This document shows, piece after piece, positions 1-64,000 of a DNA stretch of 64,000 nt (the first letter of the stretch is position 1; each line of letters starts with the position of its first letter). The stretch comes from Lytechinus pictus (Eukaryota). The position numbers and the translations under genes were made by a program. The stretch is taken from positions 5,396,001 to 5,460,000 of the forward strand of contig NC_087250.1 of NCBI RefSeq assembly GCF_037042905.1, read 5' to 3'. The notes beneath the pieces were generated by a model, which saw nothing but the letters and a program-made list of their open reading frames with translations, searched no databases and had not been told where the DNA came from.

Positions 1-1122
1 CATGTGGTATCTATATGGGCGAAGTGGCATAATTATGGATCGACTGAGCCCAGATAGAAACATATAAAACCCATATGGGCCCCATGTGGTATCTATATGG
101 GCGAAGTGGCATAATTATGGATCGACTGAGCCCAGATAGAAACATATAAAACCCATATGGGTTTTCCCACCTAGAACCCACATAATAAAACCATATAGGC
201 CCCATGTGGTATCTATATGGGCGAAGTGGCATAATTATGGATCGACTGAGCCCAGATAGAAACATATAAAACCCATATGGGGCCCATATGGGTTTTCCCA
301 CCTAGAACCCACATGATAAAACCATATGGGCCCCATGTGGTATGTATATTGGTGAAGTGGCATAATTATGGATCGACTGAGCCCAGATAGAAACATATAA
401 AACCCACATAGGGCCCATATGGGTCCTCCCACGAATCCATATAATAAAACGATATGGGCCCCATGTTGTTTCCATATGGGCGGTGTGGCTTATCGCCTGA
501 TCCCAGATAGAGACATATCTAACCCATATGGGGCCTATATGGGTCTTCCCAACTAGAACCTACGAAGTAAAACCATATGGGCCCCACTTTGTATGTATAT
601 AGGATCGCTTGAGCCCAGAAAGATATGGGCCCTATATATTGGTCCTACCTGAAACAAAAAAAATAAGTAAACCATATGGGCCCTATGCGCCATCTATAGG
701 GGCGGTGTGATTTAAAACCATATGGGCCCCACTTTGTATGTATATGGGATCGCTTGAGCCCAGAAAAATATTGGCCCTATATATTGGTCCTACCTGAAAC
801 AAAAAAAATAAGTAAACCATATGGGCCCCATGCGCCATCTATAGGGGCGATGTGATTTATCGCCTGAGCCCAGATAGAGACATATCAAACCCATATGGGG
901 CCCATATGGGTCCTCCCACGAACCCACATTATAAAACCATATGGGCCCCATGTGGTATCTATATGGGCGATGTGTCTCATCGCCTGAGCCCAGATAGAAA
1001 CATATCAAACCCATATTGGCCCCATCTGGGTTCTACCTAGAACCTTTGAAATAAAGCCATAGGCTCCATGTGGTATCTATATGGGCGGTGTGGCTTATCG
1101 ACTAAGCCAAGATTGAGACATA
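1..1122. repeat. Satellite-like tandem array rich in CCATATGG/GGGCCC palindromes (units ~85-130 bp), probably the subterminal array of a non-autonomous DNA transposon; runs off the window start
   Basis: Repeated unit catgtggtatctatatgggcg...ctgagcccagatagaaacatat...cccatatggggcccatatggg. The short ORFs here are translations of the repeat. Confidence 0.85.
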
Positions 1123-1158
1123 TTCATCATCATCATCCGTTAAAGTACAGTCCACCAG
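1123..1158 (-). mobile_element. Extreme 3' end and (GAT)n tail of the LINE fragment at 12453-12865, separated from it by the Harbinger insertion
   Basis: Minus strand reads ctggtggactgtactttaacgGATGATGATGATGA. It joins the LINE 3' UTR at 12452 through the shared ACCWGGT target site. Confidence 0.65.
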
Positions 1159-1384
1159 GGCCCCGTTGCATAAAATTTTTGCCAGAGTTTTTTACGGCAA
1201 AAAATCAGGAAACTACGGCAAAAAAAAAATTGCCGGAGTTTTCCATTGCATAAAACTTTGCCGGATTTTTTTACGGCAAAACTAGCTCCTGTACCAACGG
1301 CAAAGTCCTAAAAACTCCGGCTAAACTATTTCAAACTAAATTCAAGGCGGCTGCTCAGGATATGTTCCAAGTACCATATACAGT

Positions 1385-1453
1385 ATTCACCTGTCTACGG
1401 CTTCAAGAATAATTAGAAGGGTGACATAAGCCTTGTATCGGCTACGCAATAAG
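1385..1453 (+). pseudogene. Harbinger transposase exon remnant (N-terminal HTH region)
   Basis: Translates IHLSTASRIIRRVT*ALYRLRNK followed by a GTAATT donor. Resembles the STxSRIIxxVTxAL motif of Harbinger/HARBI1-like transposases. Confidence 0.7.
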
Positions 1454-3755
1454 GTAATTACAGAAAATTTCATTTAATTTAGCAATGATAGGGCCTAGGA
1501 AGGTCTAGATTTTAAGTGAAGTGGGGGGAAGAATAGTTGGTGGTTTAAATATCTAAAATTTATTAATCCTGTGACAGCTCAATAATAAAAATCTTTTTAG
1601 ATAGAATCTAGTTCTAGTTTAAGTAAATCTATATGTTTATAGTGTTTTTGAAAAGTTATGCTGTGAATAGAGCGATGCAGTTGGACTTAACCCTTTAAAT
1701 TACTCAAAACATAAGGCTTTAAAGTTGAACTTGAACTTAGACAGTCTGCTCTTTTTTTTGCTACCGTGACCATTATCGCCAGAGCCTCCGGCTGGCGAGT
1801 TGGCCGCTGGATCAACCTCTATGCGATATGCGACGATGTGTTGTTGGAGTACCTCCTAAGCCGCCTCTATTTTTGCTGTTTTTTTACCATTTAACCATCT
1901 TTATAAATCAAAATATTTACAAGTTCTATAAAACATTCCAAGAAATACTACCCTAAATCAACTGAAATACTCAGAAGTATGAGCTAACCTTATTTTAACG
2001 ATTGAACAGACTTGTACTGCATGTACAGTTTTACGAGGAAAACTTGAATAGCAGTCGATACGGCCTAGTCCCACACTTGCAAAAATAAGTTGGAACTTCA
2101 AAGTAAGATTAGGACGCGCTCAATGCCCTGGCCTGGGCTCATCGCTCAATCTTAATTTCTCACCTTTGATAGTCTCATTTTTCTTTACCAGGTCATAAAA
2201 ACTGGGTGATGATTGAGAAGGAGGGGCATGCCGGAGGAGGTCTAACTTTCACTCAGAACAGACCTAACTTATATTTTTCTTCCCCGTCGCTCGGCTCGCT
2301 CCAGTCCAAGACAGAAGACGATCGAGCACGTAAACAAAATGGGAAATGAAATATGCGACTGATATATTTATAAAAACTTACCCTTTATAGTACAGTGACC
2401 CCAAATTTGTGTGGAGTCCTTTTAATTTCACACTTATTTCTACATGTATATAATAGAAGGCTGGGAATAAAACGTAATAAAGTTAAAAAAAAATAGCCAT
2501 CATCGAAAGTTCCTTAAAAAACGAACGGGGACAACTGAGAGCTATGTTTTTCTTTTTTTTTGGTGGTTGCTTTATAAAACCCGGGAATAAAACTAAATTA
2601 ATGATAACCTCCATGATGGGACGAAACTGTCCCCGAACATCTGACACGCAATGATAGGGGAAGAGAGAGATAGCAAGAGGGGGATTATTCTGGAAGGGGG
2701 GTGGGGGGTAAACAGCCTAGGCCTACACAATGTATTTACATTGGATGAAAATATGTATATCCAAATTATTTGACAAGGTACAAATAATTAAATTCATCAA
2801 TTCAATCGCACCTCCCCCTCCTCAATGCCATTATTGAAAACATAATATTTTTAGATAAAGTGGAGGAAAACATTTTGTATCACATTGCCTATGATATTTC
2901 AAAAAGGTTCTTTTTTGTTGTTGTTGCTTTCTTGGCAATGTTAACAATCTTTCCAAAATATCAAAATTAGTAATTTCATAAAACATAGATCCATTAATAC
3001 ATAAATCATTAACATCACCAGGCTTGTTCCTTTTTAGTGCCCCATAATACTTCAATCAGACCATAGTGTTGAAGGTGGGGGCAATATACGGGGGGGGGGG
3101 GGCAAACAAGACTTGATGTTTTTCTTGGTAATATTTTTATGTAACAATAAAAAATATTTTCCTTTATGGGCAACCAGGGATGGTGAATTGTAATTTTATA
3201 GTCAGAGGCCAACCGAAAGGTTAAATTATTTTTTTCTACAGTCAATTAGAATATCAGTCACACAACTCAGACGTCTCTCTCTTTATCATTTTTTTTTCTT
3301 CCTCTTCTCTCTACCTTTCTCCTTTTTTAAACAATTCAATTCTCAATTATCATATATTTAAAATAATCTAATTAGCAATTGAGAATTGGGAACACATCAC
3401 TTAATAAGAACAGTTTTCTTTTCTCAATTAAATTAGTCACACAACTCAGACGTCTCTTTCTTAATACTTTCTTTCTTTTTCTATCACTTCTCTCGCAATT
3501 TATCCTCTTTTAAACAATTCATTTCTCATAGAATTATACATTTAAAATAATTGTATTCGCAATCACTTACTAAGAACAGTCAGAGTGACAGTCCAAAGAA
3601 CTCATTATGAACAATTATAATACTTTGAATTTAATTGAAAATAATTCTTATCAAGTCATATTCTAATTTCAATGCTAACAGTATCCCATACCCTTGTATG
3701 CGTATTGAAAGATGTGATTGAATGTTGACAAAGTCCCTTTTCTTTAAATCAACAG

Positions 3756-3891
3756 AACAGTGCCATTGGATAACGTTTTGCAGATGGCGAATTGCAAGGC
3801 ATCCTGTTGGGCAATGCATGATATAGAGTGGAACCAAGGCTAATGACACCAGTGTGAGATCCACAAACAATGCTGACAGATCATAAAACAG
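3756..3891 (+). pseudogene. Harbinger transposase catalytic-domain exon remnant
   Basis: After a polypyrimidine-AACAG acceptor: NSAIG*RFADGELQGILLGNA*YRVEPRLMTPV*DPQT. This is a decayed LLGDSGYxLxPWLMTP motif with three stops. Confidence 0.85.
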
Positions 3892-4147
3892 ACTTGCAAG
3901 ATGAACATGTATAAATAAACTTTAAAACTGTTCTTGCACAGGGATTCCCATTAAGATTTCAGAACCTAAATTTTTATGTTGCATTGCAAGGCATTTGTTC
4001 AAATTTTACCAAAGTATTGAATGAATAACATTATTTTCTATCTACTGAGATGAGAATAAAGTTCAAGTTTAACTTTCTCAATCCTGAAGAATGTAGTCTT
4101 TGTCATTATTTTGTTCAAAATTATGAGGCAATGACATCAACAACTTA

Positions 4148-4302
4148 TGCCTTGGTCACATTCGCCGGCCTGTGACCTTACGGCGAGTCGAAATCAGCCA
4201 TTTTACTCATCCTTGTACCAGCTTCATGTAGGTGGTTCGTATTGTAACACATAAAACGGCTTATTTCTACTCGCCGTAAGGCCACCAAATGTGACCTAGG
4301 CA
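4148..4302. mobile_element. Tourist/Harbinger-like MITE
   Basis: TIR TGCCTTGGTCACATT / AATGTGACCTAGGCA, inner inverted repeat CCTTACGGCGAGT / ACTCGCCGTAAGG, TTA/TAA flanks. Confidence 0.75.
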
Positions 4303-6464
4303 TAACTCATTTTCATATTACTTGCTAAAATATATGCTTTTAGAAATTTCCAAAGCTCAAGGTGATTTTACTTCATTTTCTAAAGAAAATATACAACAGG
4401 TTTTCAGTCTACTCATTTCTTCCTTTGAGGTGTTTCTGCAGTTCAAGTTTTACTAAAAAGTCTGCAGATGATGTAAACATCTAATAGAATAATTTCAATA
4501 TTAATTCATGAAGAATATATGTAGCACTGAAGCTACTATTTTTAGAGTTGACAGAAAAGATGAATTCACAAAACCCAACATAGCCTGGTTTATTTTTAAA
4601 TGTGCAATTTGCTTCTTAAAAAAAACAATAGCGGCAGCAAACAATTCTTTTTGATGAATATTGTTCTTAAAATTTCTCAAACATTTCATTTATTTAATTT
4701 TCAATGGAAATTGTTTGAGACTCTATCATAAATAACATGAAATTAATTATTTTAATCAGTATTACTGCCATGAAACAATCTTGCCCAATCTCCGTAACAT
4801 AGATAATGCTGTATGGATTTCTACCAATAAAAATATTTTTGTTCATATTTTGCTTAAGTTAAAGCTGCATGGAGCTTTTTAGCAGGAAACCAAGCGAACA
4901 TCATAAAAAAGGTGGAGTATATGCACCGATAAGTAGTTGATGCCTTCTGTAAAATTCAGCAAGAGTTGCTCAGAACACAGGTTATATTTATTGTAGATGT
5001 TAATGGACATCAGTAGTAAAATACAGAACAAAAAAATGCAGAGGAAGTTGAATTGTTCAATATTACTTCTATTTTCCATTAACAAAACTGCTGCAAACAA
5101 TTGTGGATAATTTTAAAATCATCATGGATGATTTTAAATGTTTGCAGCATAGCTTGCTGCATTCTGAGCGTCTCCTGCTGAACTTGCTGCAGATCCATGC
5201 TCCTGGTACTTGGTGTGCTGGTCATAACAGGAAGAGCACCTTCTCTTCTCTTATGCTGGGTGTCATCTTGGTGTCCTACACAATGAACTACCGGTAGACC
5301 CCATCAACCCTGGATGTCAATGGTGCCTCGGGAACAGCTTGAGGCTCCGCCCTAACCTCCTCTCTTCCTCTGGCTTCCCCATGTCCAGAAGCAGGCTGCC
5401 TAATGTGAAAGCTGCACATCAGGAAAAAAAAATTTGACTTAACTTTAATGACATTTTCAACCATTCCGCATTATTTTTTTTCCAAAAAAATTGACTTACT
5501 ATGATTCAATATTTTCTATATCATTTTAAAAACTTTAAATCATTTACCAACTCTGAACGAAATCCCTCAAGCTGACAATAAATAGTAGTTGTTAGCTACT
5601 TACTATACCTTGCTGAAATTTTCATGAGGAAAGAAAAACTGTCCCCTTTAAAATTCAGATTTAATTAATTCAAAATGAATGATAGGAATTCTATGGGTTA
5701 GGGATGATTATTCTAGGTTTTTAAAAAAGTGAATTTTTCATTGTAAACCAGTTCACCTATTTCTATAGGGAGATCCATCTTGTACAAATTTCTATCGAAA
5801 TTATGCTAATTTCTCGAGAAAATGAATGAAATAATATAGCAAAAAGCGAAAATTAATAAAAGATCCTTAAGTATATTTATTTTAAATTTTGTTCTGCATC
5901 TGTGTGATAAATCTTTTAGGTAAAACTAACCAGTTGCTCAGATGCCTCGGTCTCTGTCTCCAGGCCATTGACCCAATGCTTGGCCTTGTTCCTCATGGCT
6001 GCCAGCACAATTTCCATTTTGACTTCACCTAAAGATTTAACAAAGTGCAGTAATGCCACAATTATAAATGTTCTCGTTGCAAACAGGGATCACAGCAGAA
6101 GGATCTTAAAAGTGGAGTGAACATCACCAATAAACTATGAAGGGTGATTTTGACTCGCCTCACCCCAGGCACAGATCCAAAAATTTCCAAAAGGAGGGGC
6201 ACTTTTGTCCGGAAATGTTGACAACCCAAAAAAAAAAAGGTTATCACTTGCATATATACACGGTACTTTCAACAATTTTTTTTTGGAGAAGAAGAATACT
6301 TGTTTTTTAATTTAGAATTTAGCCATGACACCAATCCATCCTTAACCCGTTGAGGATCATGGGGGTACATTTGTAAGTTTCGAAATTTATGCATTCACCA
6401 TTGCCACATCAAAAGATAAAAATATTAAACACACAAATTTTCCAATTATCTCTGGTGAATTTTT

Positions 6465-6775
6465 ACATTTGACCTTGTGACCCCCAAATATAACCTGATC
6501 ATTGTCACTCCCAAATGTTTATTTGCCAAGTTGAAGTTGAACCATCAAAGGGTTCTTTATTTATCACAGGAACGATGTATATTCAGTGAACAAGGCATGT
6601 CACCTTTGACCTTGATACCCTCAAAATAATCAAAGTAATATCAATCCTACATGCATACTTGGACAAAGTTTGAAATCAAACTGTTCTTTACTTATCATAA
6701 TTATTTAAGACAGGATGGCCAGACAACCCAAAAACCTGCCCTCGGCCCCACGTCCAATGGGTGGAGGTAAAACAA
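6465..6775 (-). mobile_element. Fragment of a Helentron/DINE-like non-autonomous element
   Basis: TGACCTT(T)GACC units like those of the 50327-51238 element, plus a gaca-type short-repeat end. Confidence 0.4.
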
Positions 6776-7317
6776 TTCTAGATATATATACAAAATAAAA
6801 TTTAAGTGATCTTTAATTCTTTCTTGATGCATATAAAACATATTCTTAACTCTTATAAATAAAAATACATACCCGTCTTTGTCTGATTCCTAGCGTAATC
6901 ATTCACTCTTTTGTTAGATCCCTCCAAGACCGCCTCAGGTTGGAGGCAGTCCGACCTGGGCAGCCAATAGCATCTCCACCCAGGCTCTCTGTCTGGTTTC
7001 TGCAAACCTTTATTTAAAATGCAAACACAAACAAATCATAAAATAGGTATATGCTATATATCAATTGAAAAGACACTCTGCACTTTATGTCAAGAATGTC
7101 TAAATTTATTTGACAAAAATCTCATTTCATGGCATATCATTAATATTATTTTTCTACTCTGTAAGTTATCAAAAATTAAAATTGCAATCTATTGATGTAA
7201 CTAGAGTTCAATTTGGGAATTTATAAGAAAGATGTGTTGTACTCTTTCACAGTTTTATTCCATGGAAATCTAAATCCAAACTTGTAATCGTAAGAAAATA
7301 AGATTTCATCGTTTTCA

Positions 7318-9388
7318 ATGGACATATCAAAGAATCGGGTTGAAGTAAAGAATATCCAAAAACTAATAAAAGAAAAGGTCAAGTCGTGCAAAAGTTTGTA
7401 TAAAGAAAAGATTGAAAGAAGTTTCAAGGATAATGACCCGAAAACTGCATGGAAAACTCTACAAAATGTAACTAACTACAAAACAAAACAAGGGGTACCC
7501 CAATCAACTGTGTGTCAATCTTTTGTAGATAATCTAAATGAATTCTATTGCAGATTCGATAGGGAAGATTTTTCGTTTGAGAACAACGAACTAGCAAGGA
7601 AATTAAAAGGATAAAAGATGGATGAATACGACAGCAATAGAATTGTTTTGACGGAACATGACGTAAGAGTGTTGTTAGGTCGCGTAAAGGTCAACAAGTC
7701 ACCCGGTGCAGATTGTATCCCGAATAAAGTTTTGAAAACATGTAAAGACCAGCTCGCTGGTATTTTCAGACAACTGTTTCAAATCGCCCTCGACTGTGGA
7801 GTTATTCCGGAACTTTGGAAAACATCATCCATAGTTCCTATTCCAAAAATCAAGAACCCGGTTGATATGAATGATTATCGACCGATTGCGTTAACATGCA
7901 GTATAATGAAATGTTTCGAGAAACTGATGTTAAAATGTCTGTTGAAACAAACAGAGGCCCACTTAGATCCATTACAGTTTGCTTATAGATCAAACAGGGG
8001 AGTAGAAGATGCAGTTCTACTGCACTTACACAAAACATTGTCTCATTTAGATAAGTCTAAAACGTATGTGCGATCGACATTTATCGATTTTTCAAGTGCA
8101 TTTAACACTTTGGTTCCACATCTGCTAATTCAGAAACTAGATGAATATAATGTTGATCCACAATTATCACTTCTACTTCTTGACTTTTTGATGAACCGAC
8201 CACAAATGGTTAAAGTTGGACAGATTAAGTCAGGTGTTAGTTCAGTTAATGTCGGGGTACCCCAAGGATGTGTTCTTTCCCCAGCTCTGTTCTCATTATA
8301 TACAAGCGACTGTGTTAGCACAAATAATGAATGTTTGATTATTAAGTACGCTGATGATACCGTAATATCTGGGTTCCTTTCCGTGGATGCAAACCGCTAT
8401 TTCTCTGAAGTATCACATTTCGTCAAATGGTGTGACACTCATCATTTGCTTTTAAATGTAGGAAAAACAAAAGAAATAATCATTGACTTTAGAAGAAATG
8501 TTACTGAGCACATGCCACTCGAAATACATGGAAAGCCCATTGAACAGGTCAAGAAATACAAGTACCTTGGTACCACAATCACGAATACTCTTGACTGGAC
8601 TGAAAACACAATCTCAATTCAAAAGAAGGCAAATCAAAGACTCTTTTTCATTCGCCAACTCAAAAAGCTCCATTTGGATAGGTCGATTTTGTCCCTGTTT
8701 TACAAGTCTATTATCCAGTCAGTTGTAATGTTCAATATAATTTGCTTCTATAGCAACCTTACTAAATCGAACAAAGAGAAGCTTGAACGCCCACGGAAAA
8801 TTGCCCAGAAAATAATCGGTCTTGAATTACCCCCAATTGAAATTCTGTACAACGAGAGATTACTGGCTAAAGTTGAGGCTATCTTAAAAGATCCATCTCA
8901 CCCTCTACACTGCTATTATAACTTCAATAGGTCTGGTGTACGCCTCTGTGTCTCCCGTACTAACAGAGTACGTTTTAGGCAGTCATTCGTCCCCAATTCT
9001 CAACATGTGTTTAATAGTACAGTTGTCAGATAGAATGGGGAATTGCACTTAGCTTACTGTGAACCCCGCCCCTTTTAATACTCACCTTTAATTTACTGTC
9101 TCGCAAAACTCGTTCCACCCCCCCCCTACGTATTCGGGCTGGAGATGGAATCACAAACCAATTAATATTTGAATAATTAATCAATTTATACATATGCAAT
9201 TGTACTTTTTTCTATTATATTTGAAATAACGTATACGGCATTTTGTTTGTGTATGTAATCCAACGGTATTGTAAGTCTATTTCATTCTGTCTATGTGCAT
9301 ATGTATTTGTAATTTTGTAAACCCGATGTGAAATGAATTTCCTACACAGGACAATAAATACATTCAATTCAATTCAATTCAATTCAAT
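7318..9388 (+). mobile_element. 5'-truncated non-LTR retrotransposon (Rex/Babar-like) inserted in an intron of the Harbinger Myb-like gene
   Basis: In-frame ORFs 7318-7614 and 7618-9033 separated by one TAA. 3' UTR ends in AATAAA followed by an (ATTCA)n tail at ~9360-9388. Confidence 0.9.
7618..9033 (+). CDS. Reverse transcriptase (LINE ORF2 C-terminal part; endonuclease missing)
   Basis: Motifs YRPIALT, LDPLQFAYR, FIDFSSAFNT, GVPQGCVLSP, KYADD, YKYLG. Confidence 0.92.
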   Translation: MDEYDSNRIVLTEHDVRVLLGRVKVNKSPGADCIPNKVLKTCKDQLAGIFRQLFQIALDCGVIPELWKTSSIVPIPKIKNPVDMNDYRPIALTCSIMKCFEKLMLKCLLKQTEAHLDPLQFAYRSNRGVEDAVLLHLHKTLSHLDKSKTYVRSTFIDFSSAFNTLVPHLLIQKLDEYNVDPQLSLLLLDFLMNRPQMVKVGQIKSGVSSVNVGVPQGCVLSPALFSLYTSDCVSTNNECLIIKYADDTVISGFLSVDANRYFSEVSHFVKWCDTHHLLLNVGKTKEIIIDFRRNVTEHMPLEIHGKPIEQVKKYKYLGTTITNTLDWTENTISIQKKANQRLFFIRQLKKLHLDRSILSLFYKSIIQSVVMFNIICFYSNLTKSNKEKLERPRKIAQKIIGLELPPIEILYNERLLAKVEAILKDPSHPLHCYYNFNRSGVRLCVSRTNRVRFRQSFVPNSQHVFNSTVVR

Positions 9389-10395
9389 TAAAGGAAAAAA
9401 AAATCAAAATCAATAATAATTTTCAAAGAATAGCAAGAGGTAATTAAATGAACTTAACTATTATTGATTCAGGTCTACACAATCACTAGCGTAGCCAGGT
9501 GAGATTAGGTACAATTTCAATTTTTTTTTTTTTTTTTTTTTGGGGGGGGGGTTGTATAAATTGAATAATCAACATGAGGATTCTTATTCATTTCAAATTT
9601 GCCTGAAACAATTTTTTTTTTCTTTCAAGAAGACGAAACCTGTTAAAAAAATTGCACTTTATAACTACTCATGTTCGAAATTATCAGGCAGTAATTACTT
9701 CTTCTTCACTTTGAGAAACTTTGCATCAAGATTACCAACATAAATGATAAGCCTGTCTATAAATACTTAAAATGGTAGCAATTAGAATTTTGGCTAATTT
9801 GAAATTAAGCTGTATATCTTACCCTTTTACATGGTGATTGCTTACCAACAGCCTTGCGTGGTTTCTTCTCAAAAAGTCACACATGCACGTGAGTTGCTCC
9901 AGTGTATATACCTCAGCAATTTAAGCTGTTAAGATATTGAATGAGAAAATAAATGATCCTATTAGAAAGTCACGAATTAAGACTAGATAAAGCCATACAA
10001 ATATTTGCATTGAGATTACTTTCAGTATAAATTATCAAATGAATATATACTAATATGTTTGTGGTGAATTTAACCATTAGTAGGATAGGAAATTTTGATG
10101 GTTGATTCCAATTGTTGGGCTTACTGTATTACAGCGATTCAAACTTAACAGAAGAAAATTAGCTCAGTACAAAATGGAAACAATTATTTGGATTGATCAT
10201 TGAAATTCCCTTTAAGATGATAAATAACCTAAAGGGATTAGTTCCTTTCATCAACATAATTTAGATATGCAAATTTATATGAACTTAAAATATCCAAAAC
10301 TGCAATTTTTAAATAATTTTTTACTTTCTATCTTAAACAAATAATCAATGATGTAATATGCAATTGAGACCAAAATCAAATGTCTAGCCCCTTAA

Positions 10396-10644
10396 CCCTA
10401 CATCTCCCCGCGTATTTTGATTCTTGTCATTCCCGGGGGGACCATTATGCCCCCCCCCCCTTAAGATCTCAGCGTAATGTTGTAACCGCGTACCCGGTCG
10501 TCACAAATTTGGTCTCAAAATTTGTGCGAGACTTGAAAGTAAAAAGTCATTGAGCGGCGAGGTCAAACAATTTTGCGCAGCAGATATATCGCGAAAATTG
10601 TCGAGGGGGGGGGGGGCCCATTATGCCCCCCCGGAGAATAAGTG
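10396..10644. mobile_element. piggyBac-like MITE
   Basis: TTAA on both flanks, CCCT start, degenerate TIR, internal direct repeat ccattatgcccccc. Confidence 0.55.
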
Positions 10645-12452
10645 TTAAAAACCAATGTAATGCATGTTAAATACTAACGAATACAACAATCCCATAGTCT
10701 CCATTCGGCTAAAAAATTACATTATATATAATTTGTTTCTCTGCGAGAATTTTTTTTTTAGAAAAGATTTTCAAGATTTCTACTTTAATGGTCATCTGAT
10801 CCTTAATTTCAATTAATAGAAATAAATTGCAAAGAGTGTTGGATTATAACAAGCTTTAAATTGAGACCAATTTTTAATCTCTAACCACTGTATAGATTCA
10901 CGTTCACTGGCGTACAATTTTTTTTTTTTTTTTTGGGGGGGGGGCCTTGGGGGCCATGGGGTAGACTATGGACCCTCTAAAATTTTCAAAAACAAAATAA
11001 AGGGGGTGAAAAAAATAAAAGACAAAGGAGCAGGCAGGAGTGAAATATATATTTGTTTTATCCAACACAAATTTCGATTTTTGTATTTAAAAAAAAAGGT
11101 AAACATTTTGGATCGCTCAGTTTTTATTTAAAAAAAATTTGCCCCCTACGCCATTGTCAGTGTCAGGCCCCCTCAAAATTTTTGGCACATTACGCTAAGT
11201 ACTGTTCATGATCATGGTGTCACAAATTCATGAGGGGGGTCATAGCAAATCTAGGAGAAGGGGGTCAAATGGGTGGAGTGCCTCCCCCTATTTTATTTCA
11301 ATTTTTTTAAAGGGATAAATTAAAGGCAAAGCCTCCATTCAGAGTTGTCAAAATTTTTGGATCGCAGCACTGTAGGCCCTAGTGCCAATTGCGCCCTATA
11401 CTAAGTAAAGACACAGGCTCTGGATCTACGCCTGGTAACAGAGAGTCTATGCGCCAACAATCAATCTGCCTCTAGGGGAGTCTAGCTCTACGGCTACGCA
11501 CCTTTTTTAAGGGCCTACATACACCAAGTACATGCACCTCACTCAGCCTCAGGGCCAGGGGCTTCGCGGTGGAGCCCGCAAGCTAACTGACTGAAGTCTC
11601 AACATCTTTAAGAAAAAGTTAATTTAGATTTAGAATGTGGATTCTAGGCCAAAGTTAGATCTGAAAGTTCGATCTAACTGTTGTTGTTAGGCCTAGGCCC
11701 TAGAATCTAACCAACTTCAATTCAACTTGTCTGACTTGGTGACGACCGACAGTGACGGTGGTCCAAAGTTTGCAACTTTGCATTCAATTCTAACATGAAA
11801 AATTGATTTAAACAACATGAAATTTTCATGTACTAATACTAATCATAATGTAGAATATGTTATAATAGCAAGGGAAATACGATAAATCAATAAATAAGCT
11901 TTCCAAACGTGTCGATGCAGTTGGTGATTTCAGCTGTTTGCGCACCAAGTGCGACCAGCGCGGTCACATCACCATGCCGAAGCTCCGGCGGCAATAGACA
12001 TGGCCGAGACGCTGACCCTGCAGACGCTTGCGACACAAAAATGGGACGATTCAAACGTGTAAAAATAATCGTGAATCTCACTTTCACGGTGCGAGCACGG
12101 ATTCAAAACAATACACAGATATTTTTGCAAATAATTAATCGACTTATAATGATAAAAATAGCAAATATCCACACATTTCATTAAAAAAGTATCAAGCTTA
12201 CGTTCTGTGGAGTCTCCATGATTTTTTCAACAGCCGCAGATACCGATCGCGAAATCGGCTGATATCGGCGTGCATCCTCGTCCAAGGTTATTCATTCTTA
12301 AAAAACTCTGGCAATTATTAAAAAGTTTGCCAGAGTTTTTTTGCCATGAAATGTTGACCGAATTTGAAGCTCTGGCAAAAAACTAAGGTTTTCGCCATAG
12401 AAAAACTATGGCAAAAATAAGTCTGGCAAAAGTTTTATGCAACGGGGCCCTG

Positions 12453-12865
12453 GTAGGTGTATCATCGTACTTGTAGAATTATGTGCAGTCTTAGCGCAAT
12501 TGGATTATCTGCACCTCAGCCTTGAAACTGGCTACTGAAGTGCAGTTAACTGTAATGGCAGGGAGAGTATTCCACAGTCTAATGGCATCAGGAATAAAAG
12601 TTTTCTGATAAGTAACAGTGCGAGCATGTGGGACGTGTGACCTCATCTGATGACCACGAAGCGAAGTGGAAGTAGCAGCCTGGTTGAAGTACTGTACCTT
12701 TGGTACATCAACAATTGTGTTTACCAAGCGATAAACCATCACCACCCTGAACTGGGCTCTTCTCTCTTCAAGTGTGGGCCACTGTAGCTGTCGTAGCATA
12801 TCTGTGACACTACTAGTGCGACGATGGTCTCCCATGGTGAATCTAGCATATCGTCGCTGCACCAT
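12453..12865 (-). mobile_element. Short 5'-truncated LINE fragment (ORF2 C-terminus plus 3' UTR)
   Basis: ORF 12491-12865: VQRRYARF..SVTDMLRQLQWPTLEERR..TFIPDAIRLWNTLP, a typical CR1-group ORF2 C-terminus. Confidence 0.85.
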
Positions 12866-13040
12866 ACGGGGCCAAATGAATCCTCCAAACTACAACCCAC
12901 ATAAAATAGTAGAACTAATAATTGGCCATATGCAGTATCTCTGTAGGCGATGTGGTCTGATATAAATCTATTAATCTACTGATAGACACATAATAAATCC
13001 ATAGGTAGCACACATATTTGTGTATCGAATGGGTCTGTAT
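12861..13040. repeat. Degenerate continuation of the 1-1122 array on the far side of the nested insertions
   Basis: accatacggggccaaatgaatcctcc..aacccacat resumes the unit in the phase where it stopped at 1122 (agacatat). Confidence 0.6.
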
Positions 13041-13634
13041 GTATACATTGGCGATACAGGGGCCGAAGGGACCGCCCCCACCCCCATATTGGTGGTCTAA
13101 AAATCAGGGGGGGGGGGAAGGAAAAAGAGAGGAAAACAAAAAGGAGAGGAAATTGAAAAAAATAAGAGTGGACAGGAGAAGAGAAAAGATAAAGTGGGAG
13201 AGAGAGAGACCGGCCTTTGCATGTAACCGAAAGGAAATGGCGCTTTATAAATGCCCAACTATTATTATTATTACATTAAAGAAAAAGACGAGGGGGGGGG
13301 GGGCTGGGAACAATATAGGCCGTTATATCGTGGAAAAAATCTGCTCACGCTAATTCGCACTCGCCTTTTTTAGATATTGTGCAGGGGAATGGTTAACTCA
13401 TCACTTCACGGGGAATTATTTCATAAAAAGAAGAAAAACTATCAAAATGTGTGTATGTTTTTGTTTTGTTTTGTTTAATTTGTTTGTTTGTTGTTTGTTT
13501 GTTTGTTGTTGGTGTTTTTTTTGGGGGGAGGGGGCAGGGTTAATCACTATATTAGGAGGATTTCAAAACAAAATAACACGGTTGGTCAAAAAAAATGTTT
13601 TGAAGAACAATGTTTTGAAGAACATTGAAATTAC

Positions 13635-14540
13635 AAATCAAATCAAATCAAATCAATTTATTCAAATAAAATCCACAGTTTAGGATTGTCATCAAATATT
13701 ATAAATAATGAACGTGGCAAAACAGAGATATATATATATATATATAAACAAGTAAATATAAGCAATCGCCAAAATATGTGTCCATTCGATAAAAAAAATA
13801 CATTATTAAACATTTTGCCAAACTCTTACTGATTTCAAGATATTACAATTAAGTCATTACAACACGTCCATGGCGTCATCTATTAACACGAATGTATCAT
13901 AGTCCGTCATTATAATTACTCATATTATTTAGTTACATAAATTTTACTTATATCGTAATCATTACTTTTATTTGCATGATGTACAAGAAGTAACCTGATT
14001 CGCTCAGTTCTCTAAATGACGGCACTATTGTATAGGCCTATTGTCATAATTTTTCTCGTTGCGGGTTAAGGATGGGCGCGAGTACGTTGATTGATTTCTA
14101 GTTGTTTTTGTCGCCCTTGTTTAGTCATAAATTTACTATTGCTAATTCTTATCTTCAAATAATTCCTAACTTATAGATTATCAATGTCTAGTTATAAATA
14201 TTTCTCTATGTAGGGCCTACGTTTAAGGTCTTTATATACGTTCTCAGTTTACTACAATAATTCTCTTCCAGTATCTATCTTCCTGAAACTGTACCCACTG
14301 ATTTAACTTGATGTCGTTTAGAAAATGTATTTAGGTTTTCCCAAATATGAGAATAACCTATATCTTTCATAAATAATTCTAGCTTTTGACAAAATCCGTT
14401 CTTTATTTTCATGTTTGATTGATAAATGTTAATTAGTATGTTAGCCTTTGCATTTGTTACTTGACACTAAAATCCGATCATGTATTTTAAAGCTCGACAT
14501 AGATAGTAATCAAGGTATATTTCACATTGTTGGTAAATCT
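13635..14540 (-). mobile_element. Old degenerate LINE 3' fragment (possibly RTEX-like)
   Basis: Minus strand has AATAAA followed by (TTGAT)n at ~13635-13665, and KLRTY-like coding remnants near 14230-14255. Confidence 0.4.
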
Positions 14541-14866
14541 TGAAGGGGTAAAAAAAAGGGGCGGGGGGGGGGGAAGAAGAAGAAAAAAAAAGAGTTTCTT
14601 CATTTTCACATTTTTTGATACACTTATGATGAGAACTCAACCCCATAAAAGTTCGCTTTGGAATGCCTGCCTTTTCTAGAAATCACATGTTTAGTGTTGA
14701 TTTTAGGGATTTATCGGGTACCCTATGTATACGGCTAATTCGATTGATGATAAATAGCTTACGGATAAAAAAAAATGTTTGTGATCTTACAATTCACAGG
14801 TTAGGTTCTAATCGTGTTAATGCATCTTAAAATAAAGAAAATATTTGAATTTTCAAAGGAGAACAC

Positions 14867-16230
14867 CGCATATAGCAAAATATCTGGGACCCATATGGGT
14901 CCAATGTGGGTTATCTGGGACCCATATGGCCCATATGGAAACCATATGGGCTAGAAGTGGGTAGGTCCACATGGGGCCCAGATATATGGGGCCCACTTGG
15001 GGCCCATCTTGGTTATATCTGAGCCCATATGTACCAGATAAGCCTTCTGGGACCCAGATGGGTCACATCTGAGCTCAATATCACTGGATAGCACTCATGA
15101 ATATTCATTACAACAGTAAATGACCAAAATTTTAGCTAATACGGCTACAACAATTAATATGTTTATGTTTATGCAAGGATTCCACCATGAAAGGTTTCAG
15201 AAAAGTATGTAATTTATTACCATAAAATTAAAAATAAAAAAAATTAATTTGAGGAGAAAATTTTCAAGGTTAAATATTGAAAATTGTTATTAACCATAGC
15301 CTGTCAAGTATAGCAAACTCGCTCTATATATAGAAGTCAATAACAAGATTCAGTGGTTAGGTGTAGGATAAAATTAGGATAGGATTAGGATTTAGGGTTA
15401 GAATGTAGGATTATAGGATATGATAAAATTATAAGGATTAGAGTATTGGGTTGTATATAAAGTCACCTTAATGATACAAATTAATATATTTTTTTAATTG
15501 ATTAAAACATCGTGGACCCACATGGGACCCATATAGAAACACAGTATTGTTTTTATATGGGGCCCATATGGGAGCAATGTGGGCCTGCCCATATTCAACC
15601 CACACTAAACCCACTTGGCCCAAATGGGCCCCACATAGGGTGTACATATGGGTCCCAGATTGGCCAAGTGGGGCCCATATGGGCCCATACATAGCCCAAA
15701 TGGGCCCCATATGGTTTACATGGGTACGATGTGGGCCTGCCCATATTTACCCCACGCGAAACCCTGGCCCATATGGGCCCCAGACGGGGTGTACGGTGTA
15801 AAAAACACATGGGTCCCAGATGGGCCAAGTGGGGCCATACATAGCCCACATGGGCAACCCATATGGGGCCCATATGGGAGCAATGTGGGCCTGCCCATAT
15901 TCAACCCACACTAAACCCACTTGGCCCGAATAGGCCCCACATAGGGTGTACATATGGGTCCCAGATTGGCCAGGTGGGGCCATATGGGCCCATACATAGC
16001 CCAAATGGGCCCCATATGGTCTACATGGGTACGATGTGGGCCTGCCCATATTTACCCCACGCGAAACCCTGGCCCATATGGGCCCCAGACGGGGTGTACG
16101 GTGCAAAAAACACAAGGGGCCCAGATGGGCCCATACATAGCCCACATGGGCAACCCATACGGGGCCCACATTTTAGCCCTGATAAGCCCACAAGTAAACC
16201 ATATGGGCCCCATATATTTTGCTCACTGGG
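14867..16230. mobile_element. Non-autonomous CCCAG-terminated (EnSpm/CMC-like) element with GGGCCC/CCATATGG subterminal arrays and an AT-rich core
   Basis: Right end ..ATATTTTGCTCACTGGG and a degenerate inverted left end ..AGCAAAATAT. A ~303-bp unit is duplicated at ~15558-16160. The core (~15090-15500) is shared with the 55303 element. Confidence 0.7.
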
Positions 16231-17339
16231 TTCCCTCTTTCCTTCCTTTTCTATTCACTTTTCCATTTTCCCTTCCTCCTTTCCTTTCCCCCTTTCCTTT
16301 CTTTCTTTCTCCCTCCTTTTTTTTCTTTTTCCCGTTGAAATCCGCCAGGTGGGGGGGGGGGGGGCAACTTGTCCCCCTGCCCCCCCCCCCCGCGTGTTAC
16401 GCCACTGGGTTTAGTTAAACCAGGGTTAACTTTAGACTAGGGTTAAATTAACCCTGCTATCAGTATACGGGCCATTCAGTTAAGTCCTTGTACCGTTATA
16501 TCATGTACATTACATTGATTTGAACCGAATCAATAAAATGAATAATGAAATAAATGTTTGCAGGTCTAGCATTGAGAGAAAAACATGAACTAGCCTCTAA
16601 ATCCTATGATCATATCTTTGATTGAATTATGGTCACGATAGATCAGCCCTTTTCCAAAGGGGTGGTGAAACGGGGGGGGGGGGCACTTGCACCCCCCCAA
16701 AAAAATCTCCTAGTAAAGAAATACTTTATCTCAGTTATTCTTTAGTAAGATACTCACTGTTTCTGGTTATAAAATGGCTTAGAATGTTCAGTTTTCAGGC
16801 TGGAATTTCCTTTTAGCTTGCACTTTGCACTCGCATTATTCTATGTATCCTTTTCATGAGTCACTAAACGCAGTCCTTCACATGTTTCTTTTCTGCCCAG
16901 TTTATTTCAACTGTCACTTCGCGCTCGTGTTAATTCTTCAGCTAGATGCACATTTTTTTAATGAATAGAAAAACTGCTGAGAATGTTTTAATTTTTCATT
17001 ACTTATGAAATGTCTAAAAGTTTGAAGTTGTGATTCACGCTCTCAACACCTCCCAAGGGTACCCTTTTAACAGTAATGACCCCCCCCCCCCAAAAAAAAA
17101 AAAACGAGTTTACAACATCAGCTTTTTTCCCCAAACTAGTCGCTCGTTACACTTTCTCGTGATGAATAAAGCCTATGTATAAGTGTTATCATAATCAGAA
17201 ATAACTTCAAAAAGGATTTGTTGTACTTATTCTAATTTGCTCCGCCGCTCTCCTTTTTTACCTCCCTATCCTCATAACAATTCAACGGCAACAGTGTTGC
17301 CCCCACCCTCTCACCTCGACCACGCTTGCCCTTTCGGTT

Positions 17340-17694
17340 TTCCCGGTTTTGTCACCGATTATTTCAATTTCGAATTCACGAACCTTCGGAATAAGGAACT
17401 TATTGTGTTTTCGGATTTAACGAACCTTCAGAACAACGAACCTTTGTTCGTTTTGAGATTAACGAATCATCGGAACAACAAACCTTATTTCGTTTTCGGA
17501 TTATCGAACCTTCGGAATAACGAACCTTATATCGTTTTCGGACTGTCGAACCTTTGGAATAACGCCACAAATATTCGAATTAACGAACCCGTTATTCGTT
17601 TTCGGATCAACGAACATCGAGGTATAGGCAATTTACGTGTTTCGGATTTACCAACTTTCGGAATATCGAATCTTCGGAATTACGAAGTGTAACC
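17340..17694. repeat. Tandem array of ~31-bp units (ttttcggattaacgaaccttcggaataacgaacc)
   Basis: About 10 diverged units are visible. ORF 17237-17692 is a translation of them. Confidence 0.8.
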
Positions 17695-17852
17695 TAAATA
17701 TCTATAACCTGTTATGTCCTGGCGGACAAATATCAAGAACAAAAGCAATACTTACTCCAAGCATTATTTACCATCCCCATGGAATTTGATTTCAACCAAG
17801 ATTGCAACTAAATGAAAGAAAAAAGAGAAACAGAACATACATTATAAAACTA

Positions 17853-18950
17853 CACACAAAAAACGAGAACTATTTTCCATGAGTAAAATTGTTTTTTACA
17901 TAAAGAATTAAGTGCAAAAATTCGTAACGTATGTGTTTTTACTCGAGAATCTGGGTTTCTGTTACACCTGATCTTTTTTTCAAGGACATTACTTATTAAC
18001 TACTTTTCTTGAGTATCCCTGTCAGTGAAAGTATGTAAAACAATCCGTACAAATGAGTTTTTCTTCAAGTTTGTAAGGTATGATAGCAGAACGGGTGAAA
18101 AAACTCACAGCCAGGTAAAGCGATAATCTGACGATTAACTGCGCTGAAAAAATGAGTAGTATATGACTCTTGTATGTGAGTTTTGGGGTGTTGAGATCAT
18201 GCATCCAAGTAATTTTACTCGGATCTCGCGTTAATTGCTTGCGCGCACACGTGATACCGGCCAAATGTGCAGAGCATGAAGACTGGTGAGTTCTACATGT
18301 CTTTTTATTTATTTTCCCCCTTTTCTTCTATAATTACTTTTCTTGACAATAATAGCTTAGACCTACATGTATGGGGCAAACATAAATGCTATTTATGGTG
18401 ACAACAGGGTGCATTGATCTACATTCTCATCCATCCGAGGCTCACGCCTCTCGGTTTGGGTAACCACACACCAGCCTGTTGTTGCGCCGCTACCCCGGGG
18501 CCAGAAGGGAGTGAAGGCCAGTGTGCCGCTACGATTGCTGGAGTCATTTATGAGGAGGGCAAATAAGTGACATCGTCCATGATTTATGTAATCATGGACG
18601 ATGTCACTTATTTGCCCTCCTCATATACTACTCATTTTCTCAGCGCAGTTAATCGTCAGATTATCGCTAAAACTAATCAAGTGTGTAATATGCTCACATA
18701 CTCAAAAAGTCAGTAAATATACTTTAAACATACTCATTACACTGGGTTAAGTTACTCATTAGATTGAGTTATTCAAATTTACTCACTTGATGTGTCACTA
18801 TAGTGTCAAATGAAATATACTCGACAAGATGAGTTTTCAAAGTACCTTCATTGAGTGAAAGTACTCATCAAAGTATTTCGCTATAGTGTCAAAATTATTT
18901 TGACATTTGAGTACGATTACTAACACATGCAAGTTTCTGTTTTTTGTGTG
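17853..18950. mobile_element. Non-autonomous CAC-terminated TIR element (CMC/EnSpm-like) with 2-bp TA TSD
   Basis: TA|CACACAAAAAAC ... GTTTTTTGTGTG|TA. Many TACTCA/TGAGTA subterminal motifs. Internal ~47-bp inverted repeat at 18120-18167 and 18621-18668. Confidence 0.75.
18549..18625. repeat. Perfect 36-bp-arm hairpin with a 5-nt loop, probably a minimal TA-flanked MITE
   Basis: tatgaggagggcaaataagtgacatcgtccatgatt-tatgt-aatcatggacgatgtcacttatttgccctcctcata. Confidence 0.85.
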
Positions 18951-19063
18951 TAGAATGAGTTCAGACCTTGTATTGCACTCGTACTTGTAAAAAGTATACA
19001 ATCATGAACATGCGTACGTACCGATATATTGAAAAAAAAATGAGAGCTGATGCCCTTGTTGGC

Positions 19064-20803
19064 TAGGCTGGGTGTAAAAATGGCAGAGGTAAAAATGGCA
19101 GAGGTAATAATGGCAGTGGTAAAAATAGCAGAGGTACAAATGGCAGAGGTAAAAATGGCAGAGGTAAAAATGGCAGAGGTAATAATGGCAGAGGTGAAAA
19201 TGGCAGAGGTAAAAATGGCAAAGGTAAAAATGGCAGAGGTAAAAATGGCAAAGGTAAAAATGGCAGAGGTAAAAATGGCAGAGGTAATAATGGAAGAGGT
19301 AAAAATGGCAGAGGTAATAATGGCAGAGGTAAAAATGGCAGAGGTAAAATGGCAGAGGTCATAATGGTATAGGTAAAAAGAGTCTTAAACCCCCATGAAA
19401 AATAAAATAAAAAAGCCCCCGCATGTAAGCCCTACATATAATAACTAAGAAAGGTTCTAAACAAAATAAAAATAATGGAAAGGGTGACATTCTTAAAATC
19501 ATAGATAGATCGTCTGCACCAAATTGATAATCTTTTGGCTGGAATATTTTATTTTTTCTGGACTCTCATTGACGGCCTTCTCATGTCAAATCGCTGTATT
19601 AGTATTCAAATTTGAAGCACACTCTTGATCGCAATTGTATTTAATTAATTACAGGGGAAGTTCAACCTCAGTTAAAAGTCATTGTAGAATAGCAGAAAAA
19701 AATAGAATAATATTGGTGAGGGTTTTAGGAAATCAATCAAAGATTGAAAAAGCTATACTTTTATATTTTAATGATGACGTCATTTGCGAGCAGCTTTCCC
19801 ATATTTGGAGGATAGAAAATATTAATGAAATGTAATTTTCAGTATATATCAAGAGACAAATCATTTCACTGACGCTCCTAAAATATATTTTTTAAAACAA
19901 TTATGAACCATTTTGTAGTGCATAAAATGTCATGGTGCAGCTTCCCATATATGACGTCAAACCCTTTGGGAACCTGGCATCCACTTGGACTAGCTGCATT
20001 GAGGTATTGCTCTAAAGACTGAACAATAATTATATCATTTACATTTAACGTATCACATTAATCAGGGGCAGATCCAGGATTTTCGAAGGGGGGGGGGGCA
20101 CATTTTCCTGAAAAATGACACGCAAAAAAGTTTTCCGCCTACTAACTCGTCCACAAAAATAATTAGCAAGCAGAAAAGGGGTCTCGCTTTAAAAAGGGGG
20201 CACACTTGAGTTAGCATATTTGCTAAGATTTTAATTGTACCTCTCAAGGGGGGGGGGGGGGGGCACGGGCCAGCTGTGCCCCCGTGGATCCGCCAGTGAC
20301 ATCAATATCTATTCATCATGATCCATCATGATATGGAAAAAAATACTATTATTACAGAATGTTCAGTTATTTTTTTTTTATCCAGTTTAAATTATGAAAG
20401 TAGTTCGACGTAGACCCGAACTTGTTCGTTTCAGAGGGTTAGTGGCGGCACACATTGGTGTTTACATTTAAAAAAAATCATTGGGTTTGTATGTAAAGCG
20501 TTATTCTGCTTACGAGCTTAAGATCCTTTCATCATTCAGTCACTAATTGAAATCATTTTGGCAAGAAAATGTTTGAGTTTGGTCATATAAATGACAGAGT
20601 ATAGATCTTAAATGACGAAAAACAACATAATATTTAATCAGTTTTTATAGCCCATTTCGTCGACAAGAGTCCGGTCATGGATGATAATTATTATGATGTA
20701 GCCTATCTTTATCACCTTTACCTTTGCCATATTTACCTCTGCCATTATTACCTCTGCCATTATTACCTCTGCCATTTTTACCTATGCCATATTTACCTGG
20801 CAC
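19064..20803. mobile_element. Fold-back-type element whose ends are inverted arrays of a 15-bp unit (aaaaatggcagaggt)
   Basis: About 20 units at 19075-19380 and about 6 inverted units at 20715-20800. No TSD recognised. Confidence 0.6.
20063..20298. mobile_element. hAT-like MITE
   Basis: CAGGGGCAGATCC...GGATCCGCCAGTG with 8-bp TSD acattaat/acatcaat. Confidence 0.75.
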
Positions 20804-21774
20804 CGATTCGCGAGCAGCTGTGCAACGCGACGCGCTAGCTGAGCCAGTACCATAGACAAATAAATACGTATAGACGGAAAGGTAGCACCCGCGGAAAAGC
20901 CTCATTTAAATAACATTTGCATATAACGTACAAATACTCCATAGAAGCTCCATGGTGATAAGCGTATTTTTTACCACTTTCGGCCACACCCCCTGGGAGA
21001 CATTTGAACCGAATCCTAAGCCCCATTTGCATATTGCTAATGAATCATTTATTTTTTTTCTTTGCGTACTTGCAAGATACTGTGATTTGATTGGACATTA
21101 CCTTATGAATAATGTAGTTTTTCTATTGAAATTCGTACGTCATAATTTGACCCCATCGTCACTTCCGCTTAATTAAGGGCTGAAAGATGACGTCACCCGC
21201 ACAGAAGAAGATTATTTCCGGTGAGTACTGTCACATTAACGCTGAATTTTAATTCATTTACAAAAATAAATCAAAAGATCTCATGTTATATGGGATCTTT
21301 AGAAATCTGGGTACAACATGAATTAATTTGTGTTTATAAAAAGTGAACAATTGCGAAAACTCAAAACTATTTCCATCGTCGTGAGCTAAAAATTTCGGCT
21401 AGATTACATGTAAATCTCCATCTGCTACCATTTGAGACCTCGTATTAATCATCACGCAAGACTTTCGGGCGACAGTTTCTGACATTTCGACGACTACCGA
21501 GATCTCGGCAGGCCAACTAGATAACGTTTAGTCTAGACGTTGTCCGGGATCTATCGCGCATCCTGTATTGACTTTATAGAAAGACATTCACTCCATTAAC
21601 CCGTTCCCTTCTGTGAATTCACTTATCAATAGAACTGTAGCCTAGTCCTTGATCATTTTGTATAAAGATGTTTCATTTCCCAAAGGCAAAGTCCAAAATT
21701 ATTTCTAGTTCTTTTCATGTTTTCTTTTATTTTTCTAAACTTGAAGGTAGGAGTTCCAAAATGCACCCCCACTA

Positions 21775-24700
21775 AATTTATTTATTTATCTATTTATTTA
21801 TTCATGTTTTATTTATAATAAATGATAAAATAAGGTGGAGGGTAGTTCGGTTCAGTTATAAACTGCTTTACAACGAATCCCTCCCCCTTTACAAACATAA
21901 AATAGAACATAAACATGATAATATATATAAATACAAGTGAAAATCAATATAAAAAGTTATAATCTATAAAATAAACATAAAAAAGAAAACAAATAAACAA
22001 AAAGGAAAGAATACTAGAAGATACTTTGTTATAATAAATGTTTGGCCAATAGGTAACCTCGTTTAAAAGAATTTATAGAATTTGTGGATTGAACTGAAAA
22101 TGGGAGTTTATTAAATAGGGAGCTTGCTTTATAAGATAATGACTTTCTTTTGAATTCAGTTTTGGGGAATGGAATGTCGAGGAGAGAATTTAGTGCATAG
22201 CGGGTACAATATTTAAAGGTGCGATAAGTAATAAGAGATTTTAAATAGTTAGGGGCTTTTACATTAATTATTTTAAATACTAATAAACAGTAGTGATATT
22301 TAAGTCTTTGTTCAACGGATTGCCAATTTAGGGTTGTAAGAAGTGTACACTGCGGTGTGTTATAATCCTTATTTAATATTAATCTTGCATATCTATTTTG
22401 TAATTTTTGTAGTTTGGAAAGATTTGTTTTTGAACAACTTCCCCATGCAGTGCAGCAATAATCAATATGTGGTAAAATTAAAGCAAAATATAAGGTTACA
22501 AGAGTTTTATGGGGTATTAATTGCTTTATGCGGCGAATACATCCAATTGTACGTGATATTTTATTACATATATATCTTACATGGTCAGACCAGGTCAGTT
22601 GCGAGTCGAGTATAACCCCAAGATATTTCATTTTATCAACACACTGCAAGTAGTTATCGTATAATTTGATCTTGAATTGGTGATTATCTAGCTTTCTTTT
22701 AGTGCCGAAAGGCATGACCATGGTTTTCTGTGGATGAATATACATCTTATTAATATCAAACCACTTGCATATTAAATTAAAATCATTTTGTAAATTCAAT
22801 TGAACTTCAGAAAAGTTATGAGAATTGTTAAAAATAACGGTATCATCTGCATAGAGTGAAATCTTGGAATTTTTATGAATTCTTAAGTTGTTAATATCGT
22901 TAATATATAGACAAAAGATCAAGGGGCCAAGGATTGACCCCTGGGGCACCCCTGATTTCATAGTTAAAAACTCACTACAATAATCATCTATATTAACACA
23001 TTGTTGTCTTCCGACCAAGTACGATTTAAACCATTCACGCACCTTATTATTCATACCATAGAAAATTAGTTTATCAAGTATTATTTCGTGTGGAATTACG
23101 TCAAATGCCTTTTTTAGATCATAAAATATAGCTCCCGTAATCTGACCATGATTCATATTTTCAAACAGGTAGTCAGTAATTTCTGTAAGGCACGTGGCTG
23201 TGGAATGGAGTGGTCTGAATCCAGATTGACGTTCCGATAATAAACTATTTTGGTTAAGATACGAATACAATTGTTTGTGTACTGCTTTCTCAAGGACTTT
23301 TGACATAGAGGGCAGTATTGAAATGGGCCTGAAATTGTCAACACTGAGCGAGCCACCCTTGTGAATTGGCGTGATTTTTGCGACTTTGAAATCAGATGGA
23401 AATTGAGAAGTTTTTAGTGATAAGTTAAAAAATTTAGAAAGTGGTTCCGCAATTATATCAGCAGATACTTTTAGTAACTTAGGATGTAGACCGTCCATTC
23501 CTATAGCCTTTTTACAATCAATATTGCGTAGTTCGTTTTTGACAAATTCAGATTTGATTTCTTGAAATTCAAAAGAATAATTAGTTTGAGTTAACGTGTG
23601 TAAATCGTTAAAAGCACCGTCTACTGTGTTGGAACTTGAGCTTGTTTGTAGGTTTGAGCCTACTTTATTAAAAGCTTCATTCAGTAAACCTGCCACCTTT
23701 ACTTTGTCAGATATCATTTCTTCATCAATCAGGATTGTGTTGTTTATTTCCTGTTTCTTTGATGGTAAAAGCCCTTTGAGAACTTTCCAATTTTTATTCA
23801 AATCATTTCCACATTCTGAAAAATTATTCCGGTAATATTCTTTTTTAAGATATTTATTCAAATTATTTGCTCTGTTTCGATAGTACTTAAATTTTTTCCA
23901 ATAATAATCACTTTTCGTTTTTTTGAACTTTTTCTTAAAGAAATCACGGTCACGTTCCAAATTTATGTATTCATTTGTAATCCAAGGTATTCCATTTCTT
24001 TTTCTTCTGACAGAAATAAAAGGTGCATGTTTATCACTTACAGTAGTAAACAAAGATTTGAAATGTGACCACAGTTCGTCAACTTGAACGTTTTCGTTAT
24101 TGAAATCATTCCAGTTTTGATTTTTCAAGTCATCTCGAAATCTGTTTTCATCAAAGTTGCGAAAAGACCTAAATTTACTTATTTTAGAATGAAACATTGT
24201 GTGCTTGCCTTTCACTACTACAAAAGTCAAACAGTGGTCACTAAAACCAATAGAGATTACACCCGACTTAACACTTTCAATCGAATTTGAGGTAAGTATT
24301 AAATCGATGATTGTGCTACTGTGAGGTGTAACTCGTGTGGGGTCATTAATTAACTGGTTAAGCTGATAAGTATGACAAATATCCTTAATTGTTTTAGACA
24401 ATGCATTATTATTACTCATGTTGCAATTGAAATCACCCATCAAAATGATATTATTTGATAATGATATTACTTTTTCAACATTTGCTTCTATGGTGGTAAA
24501 ATAGGTACTTGCTGAGGAAGGCCTCCTGTATAAAATACCAACAAAAATCGAACTGCAATTTTTTCTTTTAATCTCCAGCCACATAACCTCAAGATCTTTG
24601 GTTTCCAGATCTATTCTTCTCATGTAATTAAATTTCTCACTGATGTAACATCCTACACCCCCACCAGAACTTTCCCTGTCTTTCCTTTCAATCTTATAAC

Positions 24701-25370
24701 CATCAATGGATATTATATGGTTTGAACAATCATCGTTCAACCATGTTTTTGATAGTCCTAAAATATCAAAAGGATTTGACATAAGAAATTGTTGCACATC
24801 TGTAATTTTATTTCTCAAACTTCTGATGTTTAGATGAGCTAACTTAATGCCTTTATCATTTGGAAAATCAGTAAGTATATTGTATGCATGATCTTCAACT
24901 TGGGTATTATTTGGAAAATGAGAACAATTCATAACGTAATTTTCTACAGACGGAATACATTCCTGATCCCAAAAGGGAAATTGTTTCAAAATACACACGG
25001 TACACTGCCAGTTTTCGAAAGTTTCGTTTAAATCATCATATTTGGATTTGGGAATTCCCTCGCACACTATATGTGCCCATTTTTCACATGAGGTACATAA
25101 AAGGGCCTTTTGGTTACTCTTTACTGGTTTATTACATTTACTACACGGATACTTGACCATAAAGAGGTGATACAAACTCAAAAGTTGTTGATAAAAAAAG
25201 TAATACCATGTAAACATAAATTACACAAAAAATACACACAAAAAATCTTAAAAGATTGTATATAATAAAATTTGATGAATCAAACAATCAAAGAAAGTCT
25301 TCCTAACAGAAAATAGGCGGTCCATATTATCAATGAAGGAGCTGAAAAACAAAACATAGGAGTTCCGCTT
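21775..25370 (-). mobile_element. Near-intact non-LTR retrotransposon (L2/Crack/CR1 group) with a single long ORF
   Basis: 1062-aa ORF. 3' UTR with a GGAGGG..CCCTCC stem-loop and an (AAAT)n tail at ~21775-21805. 5' boundary approximate. Confidence 0.9.
22029..25217 (-). CDS. PHD finger + apurinic-like endonuclease + reverse transcriptase polyprotein
   Basis: N-terminal CxxC..CxxC..H..C..WxCxxC (PHD). Endonuclease motifs HLNIRSL, GDFN, SDH. RT motifs FRPISIL, QSGFR, DLKKAFD, GVPQGSILGP, YADD, KYLG. Confidence 0.95.
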   Translation of the reverse strand: MFTWYYFFYQQLLSLYHLFMVKYPCSKCNKPVKSNQKALLCTSCEKWAHIVCEGIPKSKYDDLNETFENWQCTVCILKQFPFWDQECIPSVENYVMNCSHFPNNTQVEDHAYNILTDFPNDKGIKLAHLNIRSLRNKITDVQQFLMSNPFDILGLSKTWLNDDCSNHIISIDGYKIERKDRESSGGGVGCYISEKFNYMRRIDLETKDLEVMWLEIKRKNCSSIFVGILYRRPSSASTYFTTIEANVEKVISLSNNIILMGDFNCNMSNNNALSKTIKDICHTYQLNQLINDPTRVTPHSSTIIDLILTSNSIESVKSGVISIGFSDHCLTFVVVKGKHTMFHSKISKFRSFRNFDENRFRDDLKNQNWNDFNNENVQVDELWSHFKSLFTTVSDKHAPFISVRRKRNGIPWITNEYINLERDRDFFKKKFKKTKSDYYWKKFKYYRNRANNLNKYLKKEYYRNNFSECGNDLNKNWKVLKGLLPSKKQEINNTILIDEEMISDKVKVAGLLNEAFNKVGSNLQTSSSSNTVDGAFNDLHTLTQTNYSFEFQEIKSEFVKNELRNIDCKKAIGMDGLHPKLLKVSADIIAEPLSKFFNLSLKTSQFPSDFKVAKITPIHKGGSLSVDNFRPISILPSMSKVLEKAVHKQLYSYLNQNSLLSERQSGFRPLHSTATCLTEITDYLFENMNHGQITGAIFYDLKKAFDVIPHEIILDKLIFYGMNNKVREWFKSYLVGRQQCVNIDDYCSEFLTMKSGVPQGSILGPLIFCLYINDINNLRIHKNSKISLYADDTVIFNNSHNFSEVQLNLQNDFNLICKWFDINKMYIHPQKTMVMPFGTKRKLDNHQFKIKLYDNYLQCVDKMKYLGVILDSQLTWSDHVRYICNKISRTIGCIRRIKQLIPHKTLVTLYFALILPHIDYCCTAWGSCSKTNLSKLQKLQNRYARLILNKDYNTPQCTLLTTLNWQSVEQRLKYHYCLLVFKIINVKAPNYLKSLITYRTFKYCTRYALNSLLDIPFPKTEFKRKSLSYKASSLFNKLPFSVQSTNSINSFKRGYLLAKHLL

Positions 25371-26504
25371 ATTTGTCAGCTATATAATGAAATGATGATA
25401 ATTCATTTTATGTCATTTAAATGTTTATGAGAATCGGAGGTCAATTTCGTTACGGATTACTTTATTCATCGGTTTGCCATTGTTGGTTGTTATTTTTGCT
25501 ATTACTCGACCAAATTTGAAAAAAAAAACATGGAGAAGGTTCAGAATAATATATCTAGCCCTGATATAGAACATATATGATGGGGTGTGGAATTACATAC
25601 CAAAATATGGCTTTATTCCGTCAAATTTCGAGCAGGATCTAGTGCGCGTAAATGTCCATATAGACATCGGTTTATTTAGTCAGTAAAGGGTATGGGAGTC
25701 AAGACTAATCGAACTATTGGCTAATATTGTGGGCTAGACATGGGTCAAAAATACTTTTTTGTCATTTCAATATGGCAACAGTCTTTTTTATTCCTTGTAA
25801 TGTATCTCAACATGAAATGACAATATTTTTTGTCTCGTGTTCGAGAAAAAAGTGTGCCGGGTTTAAATCCAAAATGGCCACTAACCCCCCCCCCCCCTAA
25901 ATCACAGTTTTGGCCACAACTATTTTATTTGGTGGTCTTTTTTCTGGTTTTGATGTCTATTCATATGTTTTGGGGGGAAGGCAGTTTGCTTTTCCTATAA
26001 GTAGTACTTTTAAACCAATTTTTGTAGAGTTAAAAGGTAATAATCCCTACATTTACAATTTTTTTGAAAAGTGGGTTTTCATCGTCCTGGGGTTCTTGGA
26101 TATTAGATGATACAAGTTCAACAATAGCAAGCAAATTCATATAGCTATATTACTTTTATTCCTCTACTTTGGGTTTTACGGATATTTGTGAAATATATCT
26201 TATTTAAAAAAAAGTCAATTATCCATTGGGCTATACAGTATACAATGTACTGTATACATGTACATACTGCACGGCATACACGTATGCCCATGAATGACCA
26301 CCTGTATACATACACTGTATATAAACTTTAGTGTAAATGAGCTCTTAGGTTTAAAATTAGATGCCTCAGAAATTGAAGATATGTTTTGTCTAAGAAATTG
26401 AAGACATGCTTTGTCAAATATGCTAATTCAGGGGGCAGAGAGAGGTAACTTAACAATGGATTATAGTCAACCTCACATAATGGCATTTACACTGTAGCTG
26501 TTCC

Positions 26505-26612
26505 GGGCCCTGTTGCATAACACTTTACCATTACATTAACTTTGCCGTCCAATGGTAACTTGCATGGAATCCTTGATTCTGATTGGCTGTTGATCAGCAT
26601 TACCATGGTAGT
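26505..26612. mobile_element. Truncated Harbinger-type MITE end
   Basis: GGGCCCTGTTGCATAA closely matches the TIR at 1159. TTACCA/TGGTAA subterminal repeats. Partner end not found. Confidence 0.55.
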
Positions 26613-27564
26613 CACCTGACCCCATAAACATAGGCCAGTGTGACGCACCCAAGTCTGAATGTAGACTAGGAGTAATAAAGGGTTCGCGGCGAGAGATCAA
26701 ATACACAAACACGGCTTCCCTGTCTTTAAAAGATGTGTCATCGATTGTGAGGGTTTGGGGCACCCAAGGGTTCATTACTAGTCTAGTTCTAGACGATATT
26801 AAACGAATTTATTTGCACCGATATATACGTTCTATTCCGTGCGTACGCCCAGCCGAGTGTGCGCGCAAAACCGAGAACCTGTACTCCGAGAAAATATCGT
26901 CTAGACCAGTTGCTCCGCGGTGACGTCAGAGGTCAAAGGTCAACGGACGAGTGCTCATGAATATGCATGAGTTACTTGTCAATCTCGCTGCGCCGAACAA
27001 CAGTGCAACGTTGTTTACGTTTTCAATCGTTATCAGCTGTGTGCATACATTGTGCACGTGGGATTGATGTAGTAGATCTATGCAGGGACGTGAGCGTCCG
27101 TGATCTATGTGATGTGAATACATGTACATGTATCATACGACAGTTTGAGATAGTTCAAATAGACATTTCATTGTTGGGAAATTACTGTTACATGCATAAT
27201 AGTTATTTCACTCTATGTGCATATCTTGGTTAAATCTGTGGGTATGATGTTACCATCATGATATATGAAAGAAGGTGCTAATGTACCAAATTTCAAACTT
27301 CAAAACAATACAGACTAGTTTTTCCACTTTACTCAGATGGAATAATTAATATACATGTTTGAATGATATATTTTATATTCTTCTTCATCTACACATGTAA
27401 TTACATAAAGGCATTTTGTCTTAGTATGGGTATTGAAAATTCAGACTCATACATGTAATTAAACTCTCATTCTTGTGAATGGATCACATCACGGTACATT
27501 TTACTGTGGGCACTTGTAAATATATCATTTTCAAAGTCTTCTTCACATATTTCACTGTCAAAGA

Positions 27565-29726
27565 CATGGGTGTCGATCACGGGGGGGGGGGGGGGGGTGG
27601 GGGGATATATCCCCCTAATATTTCAAGTGGGGGGATGGCCTGTATTATCATCCCCCCAATAATTTAGGGTAGAAAAATTATAATAATGATGATGAAAAAT
27701 GAAAAAGTATGATCATGATAATTATAGTGATGATTATAGTATGCCATCAATCAGTTTGTTTCCGTCGCAATGTGTGTATATTGTTATTAAATAAAAACAT
27801 TCTTTTCCAGGACTTTAAAACAGATGGGTGGAGGTTCAAGATGACAAAAATTTAAATGTTTATGTATATGATATTTTTAACACATGACATAAAAGGACCC
27901 CGATGAACTAAAAACAACTTTTGTTGATAGGGTGTTCTATCCCACCAGGCAGTGGTGAATAAATACATTTTAATAAATCAATTAATTCAAAAGGGTGGGA
28001 AAATAAACGGGTGGAAAAATAAACGGGAGTAAAAGGGTGGCAAGATAAACAGGGAAAACCCCATGGACGTAAATCCCAGAGGGGTAAATTTTGAAAAAGT
28101 ACAAATAACTTTTCTCAGATTTACCCCTCCCCACATCCAAGTGCATGATGTTTGTTCCATTTAATCTACAACCCTTTTGTATATCACTTCATTTTTGTTA
28201 TGTAAAATAAGTAAATCGCCAGGGATCGCTGTCATAAAAAGTTATTTGCAATGAGGTCTGACATGAGGCGAAAGATTTTCGGACATTATTGAGACTACCT
28301 GAAATAGATGTTGTTCTATTTCACCTTTTTCTTATTCATTCCCAGAAAATTCAGAGAAAAAGAAAAATACCTTTGCGTTTCTATAGAGTATAGGCTTATC
28401 ACTTCATTTATTTGCCTGGTTATACACACTTTACCGATGTATGTCATGGTAGTTATATATTAAGTTCGGCATTCAGTAACTTGAACAAGAAAATATACCA
28501 AAAGCAAGATGTGCACAAAACGAAAGTCACCCCTTCTTGTATATCCAAATACCTTGACTTGAACGATAACTTTTGGTCAATAATATTTTGCAGGAGAGCA
28601 TTGATGTCCTCATTACCTATCTATGTGGAAATGAGGTGCCTATTGTCATGAAAGAGTGAGCCCACATCAAATGCAAAAATTTCACTTTAAAAAAGTCATA
28701 ATGGTCGTTTGGTGATCAGTAGCTCATATATGGTGCCTTTGTTGTATGCGGTTGGATGTAATTGATATTAAAACATTTTATCATGTGACCCCATCAGATA
28801 CCTCTCATGAAAATATTGAGGTTCAGTGAGCTCAATATAATATGATCATATTTTTACAATTTTTTTAATAAGTGAAATCAATTGATGGTTTCAGAAAGAA
28901 TAATCTTTCATTCTCTTATAAAGCGGATGTGAGGATATGAACATCGGATGTTTTTGTCATGTTATTCTTGTTATTGTTATGGACTTGAATAACTAAACTT
29001 GATTATTTTTTTCTTATTTTGGCAAAAAGAAATATCTTTTGAGTTTGGAAAGGGATGGCAGTTTTACATTCTATATGAGCACACTCATGCGGTACGTAAA
29101 TTTCATTTTAACACATAATGTATATTAGCTGATATTACACACTGATGGTTCAAGAAAATGTTGGAGAAATATCATAACATGACAGTTGAGTTTTGATTGT
29201 TTTAATGTTTGTTTTTGTTTCATGCACTTATAAAGTATTTAAAACATGTTAAAATCCAGGGTTAAAATCGTCTAAGGAATGACGGTAAGCCCGATGGCAC
29301 ACGAGAAGCCACACAGTTTGTAATTTGTGCTAGTCTTATATTTTTTGTCCGAATGTGCATTTTATCATCATGCATTAAGAAGAAAAAAAGATATTGCCAG
29401 TCGGGTTAGATTTAAGAGAGAAGTTGTATACATCATGCTCAATAAACATATCACTTTGTACATGGTCCAGACAATTTTTGGCATTTTTCTTTCGTATGGG
29501 TTTATAATAAGCTTACTTGTAACACAAATTGAATTTAAAAAAAATTTAAATAAGTAAAGTACACTGCAACAATTAAGCAATTTCCAAAAACACCATGCAT
29601 ATCAACCACTCTCAAATGTCCTAACTTGTAATTTTAGTGGGGGTAATGTTGAAAGATCCCCATCCACAAGAACATTTGTGTCAATCACCCCCCCCCCCCA
29701 ACCAAGAATACCGATCGACACCCATG
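27565..29726. mobile_element. Non-autonomous hAT element (~2.2 kb)
   Basis: TIR CATGGGTGTCGATC / GATCGACACCCATG with 8-bp TSD gtcaaaga/gtcagaga. Confidence 0.85.
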
Positions 29727-30203
29727 GTCAGAGAGTATGACAAAAAGGGTTGAGAAGTACATGTACTTTGTACAGATTAGTACAGAGCTGTGAAAGGGAT
29801 AAGGAAAACAGAATAAAAATCATTATTGATTTTTAAAAGTAGATTAATCTCACAAATGTGGATTTTGATGCGTGCATCAGATTTTGGAAGAAAATCTTTG
29901 CAATTGTCCTTGGAATTTTTAGTTTATTTATTTACTTTACATGAACATGTAGATAATGCGTACAATTATTTTTGTTGTTCAGCTACATTATTATCTAGCT
30001 ACATGTAGCCAGGAAATGATATTGCTAATGATGTACATGAAGCCTCTTCGATAAAGACCCTGACCGGTGTAAAACAATCATATATTAAAATAAAGGTAAT
30101 GATTCTTCCAATAGTTAAACATATTAAATAAAAATCAAAGAAACTACTCCTCCAAAGTACGCTTCGATTGAGCACCCCCATGTCGCCTGGAAATGATGAC
30201 GTC

Positions 30204-30265
30204 CAGTGGCGTACCTATAGGATTTTCCACAGGGGGGGCAAAATCGGCCGCCAAAAAATTTGACA

Positions 30266-30299
<34 letters not shown>

Positions 30300-30538
30300 T
30301 CTTCAATTAAAAAATGAAGGTTTTCGTACCACAAAAATTTGACAAGCAAAAAAAAAAAAAAAGTCTTCGAGTTCATCAGGGGGGCGATAAAGGTCTTCAA
30401 GCTGGTCAGGGGGGGGCAAAAAAAGGTCTTTTAAGCTCGTCAGGGGGGGCAGGTAAATGTCTTTTGTATGGGTTGTGACTCGTCAGGGGGGGGGGGCAGA
30501 GTGCCCCCCTGCCCCCCCCCCCCGTAGGTACGCTAGTG
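30204..30538. mobile_element. hAT-like MITE (same family as 53894-54228 and the fragment at 33660-33864)
   Basis: CAGTGGCGTACC...GGTACGCTAGTG with exact 8-bp TSD ATGACGTC. Confidence 0.85.
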
Positions 30539-32845
30539 ATGACGTCACGTTGTGTCAGGAGGGTTGTGATTCTGTAGGTTTGTGTACAAAAGCATTGGGT
30601 ATTTTCTTCCATTTTCATGTTATGAATCCATTTTTTTTTCGTTTTCAGATGAAAATGGCACTCTAAATTATTCACTGTTCAAATTGTTGTAAACCTACAA
30701 CTATTCACTACCTTTTTTGTGATTTCTTTGTTTGGCTCTTATTGGGCCTAAATTGCTATGTCAGGAAAAGTTATTATACATAATCTAAATGCAGATAGAA
30801 TTGAAATTTGCGCCAAGTAAGCAGGAAATAAATATGGCAAAAACTAGTTCAAAACTGTAGATTTCATAAATTCAAGCTTGTGGGTAAAAATATATGTGAT
30901 ATCCCTCTGTGATAGAAGTGAAGAGAATGAAATGCGTTATCTGGAAAGCAAAAAAATCACCCAGTGTTTCTGTGTACAAACCTATGGAATCACGACGCTT
31001 CTTACACAACGTGACGTCACGGTCTCGAGGCAGGTGAAAAGCACAATAAAGCCTATTTTCTAAGCGGGGTTCGAAGCCCGATAATTGGAATATTCTTAAG
31101 CAAAATACTCAGCTGGGAAGCGGTGAAAATTAATATAGCATACCTTGCTGTATTTAGTAGCTTATAAGCTTTCGATTGGTATATAATTTATCAATTTCAT
31201 TTTCGGGTCCGGTCTGGATCTATAAATAAAGGCACCTTTTCTCATTACCTTTGAAGTACAGTATTTATGAAATATATTTTTTGCAGCCATTATGAAAGAG
31301 CATTATGTTCAGATCTACATGTACCTTGCCAGTTAATTAAATTGCTAGTAACTATTCCATTGCAGTGTAACTTTTACATGTAGTTTGCATAGGCGGATCC
31401 AGCTTTTGGCGAAAGGGGGGGGGGGAGGGGTACCGCCGAGCGGCGCACATATTTTTGCACTATAAATGAAAATGTTGAAAAAGGGGTAAAGTCAAATTCA
31501 ATTCAAATTAAAATTCATTTATTTCACTTCCATCAAACAAAAACAAATTGTATACTTACCATATATAAACATAAATATTTGTATCCGTTGCAAACAAAAT
31601 TAATAATACATTTGTTGTGAAAAAAAAAACACTTAGACGATTTGGGCAACACATTGTAAGTTTTAAATATATATACTATTTTTCAATAGAAATTAAATTA
31701 AGATGGAAATGGAGGAACCCACTAAAAAGCAATGCTTGTACAATGTGGGCCCCTCAAGATATAGATAACACAACAAATAACAAAATAACAAAGTATAAAT
31801 ACAGATAATCAAATGAGAAAAGAATGAATAAATGAGAGGGAAATACTCACAAAATAAATACAAAGTAATCAAAAATATACAGTTTGGTGAAGGACAAAAC
31901 AACCCGTCCTAAAAATATCTACCCTTCCCACCCCCCAGAAAAAGAGAAGAAAAAAAAGGGGGAGAATGCCCTGAGAAGATTGATGGGTGCTGCTGTACGT
32001 AGATATAACACATGCCGTCGTGGACTCAAGCAAACTGGATTCAATGATGTGTATAAAAGGAGAAAAAATATATAAAATAACCTGGAAAGAATATAATGCA
32101 CGAAAAATGTGATTGATGCCGTTAAACAAATAACCGGTAGAAATGCGGATAAGCGGAGAGGAGAAAATAGAGGAGAGGATAGACACAATAATGAGCACAT
32201 CTGAGAAGGACTTGTGTCAGATTTTTTTTTTTTTAATAAAAAAAGGATAATAATTATTTTATGTTTTAATTGTAGTTTAAAGTAATGATGACTTGACAGA
32301 AGTCTGACCCTGTCAAATGCTCTTTTCAAAATGTAGGATTTCCAGTCATGCCATTTTGCATGACCACACGCAGATAATATTTTCGGGGGGGGGGGCAAAT
32401 CTCGAACATATTTTTGAAAAATAAAAATAAAAACGATAGAGTAAACGGACCGAGCTGCTCATGTGGCGATTATTTTTTTTTATAAAGTGTAATAAAAGTA
32501 TTTGGTACACATCTCACATTTGCAAATTTTTCATAGTTTTCATGAAATGTTAAGGGAAAAAATGTGTTTTCACAACAACTGATCGGGAATTTCCCCCCCC
32601 CCTTCCCCCTTGCTGCGTACGACCATTCCCTGAAGTCCACTTAAACATATATCATTACAACATAAAATATACATGAATTTAGACATATAATCTTTCTTAG
32701 ACATATATAGAGAGAGATTGAAAAACTTATTAAAGAAAGAAACAAGCAAAAAGTAACACAAAATCTCGTGTACTAACCCTTTTATTGCGATGAGGCCGAT
32801 ACTTGTGTATATTAATTGAGATGCAATTTTTTTACTATATATACA

Positions 32846-33655
32846 CAGGGGCGTCGATATTTTTTTTCACATTGGGGGGGGGGGGGCAAAATCATGAATC
32901 AACTTTCCAACGGCGCTCGATCACACAAAACAAACAAACTCACACACACTCATATATATATATATATATATATATATAACTATATATATATATATATATA
33001 TATATAGCTGAAATTTTTTAGTAAACTGACCTGAAAATAGGAAAAAGGTGCCTTTTAAAGACTGTTTGTAGTAACTCATGAGGAGAATACATATCTCACT
33101 ACACAGATAATGCGAGTGCCGAGGGCGAGCTGAAATTTCTTTATATTCTGACCAGAAAGCTTGATATCCTCTGCATTTTGGTACCTATGATTAAGATGGG
33201 TATCTAAAAAAGACAAAACATGCGAGCGCAAAGCGCGAGCTTAAAATTTTGATATTTCGATCTGAAAAAAATGACAGTTTAATGGACGTTTTTAATAAAG
33301 AACAAGATTATATCCAACAAAAGATTATTGCAAATCGAAGCGGGACTTCTTTTGAGGTTAAGAACTGAGAACGGGACATTCTATTCACCTATTTAATCAT
33401 GAAAAGTGTGGGGTTTTGCTACAGAAATGGTACGAGCGCGAAGCGCGAGCTGAACATTTTTGTATTCCAATCTGAAAAGCGGACAATTTGAGCACGATTT
33501 TAAACAAAGAACGAGTTGTGTAGCTCAATATCGCTTGCTGATTTCTGTGTAACATTACCATCTTATTTTATTTTTGTACATGCGGAATTATTGGAGGAGG
33601 GGGGGGGGGGGAAACGATATGTTTGCCCCCCAATTATTTCTATTGGTGGGGCGAA
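32846..33655. mobile_element. hAT-like MITE carrying a (TA)n microsatellite; same family as 49081-50251 in opposite orientation; one end lost
   Basis: CAGGGGCGTCGAT start, GCGAGCGCGAAGCGCGAGC internal repeats, shared body sequence. Confidence 0.75.
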
Positions 33656-34089
33656 GGACTATCTTGGCCCCCTGACGAGCTTGAAAAAAAAGCCTTTTTT
33701 GCCCCCTGACGAGCTTGAAGACCTTTTTTTGTTTTGCTTGTCAATTTTTTTTCCAGGTACGAAGTCCTTTATTTGTGATTGAAGACTTTTTTTTTTGCTT
33801 GTCAATTTTTTTGGCGGACGGTTTTGCCCCCCCCCCCCTGTGGAAAATTCTAGGTACGCCACTGTTTAAAGTGTTATACTGTACGTACAAATATGACCGA
33901 CTTGTGAGTTTTGTTTTGGTCATGGTTCTTTATGATTTTTTTTGTTCCAGAGAGAGTTTACTCAGTCCACTTCGATATATGCAAAAGGGAGACAATTACT
34001 GTATTCTTGTTCTACTGCAAATTCCAATTATTGTTTGGTCAGCCATATTATGAAAGAACAGTACATTTCAGACCAAACTTGCCAGATAA

Positions 34090-34676
34090 AGGACAAGTCC
34101 ACCCCAACAAGCTGACTTGAATAGATAAAGAAAAATCAAACAAACATAACTCTGAAAATTTCATCAAAATAGGATGTAAAATAATAAAGTTATAACAATT
34201 TCAAGTTTCGCTTAATTTTTCAAAACAGTTATATGCACATCTTAGTCAGCATGCAAATGATGATATCATTCACTTACTATTTCTTTTGTATTTTATTTTA
34301 TGAAATATGAAATATTTAGATTTTCTCGTCATTGTCTGTTAACAAAGTTTCATTCCTCCCTGAACACATGTAATTCCATTATTCTAACATTTTGTGGTTC
34401 GAGCAAAGGGGTACTAATATTGTCGAATTCGTAAAAATTGAAATATTGTATTATTCAAACAAAAACAAAAGAAATAGTGAGTGAGTGACATCATCGTCTC
34501 TCTCATTTGCATATCACCGAGTTGAGTATAGAACTGTTTTGTGAAAAATAAGCCAAATCTTAAAATGTCATATCTTTCTTAATTTACATCCGATTTTGAT
34601 GAAATTTTCACCATCATTCATGTTTGATTTGTCTCTATTTATTCAAATCATTTTTTTTCTGGGGTGGAATTGACCT
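34090..34676. mobile_element. Kolobok-like MITE
   Basis: (A)TAA|AGGACAAGTCCACCCCA ... TGGGGTGGAATTGACCT|TTAA with long imperfect inverted arms. Confidence 0.75.
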
Positions 34677-34937
34677 TTAATGACTTTGCCATTATTTTCC
34701 TGCTATATATTACTGTCATGCGAACAAAAGAAGCAACTCTGTGGAACAAGTTTATGAGGAACTGTGTAAAATTGTCATTGTCATTTTATATGTGGAAATA
34801 TAGAATTTCTTGCTTTTTAAGTGACTCCATTTAGGAAACTTGGGGCCATGTGACTTCAATTAAACTGGCATCATGAAGAAATTACATAATTAACCCAAAT
34901 CAAGGGGAGTGTCAATTTTGAAGGATATAAAGTTGCT

Positions 34938-35105
34938 ACCCTCTTTCCATATATACCCAGTAGGTATATTCAAGAAGACATCGTGGCCTCGGAGGAAACT
35001 TTCGAGAGCTTTGTTCTGTAGGATCTTCAAAGTCGTTGTTCCCAACTGTTTGGACATATGCAGGATGGAATCTCTGATAGAATGACGTTAATTTCCCGTC
35101 GCCAT
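34938..35105 (-). pseudogene. RecQ-like helicase N-terminal remnant (Q motif + motif I)
   Basis: MATGN*RHSIRDSILHMSKQLGTTTLKILQNKALESFLRGHDVFLNIPTGY, then GK after a 4-bp ATAT insertion. Confidence 0.85.
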
Positions 35106-37009
35106 CACACCATATATGAAAAAAAAACGAAGATAAGCGATCAGGACTTGTCTGATTTGGTAAACACGCAAGAAACTGAATTTGGAAACCGCGTGCTGTA
35201 TAATTATGTATAGGCCTACAGTACACAATACAACCAGGGAGTTGGGAGTCTCCCTGATACAACAGCACGGTAGACGGTACAGTACACAAGTCTATGGCTT
35301 ATGTTGTGCTGCTTTGTGCGATCCGATTGATTATGTAATCCATATACGATAGTCTACGCTCAAAAACCTTATTGTAGGTATCAGGGGAAACATACACGAT
35401 ACGATTCATTTATGATGTTTTTGTGTGTTTAATTTGATTTCTTTTATAAATTATTTACAACAAAAAGTCCTTTCTTAGGTAATTAATATTCATTTTATCG
35501 GTAGATCACACCATATTTCTCAACCCAGCAATCTTCCCTGCTGTTAACAAAGACTAGCAGCTGAACGGGAGGCGTGTCCACTTTTAACGACTTTCCCTAA
35601 AAAATCTGAGGGAGTGACGTCACCGCGGAGCAACTGGTCTAGACGATATTTTCTCGGAGTACAGGTTCTCGGTTTTGCGCGCACACTCGGCTGGGCGTAC
35701 GCACGGAATAGAACGTATATATCGGTGCAAATAAATTCGTTTAAAATATCGTCTAGAACTAGACTAGTTCATTACATGCCGCCGCGCACAGAAAAATCAA
35801 GCCATAGAAGTCGTGTGTTGTGGACCCAAGAAGTGAGATCCCAGCACGCGCGACCCACTAGTTAGAAATCCACTGCCAAACGCGGTTCGTGGTGCGAGGT
35901 TAGTATACTAATACTAACCTCGCAATACGTGTGAGTGGGTTTGGGGCGACTTAGGAGTTGGAGAAGTTTAGGTTCTTGTGTGCTGAGATGTAGAGTTGGT
36001 CCTGGCCACGTAACATATTTGGGACCTTGTCCAGGAGTCGGAAAACAAGCCAGTTTTCTTGTCGAGGTAGTTCGTTTTCGTATTCCGTATACCGGTTATT
36101 ACGTACAGTACATGTAGTATAATGCGCGACCGATAGCGCTGCGTGTAGTTACGTGCATGTTCTGTGCATGTGTGTGTATGCACGTTTTGTGTGTGGAGCG
36201 TTTCGTTGGGCTCGTGTAGGCGACGGGTCACGCTCAATTAATCAATGTATCAATGCGCGAGATGAAACTTGTCGATATTCCATTCTGAAAAAGGGACAAT
36301 TTATCATTAAATTAATTAATTAATCTAATAAGCCTAATCAGAGCGCGAAATCTGTCAATATTATAGCCTGAAAACTGGCCATTTAAAGCACTTTTGTAAT
36401 AATGAATAAGATGCATGAGTTAATATATTTTTAACAATCAATGTGCGTGCATATCGCCAGCTGAAAATTGCTGATTAACTGTCATAAAATGGAGATTTTA
36501 AGTAGTTTGTTATAGAATTAATATTTAAATTTTTATAACTCACCAATCAAAATGCGAGCATGCAGCGCTAGCTGATCCGTTTTTACAATCTGACATGAAT
36601 AGGGATATTTTGATAACTATATGGAATACAGGAAAATAATAGGTGCCTGAAAATCAAATTTTGTGAGCGCACAGCGCAAGCAGAAAATGTTAATATTCAG
36701 ACAATAAAAAAGACATTTTAACAGAACACTTTTTTTAAATGAAAGTTCGATTTCCGAGCTGAAATATGTTATGTATATTGACTTCAAAATTTGATATTTA
36801 AAGTTCCATATATGTAAATCACCTAAAAGGTAATGCGAGCGCGAAGCACGAGCGAAAATTGTATATAATGACATGAAAGATTTTTTTAAATTGTTTTCGA
36901 AGTCTTCCCCTCATCTTATTTATTCACTCGTTTTCCTCCTCCCAATAGGGGGAGGAGGGAGGGCGGACCCCTTGCCCACCACTGGATCCCTTGGATCCAA
37001 CTCTGGAAC

Positions 37010-37395
37010 AATCTACCAAAAAGTATAAATCTTGGACATAAGAGTCATCAAGTATCACTAAACATCTCAAGCGAGTTTCAGGTCACATGACCAATGTCAA
37101 AGGTCATTTAAGGTCATTGAACTTTTGCCATTTTCGAGGTAATTATTAGATTGCTGTCATAACTTTCAAAGCTTGCAGATATAGTGTATAAAATGTGAAT
37201 ATAGGGGTATTCAAGTATCATTGACAAGTTTTAGGTCACATGATCAAGGTCAAATGTCAATGAATTTAGTATTGCATCATTATATTAATGGTTATTTTTG
37301 TGAAAAATTATTTTACAGTAGTTTTCAAAGTCAGCACTGCTGCTATATTGAATTGCGTGATGCAGGTGAGACAGCCGGAGCCATTCCACTTGTTC
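37010..37395 (+). mobile_element. 3' part of a Helentron/DINE-like element (family of 50327-51238)
   Basis: GGTCA tandem units, then tcagcactgctgctatattgaat..tgcaggtgagac..ccattccacttgtt. Confidence 0.75.
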
Positions 37396-38884
37396 TTTCA
37401 TGACATTTAAATTCTGAGTGTACATGTATATCGTTTCAGTCTTTCCACCATTTCTCATTATTTTTCTTTCAACCCTCCATTTCATCTGCTTTACTATAAA
37501 AAACATGCAAAGCGAATTACAAAACGTCCCATTCTCGTTTCCACTAACCACACATGACATTACGCAGTTATCATTTTCTTATTATCATTGAAATTCATAC
37601 TGTGTTTACACGCTGCATCGGCTGTCAACTTGACTACCGTGTAAATATTTGTTTTGATGATATTCAGTCGAAATCAGTGGCGTACAAAATAATGGGGAAG
37701 ACTTGGGGCTATGGATTCCCAAATTTGTCACTGCCAAGAAAAAAAAAGAAAGAAAGAGAGGAGGGGAACTATTATCTGAATAGTATGTCAAAATCTATTA
37801 TAAATTAAAAAAAATCTAGATTTGTGCTCGATACGTAAATCTGGCCCCTTCGTTTTTATGGCCATTACTGGTTAAAACTAAATTCAACTTAAACCTTTTT
37901 CCCGTTATCACTGTATTTTGTTCTATTTTATTCATTCATAAATATTTTTAGCATTGTTCATAACGTCTGTCTGTATTTTATGCTGTTTATACAATTCCTA
38001 GCCTTAGGTTGTGTGTATTCCCAAAAGATCGGAGACTTCGACGATTTTTTTTAAACGCTCGATAAAAGTTTTTGGGGAAGGGCGCCCAACAGCGTTGAGT
38101 AATTAAACCTTCGCATATCGGCACGCGACTATATATATAAAACATATGGGAAAAATGAGAGAGGGGAGTTTGGAGAGGACTCAAGGGTGATACATGGGAA
38201 TAATTCCACGTTTTATTACCAAGAAACCTCTGAAATATATTCATCTCAAATTTAAGGGGGAACAATTGAATGAAAAAAAAATAAAATGTAAGAATCGTCA
38301 ATTCCTTCACCCCTTCACCATTTATCTCATATGTTTTGTACACAACCATCTCGCGATACGCGAAGGTAAAAAAAGGTCGTTACTTACTCAACGCTGTAGG
38401 GCGCTCTTCCCGAGCGTTTCATTACGCGGTCTATGTACTGTCCGATCTTCCCCTTGTAGTATCTCTGGTATTCCATGTTCGCATTTTCAATGGAGTAATT
38501 TTGTCTCTTTATTTCAATGTTATTCTCTCCATCTTTATATGTAGACAGTTATTGTATTGTCTACAGGATAGTTTTTCTCATTTAAAAAAAAAAAAAAAAT
38601 AATACAGTACCAGTCACCATTCTTTGAATCACTATTGCCTGTTTCGGCCAGAGAGCAATGGATTTGGTCCACTGATTCTATTGTTCTCTGGCTGAGGCAG
38701 GTAGTGGTGAGTCTGGGAATTTTGACTGATAGTGTATGTTATCTTTGAACAATTTTGTATTGATTTTGTATTTATATAGCTTTCACAAAACACATAAATT
38801 CAATGCAGTTTTGTACCGTAATCATCCAAATAATTAAAAATAATAAGTAAAAAAAAAATTAAATAAAAAGTTATTAAAAATAAT

Positions 38885-39025
38885 TACTTGGTGCATTAGT
38901 GCCCCTTGGTAAGGCATAATAATCATGCCTACCAGGTCCCTTGGAGAGGACCTTAAGCCGTCGGTCATCTGGTTGCTTGCTTACAATCATTCATGCTTTC
39001 TTAGCCACCAGGTAAAAAAATCACC
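38885..39025 (+). mobile_element. Possible SINE body fragment
   Basis: gtgccccttggtaaggca..ggagaggaccttaagccgtcggtc resembles conserved SINE central domains. No tRNA head visible. Confidence 0.35.
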
Positions 39026-39859
39026 ATGTACTATACAGGCTAAAATTTTCGATCGCGCTTCGCGGTCGCATCCACATCCACTTCAGAATTTGTGTGCACA
39101 GTGCTTGAAAAAGTGCTTAACTTTACCCCTTTTTGGACTCGAATATGAAGTATTCTTAGCTCGCGCTTCGCTTTCGCTTTATATTTTTATGCTTTTGTAG
39201 TTCTGATTTGCTTTGCAAAGTGTACATCGATAATTATTACTATTATTGTTTTTACTATTACGAAGTTATATTTATGCATGTGTGTAAAATTAGGTAATGA
39301 AACTAACTTTTGGGGCTGGCCTCACATACAAGCATTGCTTATTTTCGGCAGCCCCTCCGTTTACTCTAAAATACAAAGAAAAAATAATTTAAAGCAGCTT
39401 AAAGTTATTAATTGTTTACCAAATCTATAGGCCTTATTATTTTTATAAGATGTTATGTTTTGTTATATTCTTTATTTTTATGATATGTTCATTATAGACA
39501 ACATTGTGAAACGGAAAACAGTGAATAAAATGAAATGATTTAACATGGGGATTGTATTCAAAATGCCTAAATTCTAGACCTACATCTAAAAAAAAAAACG
39601 CGCACTCAAGTTTATTGAGATACGCAACTTGTTCCATATATTTATAACGTGCTTGAATTATCCAGTTTCAGATCAGAATATAAAAAAAAACTTCGGCTCG
39701 CATTACTAACATTAATGTAAGAAGATACCTAGTTACCCATCCATTTTACGATTTACAAAACATTAAGAGTGTCCTGTTCTTAGATCCGAAATCTATTTTT
39801 TTTTGGCTCGCGCTGCCGTCAATTGTTTAGTTATGTAGCTCGAGTCCTGAATAAAATAC

Positions 39860-40268
39860 CGGTGATAGGACCCATTGGTGATTGGACCCATGGCAACGAT
39901 ACCAAATGATTGTTATCCGAAATGGGTTTAGACAAAGTGATAGTGAACCAACTGAAGGTAGACAAAATGGGACATGGACGAAATGAGAGTAGACCAAGTG
40001 GTTATTATACCAATTCGCTATTAGGCCAAAAGGTAATAGACGTAATGATATTGGACAAAGTGGATATTGGACCAATTGAAAAAAATACAATTAGACTAAA
40101 TTATAATAAACAAAACGGATATTAGACCAACTGGCTATTAGACGAGATGGTAATTAGACGAAATGGTTATTGGACTATGTTGATAGTTGACTAACTAATA
40201 GTAGACGAAATGATATCAGACCATGCGATAGTGGGGGAAAAGGCAGTAGACGAAATGGCAATAAACCG
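39860..40268. repeat. Diverged ~15-bp-period array (TAGAC/TGGAC core) with GGT...ACC ends, MITE-like
   Basis: Periodic tagac(c/g)aa(a/c)tgg units. Confidence 0.6.
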
Positions 40269-40537
40269 ATAAATATCCTTACAAAAAGTAATCCTGATTT
40301 CCAAATCACTTTATAATTCTTTTTCTCGTGTCTCAAAATATTTAGTGAAAGCCTATTTTATATCTTATCTGTAACTGGAGTCCTGAAGAAAATACCGCTG
40401 TGACATTATGCCTTGCGACATGTGACGTTATGCGTTAGAAAAACTACGACATTATGCGTTGACTGCGACATTATGCGTCGGTCGGACGCTCTTGACATAA
40501 ATGTCGCAATCTGCTAAATTATACGTTGGTGCGACAT

Positions 40538-43103
40538 TCCCGACCTTTCGTTGGAGAACGCGAACGTTTATTTATTACGACGGTAGTTGATTTAGGAAGA
40601 GACTTTTGGGCCCGTCGTCATGGTCGTAAAACTCTGTCCCGCAATAAAAATTGTGTGACATGATATTTTTTTTCGTTTCGCATCTGGAACGGAAACATTC
40701 AATTAGCGTTTCGTGTGCAAAGTTCTGGTTGCCACTATGGTAACAGCGATATATCCGATTTAGGACGACTTTCCAGAGCCACATTTGGTTCCTCCCAGAG
40801 CTCGAGAGGCCGCCCGGGGGGGCCACTTCCATTAACGAGTGGATACCATTCAGGCGCGACCACGCGTAAAAAAGTGAAAGAGTGGGCAAGTACGTTACGT
40901 ACAGGCCTATGTAACGTTATAAGGGTGTCAAAACGATGATTAAAATACTGAAAAGAGGGATATATTTCTAATATTTGTAGGGTTTCACAAGCCAAATACT
41001 TGTTAAGAGATGCTTTTTCATAATCTGGAAAAACCCCATGGTCGCGTCTGGTATCCACCCATCATTGGAAGTGGTCCCACCCCCCCCCCCCCCCGAGAAT
41101 ATGAATCTAATCCCCATTTCCGTAGAGAGTAAAACATAATGCCCATTACATTGTGTGCTAGGAGCATATCGTTTGTGTAGGAGAAGCAGGCAAAAGAAAA
41201 AACCCCGCAAATTTGGATGTTGTTCAGACGTATTATGACCTATTGCATAATGCTGCGTACATATCATCGCATGCGAAATGGTTTCGACTGGAGAGGTGAT
41301 CTGACCCATGGAATCCATTGCCAGTGATCCACCAATAATCCACATTAAATGCAATATCGATTCGATGGAATGTATTAATCTATATATAAGCCTTAATTCA
41401 GTAAGTTTTTCCTCACTCATTATGTACTCGATTTGTTTGAAAAATCACTTTCTTATCCATGTCATAATCTACATTTCGCATGTCTCCAGCCAGCTGGAGT
41501 CATGATAGCCATGGTACAGGTAGAGTCCCGCCGCGAGCTCAGGCACGCATAATATGCCATGAAGCCCAGCCGTACATGCATGAAAGTGGGATTTCAACAA
41601 TTTGGGATGGCATGCTGGTATCGCATGAAATAATTTTGCACACGAAAAGCAGATCTGTAGGGCCTGTAACACGAAGCTTAGCGATGATTGTAGAATAGTT
41701 TCCTACGTTTGATTCTATTGACTATGATGTACAATCAATCTTAAAAATCAAGTGTATGATTTATCGTTAACTTTTGTGTTAGGAGACCCTAACGTTTCCG
41801 TCCCTAAGGTTTGCGAAATGTGGCAATTATGCGTTGGTGCGACATAAGGCACCTTTCGCAATCCTCTACAACGCGAGATTAGAGTCGGGTAACTCAAAAG
41901 TTTACGATTAATCATGGACTCGATTTTCAGATTGATTGTACGTTACAGTCAATACAATCAAACGTAGAAAACTGTTCTACAATCATTGCTAAGCTTTGTG
42001 TTACAGGCCCTATAGATCTTGCTTTTCGTGTGCAAAGCTCTTTCATACGATACCAGCATGGAGCTATAATAGCTCTATGATACCAGCATGCCATGCCATT
42101 TGCCTGCCTGAGCTCGCGGCGGGACTGTACCTGTATCATGGCTATGACTCCAGCTGGCTGGAGACATGTAGATTATGACATGGATAAGAAAGTGGTTTTT
42201 CAGACAAATCGAGTACATATTGAGTAAGGAAAATCTTACCGAATTAAGGCTTAGATATAGATCATTACAGTCCATCGAATCGATATTGCATTTAATGTAC
42301 ATTATTGGTGGATCACTGGCAATTGATTCCATGAGTCAGATCACCTCTCCAGCCGGAACCATTTTCGCATGCGTTGACATATACACAGCATGCAATAGGC
42401 CATAAACCGTCTGGAAAAACATCTAAATTAGCGGGGTTTTCTTCATTTGCGTGCTCTTATACACAAACGATATGCCTCTAGCACACAATGTAATGGGCAG
42501 TATGTTTTACTTTCCGCAGAAATGGGGGATGTCCCGGGGGGTACACTTCCGTTGATGAGTGGATACCAGGCGCGACCATGGGGTTTTGAAAAGCACCATA
42601 AACAATGGAAGTAAGTCTTTTCCAGATTATGAAAATGCATCTCTTAATTATTTGGGTTGTGACACCCTACAAGTATTGGAAATATATCCCGTTTTTCAGT
42701 ATTTTAATCATCGTTTTTGACACCCTTATAATGCTACATATGCCTATACGTAACGTACTTACCCATTCTTTCCCTTTTTACGTATGGTCGCGCCTGGTAT
42801 CCACTATTCAATGGGAGTAGGCCCCCCGGGCGGCTTCCCGAGCTCTGGGAGGAACCACAAGTGGATTTGGAAAGTCGTCCTAAATCGGATAAATCGCTGT
42901 TACCATAGTAGCAACCAGAATTTTGCACACGAAACGCATATTGAACGTTTCCGTCGCAGATGCAAAACGAAAAAAAAATTCATGTCACACAATTTGCATT
43001 GCAGGACAGAATTTAACGACCATGATGACGGGCCCAAAAAGTCTCTTCCAAAATCAACTACCTCCGTAAATAAGCGTGCGCGTCCTCAAACGAAAGGTCG
43101 GGA
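40538..43103. mobile_element. ~2.6 kb imperfect palindrome (fold-back element, or two inverted copies of one repeat)
   Basis: tcccgacctttcg.. at 40538 mirrors ..cgaaaggtcggga at 43103. The arms stay alignable for ~1.25 kb to a centre at ~41790-41890. Confidence 0.85.
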
Positions 43104-43481
43104 TTATCGGTTGTAACAGGGCCGAGGAGTCAGTAGGCCTCGATCCGAGTTCCCGTGTAGCACGCTAAGCTATATGGAGGGAGATTGTTGGAAAGGGTCC
43201 ATAAAAGAGGTACAATATCTTACATGAATAAAAAAAAAAAAATCAAACTCGGCCCTTGCCCTTCTCCAGGATTCCTTGCATCTCTTTTACTCTTGGAGTG
43301 CTTTCAGATTCATGACATAAAATTCCTGAAGTAAACCGGATGGGCTATCCTTTGCGTCGTCATTCAGGTTCGATAATCAACGTGTCTGAAGTTAGATGTA
43401 CATGTACGTAGGGCATGCAACCGTGCATGCAGCTGCGGTATCAGCAGCCAGCCGTCGCTAGCGAGCTAGCCGGCTAACCAT

Positions 43482-44366
43482 TTGCCTCTTGTCGAGGCCC
43501 TGATGGCTGCTTCCCGAGCGAAGCAGAGCGCAGCGAGCCAGGGCCTCTTGACATCTGAACCAAATTTCACCGACTTTCTTTGTTTTACTGTTTTTACCAA
43601 TATGCCGACCAAAAACTGGTCGGTGAAAATCATCCAATGAGAGCGTGGGCTGCTACGACGTCATATTGAATATTCATGAGCTCATCTTGAATGGCGACCC
43701 GTGGATTCTGGGCGAAGCGTGAGGACAAAATATCAAAGAGCACTGAATATACCTCAAAATGCTGAATATATTGACCGATTTAAGGATTTGCAAGTCGATG
43801 TAATTAAATCTGCAAAGCACGAGATTTTTTGTTGTTGTAAATCTACCCACAGGATATGGAAAAAAATAATTTTTCATGCGATTCCACTATGCGTCGATTA
43901 TCGATCTCCACGGTGTAGAGAGAGAGAATGTTAGAGTCGGGTTGTTCAGTTGGCAGGTTGGTGCTTCCCCTTGACTCGAGTCTGACCAGGCCGATCTCCC
44001 GGGAAGTTTCGGGGCGGTGATGGGTCTATTATGGCTACGGCTAGTAATCAGTAGTGGTAGTAGTAGTACCACTACTTGTAGCATTTTGATTGTTATGTCC
44101 CCTTTAGTGTCCCGCAATTAAATGAATCCCCTGCAGAATAGTGGACTACTAGTACTAGTATTCCGAACCCCGGACGAAACAGCTTTGACATTTCATTGGT
44201 TTACTAGGTGACCGGTAATATTCATGACTCATGTATATTCATTGGGAAGACGTTCCTCATGAATATATAATTCAGCTCATATGTCAAGAGGCCCTGGTTC
44301 GCTGCGCTCGCCAGGCCTAATTCGCTTCGCTCGGGAAGCAGCCGCCAGGTCCTCAACAAGAGGCTA
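43482..44366. mobile_element. Non-autonomous AcademH-like element
   Basis: TIR T(T)GCCTCTTGTCGAGG / CCTCAACAAGAGGCTA with exact 9-bp TSD GCTAACCAT. Internal RecQ remnant. Confidence 0.88.
43770..43900 (+). pseudogene. RecQ-like helicase N-terminal remnant
   Basis: RFKDLQVDVIKSAKH / FVVVNLPTGYGK / IIFHAIPLCVDY across two compensating frameshifts. Confidence 0.85.
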
Positions 44367-44403
44367 GCTAACCATTGGCGCATCGTGCATGCTGCGTCCG
44401 GTG

Positions 44404-45042
44404 TAACCCAGGCCGCTCCGGCCAGCGAAGCGGGTCGAAGCCCAGGAGCTCACCGTGCATTTACTCATACTCACGGGACTAGGGTAGATTGTGGTCACAA
44501 TAACTTGGAAATAAAATTGTGAAAACAGAAATTATGCACCACGATTATATGGATGAAGGTCTATGGTGTGGCAGTATCCTGACATCGAGGCACAGACTGG
44601 AACCTCAAAAAAAAAAAAAAAAAAAAAAAACCAAAAGTTCTGTCGCGGTAGCTCTCCTTCTTTCAAAATTCAAAACAAAATGGCCGATCGAGACCGAGGC
44701 TATAGCACTAGCGCATATAGACTTGGTCAAATTCGCGCACGCGCCCTACACCCGAGGTACCGGTCTCGAAAGGCCATTTTGCTATGAATTCTGAAAGAAG
44801 AAGAGGTATCGCGACAGAACCTTTCGTTTTTTTTTAAGGTTCCAGTCTGTGCCACGATGTCAGGATGCTGCCACGCGATAGATCTTCATCCATAAAATCG
44901 TGTTAAGTGCATAATTTATGTTTTCTCAATTTTATTTCCAAGTTATTGTGACCACAATCTACCGTAGTCCCGTGAGTATGAGTAAATGCACGGTAAGCTC
45001 CTGGGCTCCGGCCCGCTTCGCAGGCCGGAGCGGCCTGGGTTA
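44404..45042. mobile_element. Almost fully palindromic non-autonomous element with 9-bp TSD (AcademH-like MITE)
   Basis: TAACCCAGGCCGCTCCGG / CCGGAGCGGCCTGGGTTA, arms ~290 bp, exact TSD CGTCCGGTG. Confidence 0.85.
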
Positions 45043-45119
45043 CGTCCGGTGTAATTGTTAGCTCTACGTATAACATTCGACGATACTGCGCATTCGCCAT
45101 TACGTATTCATGAATATCC

Positions 45120-45564
45120 TAGCCTCTAATCTAGGCGGAGGCCGCAGTTATTGTCTTTGCTGTTAAGCTGAACGCAAGCGACACGTCTTATCTGGCAAAC
45201 ACTACGCATTGTGGTTGCGTTAGCAGCCACGGCCTATACACTCCTGTTTGCTCAACCAGTATTTATGTATTCATCTCGTCGTTTGACGTGTTGTGGTACC
45301 GAGAACCATACCGATACCTGTACCGCTGTCGTGTGCCAACGACTTGAGATAAAAAAAAAGCGAAGATATTATCGTTACACAGAGGGATTGCCTGGTAGAT
45401 TTCACTTTTTCCACATACCTCCCGTCGTCAACAACGCTACGAATGGCATACTCTTAAAGGTCTCGGAATTTCTACTAGAAATTCGGAGTTTATCGGCAGC
45501 ATAATTCAAACTCTCGCATAAGATTCTCGCGTGTAACTGCGGCCTCGGCCTAGATTATAGGCTA
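45120..45564. mobile_element. Non-autonomous AcademH-like element
   Basis: TIR TAGCCTCTAATCTAGGC.GAGGCCGCAGTTA with its inverse ending at 45564. Exact 9-bp TSD TGAATATCC. Confidence 0.88.
45376..45472 (-). pseudogene. RecQ-like helicase N-terminal remnant with internal deletion
   Basis: KFRDL*EYAIRSVVDDGRYV / GKSEIYQAIPLC, homologous by eye to the 43770-43900 remnant. Confidence 0.7.
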
Positions 45565-47497
45565 TGAATATCCACGATGTCATACTTGATACTTGATACG
45601 ATAATTCCTCTTGCAGCTCCAAAAAAGCTAAACTGGAATTAACTTTGTAATATGACGTGAAACATTGCTGTCATCGTGAAGATGTCTATTCTACAATAAA
45701 AGGAGAGTGCCATGTGCAAGTGCGATGTCATAATGAATATGCATGAATCAAACGGAGTTCTAATATCAATTTATTTTCTAACTTTAGAGGGCGTTAACAA
45801 AAAGTTATCGGTGTGACGAGCAAAAATAATATGCATTGCACCCCTCAATATCATGAAAACAGAAGAGTAATACCAATTTCTTTTAAGTGATAAAGTAGAG
45901 ATTTGATATAATAATGAATATAATATCTTTACAATTGATTCACTGCCCCTGTCTGAGATTAACCAATCGTACTCTATACCTTTAATATGTGACAACAAAG
46001 GTATGTTCTCGACGGATAATCACAGGAAGATCACTCCAGAGAATAAGGGGCCAGCACGTAGAAAAGTCAGTGCCCCCATGTTTTTTTAGATTTGGAAACT
46101 AGAAAACCTGAGGGGATCGAACGTATGTGATAACAGTATTTGATTTATGTGAACGTAGTTGAATAACTCCCCTCCCATTTCGTTCTGCTAAATTTTGGAT
46201 TGTTGCTTGAGTAACTGATCGTAATTACTTACCGAGTGCAAATAAGGTCCCGAAAACTCCCAGAACAACTCCAGCTATGTCTTGACTTGACATCTGTATC
46301 TCTTTAAAATAAACCAAAAATGAAATATCCGTATTATTCGTTTTAACTAAGACTTTTTAAATTACAAAATCGAACGATTCATATTATTAATATTGCATAA
46401 TTCTTAATTGACTCGAATTTGATGAGTACGTGTATGTGTGTATGAGAGACGTGATTGGCTCTCCCACGTTAAGCTCGAATTATGTGCAAAACATATTGCG
46501 ATTTTGCTTTCCTTCACACTGTCACTGAATACTTTTATCACAGAATGGAAGAATACCCAGAAGTTTATTTAGATTTGGATTTCGATATTGATTCTTAAGA
46601 AGAAGAAATTGATGGAGATTCTTTCTTCATTAACAAAGACAAAGTAAATCAAAAATTGTATCTCTTTCATTACTAGATATGAAATCGTGTCAACAATTTT
46701 TGTGTATTCAGAAAAACAAGATAAAAATACATATATAAATGAAACAACTTTCCCTAGACAATGCACTCACCGGTCAGAACACTAATTCCGCATTTGCGCA
46801 AACATCTTCAGCCTACTGTATATTCAACATTAGGGAAATCCTTGCAGAAGTACTTTAATATAAAAATTGGTGCATGTCACAACAAATATACACAACCATA
46901 TTAAGCGATACATAACTATGGGAACATTTGATAAGTTACTTTTTGGTCTATTAGTCCGGTCTGTTAGCGTCAAAAACACCCTACTTGTGGACACGGTGGA
47001 CAAAAGCATGATTTTTTCTCCAGACCTTTGTTTATGTATAAGAATTAAAAATGGGGTATGCTCCAAAAAATCTGGCTGCAGGAACAGTGAAAAAATTGGT
47101 AAAAATATCAGAATTTACGAGTATAGATTGGTCCGATATTTATTTATTTATTTAAAAACCTTTATAAAGGATAAGCATGTTCAGATAATATATACACTGT
47201 TTTTCAACATGGTCCTGTTGACATAGTAAACATCTAAAAATGTACAGCGATATATAGACGATATATAGACTAGCACTAGTGCAAAACTCAATAGCAGAAA
47301 TAAACACTCTTAAAATAAGCATCCCCTCAAGGACATAGGCTGGGGGTACACTGGGTGAATGTGAAACCTACGGCTGTGGCAAAGGAGTTCCAACACTGGC
47401 ACGCAAAACGAATGTGTACCCCTTCTACTTTCAACGGCTGATTTTCCAAACCTTAGTTCCACCTCCCCAAGATGTGCACCCCTCCCCATACCACTTT

Positions 47498-47535
47498 TCT
47501 CGGGAAGTAGCCGCCAGGGCCTCGACAAGAGGCTA
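47498..47535. mobile_element. Orphan right TIR of the 43482-44366 family, abutting the Gypsy RT
   Basis: ctcgggaagtagccgccagggcctcgacaagaggcta. Confidence 0.8.
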
Positions 47536-49080
47536 TTACAAGAACTGCTGGAACGTAAGATTATAAAGAGGTCAATTAGCTCCTATGCCAGTCTGATCGT
47601 TCTTGTGAGGAAGAAATCAGGGGCACTACGTTAATGTATTTATTATTGACAATTGCACACGGTAACAGTCAAATACTCCTTTCCGCTACCCAGAAAAGAC
47701 AAATCATGAGAAGTAATGAATGGAGCCAAATACCTCTCCTCCCTTGACTTGTCTCGTGGATATTTCCAGATCACTATACATACAGAACCAGTGCCCCTAA
47801 CTGCCTTTCGTGTCACCTAGGGACTCTATGAATTTGAAGAACGCCTCATGGTCTATGCAACAGCCCATTCACATTTAAGAGAATAATGGATGCAACTTTC
47901 GGTGACATAATCTTTACACAATTCATACCCTACCTTGATGATGTTTTGGTCTTTTCCAGAACATTTGAGGAGCACCTAGAAGCATTAAGAGAAGTCTTTG
48001 ACCGGCTAAAAATACATGGCCTGAAGTTGAAAGGCGGAAAGTGCCAGTTCTTCAAGAAGGAAGCAGTTCACCTAGGGCACATTGTCACTGAGACGGGTGT
48101 CATGGTAGACCCAAGCAAGGTATCAAGGATCAAATCGTGGCCTGTACCTCAAAATGGATCAGAATTATGGTCCTTCCTCGGTCTTGCTTCATATTACAGA
48201 ATGTTTGTCCCTGAATTCACCACAATAACAGCACCACTCCATGCACTAACTGGAGAGAAGTGTAAGAAAAAGAGGAAGACATGGGATATTGCTCCAGACA
48301 AAGTTTTGTGTGGACCGAAGAGGCAGACGAGTCATTTCATGAGCTTAAGGAGAGACTGTTTTCAACACCAGTTCTTGCCTATCCGAAGTTGGGAGAAGAA
48401 TCTATACTCGAAATTGATGCATCTCTTAAAGTGCTTGGTGCCTACTTGATACAGAAATATGGCAATGGACATTTACATCCTATCTCGTTTGTAAGATGTA
48501 GCCTAAGTGGAGCCGAGAAGAATTATCCTGATTTCTCAAGCTTCAAGATAAAACTTCTTGCCCTTAAATGGGCAGTAGTCGAGAAGTTAAAATGTTATTT
48601 GCTGAGTGTATTGTATACACGGATAAGAACCCTCTAGTCCACCTTCAAACTGCACAGTTAGGACCACTGAACAGAGGTGGGTAGCTCAGCTGGCAGCCTT
48701 TCATCTTGATATCAGATACCGTCCTGGAAAACTCAACATATGTGCCGATGCACTCAGCAGGTGCCCTAGAAATGATGAGGGCAAGGTGAAAGAGATGATC
48801 GAAGCACTGACGATGACTACTGTCCTCACGGCAGAAGTTGTAGTTACCGGCGACCAGTTTGCAGACGAGGAGCCGCCGAGAGTTCCGGGATTGTAACCAC
48901 CAAACACAGTAGAAAAATTTGAAACTCTTCAACAAAGTGACAATGCAATTTCTGTGTGCTGACGTTATCTCAGGTGTGAATGGAAGTCCGAGGGTGAAAT
49001 CAAACAAGAGAATGCAGAAAAATAAAGCACTGGTTGAAGGAGCGAGCAAGCATTGTAGAATACAAGGGAGTCCTGTATAA

Positions 49081-50009
49081 CAGAGGCATCGATCCGGGGG
49101 GGGGGGCGATCGCCCCACCAATGAAAATATTGGGTGGCAAACATATCGTTTTGCCCCCCCCCCCCCCATAATTCCGCATGTGCCAAAAATAAAATAAGAT
49201 TGTAATGTTACACAGAAATCAGCAAGCGAGATTGAAATACACAACTCGTTCCTTATTTAAAATCGTGCTCAAAATTTCCGATTTTCAGATTGGAATATAC
49301 AAATTTTCAGCTCGCGCTTCGCGCTCGCATCATTTCTGTAGCAAAAAACCCATCATGATTAAATAGATGAATAATATATCCCGTTTTCAGTTCTAAACCT
49401 CAAAAGAACTCCCGTTTCGATTGGCAATAATCTTTTGTTTGATATATACACTATATATATATTAAAAACGTCCATTAAAGTAAATTTTTTTCAGATCGAA
49501 ACATCAAAATTGTCAGCTCGAGCTTCGCGCTCGCATATATTCTTTTAGATACCCATCTTAATCATAGGTACCAAAAATGCTTAGAATATCAAGTTTTCAG
49601 ATCAGAATATATGTAAACAAATTTCAGCTCGCTCTCGGCACTCGCATTATTTGTGTAGTTAAATATATGTCCTCCTCATGAGTGACTTCAAACAGTCCTA
49701 AACAGGCACCTTTTTTCCTGTTATCAGGTCAGTATGCTAAAAAATTTCAGCTCGCGCTTCGCGCTGACATTAATTAGTTGGTGTGATATGTGTCACTATC
49801 ATACATATATATATATATGTTTTGATTCTGGTGGTAGCCTATACAGCAGGGGCGTCGATCCATTTTTCAGATTGGGGGGGGGGGGGCAAAATCATCAATC
49901 AACTTTCCAATGCCCCAATCACAAAAAACAAACAAACTCACACACACATATATGCCTATATATACATATACACACACACATATGCCAATATATACATATA
50001 CACTCACAC

Positions 50010-50073
<64 letters not shown>

Positions 50074-50251
50074 TTATATATATATATGTGTGTGTGTATA
50101 TGTATATATTGGCATATGTGTGTGTGTATATGTATATATAGGCATATATGTGTGTGTGAGTTTGTTTGTTTTTTGTGATTGGGGCATTGGAAAGTTGATT
50201 GATGATTTTGCCCCCCCCCCCCCCAATCTGAAAAATGGATCGACGCCCCTG
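49081..50251. mobile_element. hAT-like MITE inserted in Gypsy pol
   Basis: CAGAGGCATCGATCC / GGATCGACGCCCCTG with 8-bp TSD ctgtataa/ctgtatag. Confidence 0.85.
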
Positions 50252-50281
50252 CTGTATAGGCTACCACCAGAATCAAAACAT
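49817..50281. repeat. Near-perfect ~465-bp palindrome centred on (TA)n
   Basis: atgttttgattctggtggtagcctatacagcaggggcg.. mirrored by ..cgcccctgctgtataggctaccaccagaatcaaaacat. Confidence 0.9.
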
Positions 50282-50326
50282 CCTCAAAGAAGGCAGCTAG
50301 TTGTACCAAAGGGTCTCCAAGAAAAA

Positions 50327-51238
50327 CAAGTGGAATGCCTCTGGCGGTCTCACCTGCATCACGCGATTCAATATAGCAGCAGTGCTGATTTTGAAAACTA
50401 CTATAACTCGCACAAGATGTTCAGTGATACTTGGTTACTCTTATTTAAACATTTTATGAACTAGACCAATACAATTACAGAGATATGATGGTAATTCAAC
50501 AAATACCCCCAACGTGGCCAAAGTTCATTGACCTTACATGACCTTTGATCTTGATCATGTGATCTGAAACTCGCACAGGATGTTCAGTGATACTTGATTA
50601 CTCTTATTTCCAAGTTTCACGAGTCAGATCCATAAACTTTCAAAGTTATGATGGTAATTCAACAGATACCCCCATTATGGCCATAGTTTATTGACCTTTG
50701 ACCTTGGTCATGTGACCTAAAATGCGCACAGAATGTTCAATGATACTTGATTACTCTTATGTCCACGTTTTATGAACTAGACCAACACATTGTCAAAGTT
50801 ATGATGGTAATTCAACAAATACCCCAATTTGGCCAAAGTTCATTGACCCTAAATGACCTTTGACCTTGATCATGTGACCTGAAACTTGCACAGAATGTTT
50901 AGTAGTACTTGATTACTATTATGTCCAAGTTTCATGAATCAGATCTATAAACTTTTAAAGTTATTATGGTTATTCAACAGATACCCCAATACGGCCAAAG
51001 TTCATTGACCCTAAATGACCTTTGACCTTGGCCATGTGACGTGAATCTCATGCAAGATGTTCAGTGATACTTGATTAACCTTATGGCCAAGTTTCATGAA
51101 CTAGGTTTATATACTTTCTAAGTTATGCTGTCATTTCTAAAACTTAACCTCAGGTTAAGATTTGGTGTTGACGCCGCCGCGCCGCCGCCGTCGGAAAAGC
51201 GGCGCCTATAGTCTCACTCTGCTATACAGGTGAGACAA
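50327..51238 (-). mobile_element. Complete Helentron/DINE-1-like non-autonomous rolling-circle element
   Basis: Minus strand: T-run, GTCTCACCTG sub-TIR, (GGC)n, ~150-bp TGACC tandem units, CAGGTGAGAC, then CTTGT + T-run. Inserted in an A-run of the integrase frame (EK|MIE). Confidence 0.8.
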
Positions 51239-51805
51239 AAATGATAGAAATGGCCCACGACCAATGGAGCCACCAAGGCATCAAGAGAACATTAGCGATC
51301 CTGCGGGAAAGGTGTTTTGGCCGTGTAATGATGTGAATGCACACACCCGGAAGTATTTTGTCTGTGTTCCATCCAAGACTCCAACGCCAGCTATACGGAC
51401 CCCAAGACGAAATATGTTGGCATTCAGACCCATTGAGTTGATCGCGATAGACTTCCTCAAGCTAGACAAGGGCCAAGGTGGATATGAGGATGTCTTGGTA
51501 ATCACAGATGCCTTCACCAAATTCGCTCAAGCCATTCCTTGCAAGAACCAAACCACCGCGGTAGTAGCAGGTGCTTTGATTGATGGCTGGATCGTTCACT
51601 ACGGTGCTCCACATCGAATTCATATAGATCAGGGTCGAAATTTCGAAAGTTTGTTGGTACCAGAATTATTCAAGCTACATGGCATTGAAAAAACACACAC
51701 CACACCTTACTATCCCCAAGGAAACGGGCAGACAGAGATTTAACCGAACCTTGTGTTGTATGATTCGCTCCCTTGATCCTGACCGTCGGAAGAAGTGGCC
51801 CGGGC

Positions 51806-54610
51806 GCGTATTTTTTTTTACACCAGTGCTCCGCCAAAATATTGAAAAACTTCACATAAACGACTTGCGCTAGAGTCTAACACGTTGACCACACACGTTT
51901 CGTCGTGCACATCTTGATTTCGTTCAATAGTCATACAAAACAAACATTATGATTTCAATATAGATATATAGCTTTTTAAAAGCGTTTAGTTTGTAGGGAC
52001 ATAATCCGCTTGCATTTCATATTAATTCTACACCGTATGAGCATTTTGTTCGCAGTTATTGCACCTCCAGACATTCAGATGCATGAAACAAAGAACTAGC
52101 GAGGGTTCTTAACTGCAGATAGACTAGATTTCTTTTCTTCGTCGACTTAATTTTTCACCTCTCTGATCTTCAGTACTCGCCCCCTCTCTCCAGCATTCCC
52201 CGTTCTGTATTTGGGCGACAGTGGTCTCTGCATTGCCCTCTTGCTTTTTGCCCAATACAAAAGACCTTTATTTTGTTGGCATTGAATTGGGCACAATAAT
52301 TTTGTCGATGAATTTTGTCTGTATTTATTGATATGCACACCTTGGTACTTTTGATTTTCTCTAGTTATTCACAAAGCACATATGGACTGCTTCTGCAGTG
52401 ATATGCGCTCTCGAAAGATGATTTTATATTATTGATATTATGATCATTATAATTATTAATATTATTAATATCATTATTATTATCATTATTATTATCATTA
52501 TTATTATCATTATTATTATCATTTTTATTTGGAAGATCTCTCTACCTCTCTATTAATTATTTCTGTCTTTCTCAATTTTCTTTTTAAGGAAAGTCTACCT
52601 CAAAATACGTTTTTTTCAACAGGACAAGAAAAATCAGATTGACAGAAAAGGCTAAAAAGTTTGAGGGAAATCGGACAACTAATAAGAATGATATGGATTT
52701 TTAATGAAATATATATCACTAGGCGATTGCCAACTTGTTGACATCATAGGTGCACGACTAGTTCATTACTACAAATTTTTTTTCCGAAATTCTGATTTCC
52801 TCAAAACTTTTTCTAGGATATCTAGATGATAGATATGTTTTTCACGTTTCAATTATTTTTTCAATTCTTTTATTTCATTTCCATTCAAAACATAATACAA
52901 AGTAATATAAAGTAATACAAATCAAGTACAATTTTACAGAAGGGCATTCTTACTTCGTAAAAAACACACAAAAAAAAAAACAGTATAATATAGAGCATAA
53001 ATGGAAATGAGGGGGATCCACTAAAAAGCAAAGCTTGTAAATTGTGAATCCCCCTTGGAAAGGAAGTATAGTAGACTTATTCTCATATGCGTACATATAT
53101 GTATTACAGGAAAGAAAAAGAGAACAAAAGAAATCATACGGATGCAAATATAATTGCTGAACAAATGCAAAGCTTTTCACACATTACATACTTTATAGTT
53201 CTATTTAACAACCTTGAAAATATGAAATTATGATTCAATATTTATAATAATTGAGTGATTAAAGGTATAAAAATATAGTCAAGCTCAATTTTATTGAGTT
53301 CATTATATTTTAAGAATGCCTACATAACAATGAAATGTAAACTTGATTCGATTTATAAAAAAATCATGTGATTGGCCAAATAATGATTTTTTGCAGTATA
53401 AATACATTTGTAAACAAAATGAATGGTTAGTGGTGCATCCATGACTTCATGAAATCGGCAATTTGTCTTGTGATTTCCCCATATTTTATGTGACTAAAAT
53501 TTCATGAATTATTTAGTTGTCCAATATGAACGTTTTAGTTTGTTCATCTGATTTGTCTACTTGAGTAGACTCTTCTTTTATTACCCCCTCCCCCTCCTCT
53601 TGCTTAGGGCCCATTTCTTTTGATTTTTTTCTTCACAATATAATTTTTTTTCCAAATCAATCTCCTTGTATCTCATCTCACTCTTTATCTCTATTCCTTC
53701 GCACTCCCCACCCCTATAGCTTCTCTTCTCTTTTCGGGTCCTTTTCATCTTTCTCAGATCACAACTACTACTGAACTTTGTCCAAGAGGTGCACTACGTA
53801 CAAATTGCTGCAAATGTATACTTTGTACGTGATTCTAAAAAGTATTTCAGGTTGGGAAAACCTCAGAACAAGTCAATACTAGAAGGCCTATATCAGTGGC
53901 GTACCGTTTTTTTTCACAGGGGGGGGGGGGCAAATTTGTCAGCCCTTAAATTTGACAGGCAAAAAAATAAAAAAATAAAAAGGTCTTCAACCACAAATAT
54001 AGGATTTCGTACCAGAAAAATAAATTTACAAGCCACAAAAAAAAAGGTCTTCAACCAACGAATATAGGATTTCGTACCAGAAAAAAAATTGACAAGCAAA
54101 AAAAGGGCTTCAAGCCCGTCAGGGGGGGGGGGGGGGGCAGGGATACGTCCCTTGCATGGGTTGTGACTCGTCAGGGGAGGGGGGGCAGACTGCCCCCTGC
54201 TCCCCCCCCCCCCGTGGGGACGCTAGTGAGGCCTATATACTGTAGGAAAAATATTATAAAGTGCCCTCACACTTTCTTTCAGCAAATTCAATTCGCCACT
54301 AGACTTTAAATAAACAATATCTTTTACATATTCATATTCAATACAAAAACAGCTTAGTTACAAACTAAAATGGTTTTTAGAACCCTTTTCCGTAATATCA
54401 ACTATAACCCTAAGAAAATAATGTGGTAACGGGGTGATTTCAGGTGGTTTTGGATAATTCATTCAACTTCATACACCGGGTTCATACACATTTCACGCGG
54501 GAATTCCGAGACCTTTGCTTTCAAGAGCGCACAGATTAGACTTGCCCGCGAGCCGTTTCTTTCGTATTTCTGGGAATTTTGGCGGAGCAGTAGTGTAAAA
54601 AAAAAAAAGC
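51806..54610. mobile_element. Non-autonomous MULE-like element (2.8 kb) in the integrase
   Basis: TIR (T)nACAC.A.TGCTCCGCCAAAA / TTTTGGCGGAGCA.TAGTGT(A)n, G...C termini, exact 9-bp TSD GGCCCGGGC. Confidence 0.8.
53894..54228. mobile_element. hAT-like MITE nested in the MULE-like element
   Basis: CAGTGGCGTACC...GACGCTAGTG with flanking duplication aggcctatat. Confidence 0.8.
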
Positions 54611-55302
54611 GGCCCGGGCTTTAATAGTTGGTATTTTTTTACAATTGTACTCCACATGGGACAACTGAATTGTCACCATTGTCACCATACCAACTTCCGT
54701 ATTTGACCAATTCATAGGGAATGGGCATGCAGATTGTGATGAAGACTTTGTGTCAGAACACTCTAAATCACTCCAACAGGCCCACATTGCTGCGCAGCAG
54801 AAAATGTAAATGATACAGAATAGTGAGAAGAGGAGGCATGGCGCCCTCCCGGTAAATTCACCCCTGAGCATTGGCGTAAGGGTACGACTGAAGAAATGCG
54901 CATTTGATGGACGTCATGAACTTGAAGACAAGGTTTTGAGGGATCCTTTCATTTTGACGGCAGTGAGCGAGAAGGGTGACGTGTATAAAATCCGATCCAC
55001 GATTGGAGGACCAACAAAGGTAGTCAACAGGAGATTGTTGATTCCTGACCCGCTGGATGAAATATCAATCCCTACTCCATAGGATAAGCCAGATGACAGA
55101 GTGAAGTCACAACCACTGCCAACTTTAGAAAATACAACCCCCCCCCCCCCTTCACCTTCTTGTGGGAACCCTCAGAGCCTAATAGGCTTACAACTGGTGA
55201 AGAGAGACCGATCACCCTTAATCAAAATTGCTCTTGCGGAGAGAATGAGTCCACTGGTGGAAATATTCCAAGTAAAGAATCTAATGTGACTGTGGATGCC
55301 AC

Positions 55303-56460
55303 CCCAGGTAACAATACAGCGTTGGACCAACGTTGGATCAACGTTGGGATTTTTTTCCCAACGTTGCCTCAACGTTGGCAGGCAAACGTTGCATCATCGA
55401 TAGAAGTGCACGCGCATACATCGTCAGACCAACAACATTTCCAACGTCAGTTCAACGTTGTCCAGCAACAATGTTCCAACGTTGTCTGGCAACGTTGATC
55501 CAATGTTGGCTAAATAGTCAAATACAACATTGCTACAACGTTGGTAAGCAACGTTGCATCATCGATAGAAGTGCACGTCCATACATCGTCAGACCAACAA
55601 CATTTCCAACGTCAGTTCAACGTTGTCCACCATCAATGCTCCAACGTTGGTATAATGTCGGCTGAGTCATCAATTACAGCGTTGCTGCAACGTTGATGGG
55701 CAACGTTGAAGCAGCGATGGACGTCCACGTGCATACATCGTCAGTCCAACTATGTTTACAACGTTGGTTCAACGCTGTCCAGCAACAATGCTCCAACGTT
55801 GTCTGGCAACATTGCTCCAACATTGTTACAACGTTATCACAACGTTGCTCCAACATTGCTCCAACGTTATTCCAACGTATGGCAGTAATTAACAAAACAT
55901 TAATTGGTTTCAAGGTGAAGTCCACCATTACAACTCTACACACTAATCTTTAACATCATGTCTTATCATATCCTAAAATCCTACATCCTAATCCTATTCC
56001 TATCATCCTACACCTATCCACTGAATCCTGTCATTGACTCCTATATATAGAGCAACTTTGCTATACTTGGCAGAATACAGTTAATATCATTTTCCACACT
56101 TAACCTTGAAAATTTAACTTAGAATAATATGTTTTGATTATAAATGATATGGTAATGGAGCCACATACTTTTCTGAAACTTTTCATGGTGGAAATATTGA
56201 ATAAACATAAATACTTTAATTATTATAGCAATATTACCTAAAATTTTTGTCATTTACTGATGTAATGAATATTCATGAGTGCATAATCATTGTCCAGATG
56301 AGGCAGGTATGGCAGCGTTGGTCCAATGTTGGTCCAACGTTGGGTGACGTTGATCCAACGTTGGTCTATTATGTTGGTCCAATGTTGGCGTAAACGTTGA
56401 TTCAATGTTTGTCTAATATCGGTTAAATGTTGTTGTAACTTTGATTCTTTGTTGGTCTAA
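55303..56460. mobile_element. Non-autonomous CCCAG-started (EnSpm/CMC-like) element with CAACGTTG palindromic arrays
   Basis: CCCAGGTAACAA start. CAACGTTG arrays at 55320-55880 and 56310-56460. The core is the reverse complement of ~15090-15500. Right terminus not found. Confidence 0.7.
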
Positions 56461-57579
56461 TTTTAAACAAATCCAACGATGCGCCATCTCCATCAAACAG
56501 TTTTCAACACTGTGCCATCATCATCTGTAACCTGTTCATGATTCTGTCAAAAAACATTACAACTATTATTACAGCTATTCATTTCTTTTCATTCTTTCTT
56601 TTACAAGTCTCTTCACATAATTAAGAGGAATTAAGAAAATTATGTGTAATATTTATTGAGGCCTTTGTAGCATTCAAACTTTTTTGACATCCTCTTTTTC
56701 TCAAACAAGACTAATACAAAAAAACATATGCATATGTAATAAGAATTAAGATGTATTACATTTTCTTGCGAGTTGCAATCTATGTTTCTGTCTACAACTG
56801 TTTAATGACTCGGTATGCAATGTCAATTGCAACGTCAGTAATCATCACAAAAACTCACATGTGTAATTGCAGTCTCTCAGGAGGTCGCGTAACTTGGCCT
56901 CACTCAGAGTAACGTAGCTACTGCCTACTGTAACTAAAGAGCGCCTCTTTTTGATTAAGATAGAAGTCAACTGATATCTCAATATGCATGACCATGGCCT
57001 AGTCTCGCTCATGCCATAACTCTTAAATGATATTTCAGCGTCAAGTGTAAGCATGCCTCACTGCAGTTGGAAAACACTCGGTCCAGGCAGGACCGACCAG
57101 GTCAATTCAAGGCAGCGTATAATAAATAAGGCAGGAACGCCAGGTAGCAAGTCATTGGGTGATTTCAAGTACGGTGTACGGTGTTGAGAGCGTGAAAGGG
57201 CTGCTGAACTGAGCTCCAACACCAAGCGTAATATTATTTTTCATTGAAATGTATTAAAACTCTAATGATTTGCTCTCATCTTAAATGTAAAATATAATTT
57301 TATGGAGATGGTTCGTCGTGTTCGCACCCTGTTCGTGAGCTACAGTTCATCAACACCAACACTGAACTTTAAATCCCGATTCTCCCAATCCCTGGTGGTC
57401 GGTGTTGCTGAATGGGGAAATTGCTTGTAGATCATCAACACCATGCAGCCACAGTGCAGTATTGGGTTCAGCAGATGACAATCGACACCAGCCTTCAACA
57501 CAAACTGCCGGAAATACACCATATTTTCCGAGGTCAATCTCAACACCAGCCTGATTCAAGTACGGTGTTGTCACAACCC

Positions 57580-57685
57580 TAACCCAGGGAGCTCCGGTGC
57601 TCTCAGCAGGTCGGAGCCCAGGGGCTTACCGTGTAATTCACCATACCCACGGTAGTAGCGTGAAGTATGGTCTAATAAATAAATA
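57580..57685. mobile_element. Left TIR related to the 44404-45042 family; partner not seen
   Basis: taacccagg..gctccgg..ggtcg.agcccagg.gct.accgtg..t..catac.cacgg aligns with 44404-44500. Confidence 0.6.
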
Positions 57686-57903
57686 AAGAGCCAGTTCACC
57701 ATTTCCAAACAAAATACTTATGTCTTTATTATAACATTGAAGAGAAACCCCCGTTTCTTCCAATTCATCAATGTTGGGGTCTTTGGGAAGGGATTAAGAT
57801 GGAATGTCAAAAATTTGTTGAATGTAATCTCTAATAAAACCATTAAACCATCATTGGGTAAAAAAGATAATAATATTGGAGGGGTATTTGCCATATGGAC
57901 ATA

Positions 57904-58854
57904 CAGTGGCGTAACTACGGGGGACATGGGGGGCACATCCCCCCCCCCCCCATCGGCTGACCCCCCCCCAAAAAAAAACCAAAAAAAAAACAGGGAAAAT
58001 GGGAAAAGGAGAAAAGAGGGAGAAAGGAAGAGAAACGTAGTGGGAAAGAAGAAAATATTATTCATAAGAATGTTATATTATATTATAACTATGTAAAGTT
58101 ACATTACATAAGAAACATTTTTATCATAACTTTATGAAACATAATTTGCACAGGGCCTACGTCTTCATTGTTCCTGGTGCTCGCATTGTCTGTTTAACGA
58201 GATATATAATCCTGTTGTACTAAAAATCCCGTTTTCAAGTCAATATAAACCAAATATATTTCCTAGCACTTGAGTTATCATTTTTTTATGTAGTGATATA
58301 TGCTTCTTTTTCATGACTCAAAAGTGATTGCCCCATGTTAAGGTCTTCGTATATATGAAACATTTCCTCACTGTCCGTGATTACGTTCGCATTAGTGGAT
58401 TGGTGAGATATGTCTGCTCTTCATGAATTCCTAAAATCAGTCCTTAAAATGTCCCTTCTTCTGATCTGAATATCAAAAATTTTCAGCTCGCGCTTCGCGC
58501 TCGCATCATTTGGTTAATGAAATACGTACGGTCCTAGTTAATTCCTACAAAGAAACCTTAGAATGCCCCACTTCAGGTCTGAATTATCTAAGTTTTCAGC
58601 TCGCGCTTCGCGCTCGCATTGTTAAGCGTGACAGGTACCTATCATGATTATAGAAATTTTGTTATAATGTCCCTTTTTAGGTGTGAATATAAAACAATTT
58701 CAGCTCGCGCTTCGCGCACGCATTATTTGATCAGTGAGATACATATCCGTTTAATGACATTGTCCTTAAAATGTCTCTATTAGGTCACTCACTCAGTCAT
58801 TCAAACATTTTGCTGGTGCCCCCCCCCCAATGCCGTGACCCACGGTCGCCACTG
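57904..58854. mobile_element. hAT-like MITE
   Basis: CAGTGGCGTA...CGCCACTG with exact 8-bp TSD TGGACATA. Confidence 0.85.
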
Positions 58855-59234
58855 TGGACATATCAATGACAATTCCTTGCATATCTAAAAACATGATTGC
58901 AAAAAAATGCCAAAATATTTCAATCATCCCCCCCACCCATCAACACGGATTTACGCCAGTGGTACATGTAGCATTTGAATATAATTTCATTTCATTTTTA
59001 TTTAATTATTTAAATACGGTAGAGATAAGAAAAACAGACATGCGATCAGCTAAAAAGCTGTTTTTCAGCATGTCCCTATATACATGTAACATTCAACAAT
59101 AAATATAAATAAACAAACGAGAACACCATCAGTCGGCCCTCCGCAACCCACCGTTGCACTATAAAAGCAGAGAACGACAGATCTAGTGGACCGAATCTAA
59201 CATTCCCCGCTTCCACAGTGCAGAAGTGAGCAAA

Positions 59235-62200
59235 TAGACGGGTCAATATATGGTTTGACCCGGAGCAAATTGCAACAAATGATTTTTCAACGGTATTTTG
59301 TACTATTTGACCTCAGGAATAACATACTAAAAATCTACCAAAATCCGCATCCGAGAAAGTGGTTATTTTCAAGATGGCGTCCAAGATGGCCGTCATTCAC
59401 TAAAAATGGATATAACTCACTCATTATCCACCCTAGAATCCTATTTGGATTCATATTCCATGATCCAATGGGTAAAATAATTTATTTATACAAGTTAGAG
59501 TGAATATTAGCACTCCAGGGTACCAGGAAAATCCAAGATGGCGCCCAAAATGGTTGCCGTAGTCTAAAAAAATCCACAATTCATCTATTACTTACTTAAG
59601 TGTCTTTAATTTGGTTTCCATTCGATTGTTTTAATGATGAAGTAGTACGTCGGGACAAGTTACAAGGGCAGCCAGTGGTCTGGTGTGCCGGAAAATACAA
59701 GATGGCTTCCAAAAATTGAGTTTAAAATGGCTGTTAATCCTTAAAATGGACATAGCTCATATCACATCCACCTGAGAGATAAGATTTTGATGTCTAGACC
59801 ATGGTTCCAATGGTCAAATAATACATTGTGACAAGTTTCAAGGACAGTCAGTGGTCCGGTATGTTAAAAAATCCAAGATGGCTTCCAAAAATGGAGTAAA
59901 AAGGGCTGTTTCTACTTAAAAAAAACCCAACATAGTTTGTTAAATATCCGGGAATATGATTTTTTGTGCCTATACCATGGTTAAATGGGTCAAATAATAA
60001 ATTGGGATAGGTTACAAGGACGTTTGGTGGTCAAGTATGTCCAATAGTCCACGGTGGCTTAAAAAATAGTATCAATTAGCCGCTATGGTATTTAGAAATG
60101 GACATAGTTATCTTTTATTCGTCAAGGGCATATGATTTTGTTGCCTATATCATGGTTTCAAAAGGCAGAAAATTAGTTACAAGGACAGTCAGTGGTCCAG
60201 TATGTCGAAAATCTAAGAAAGCTTCCAAAAATCGGAGTCTAAAATGACTGCTGTTACTTTAAAAATGGACATAGGTCCTTTAAAATCAACCTAGGAGATA
60301 TGATTTCGGTGTCCACACTATGGTTTCATGATTAAAATAATACGTTTGGACTGGTTACATTGATATGCAGTTGTCCAGTTTGCCTAAAACACAAGAGGGT
60401 TTTTAAAAAAGGAATCTAAAACGACTCATATCATTCAATAGTGGTCAGAGTTCTACAATATTCATCTGCAAGAAATAATGTTGGTGTCCAAATTGTGGTA
60501 TGAAGGGTCAAATAATACATTCGGAAAAGTTACAAGGATGGTTAGTACCCCATTTTGTCAAAGAATCCATGATGGATTCTAAAATTTCATCAAAATGGGT
60601 GCTGTTACCAACTCATGAAACAATATGATAACTTGTCCCCATGCATTTAAGTGTAGGCCCCATGATTATTTCTAACAGGTAGATATTATTCTTATGTAAC
60701 GGTAGTCACTTTAGAACCCATTCTTAAGCCAACTTGGATTTCAAGGCAAAATGGATTGCTGCATATCATGGTAACCAGTCCCAAAGTATTGTTTGGCCCT
60801 TGAAACCCTAGTGTAGACACCAAAATAATATCCCCAAGGTGTATTGATAATGTTCTACATCCACTTTTAAGTAACAGCAGTCTTTAAGACCCCCCTTTTT
60901 AAAGCCATCTTTGATTTTTAGACATACCTGACACCTGACTGTCCTTTGAACTTATCCCAATGTATTGCTTGACCCTGTAAACTCTACTATAGACAGCAAA
61001 ATCATACCTCCAAGGTGTATTTATAATAAACTATGCATACTTTTAAACAGCAACAGTCAATTTACACCCCATTTTTTGAAGTAATCTTGGATTTGTTAAC
61101 ATACAGACAACTGACTGGTCTTGTAACTTACCCTAGTGTATTACTTGACCCTTTTAAACCATGCTTTTAACACCAAACTCATATTCCCCAGACAGATGTT
61201 AAACAAACTATGTCCTTATGTAAGTAACATCAGACATTTTCTTACTCCATTTTTGGAAGCCATCTTGTAATTTTGGACATACTAAGCCACTGACTGCCAT
61301 TGTCTTGTCCTAATTTATTATTTGACCCTTGAAACCATAGTTTAGACACCGAAATCATAACTCACAGGCTGATTTAAAACGAGCTATGCCACTTTTAAGT
61401 ATCAACCGCCATTTTAGAATCAAGTTTTGGAAGCCAACTTAGGTTTTTTGACCGACCAGGCCACTGACTGTCCTTGTAACTTGCCCTAATGTATTAATTG
61501 ATCCTTGAAACTAGTGGTTTAGACACCAAAATCACCTTTCCAGGCCGATATGAAATGAGCTTTGTCCGTTTTAAGTATCAGCAGCATATTTTTAAGACCA
61601 ATTTTTGGACACCATCTTCGATTTTTGGACATACCAGACCATTGACTGTCCTTGTAACTTATCCTAATATATTTTTTTACCCTTGAAACCAGTGGTTTAG
61701 ACATCAAAATCACATATCCCAGTCCAAAATGAAATGAGCTATATCCGCTTTAAGTATAAGCAGCCATTTCAGAATCAATTTTTAGAATCCATCGAGGATT
61801 TTTGCACATACCAGCCCACTGACTTTCCTTGTAACTTGTCCCAATGTATTATTTGACCCATTGAACCATGGTATAGAAAAAAAAAATCATATTTCTGGAT
61901 ATAAAGCAAACTATGTCGGGTTTTTTAAGTAGCAACAGCAGTTTTCGACTCCATTTTTTGGAAGCCATCTTGGATTTTTGAACATACTGGACCACTGACT
62001 GTCCTTGTAACTTGTCCCAATGTCTTATTTGACCATTGAAATCGTGGTCTAGACACCAAAATCATTATGTCCCAGGCGGATATGAAATGAACTATGTCCA
62101 TTTTAATTATCAACAGCCATTTTAAACTCCGTTTTTGGAAGCAATCTTGGATTTTTGGACACACCAGACCACTGGCTGTCCTTGTAACTTGTTTCAATGT

Positions 62201-62595
62201 ATTATTTCACTCTTAAAACCATTGAATGAAAAACTAATTTAGATGAATTGTGGAGTTTCAGCCTACGGCAGCCATTTTGGGCGCCATCTTGGATTTGCCT
62301 GGTACACTGGAGGGCTTATAATTCTTTCTAGCCTAAATCAACTTTTGTACCCCAGACCATGGAATATAGAACGAAATAGGATTCTAGGGTGGATAATGTG
62401 TCAGTTGTATCAATTTTCAGTGAATGGCGGCTATCTTGGACGCCATCTTGAAAATAACCACTTTCCCGGATGCGGATTTTGGTAGATTTTTAGTATGTTA
62501 TTCCTGAGGTCAAATAGTACAAAATACCGTTGAAAAATCATTTGTTGCAATTTGTTCCGGGTAAGGCTATTTTTGGTCGTATATTGACCCGTCTA
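59235..62595. mobile_element. 3.4 kb fold-back non-autonomous Academ-type element
   Basis: TAGACGGGTCAATATA / TATATTGACCCGTCTA termini, AAA on both flanks (3-bp TSD), arms made of ~180-bp tandem units in opposite orientation. Confidence 0.82.
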
Positions 62596-62800
62596 AAAAG
62601 ACGGCGAGTGGTAGTATATAAAGCCCCTTTCACAATTGACGTACCGCCATTGTGGATTGCTGCCCTCTGTTGGGCAGGGTTGTATATGTTACACATGCGA
62701 TCGTTGTCATCGGCCCTTATCCGGCCAGCTCTGTGTAGAGGTACATTGTCATTAAAAATATAGACCATAAGATTATTGTGATTGACGTCTAATCATTTAA

Positions 62801-64000
62801 TGGGGTGGCAGCGATGGGATCTACCCTGCCATTGCCTGTTTATGATGGCATTTGCTAAAACTAGCAGTCAGTCGGTCGGCCAAAACTAGTCGTGATAGGT
62901 AATCTTTCCTCATTTGTCGGTCTTGGCTCGTACCTCTCGCAGTAGCTGTAGTCCCATGTATAGCCTCAGCTATGGCTTTACCCCCACAGAGGTTGCACCC
63001 TCAACCTCGCCCCCAGTGCCAGGCCCCAACCCGCGGCCGCCGTCACGTAGATTTCTTTAATCACTATAACTTACACATTAATACAAATCAGAAGAATGAA
63101 AGAGTGACTGAGAATGCGAATGAATGTAACAGTCTTGATTATGATGATTTTGATGATAATGCTGAGAAGTTAAATGATGGTAATTGTAGAGAAAAGATCT
63201 CAGAGTCAGAGTTTGAGTTAGTTGAGTTTGAAAATCATAATGAGTTTGAGTTTGATTACAATCACAATGAGTCTGAGTTTGATTACAATCACAATGAGTC
63301 TGAGTTTGATGATGAGCCCATATGGGACAATCCTATTCTTAACAATCATCCTCCCTCAGTTAAGGTTTTACATACACAACAGTAGGCCAAATGTTAGTCT
63401 AGGTCCTATAGATCTAGTAGATCTAGATAGTTGCCCTTTATGTTTAGGAGCTAAGCGCCCAAGTCACCACCACATCGGTGACTGTGAATACCTCCCTCAA
63501 CATGAGAATAATATCATTGCGCAAGCTCGGCAAGCAGCAAGTATACTAGGATACACTAGAAAACTCGCAGTGAATGATTGTTACGAAAAGTATAATTGTG
63601 AGTCTGACAATTTGTCAGATTGTGACAGTGATTTAGATTATGATAGTGATTTTGACAATTTGTCCAATATTGACTGTGACGACGTTCCTGGTAGTGCTCT
63701 AACCGCAGATCCAGATATTTTTGGAATCAGTCGTCAGTCACATGTTCATTGTGATAGTCCTCTTGGTTGCCTTGTCGACACGTCGAAGTCAGACGAGTCG
63801 CCTCTAGTTCTTGAAGTTGCTCTCGGTGGTACTAATGAAGTTGATTCATCGAAGACCGATGGATTACACGAAGGATACCAGTATTTGCCACATTGTCCAG
63901 TGGCTGACTCATCCGTGGGGCCTAAGCAGGCCAAGATACTTCCATTTATTGACCTGTATCATGGTCAGCAGTGTGTCCGGGTCACCTTAGTCAGTGGGTC
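62801..64000 (+). mobile_element. Probable start of a second decayed Gypsy-like internal region (PBS, acidic low-complexity stretch, protease-like remnant); runs off the window end
   Basis: GTGGCAGCGATGGGAT matches a tRNA-Leu PBS (TGGTGGCAGCGGTGGGAT). The last ~70 bp translate LPFIDLYHGQQCVRVTLVSG, resembling a TLDSG aspartic protease site. Confidence 0.45.

Follow-up and report, generated by a model that had tools for sequence, protein, structure and literature searches.

Three short TIR elements, E1, E2 and E3, which lie side by side in the genome of the sea urchin Lytechinus pictus, are probably non-autonomous derivatives of three AcademH-type families, and a shared target motif probably led to much of their pile-up in one older repeat. 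The families are probably members of the already known AcademH kind; the part that may be new is the target motif. The window, that is, the whole stretch of DNA analysed, comprises 64,000 nt, and plain coordinates below are window positions; the genome comprises 811 Mb.

As reportedly set out by Kojima in 2020 in Mobile DNA 11:15, AcademH transposons move by cut-and-paste between TIRs and carry a helicase beside the transposase, and they are said to occur in animals and fungi. PMC10045372, citing Kojima 2020, gives TSDs of 9 or 10 bp for AcademH, and TSDs of 3 or 4 bp for AcademX. In PMC10799480, DEAD and Helicase_C domains are ascribed to AcademH, and KolobokH and Helitron are named as other helicase-carrying DNA transposons.

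Results

A preliminary description of the window had reported three TIR elements at short distances from one another, each with an exact 9-bp TSD. We were able to reproduce the coordinates, TIRs and TSDs, with gaps of 37 bp between E1 and E2 and 77 bp between E2 and E3, and empty sites were identified in two paralogs of the host repeat, L048 and L049. The insertions and their host are as follows.

43118-45985, strand not assigned: copy of an older interspersed repeat, the host that took all the insertions
43482-44366, + strand: E1, 885 bp, non-autonomous, with TIRs of ~85-98 bp (43482-43566 and 44269-44366)
43473-43481 (left copy) and 44367-44375 (right copy): TSD of E1, GCTAACCAT, an exact 9-mer
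44404-45042, strand not assigned: E2, a 639-bp foldback with termini TAACCCAGG...CCTGGGTTA
44395-44403 and 45043-45051: TSD of E2, CGTCCGGTG, an exact 9-mer
45120-45564, - strand: E3, 445 bp, internally deleted, with TIRs of 31 bp in the window copy
45111-45119 and 45565-45573: TSD of E3, TGAATATCC, an exact 9-mer
45585-45722, strand not assigned: fourth insertion, 138 bp, part of a further repeat family

In both L048 and L049 the left flank, the two spacers and the right flank of the cluster are contiguous, and each TSD 9-mer is present once; E1, E2 and E3 are therefore true insertions. The shared TA(G/A)...(C/T)TA termini that had been proposed for them agree with the E1 family, which begins TAG, but the window copy of E1 itself begins TTG. 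E2 is a near-complete foldback with arms that are 87-95% complementary, and no coding remnant was found in it. Elsewhere in the genome the host repeat measures ~1.2 kb; its target segment, ~160 bp without the insertions, is rich in GC dinucleotides. An Rfam search of the host repeat and the surroundings of the cluster gave no match. The fourth insertion, which starts 11 bases past the right TSD copy of E3 and is missing from L048 and L049, lies between the two copies of a direct repeat of 10 bp, CGATGTCATA (45575-45584 and 45723-45732). The repeat family to which it belongs has 85 candidates, and other copies extend further 3'. Paralog L049 carries an element of its own, 1,128 bp long and with a 9-bp TSD, ~35 bp from the position at which E1 landed.

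A search of the genome yielded 692 first-look candidates for the E1 family, 1348 candidates for the E2 family and 226 for the E3 family. The 19-nt TIR pattern of E1 matched 526 times in the forward and 521 times in the reverse orientation, whereas the reversed control gave 0 matches in either orientation. At full size the E3 family measures ~730 bp with TIRs of 133 bp; relative to it, the window E3 has lost internal sequence. Exact 9-mer TSDs were observed in three of the four complete E1 pairs among copies L002-L008 and in a further five of the ten E1 loci L032-L041, in all three complete E2 pairs as well as in L022, and in six of the eight complete E3 pairs, the remaining two matching at 8 of 9 bases. 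The formation of 9-bp TSDs by other copies, a point raised by the preliminary description, was thus confirmed in all three multi-copy families. Exact 9-bp TSDs were recorded for 25 insertions in all, with empty sites known for three, and the measured TIRs ranged from 31 to ~290 bp. A second family was found within 1.5 kb at none of 28 other loci of the E1, E2 and E3 families; these elements therefore do not generally pack side by side.

The hidden, frameshifted RecQ remnants that had been claimed for two of the elements were recovered in E1 and E3, and an 8,988-bp element in the same window carries a further one.

43691-44148, + strand: helicase exon 1 remnant in E1, frameshifted, from the start codon (MATRGF...) via the Q motif and Walker A to motif Ia (..SPLVS)
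45371-45521, - strand: degenerate helicase exon-1 remnant in E3 (..LNYAADKLRI.., GKSEIYQAIPLCND)
26779-35766, - strand: 8,988-bp element of the same kind, with TIR start TAGTCTAGTTCTAGAC, TSD GTTCATTAC and a helicase N-terminal remnant at 34953-35105

The remnant in E1 is real but longer than had been described, and it matches the transposon helicase exon 1 of L044 with E=3e-21 (tblastn). That in the window E3 matches the helicase exon over 14 aa at 79% (E=6e-4), and five of eight E3-family copies match it with E-values from 2e-5 to 2e-3, the match of L012 being 39% over 56 aa (E=2e-5). P0001, an open E1-family copy, is 60% identical to the transposon helicase over 138 aa with E=8e-48, against E=7e-7 for the E1-family peptide and BLM-type RecQ. 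The peptide is thus far closer to the transposon helicase than to BLM-type RecQ, and the objection that the remnants match host RecQ genes better is therefore not borne out. An identical helicase start is preserved in four TIR families, those of E1, E3, the 9-kb element and L043.

Two other regions of the window were rejected. The stretch 41276-42364, a candidate from a TIR-plus-TSD scan, consists of two inverted copies of a very abundant ~530-bp unit and is not of this element kind, and 15694-16203 is a palindromic repeat tangle. Reversed sequence was an invalid control for the scan, since reversal preserves both kinds of repeat.

When the 84-aa E1 peptide was compared with the genome, 151 matches were obtained, all in frames of at most 145 aa; the five multi-exon RecQ loci had no match. 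No longer relative of this peptide emerged from a word-index search of proteins, and ten loci picked for longer frames held E1-type copies only, with nested insertions in L039 and L040, and no autonomous element. A full-length E1-type element surfaced through a search of the RecQ family, not through the search outward from E1. It lies at G000:C10:32259752-32276882 and spans 17,131 bp, with TIRs of 112 nt that are 100% identical and the 9-bp TSD GCACTCCAC. Its helicase has open frames of 197 and 452 aa (Pfam DEAD 2.5e-9, Helicase_C 3.6e-16, RecQ_Zn_bind 9.6e-8), and its DUF6589 frames have Pfam E-values of 6.7e-26 and 1.4e-8. The genes for the RecQ-like helicase and DUF6589 are convergent, with ~6 kb between them. 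The sea urchin element is long (17 kb), and both genes contain introns, inside which repeats are found.

The helicase of this element begins ~240 bp from the TIR, the same place as the remnant in E1. E1 corresponds to the 5' 632 bp joined to the 3' 255 bp of such an element: its positions 52-632 align with the 5' part (74% identity) and its positions 631-849 with the 3' part (80%). As this copy is only 74-80% identical to the window E1, it is taken as a relative rather than the direct parent. That it is mobile as a single unit is suggested by its perfect TIRs and its TSD. The search for autonomous parents with both helicase and transposase thus yielded an E1-ended relative, but no parent of E2 or E3 was found. 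In a second linked pair the two genes are again convergent, DUF6589 being located at C5:55934781-55937861 (+ strand) and the helicase at C5:55955091-55957430 (- strand); no matching ends were found around this pair in the 4.5 kb examined. A second intact-looking helicase, L042, was rejected as an element, as no TIRs are present within 8 kb.

Evidence for splicing of the transposase gene came from assembled contigs. One of 2,652 nt from run X1, presumed to be RNA, joins four exons of the gene with zero differences from the locus, and one of 1,737 nt from run X3, also presumed to be RNA, has the identical three exon junctions. On the + strand each of the three segments left out is bounded by CT..AC, which reads GT..AG in the sense of the minus-strand DUF6589 gene. 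In two raw RNA runs, of which ~6% each was read, no reads were found on the transposase exons.

DUF6589 has relatives in 4264 representative clusters at E<=0.001, and in the ESM Atlas its clusters are mostly molluscan. A profile search of solved structures with DUF6589 matched only an internal C2H2 zinc finger. In the DUF6589 protein P0122 and 44 relatives, D225, N226, D377, D660, E664 and K671 are near-invariant. We compared this protein by eye with the HMM for the Academ RNase-H domain from Muszewska et al. 2017 (PMC5751038, supplementary file 1), the comparison covering nodes 1-40, 143-168 and 424-465 of the HMM (5 of ~19 text parts; parts 1, 2, 7, 18 and 19). Within these nodes, D N w D i k P at 3-9 faces DNVDVKVKP, s a a d i l t v r r at 158-167 faces SGGDLLTCER, and v h l D e a l E q l i v r d l K at 447-462 faces VELDRENEHHNRIFK, so that the conserved residues of DUF6589 line up with D3, N4, D6, d161, D450, E454 and K462. 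The span from D to E is 451 nodes in the HMM and 439 residues in the DUF6589 protein. In the parts compared, the DN-x-D start, the S-a-a-D-i-l-T middle and the D-x3-E ... R..K end occur in the same order and with similar spacing in a domain of ~450 residues. The two differ in that the HMM has g-w-a-y before the last D, where the DUF6589 protein has WNR.VN...G, and in that K462 is one residue further from E than in the DUF6589 protein. At this motif level, as judged by eye, DUF6589 appears to be an Academ-type DDE transposase, and it probably performs the cutting.

MULE or Rehavkus transposons also make 9-10-bp TSDs. Mutator-like elements of this type that had captured fragments of a host helicase, in the style of Pack-MULEs, would agree with the TSD length, with the long TIRs, which are common among MULEs, and with the short, frameshifted coding remnants. 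However, DUF6589 is the sole transposase-like gene in the E1-ended 17-kb element, and none of 30 scanned frames has a MULE domain; Pfam detected no domains there other than those of DUF6589 and the helicase. The helicase of that element is complete and open, and sits exactly where the E1 remnant does; its start is kept across four TIR families, and the remnant is closer to the transposon helicase clade than to BLM-type RecQ. We regard capture by Mutator-like elements as highly improbable. The AcademH-like reading given in the preliminary description is supported by the same 17-kb element, with its RecQ-like helicase and DUF6589 between long TIRs and its 9-bp TSD.

At the 25 insertion sites the flanks bear a palindromic signature, GC-nn-[9 bp]-nn-GC. 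GC is found in 20 of the 50 half-sites (p=1.3e-16) and C at position -3 in 33 of the 50 (p=3.6e-13), the enrichment of C at -3 being seen in each family (14/20 in E1, 8/10 in E2 and 7/14 in E3). A PWM was trained on 20 sites outside the window, with the window and paralog sites held out. The held-out sites scored at percentiles of 99.64 for E1, 99.97 for E2, 92.2 for E3, 96.4 for the 9-kb element and 99.96 for the L049 insertion. The 160 positions of the target segment represent 0.30% of positions and take 5.4% of the window's PWM weight, an 18-fold enrichment; the top share for any segment of equal size is 5.8%. The shared target preference suggested earlier is thus supported, as the signature is common to all three families and predicts held-out sites.

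We infer that this motif causes the pile-up. Coincidence in a transposon-rich stretch, with neither a hotspot nor a shared preference, is quite unlikely: if ~2,100-3,200 elements were inserted uniformly in 811 Mb, three within ~150 bp would be expected ~1e-3 times per genome. Chance also sits poorly with a flank motif that is highly significant and predictive, with the enrichment of the target segment in predicted target weight, with the independent hit on this segment in paralog L049 and with the fourth insertion just 11 bases after E3's right TSD copy. In its favour, repeats fill the window, among them reverse-transcriptase frames at 7615-9033, 22029-25220 and 47838-48449, the cluster was chosen after the fact, the site of E3 is only moderate for the motif (92nd percentile), and a second family is absent within 1.5 kb of all 28 other copies.

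Under the PWM model, the probability that three of the four insertions fall in one segment is ~1e-3, and the motif therefore accounts for much of the pile-up, not all. This residue is what a cause other than sequence would cover, such as an open chromatin state in the germ line, a site prone to breakage or hairpin formation, or tethering of the transposase to a resident element, beside which later elements would then settle. L033, where two E1-family elements stand in tandem on one triplicated 9-mer, L039, where another E1-family pair is 64 bp apart, and the fourth insertion, which is of a different kind, fit such a cause. Against it, the families have different TIRs, so that tethering across families is not expected, and none of the 28 copies has a neighbour from another family. 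L049 is located elsewhere in the chromosomes, and its independent hit speaks for sequence and not for chromosomal context. On balance, a cause of this nature seems to us rather unlikely, and the shared motif remains our preferred explanation.

Discussion

We propose that the autonomous AcademH-type element would have long TIRs beginning TAG or TAA and, enclosed by them, two convergent genes. The gene at the 5' end would encode a stand-alone SF2 helicase of RecQ-like type, and the other, with several exons, a DUF6589 protein acting as the Academ-type DDE transposase. Internal deletion would spare both ends; E1 and E3 would also have retained the beginning of the helicase gene. The ends would be bound by a transposase produced elsewhere, which would insert the element via a 9-bp staggered cut, a process in which the helicase may have a role. 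On either side of the stagger, 3-4 bases beyond its end, the enzyme would favour GC or at minimum a pyrimidine (5'-GCnn[N9]nnGC-3'), and in the AT-rich genome insertions would hit the short GC-dinucleotide-rich segment of the older repeat. This segment would offer several adjacent top-ranking sites, so that unrelated families with different TIRs could accumulate there. E2 would use the same kind of enzyme, as suggested by its TSD length, TAA terminus and target motif.

Among known systems, KolobokH (Kolobok) is characterised by 4-bp TSDs of the sequence TTAA; Helitrons lack both TIRs and TSDs and use a Pif1-type helicase. The present elements resemble both in encoding a helicase, but differ in their 9-bp TSDs, which have no TTAA consensus, their long TIRs and the RecQ-like type of the helicase. 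AcademX, whose elements carry an XPG nuclease, would share the transposase superfamily, if the motif match holds; however, no XPG match was found in 30 scanned frames of the 17-kb element, and all TSDs are 9 bp. With AcademH, the elements of the window and the genome have in common TIRs, a carried SF2 helicase and 9-bp TSDs. When set beside AcademH as described in the citing papers, the sea urchin copies are mostly short, high-copy deletion derivatives.

A wider reading, which we offer tentatively and hold to be possible rather than probable, is that AcademH transposases read a palindromic 17-bp GC-nn-[9-bp stagger]-nn-GC target, which would funnel families with unrelated TIRs to sequence-coded GC-dinucleotide hotspots. 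It would also include a possibly active two-gene sea urchin element, whose 112-bp TIRs are perfect, whose frames are open and whose transposase message is apparently spliced, and DUF6589 as the long-sought handle on the Academ transposase. It may be that neither the target motif nor the DUF6589 and active-element point is in print.

Academ is among the least studied DNA transposon superfamilies. In one sea urchin genome paper (PMC11316814), only 100 Academ copies are given, 0.01% of the genome, against at least ~2,000 candidates here for the three non-autonomous families alone; it is therefore likely that most of these are left unclassified by standard annotation. If DUF6589 is the Academ transposase, Pfam would suffice to find such elements. 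The target motif provides a testable rule for where they land. The intact two-gene copy with its apparently spliced transcript is a candidate for the first mobilisation experiments in the superfamily, and could reveal the function of a RecQ-like helicase in transposition by cut-and-paste.

Three adjacent insertions into an older repeat

Three neighbouring elements with terminal inverted repeats (TIRs), which we designate E1, E2 and E3 together with their families, had been described in the window, and their coordinates, TIRs and exact 9-bp target site duplications (TSDs) were all reproduced on its sequence, with spacers of 37 bp between E1 and E2 and 77 bp between E2 and E3. E1, E2 and E3 are true insertions into an older interspersed repeat, which forms the host DNA around them (187 first-look candidates) and measures about 1.2 kb at other loci. 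Two paralogs of this repeat, L048 and L049, have the left and right flanks and the two spacers joined without a break, and contain a single copy of each 9-mer. A further insertion of 138 bp, missing from both paralogs, is a fragment of a different repeat family with 85 candidates at about 90% identity; other copies extend past the 3' end of the fragment, and within 1.6 kb there is no inverted terminus.

Insertions in the window and their helicase remnants
43482-44366: E1; TSD GCTAACCAT, exact 9 bp
43691-44148: helicase remnant of E1; start codon and first exon up to motif Ia, frameshifted
44404-45042: E2; TSD CGTCCGGTG, exact 9 bp; nearly full foldback
45120-45564: E3; TSD TGAATATCC, exact 9 bp
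45585-45722: fourth insertion, 138 bp; 10-bp direct repeat CGATGTCATA at both sides
26779-35766: 8,988-bp element (the 9-kb element); perfect 16-nt termini TAGTCTAGTTCTAGAC; 9-bp TSD GTTCATTAC
34953-35105, minus strand: N-terminal helicase remnant of the 9-kb element

Other repeats were noticed in the window. At 41276-42364, two inverted copies of a unit of about 530 bp form a 1,089-bp palindrome with TCGCATGCG on both sides; the unit is very abundant, with 2243 candidates at up to 97% identity. Reverse transcriptase domains were seen in long open frames at 22029-25220 (also with endonuclease and PHD domains), 7615-9033 and 47838-48449; these are LINE-like retrotransposons, and the window is therefore rich in transposons.

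Families and target site duplications in the genome

The 811-Mb assembly was scanned for further copies, giving 692 candidates for the E1 family, 1348 for E2 and 226 for E3. The E1 TIR pattern has 526 forward and 521 reverse occurrences, and the reversed control gave 0 and 0. Exact 9-mers were present in all three families: in the E1 family at 3 of 4 complete pairs in L002-L008 (none in L007) and at 5 of the 10 loci L032-L041, in the E2 family at all 3 complete pairs and at L022, and in the E3 family at 6 of 8 complete pairs, the remaining two agreeing at 8 of 9 bases; these counts leave out loci where the terminus patterns detected one end only. The E3 family measures about 730 bp with 133-bp TIRs, and the E3 copy of the window is a deleted version. 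On contigs C1 and C2, many E1-type TIR pairs lie merely 98-173 bp apart, and are therefore TIR-only miniature derivatives. Three E1 copies were also seen inside 14 kb at C2:10577318-10591470, where the equal scores of two of them suggest local duplication.

Helicase remnants and a full-length relative

The preliminary description had reported helicase remnants in two of the three elements. This was borne out by the exon-1 remnant of E1 and by a fainter remnant of the same exon in E3-family copies (5 of 8, at E values of 2e-5 to 2e-3), while E2 holds no coding remnant. P0001, an open E1-family helicase peptide from another locus, is nearer to a transposon helicase than to a BLM-type RecQ: it shares 60% identity over 138 aa (E=8e-48) with the helicase of the 17-kb element described below and 46% (E=2e-17) with a stand-alone 'RecS-like' helicase of Diadema, and aligns with BLM-type RecQ over 33 aa only (E=7e-7).

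Searching the genome for the RecQ family gave multi-exon host genes and, distinct from them, several compact helicase loci. Among the compact loci, the one on contig C10 starts with an E1-type TIR whose partner end lies 17 kb off. This element measures 17,131 bp, its two ends agree at 100% over 112 nt in inverted orientation, and GCACTCCAC flanks both sides. Its helicase is on the plus strand, with open frames of 197 and 452 aa matching Pfam DEAD, Helicase_C and RecQ_Zn_bind. A second, multi-exon gene is convergent with the helicase, and its frames match Pfam DUF6589; no XPG, MULE or other transposase domain was detected in any of the 30 frames scanned. A search for autonomous parents of the short elements had been suggested, and the 17-kb element is a full-length relative, carrying a helicase along with DUF6589, which is Academ-like by motif. 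Since E1 aligns to both of its ends (positions 52-632 to the 5' part, 631-849 to the 3' part), E1 is an internal-deletion derivative of such an element, although the identity of 74-80% indicates that the window copy did not descend from the C10 copy itself.

Two more elements share the layout of the 17-kb element but differ in TIR sequence. The first (L043, contig C18) carries a helicase only, measures 4,471 bp, starts its TIR with TAGTCCAG and has the TSD CTCTATCCT. The second is the 9-kb element, which adds a fourth AcademH-like family to the window; Pfam gave no match beyond its helicase remnant.

The DUF6589 gene and its relation to Academ

A 778-aa L. pictus RefSeq model is 99% identical to the C10 DUF6589 frames. 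Relatives are present in Strongylocentrotus and a brittle star, the family comprises 4264 representative clusters at E<=0.001, and the nearest ESM Atlas clusters are DUF6589, mostly from molluscs. Copies are few in this genome: 16 of 33 candidates matched, and one copy is likewise convergent with a further compact helicase, at a distance of about 17 kb. In run X1, whose RNA label is a guess, a contig of 2,652 nt joins four exons with zero differences to the DUF6589 locus, and in run X3, labelled RNA by the same guess, a contig of 1,737 nt has three identical joints. The three skipped stretches start with GT and end with AG on the gene strand. No reads on the DUF6589 exons were found in the roughly 6% read of each of two raw RNA runs. 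The genome holds at least one relative with both genes, intact-looking and apparently transcribed. Within an intron of the DUF6589 gene, depth over L045 7820-8703 was extremely high in each of four runs, and joints linked opposite strands; this is a highly repeated, apparently transcribed element inside the intron of the transposase gene.

The Academ part of Muszewska et al. 2017 (PMC5751038) describes an RNase-H-like domain then without a Pfam match, and an HMM was published. Its consensus at nodes 1-40, 143-168 and 424-465 was set by eye against 45 aligned DUF6589 proteins, P0122 among them.

Motif blocks of the Academ HMM and of the DUF6589 protein P0122
Start block, nodes 3-9: D N w D i k P; P0122 DNVDVKVKP
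After-start block, nodes 16-29: d-x5-h-x5-a; P0122 D-x5-H-x5-A
Middle block, nodes 158-167: s a a d i l t v r r; P0122 SGGDLLTCER
End block, nodes 447-462: v h l D e a l E q l i v r d l K; P0122 VELDRENEHHNRIFK

In the HMM, D3, N4, D450 and E454 are invariant and D6 is strong. The span from D to E is 451 nodes, against 439 residues in P0122, where the R and K of the end block stand one residue nearer to E. This unscored, by-eye motif match makes a good case that DUF6589 would be homologous to the Academ RNase-H-like domain. Such homology fits the distribution of Academ in the published account, which names rust fungi and bivalves. The mention of DUF6589 that we found in the literature makes no tie to transposons.

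Target choice and the cluster

The sites of 25 insertions, all with exact TSDs, were aligned; they come from E1, E2, E3, the 9-kb and 17-kb elements, L043 and an insertion in L049. The nine duplicated bases showed little preference and the flanks a clear one: C at -3 in 19 sites and G at -4 in 14, mirrored by G at +3 in 14 (A in 10) and C at +4 in 14. Among the 50 half-sites, 33 had C at -3 (background 0.19, p=3.6e-13), 48 had a pyrimidine there, and 20 read GC (background 0.035, p=1.3e-16). Enrichment of C at -3 held per family (E1 14/20, E2 8/10, E3 7/14). A position matrix was built from 20 sites outside the window, and held-out sites were ranked against every position in the emptied window.

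Percentiles of held-out sites under the matrix
E1 site: 99.64
E2 site: 99.97
E3 site: 92.2
9-kb element site: 96.4
L049 insertion site: 99.96

The side-by-side packing had been taken to suggest a shared target preference or an insertion hotspot. The flank motif speaks for this, as do the 160 recipient positions, which make up 0.30% of the emptied window and hold 5.4% of the matrix weight (5.8% in the top equal-sized segment of the window). Moreover L049, on another chromosome (C5), carries at 327-1454 its own 1,128-bp TIR element (termini AAGTCCAC..., 9-bp TSD CTGATACTG), inserted about 35 bp from the position corresponding to the landing site of E1. Against this as the full account, three of four insertions in one segment have P of about 1e-3 even under the matrix model, and 28 other copies of the E1-E3 families all lack a neighbour from a second family inside 1.5 kb. 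Sequence preference therefore accounts for much of the cluster, though probably not for all of it. Within the E1 family, L033 2971-5377 (C11) holds two tandem elements with a single 9-mer between them (CCCCAACCC, element, CCCCAACCC, element, CCCCAAGCC), a triplicated target, as though the TSD of the first element had served as target for the second; at L039 a second pair of E1-type elements lies 64 bp apart.

Superfamily assignment

TSDs are 9 or 10 bp in AcademH and 3 or 4 bp in AcademX, as stated in PMC10045372 where it cites Kojima 2020. The elements resemble AcademH in their helicase, Academ-like transposase (by motif), TIRs and 9-bp TSDs, and differ from AcademX in TSD length and in the absence of XPG from the 30 frames of the 17-kb element; AcademH is therefore the fitting label, and the original reading is well supported. 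KolobokH, Helitron and MULE each fall short on a defining feature: Kolobok makes 4-bp TTAA duplications, Helitrons have neither TIRs nor TSDs and use a Pif1-type helicase, and a MULE domain was present in 0 of these 30 frames. It is well supported that E1, E2 and E3 are three non-autonomous AcademH families, with four in the window as a whole. The palindromic target motif and the link to DUF6589 might be new.
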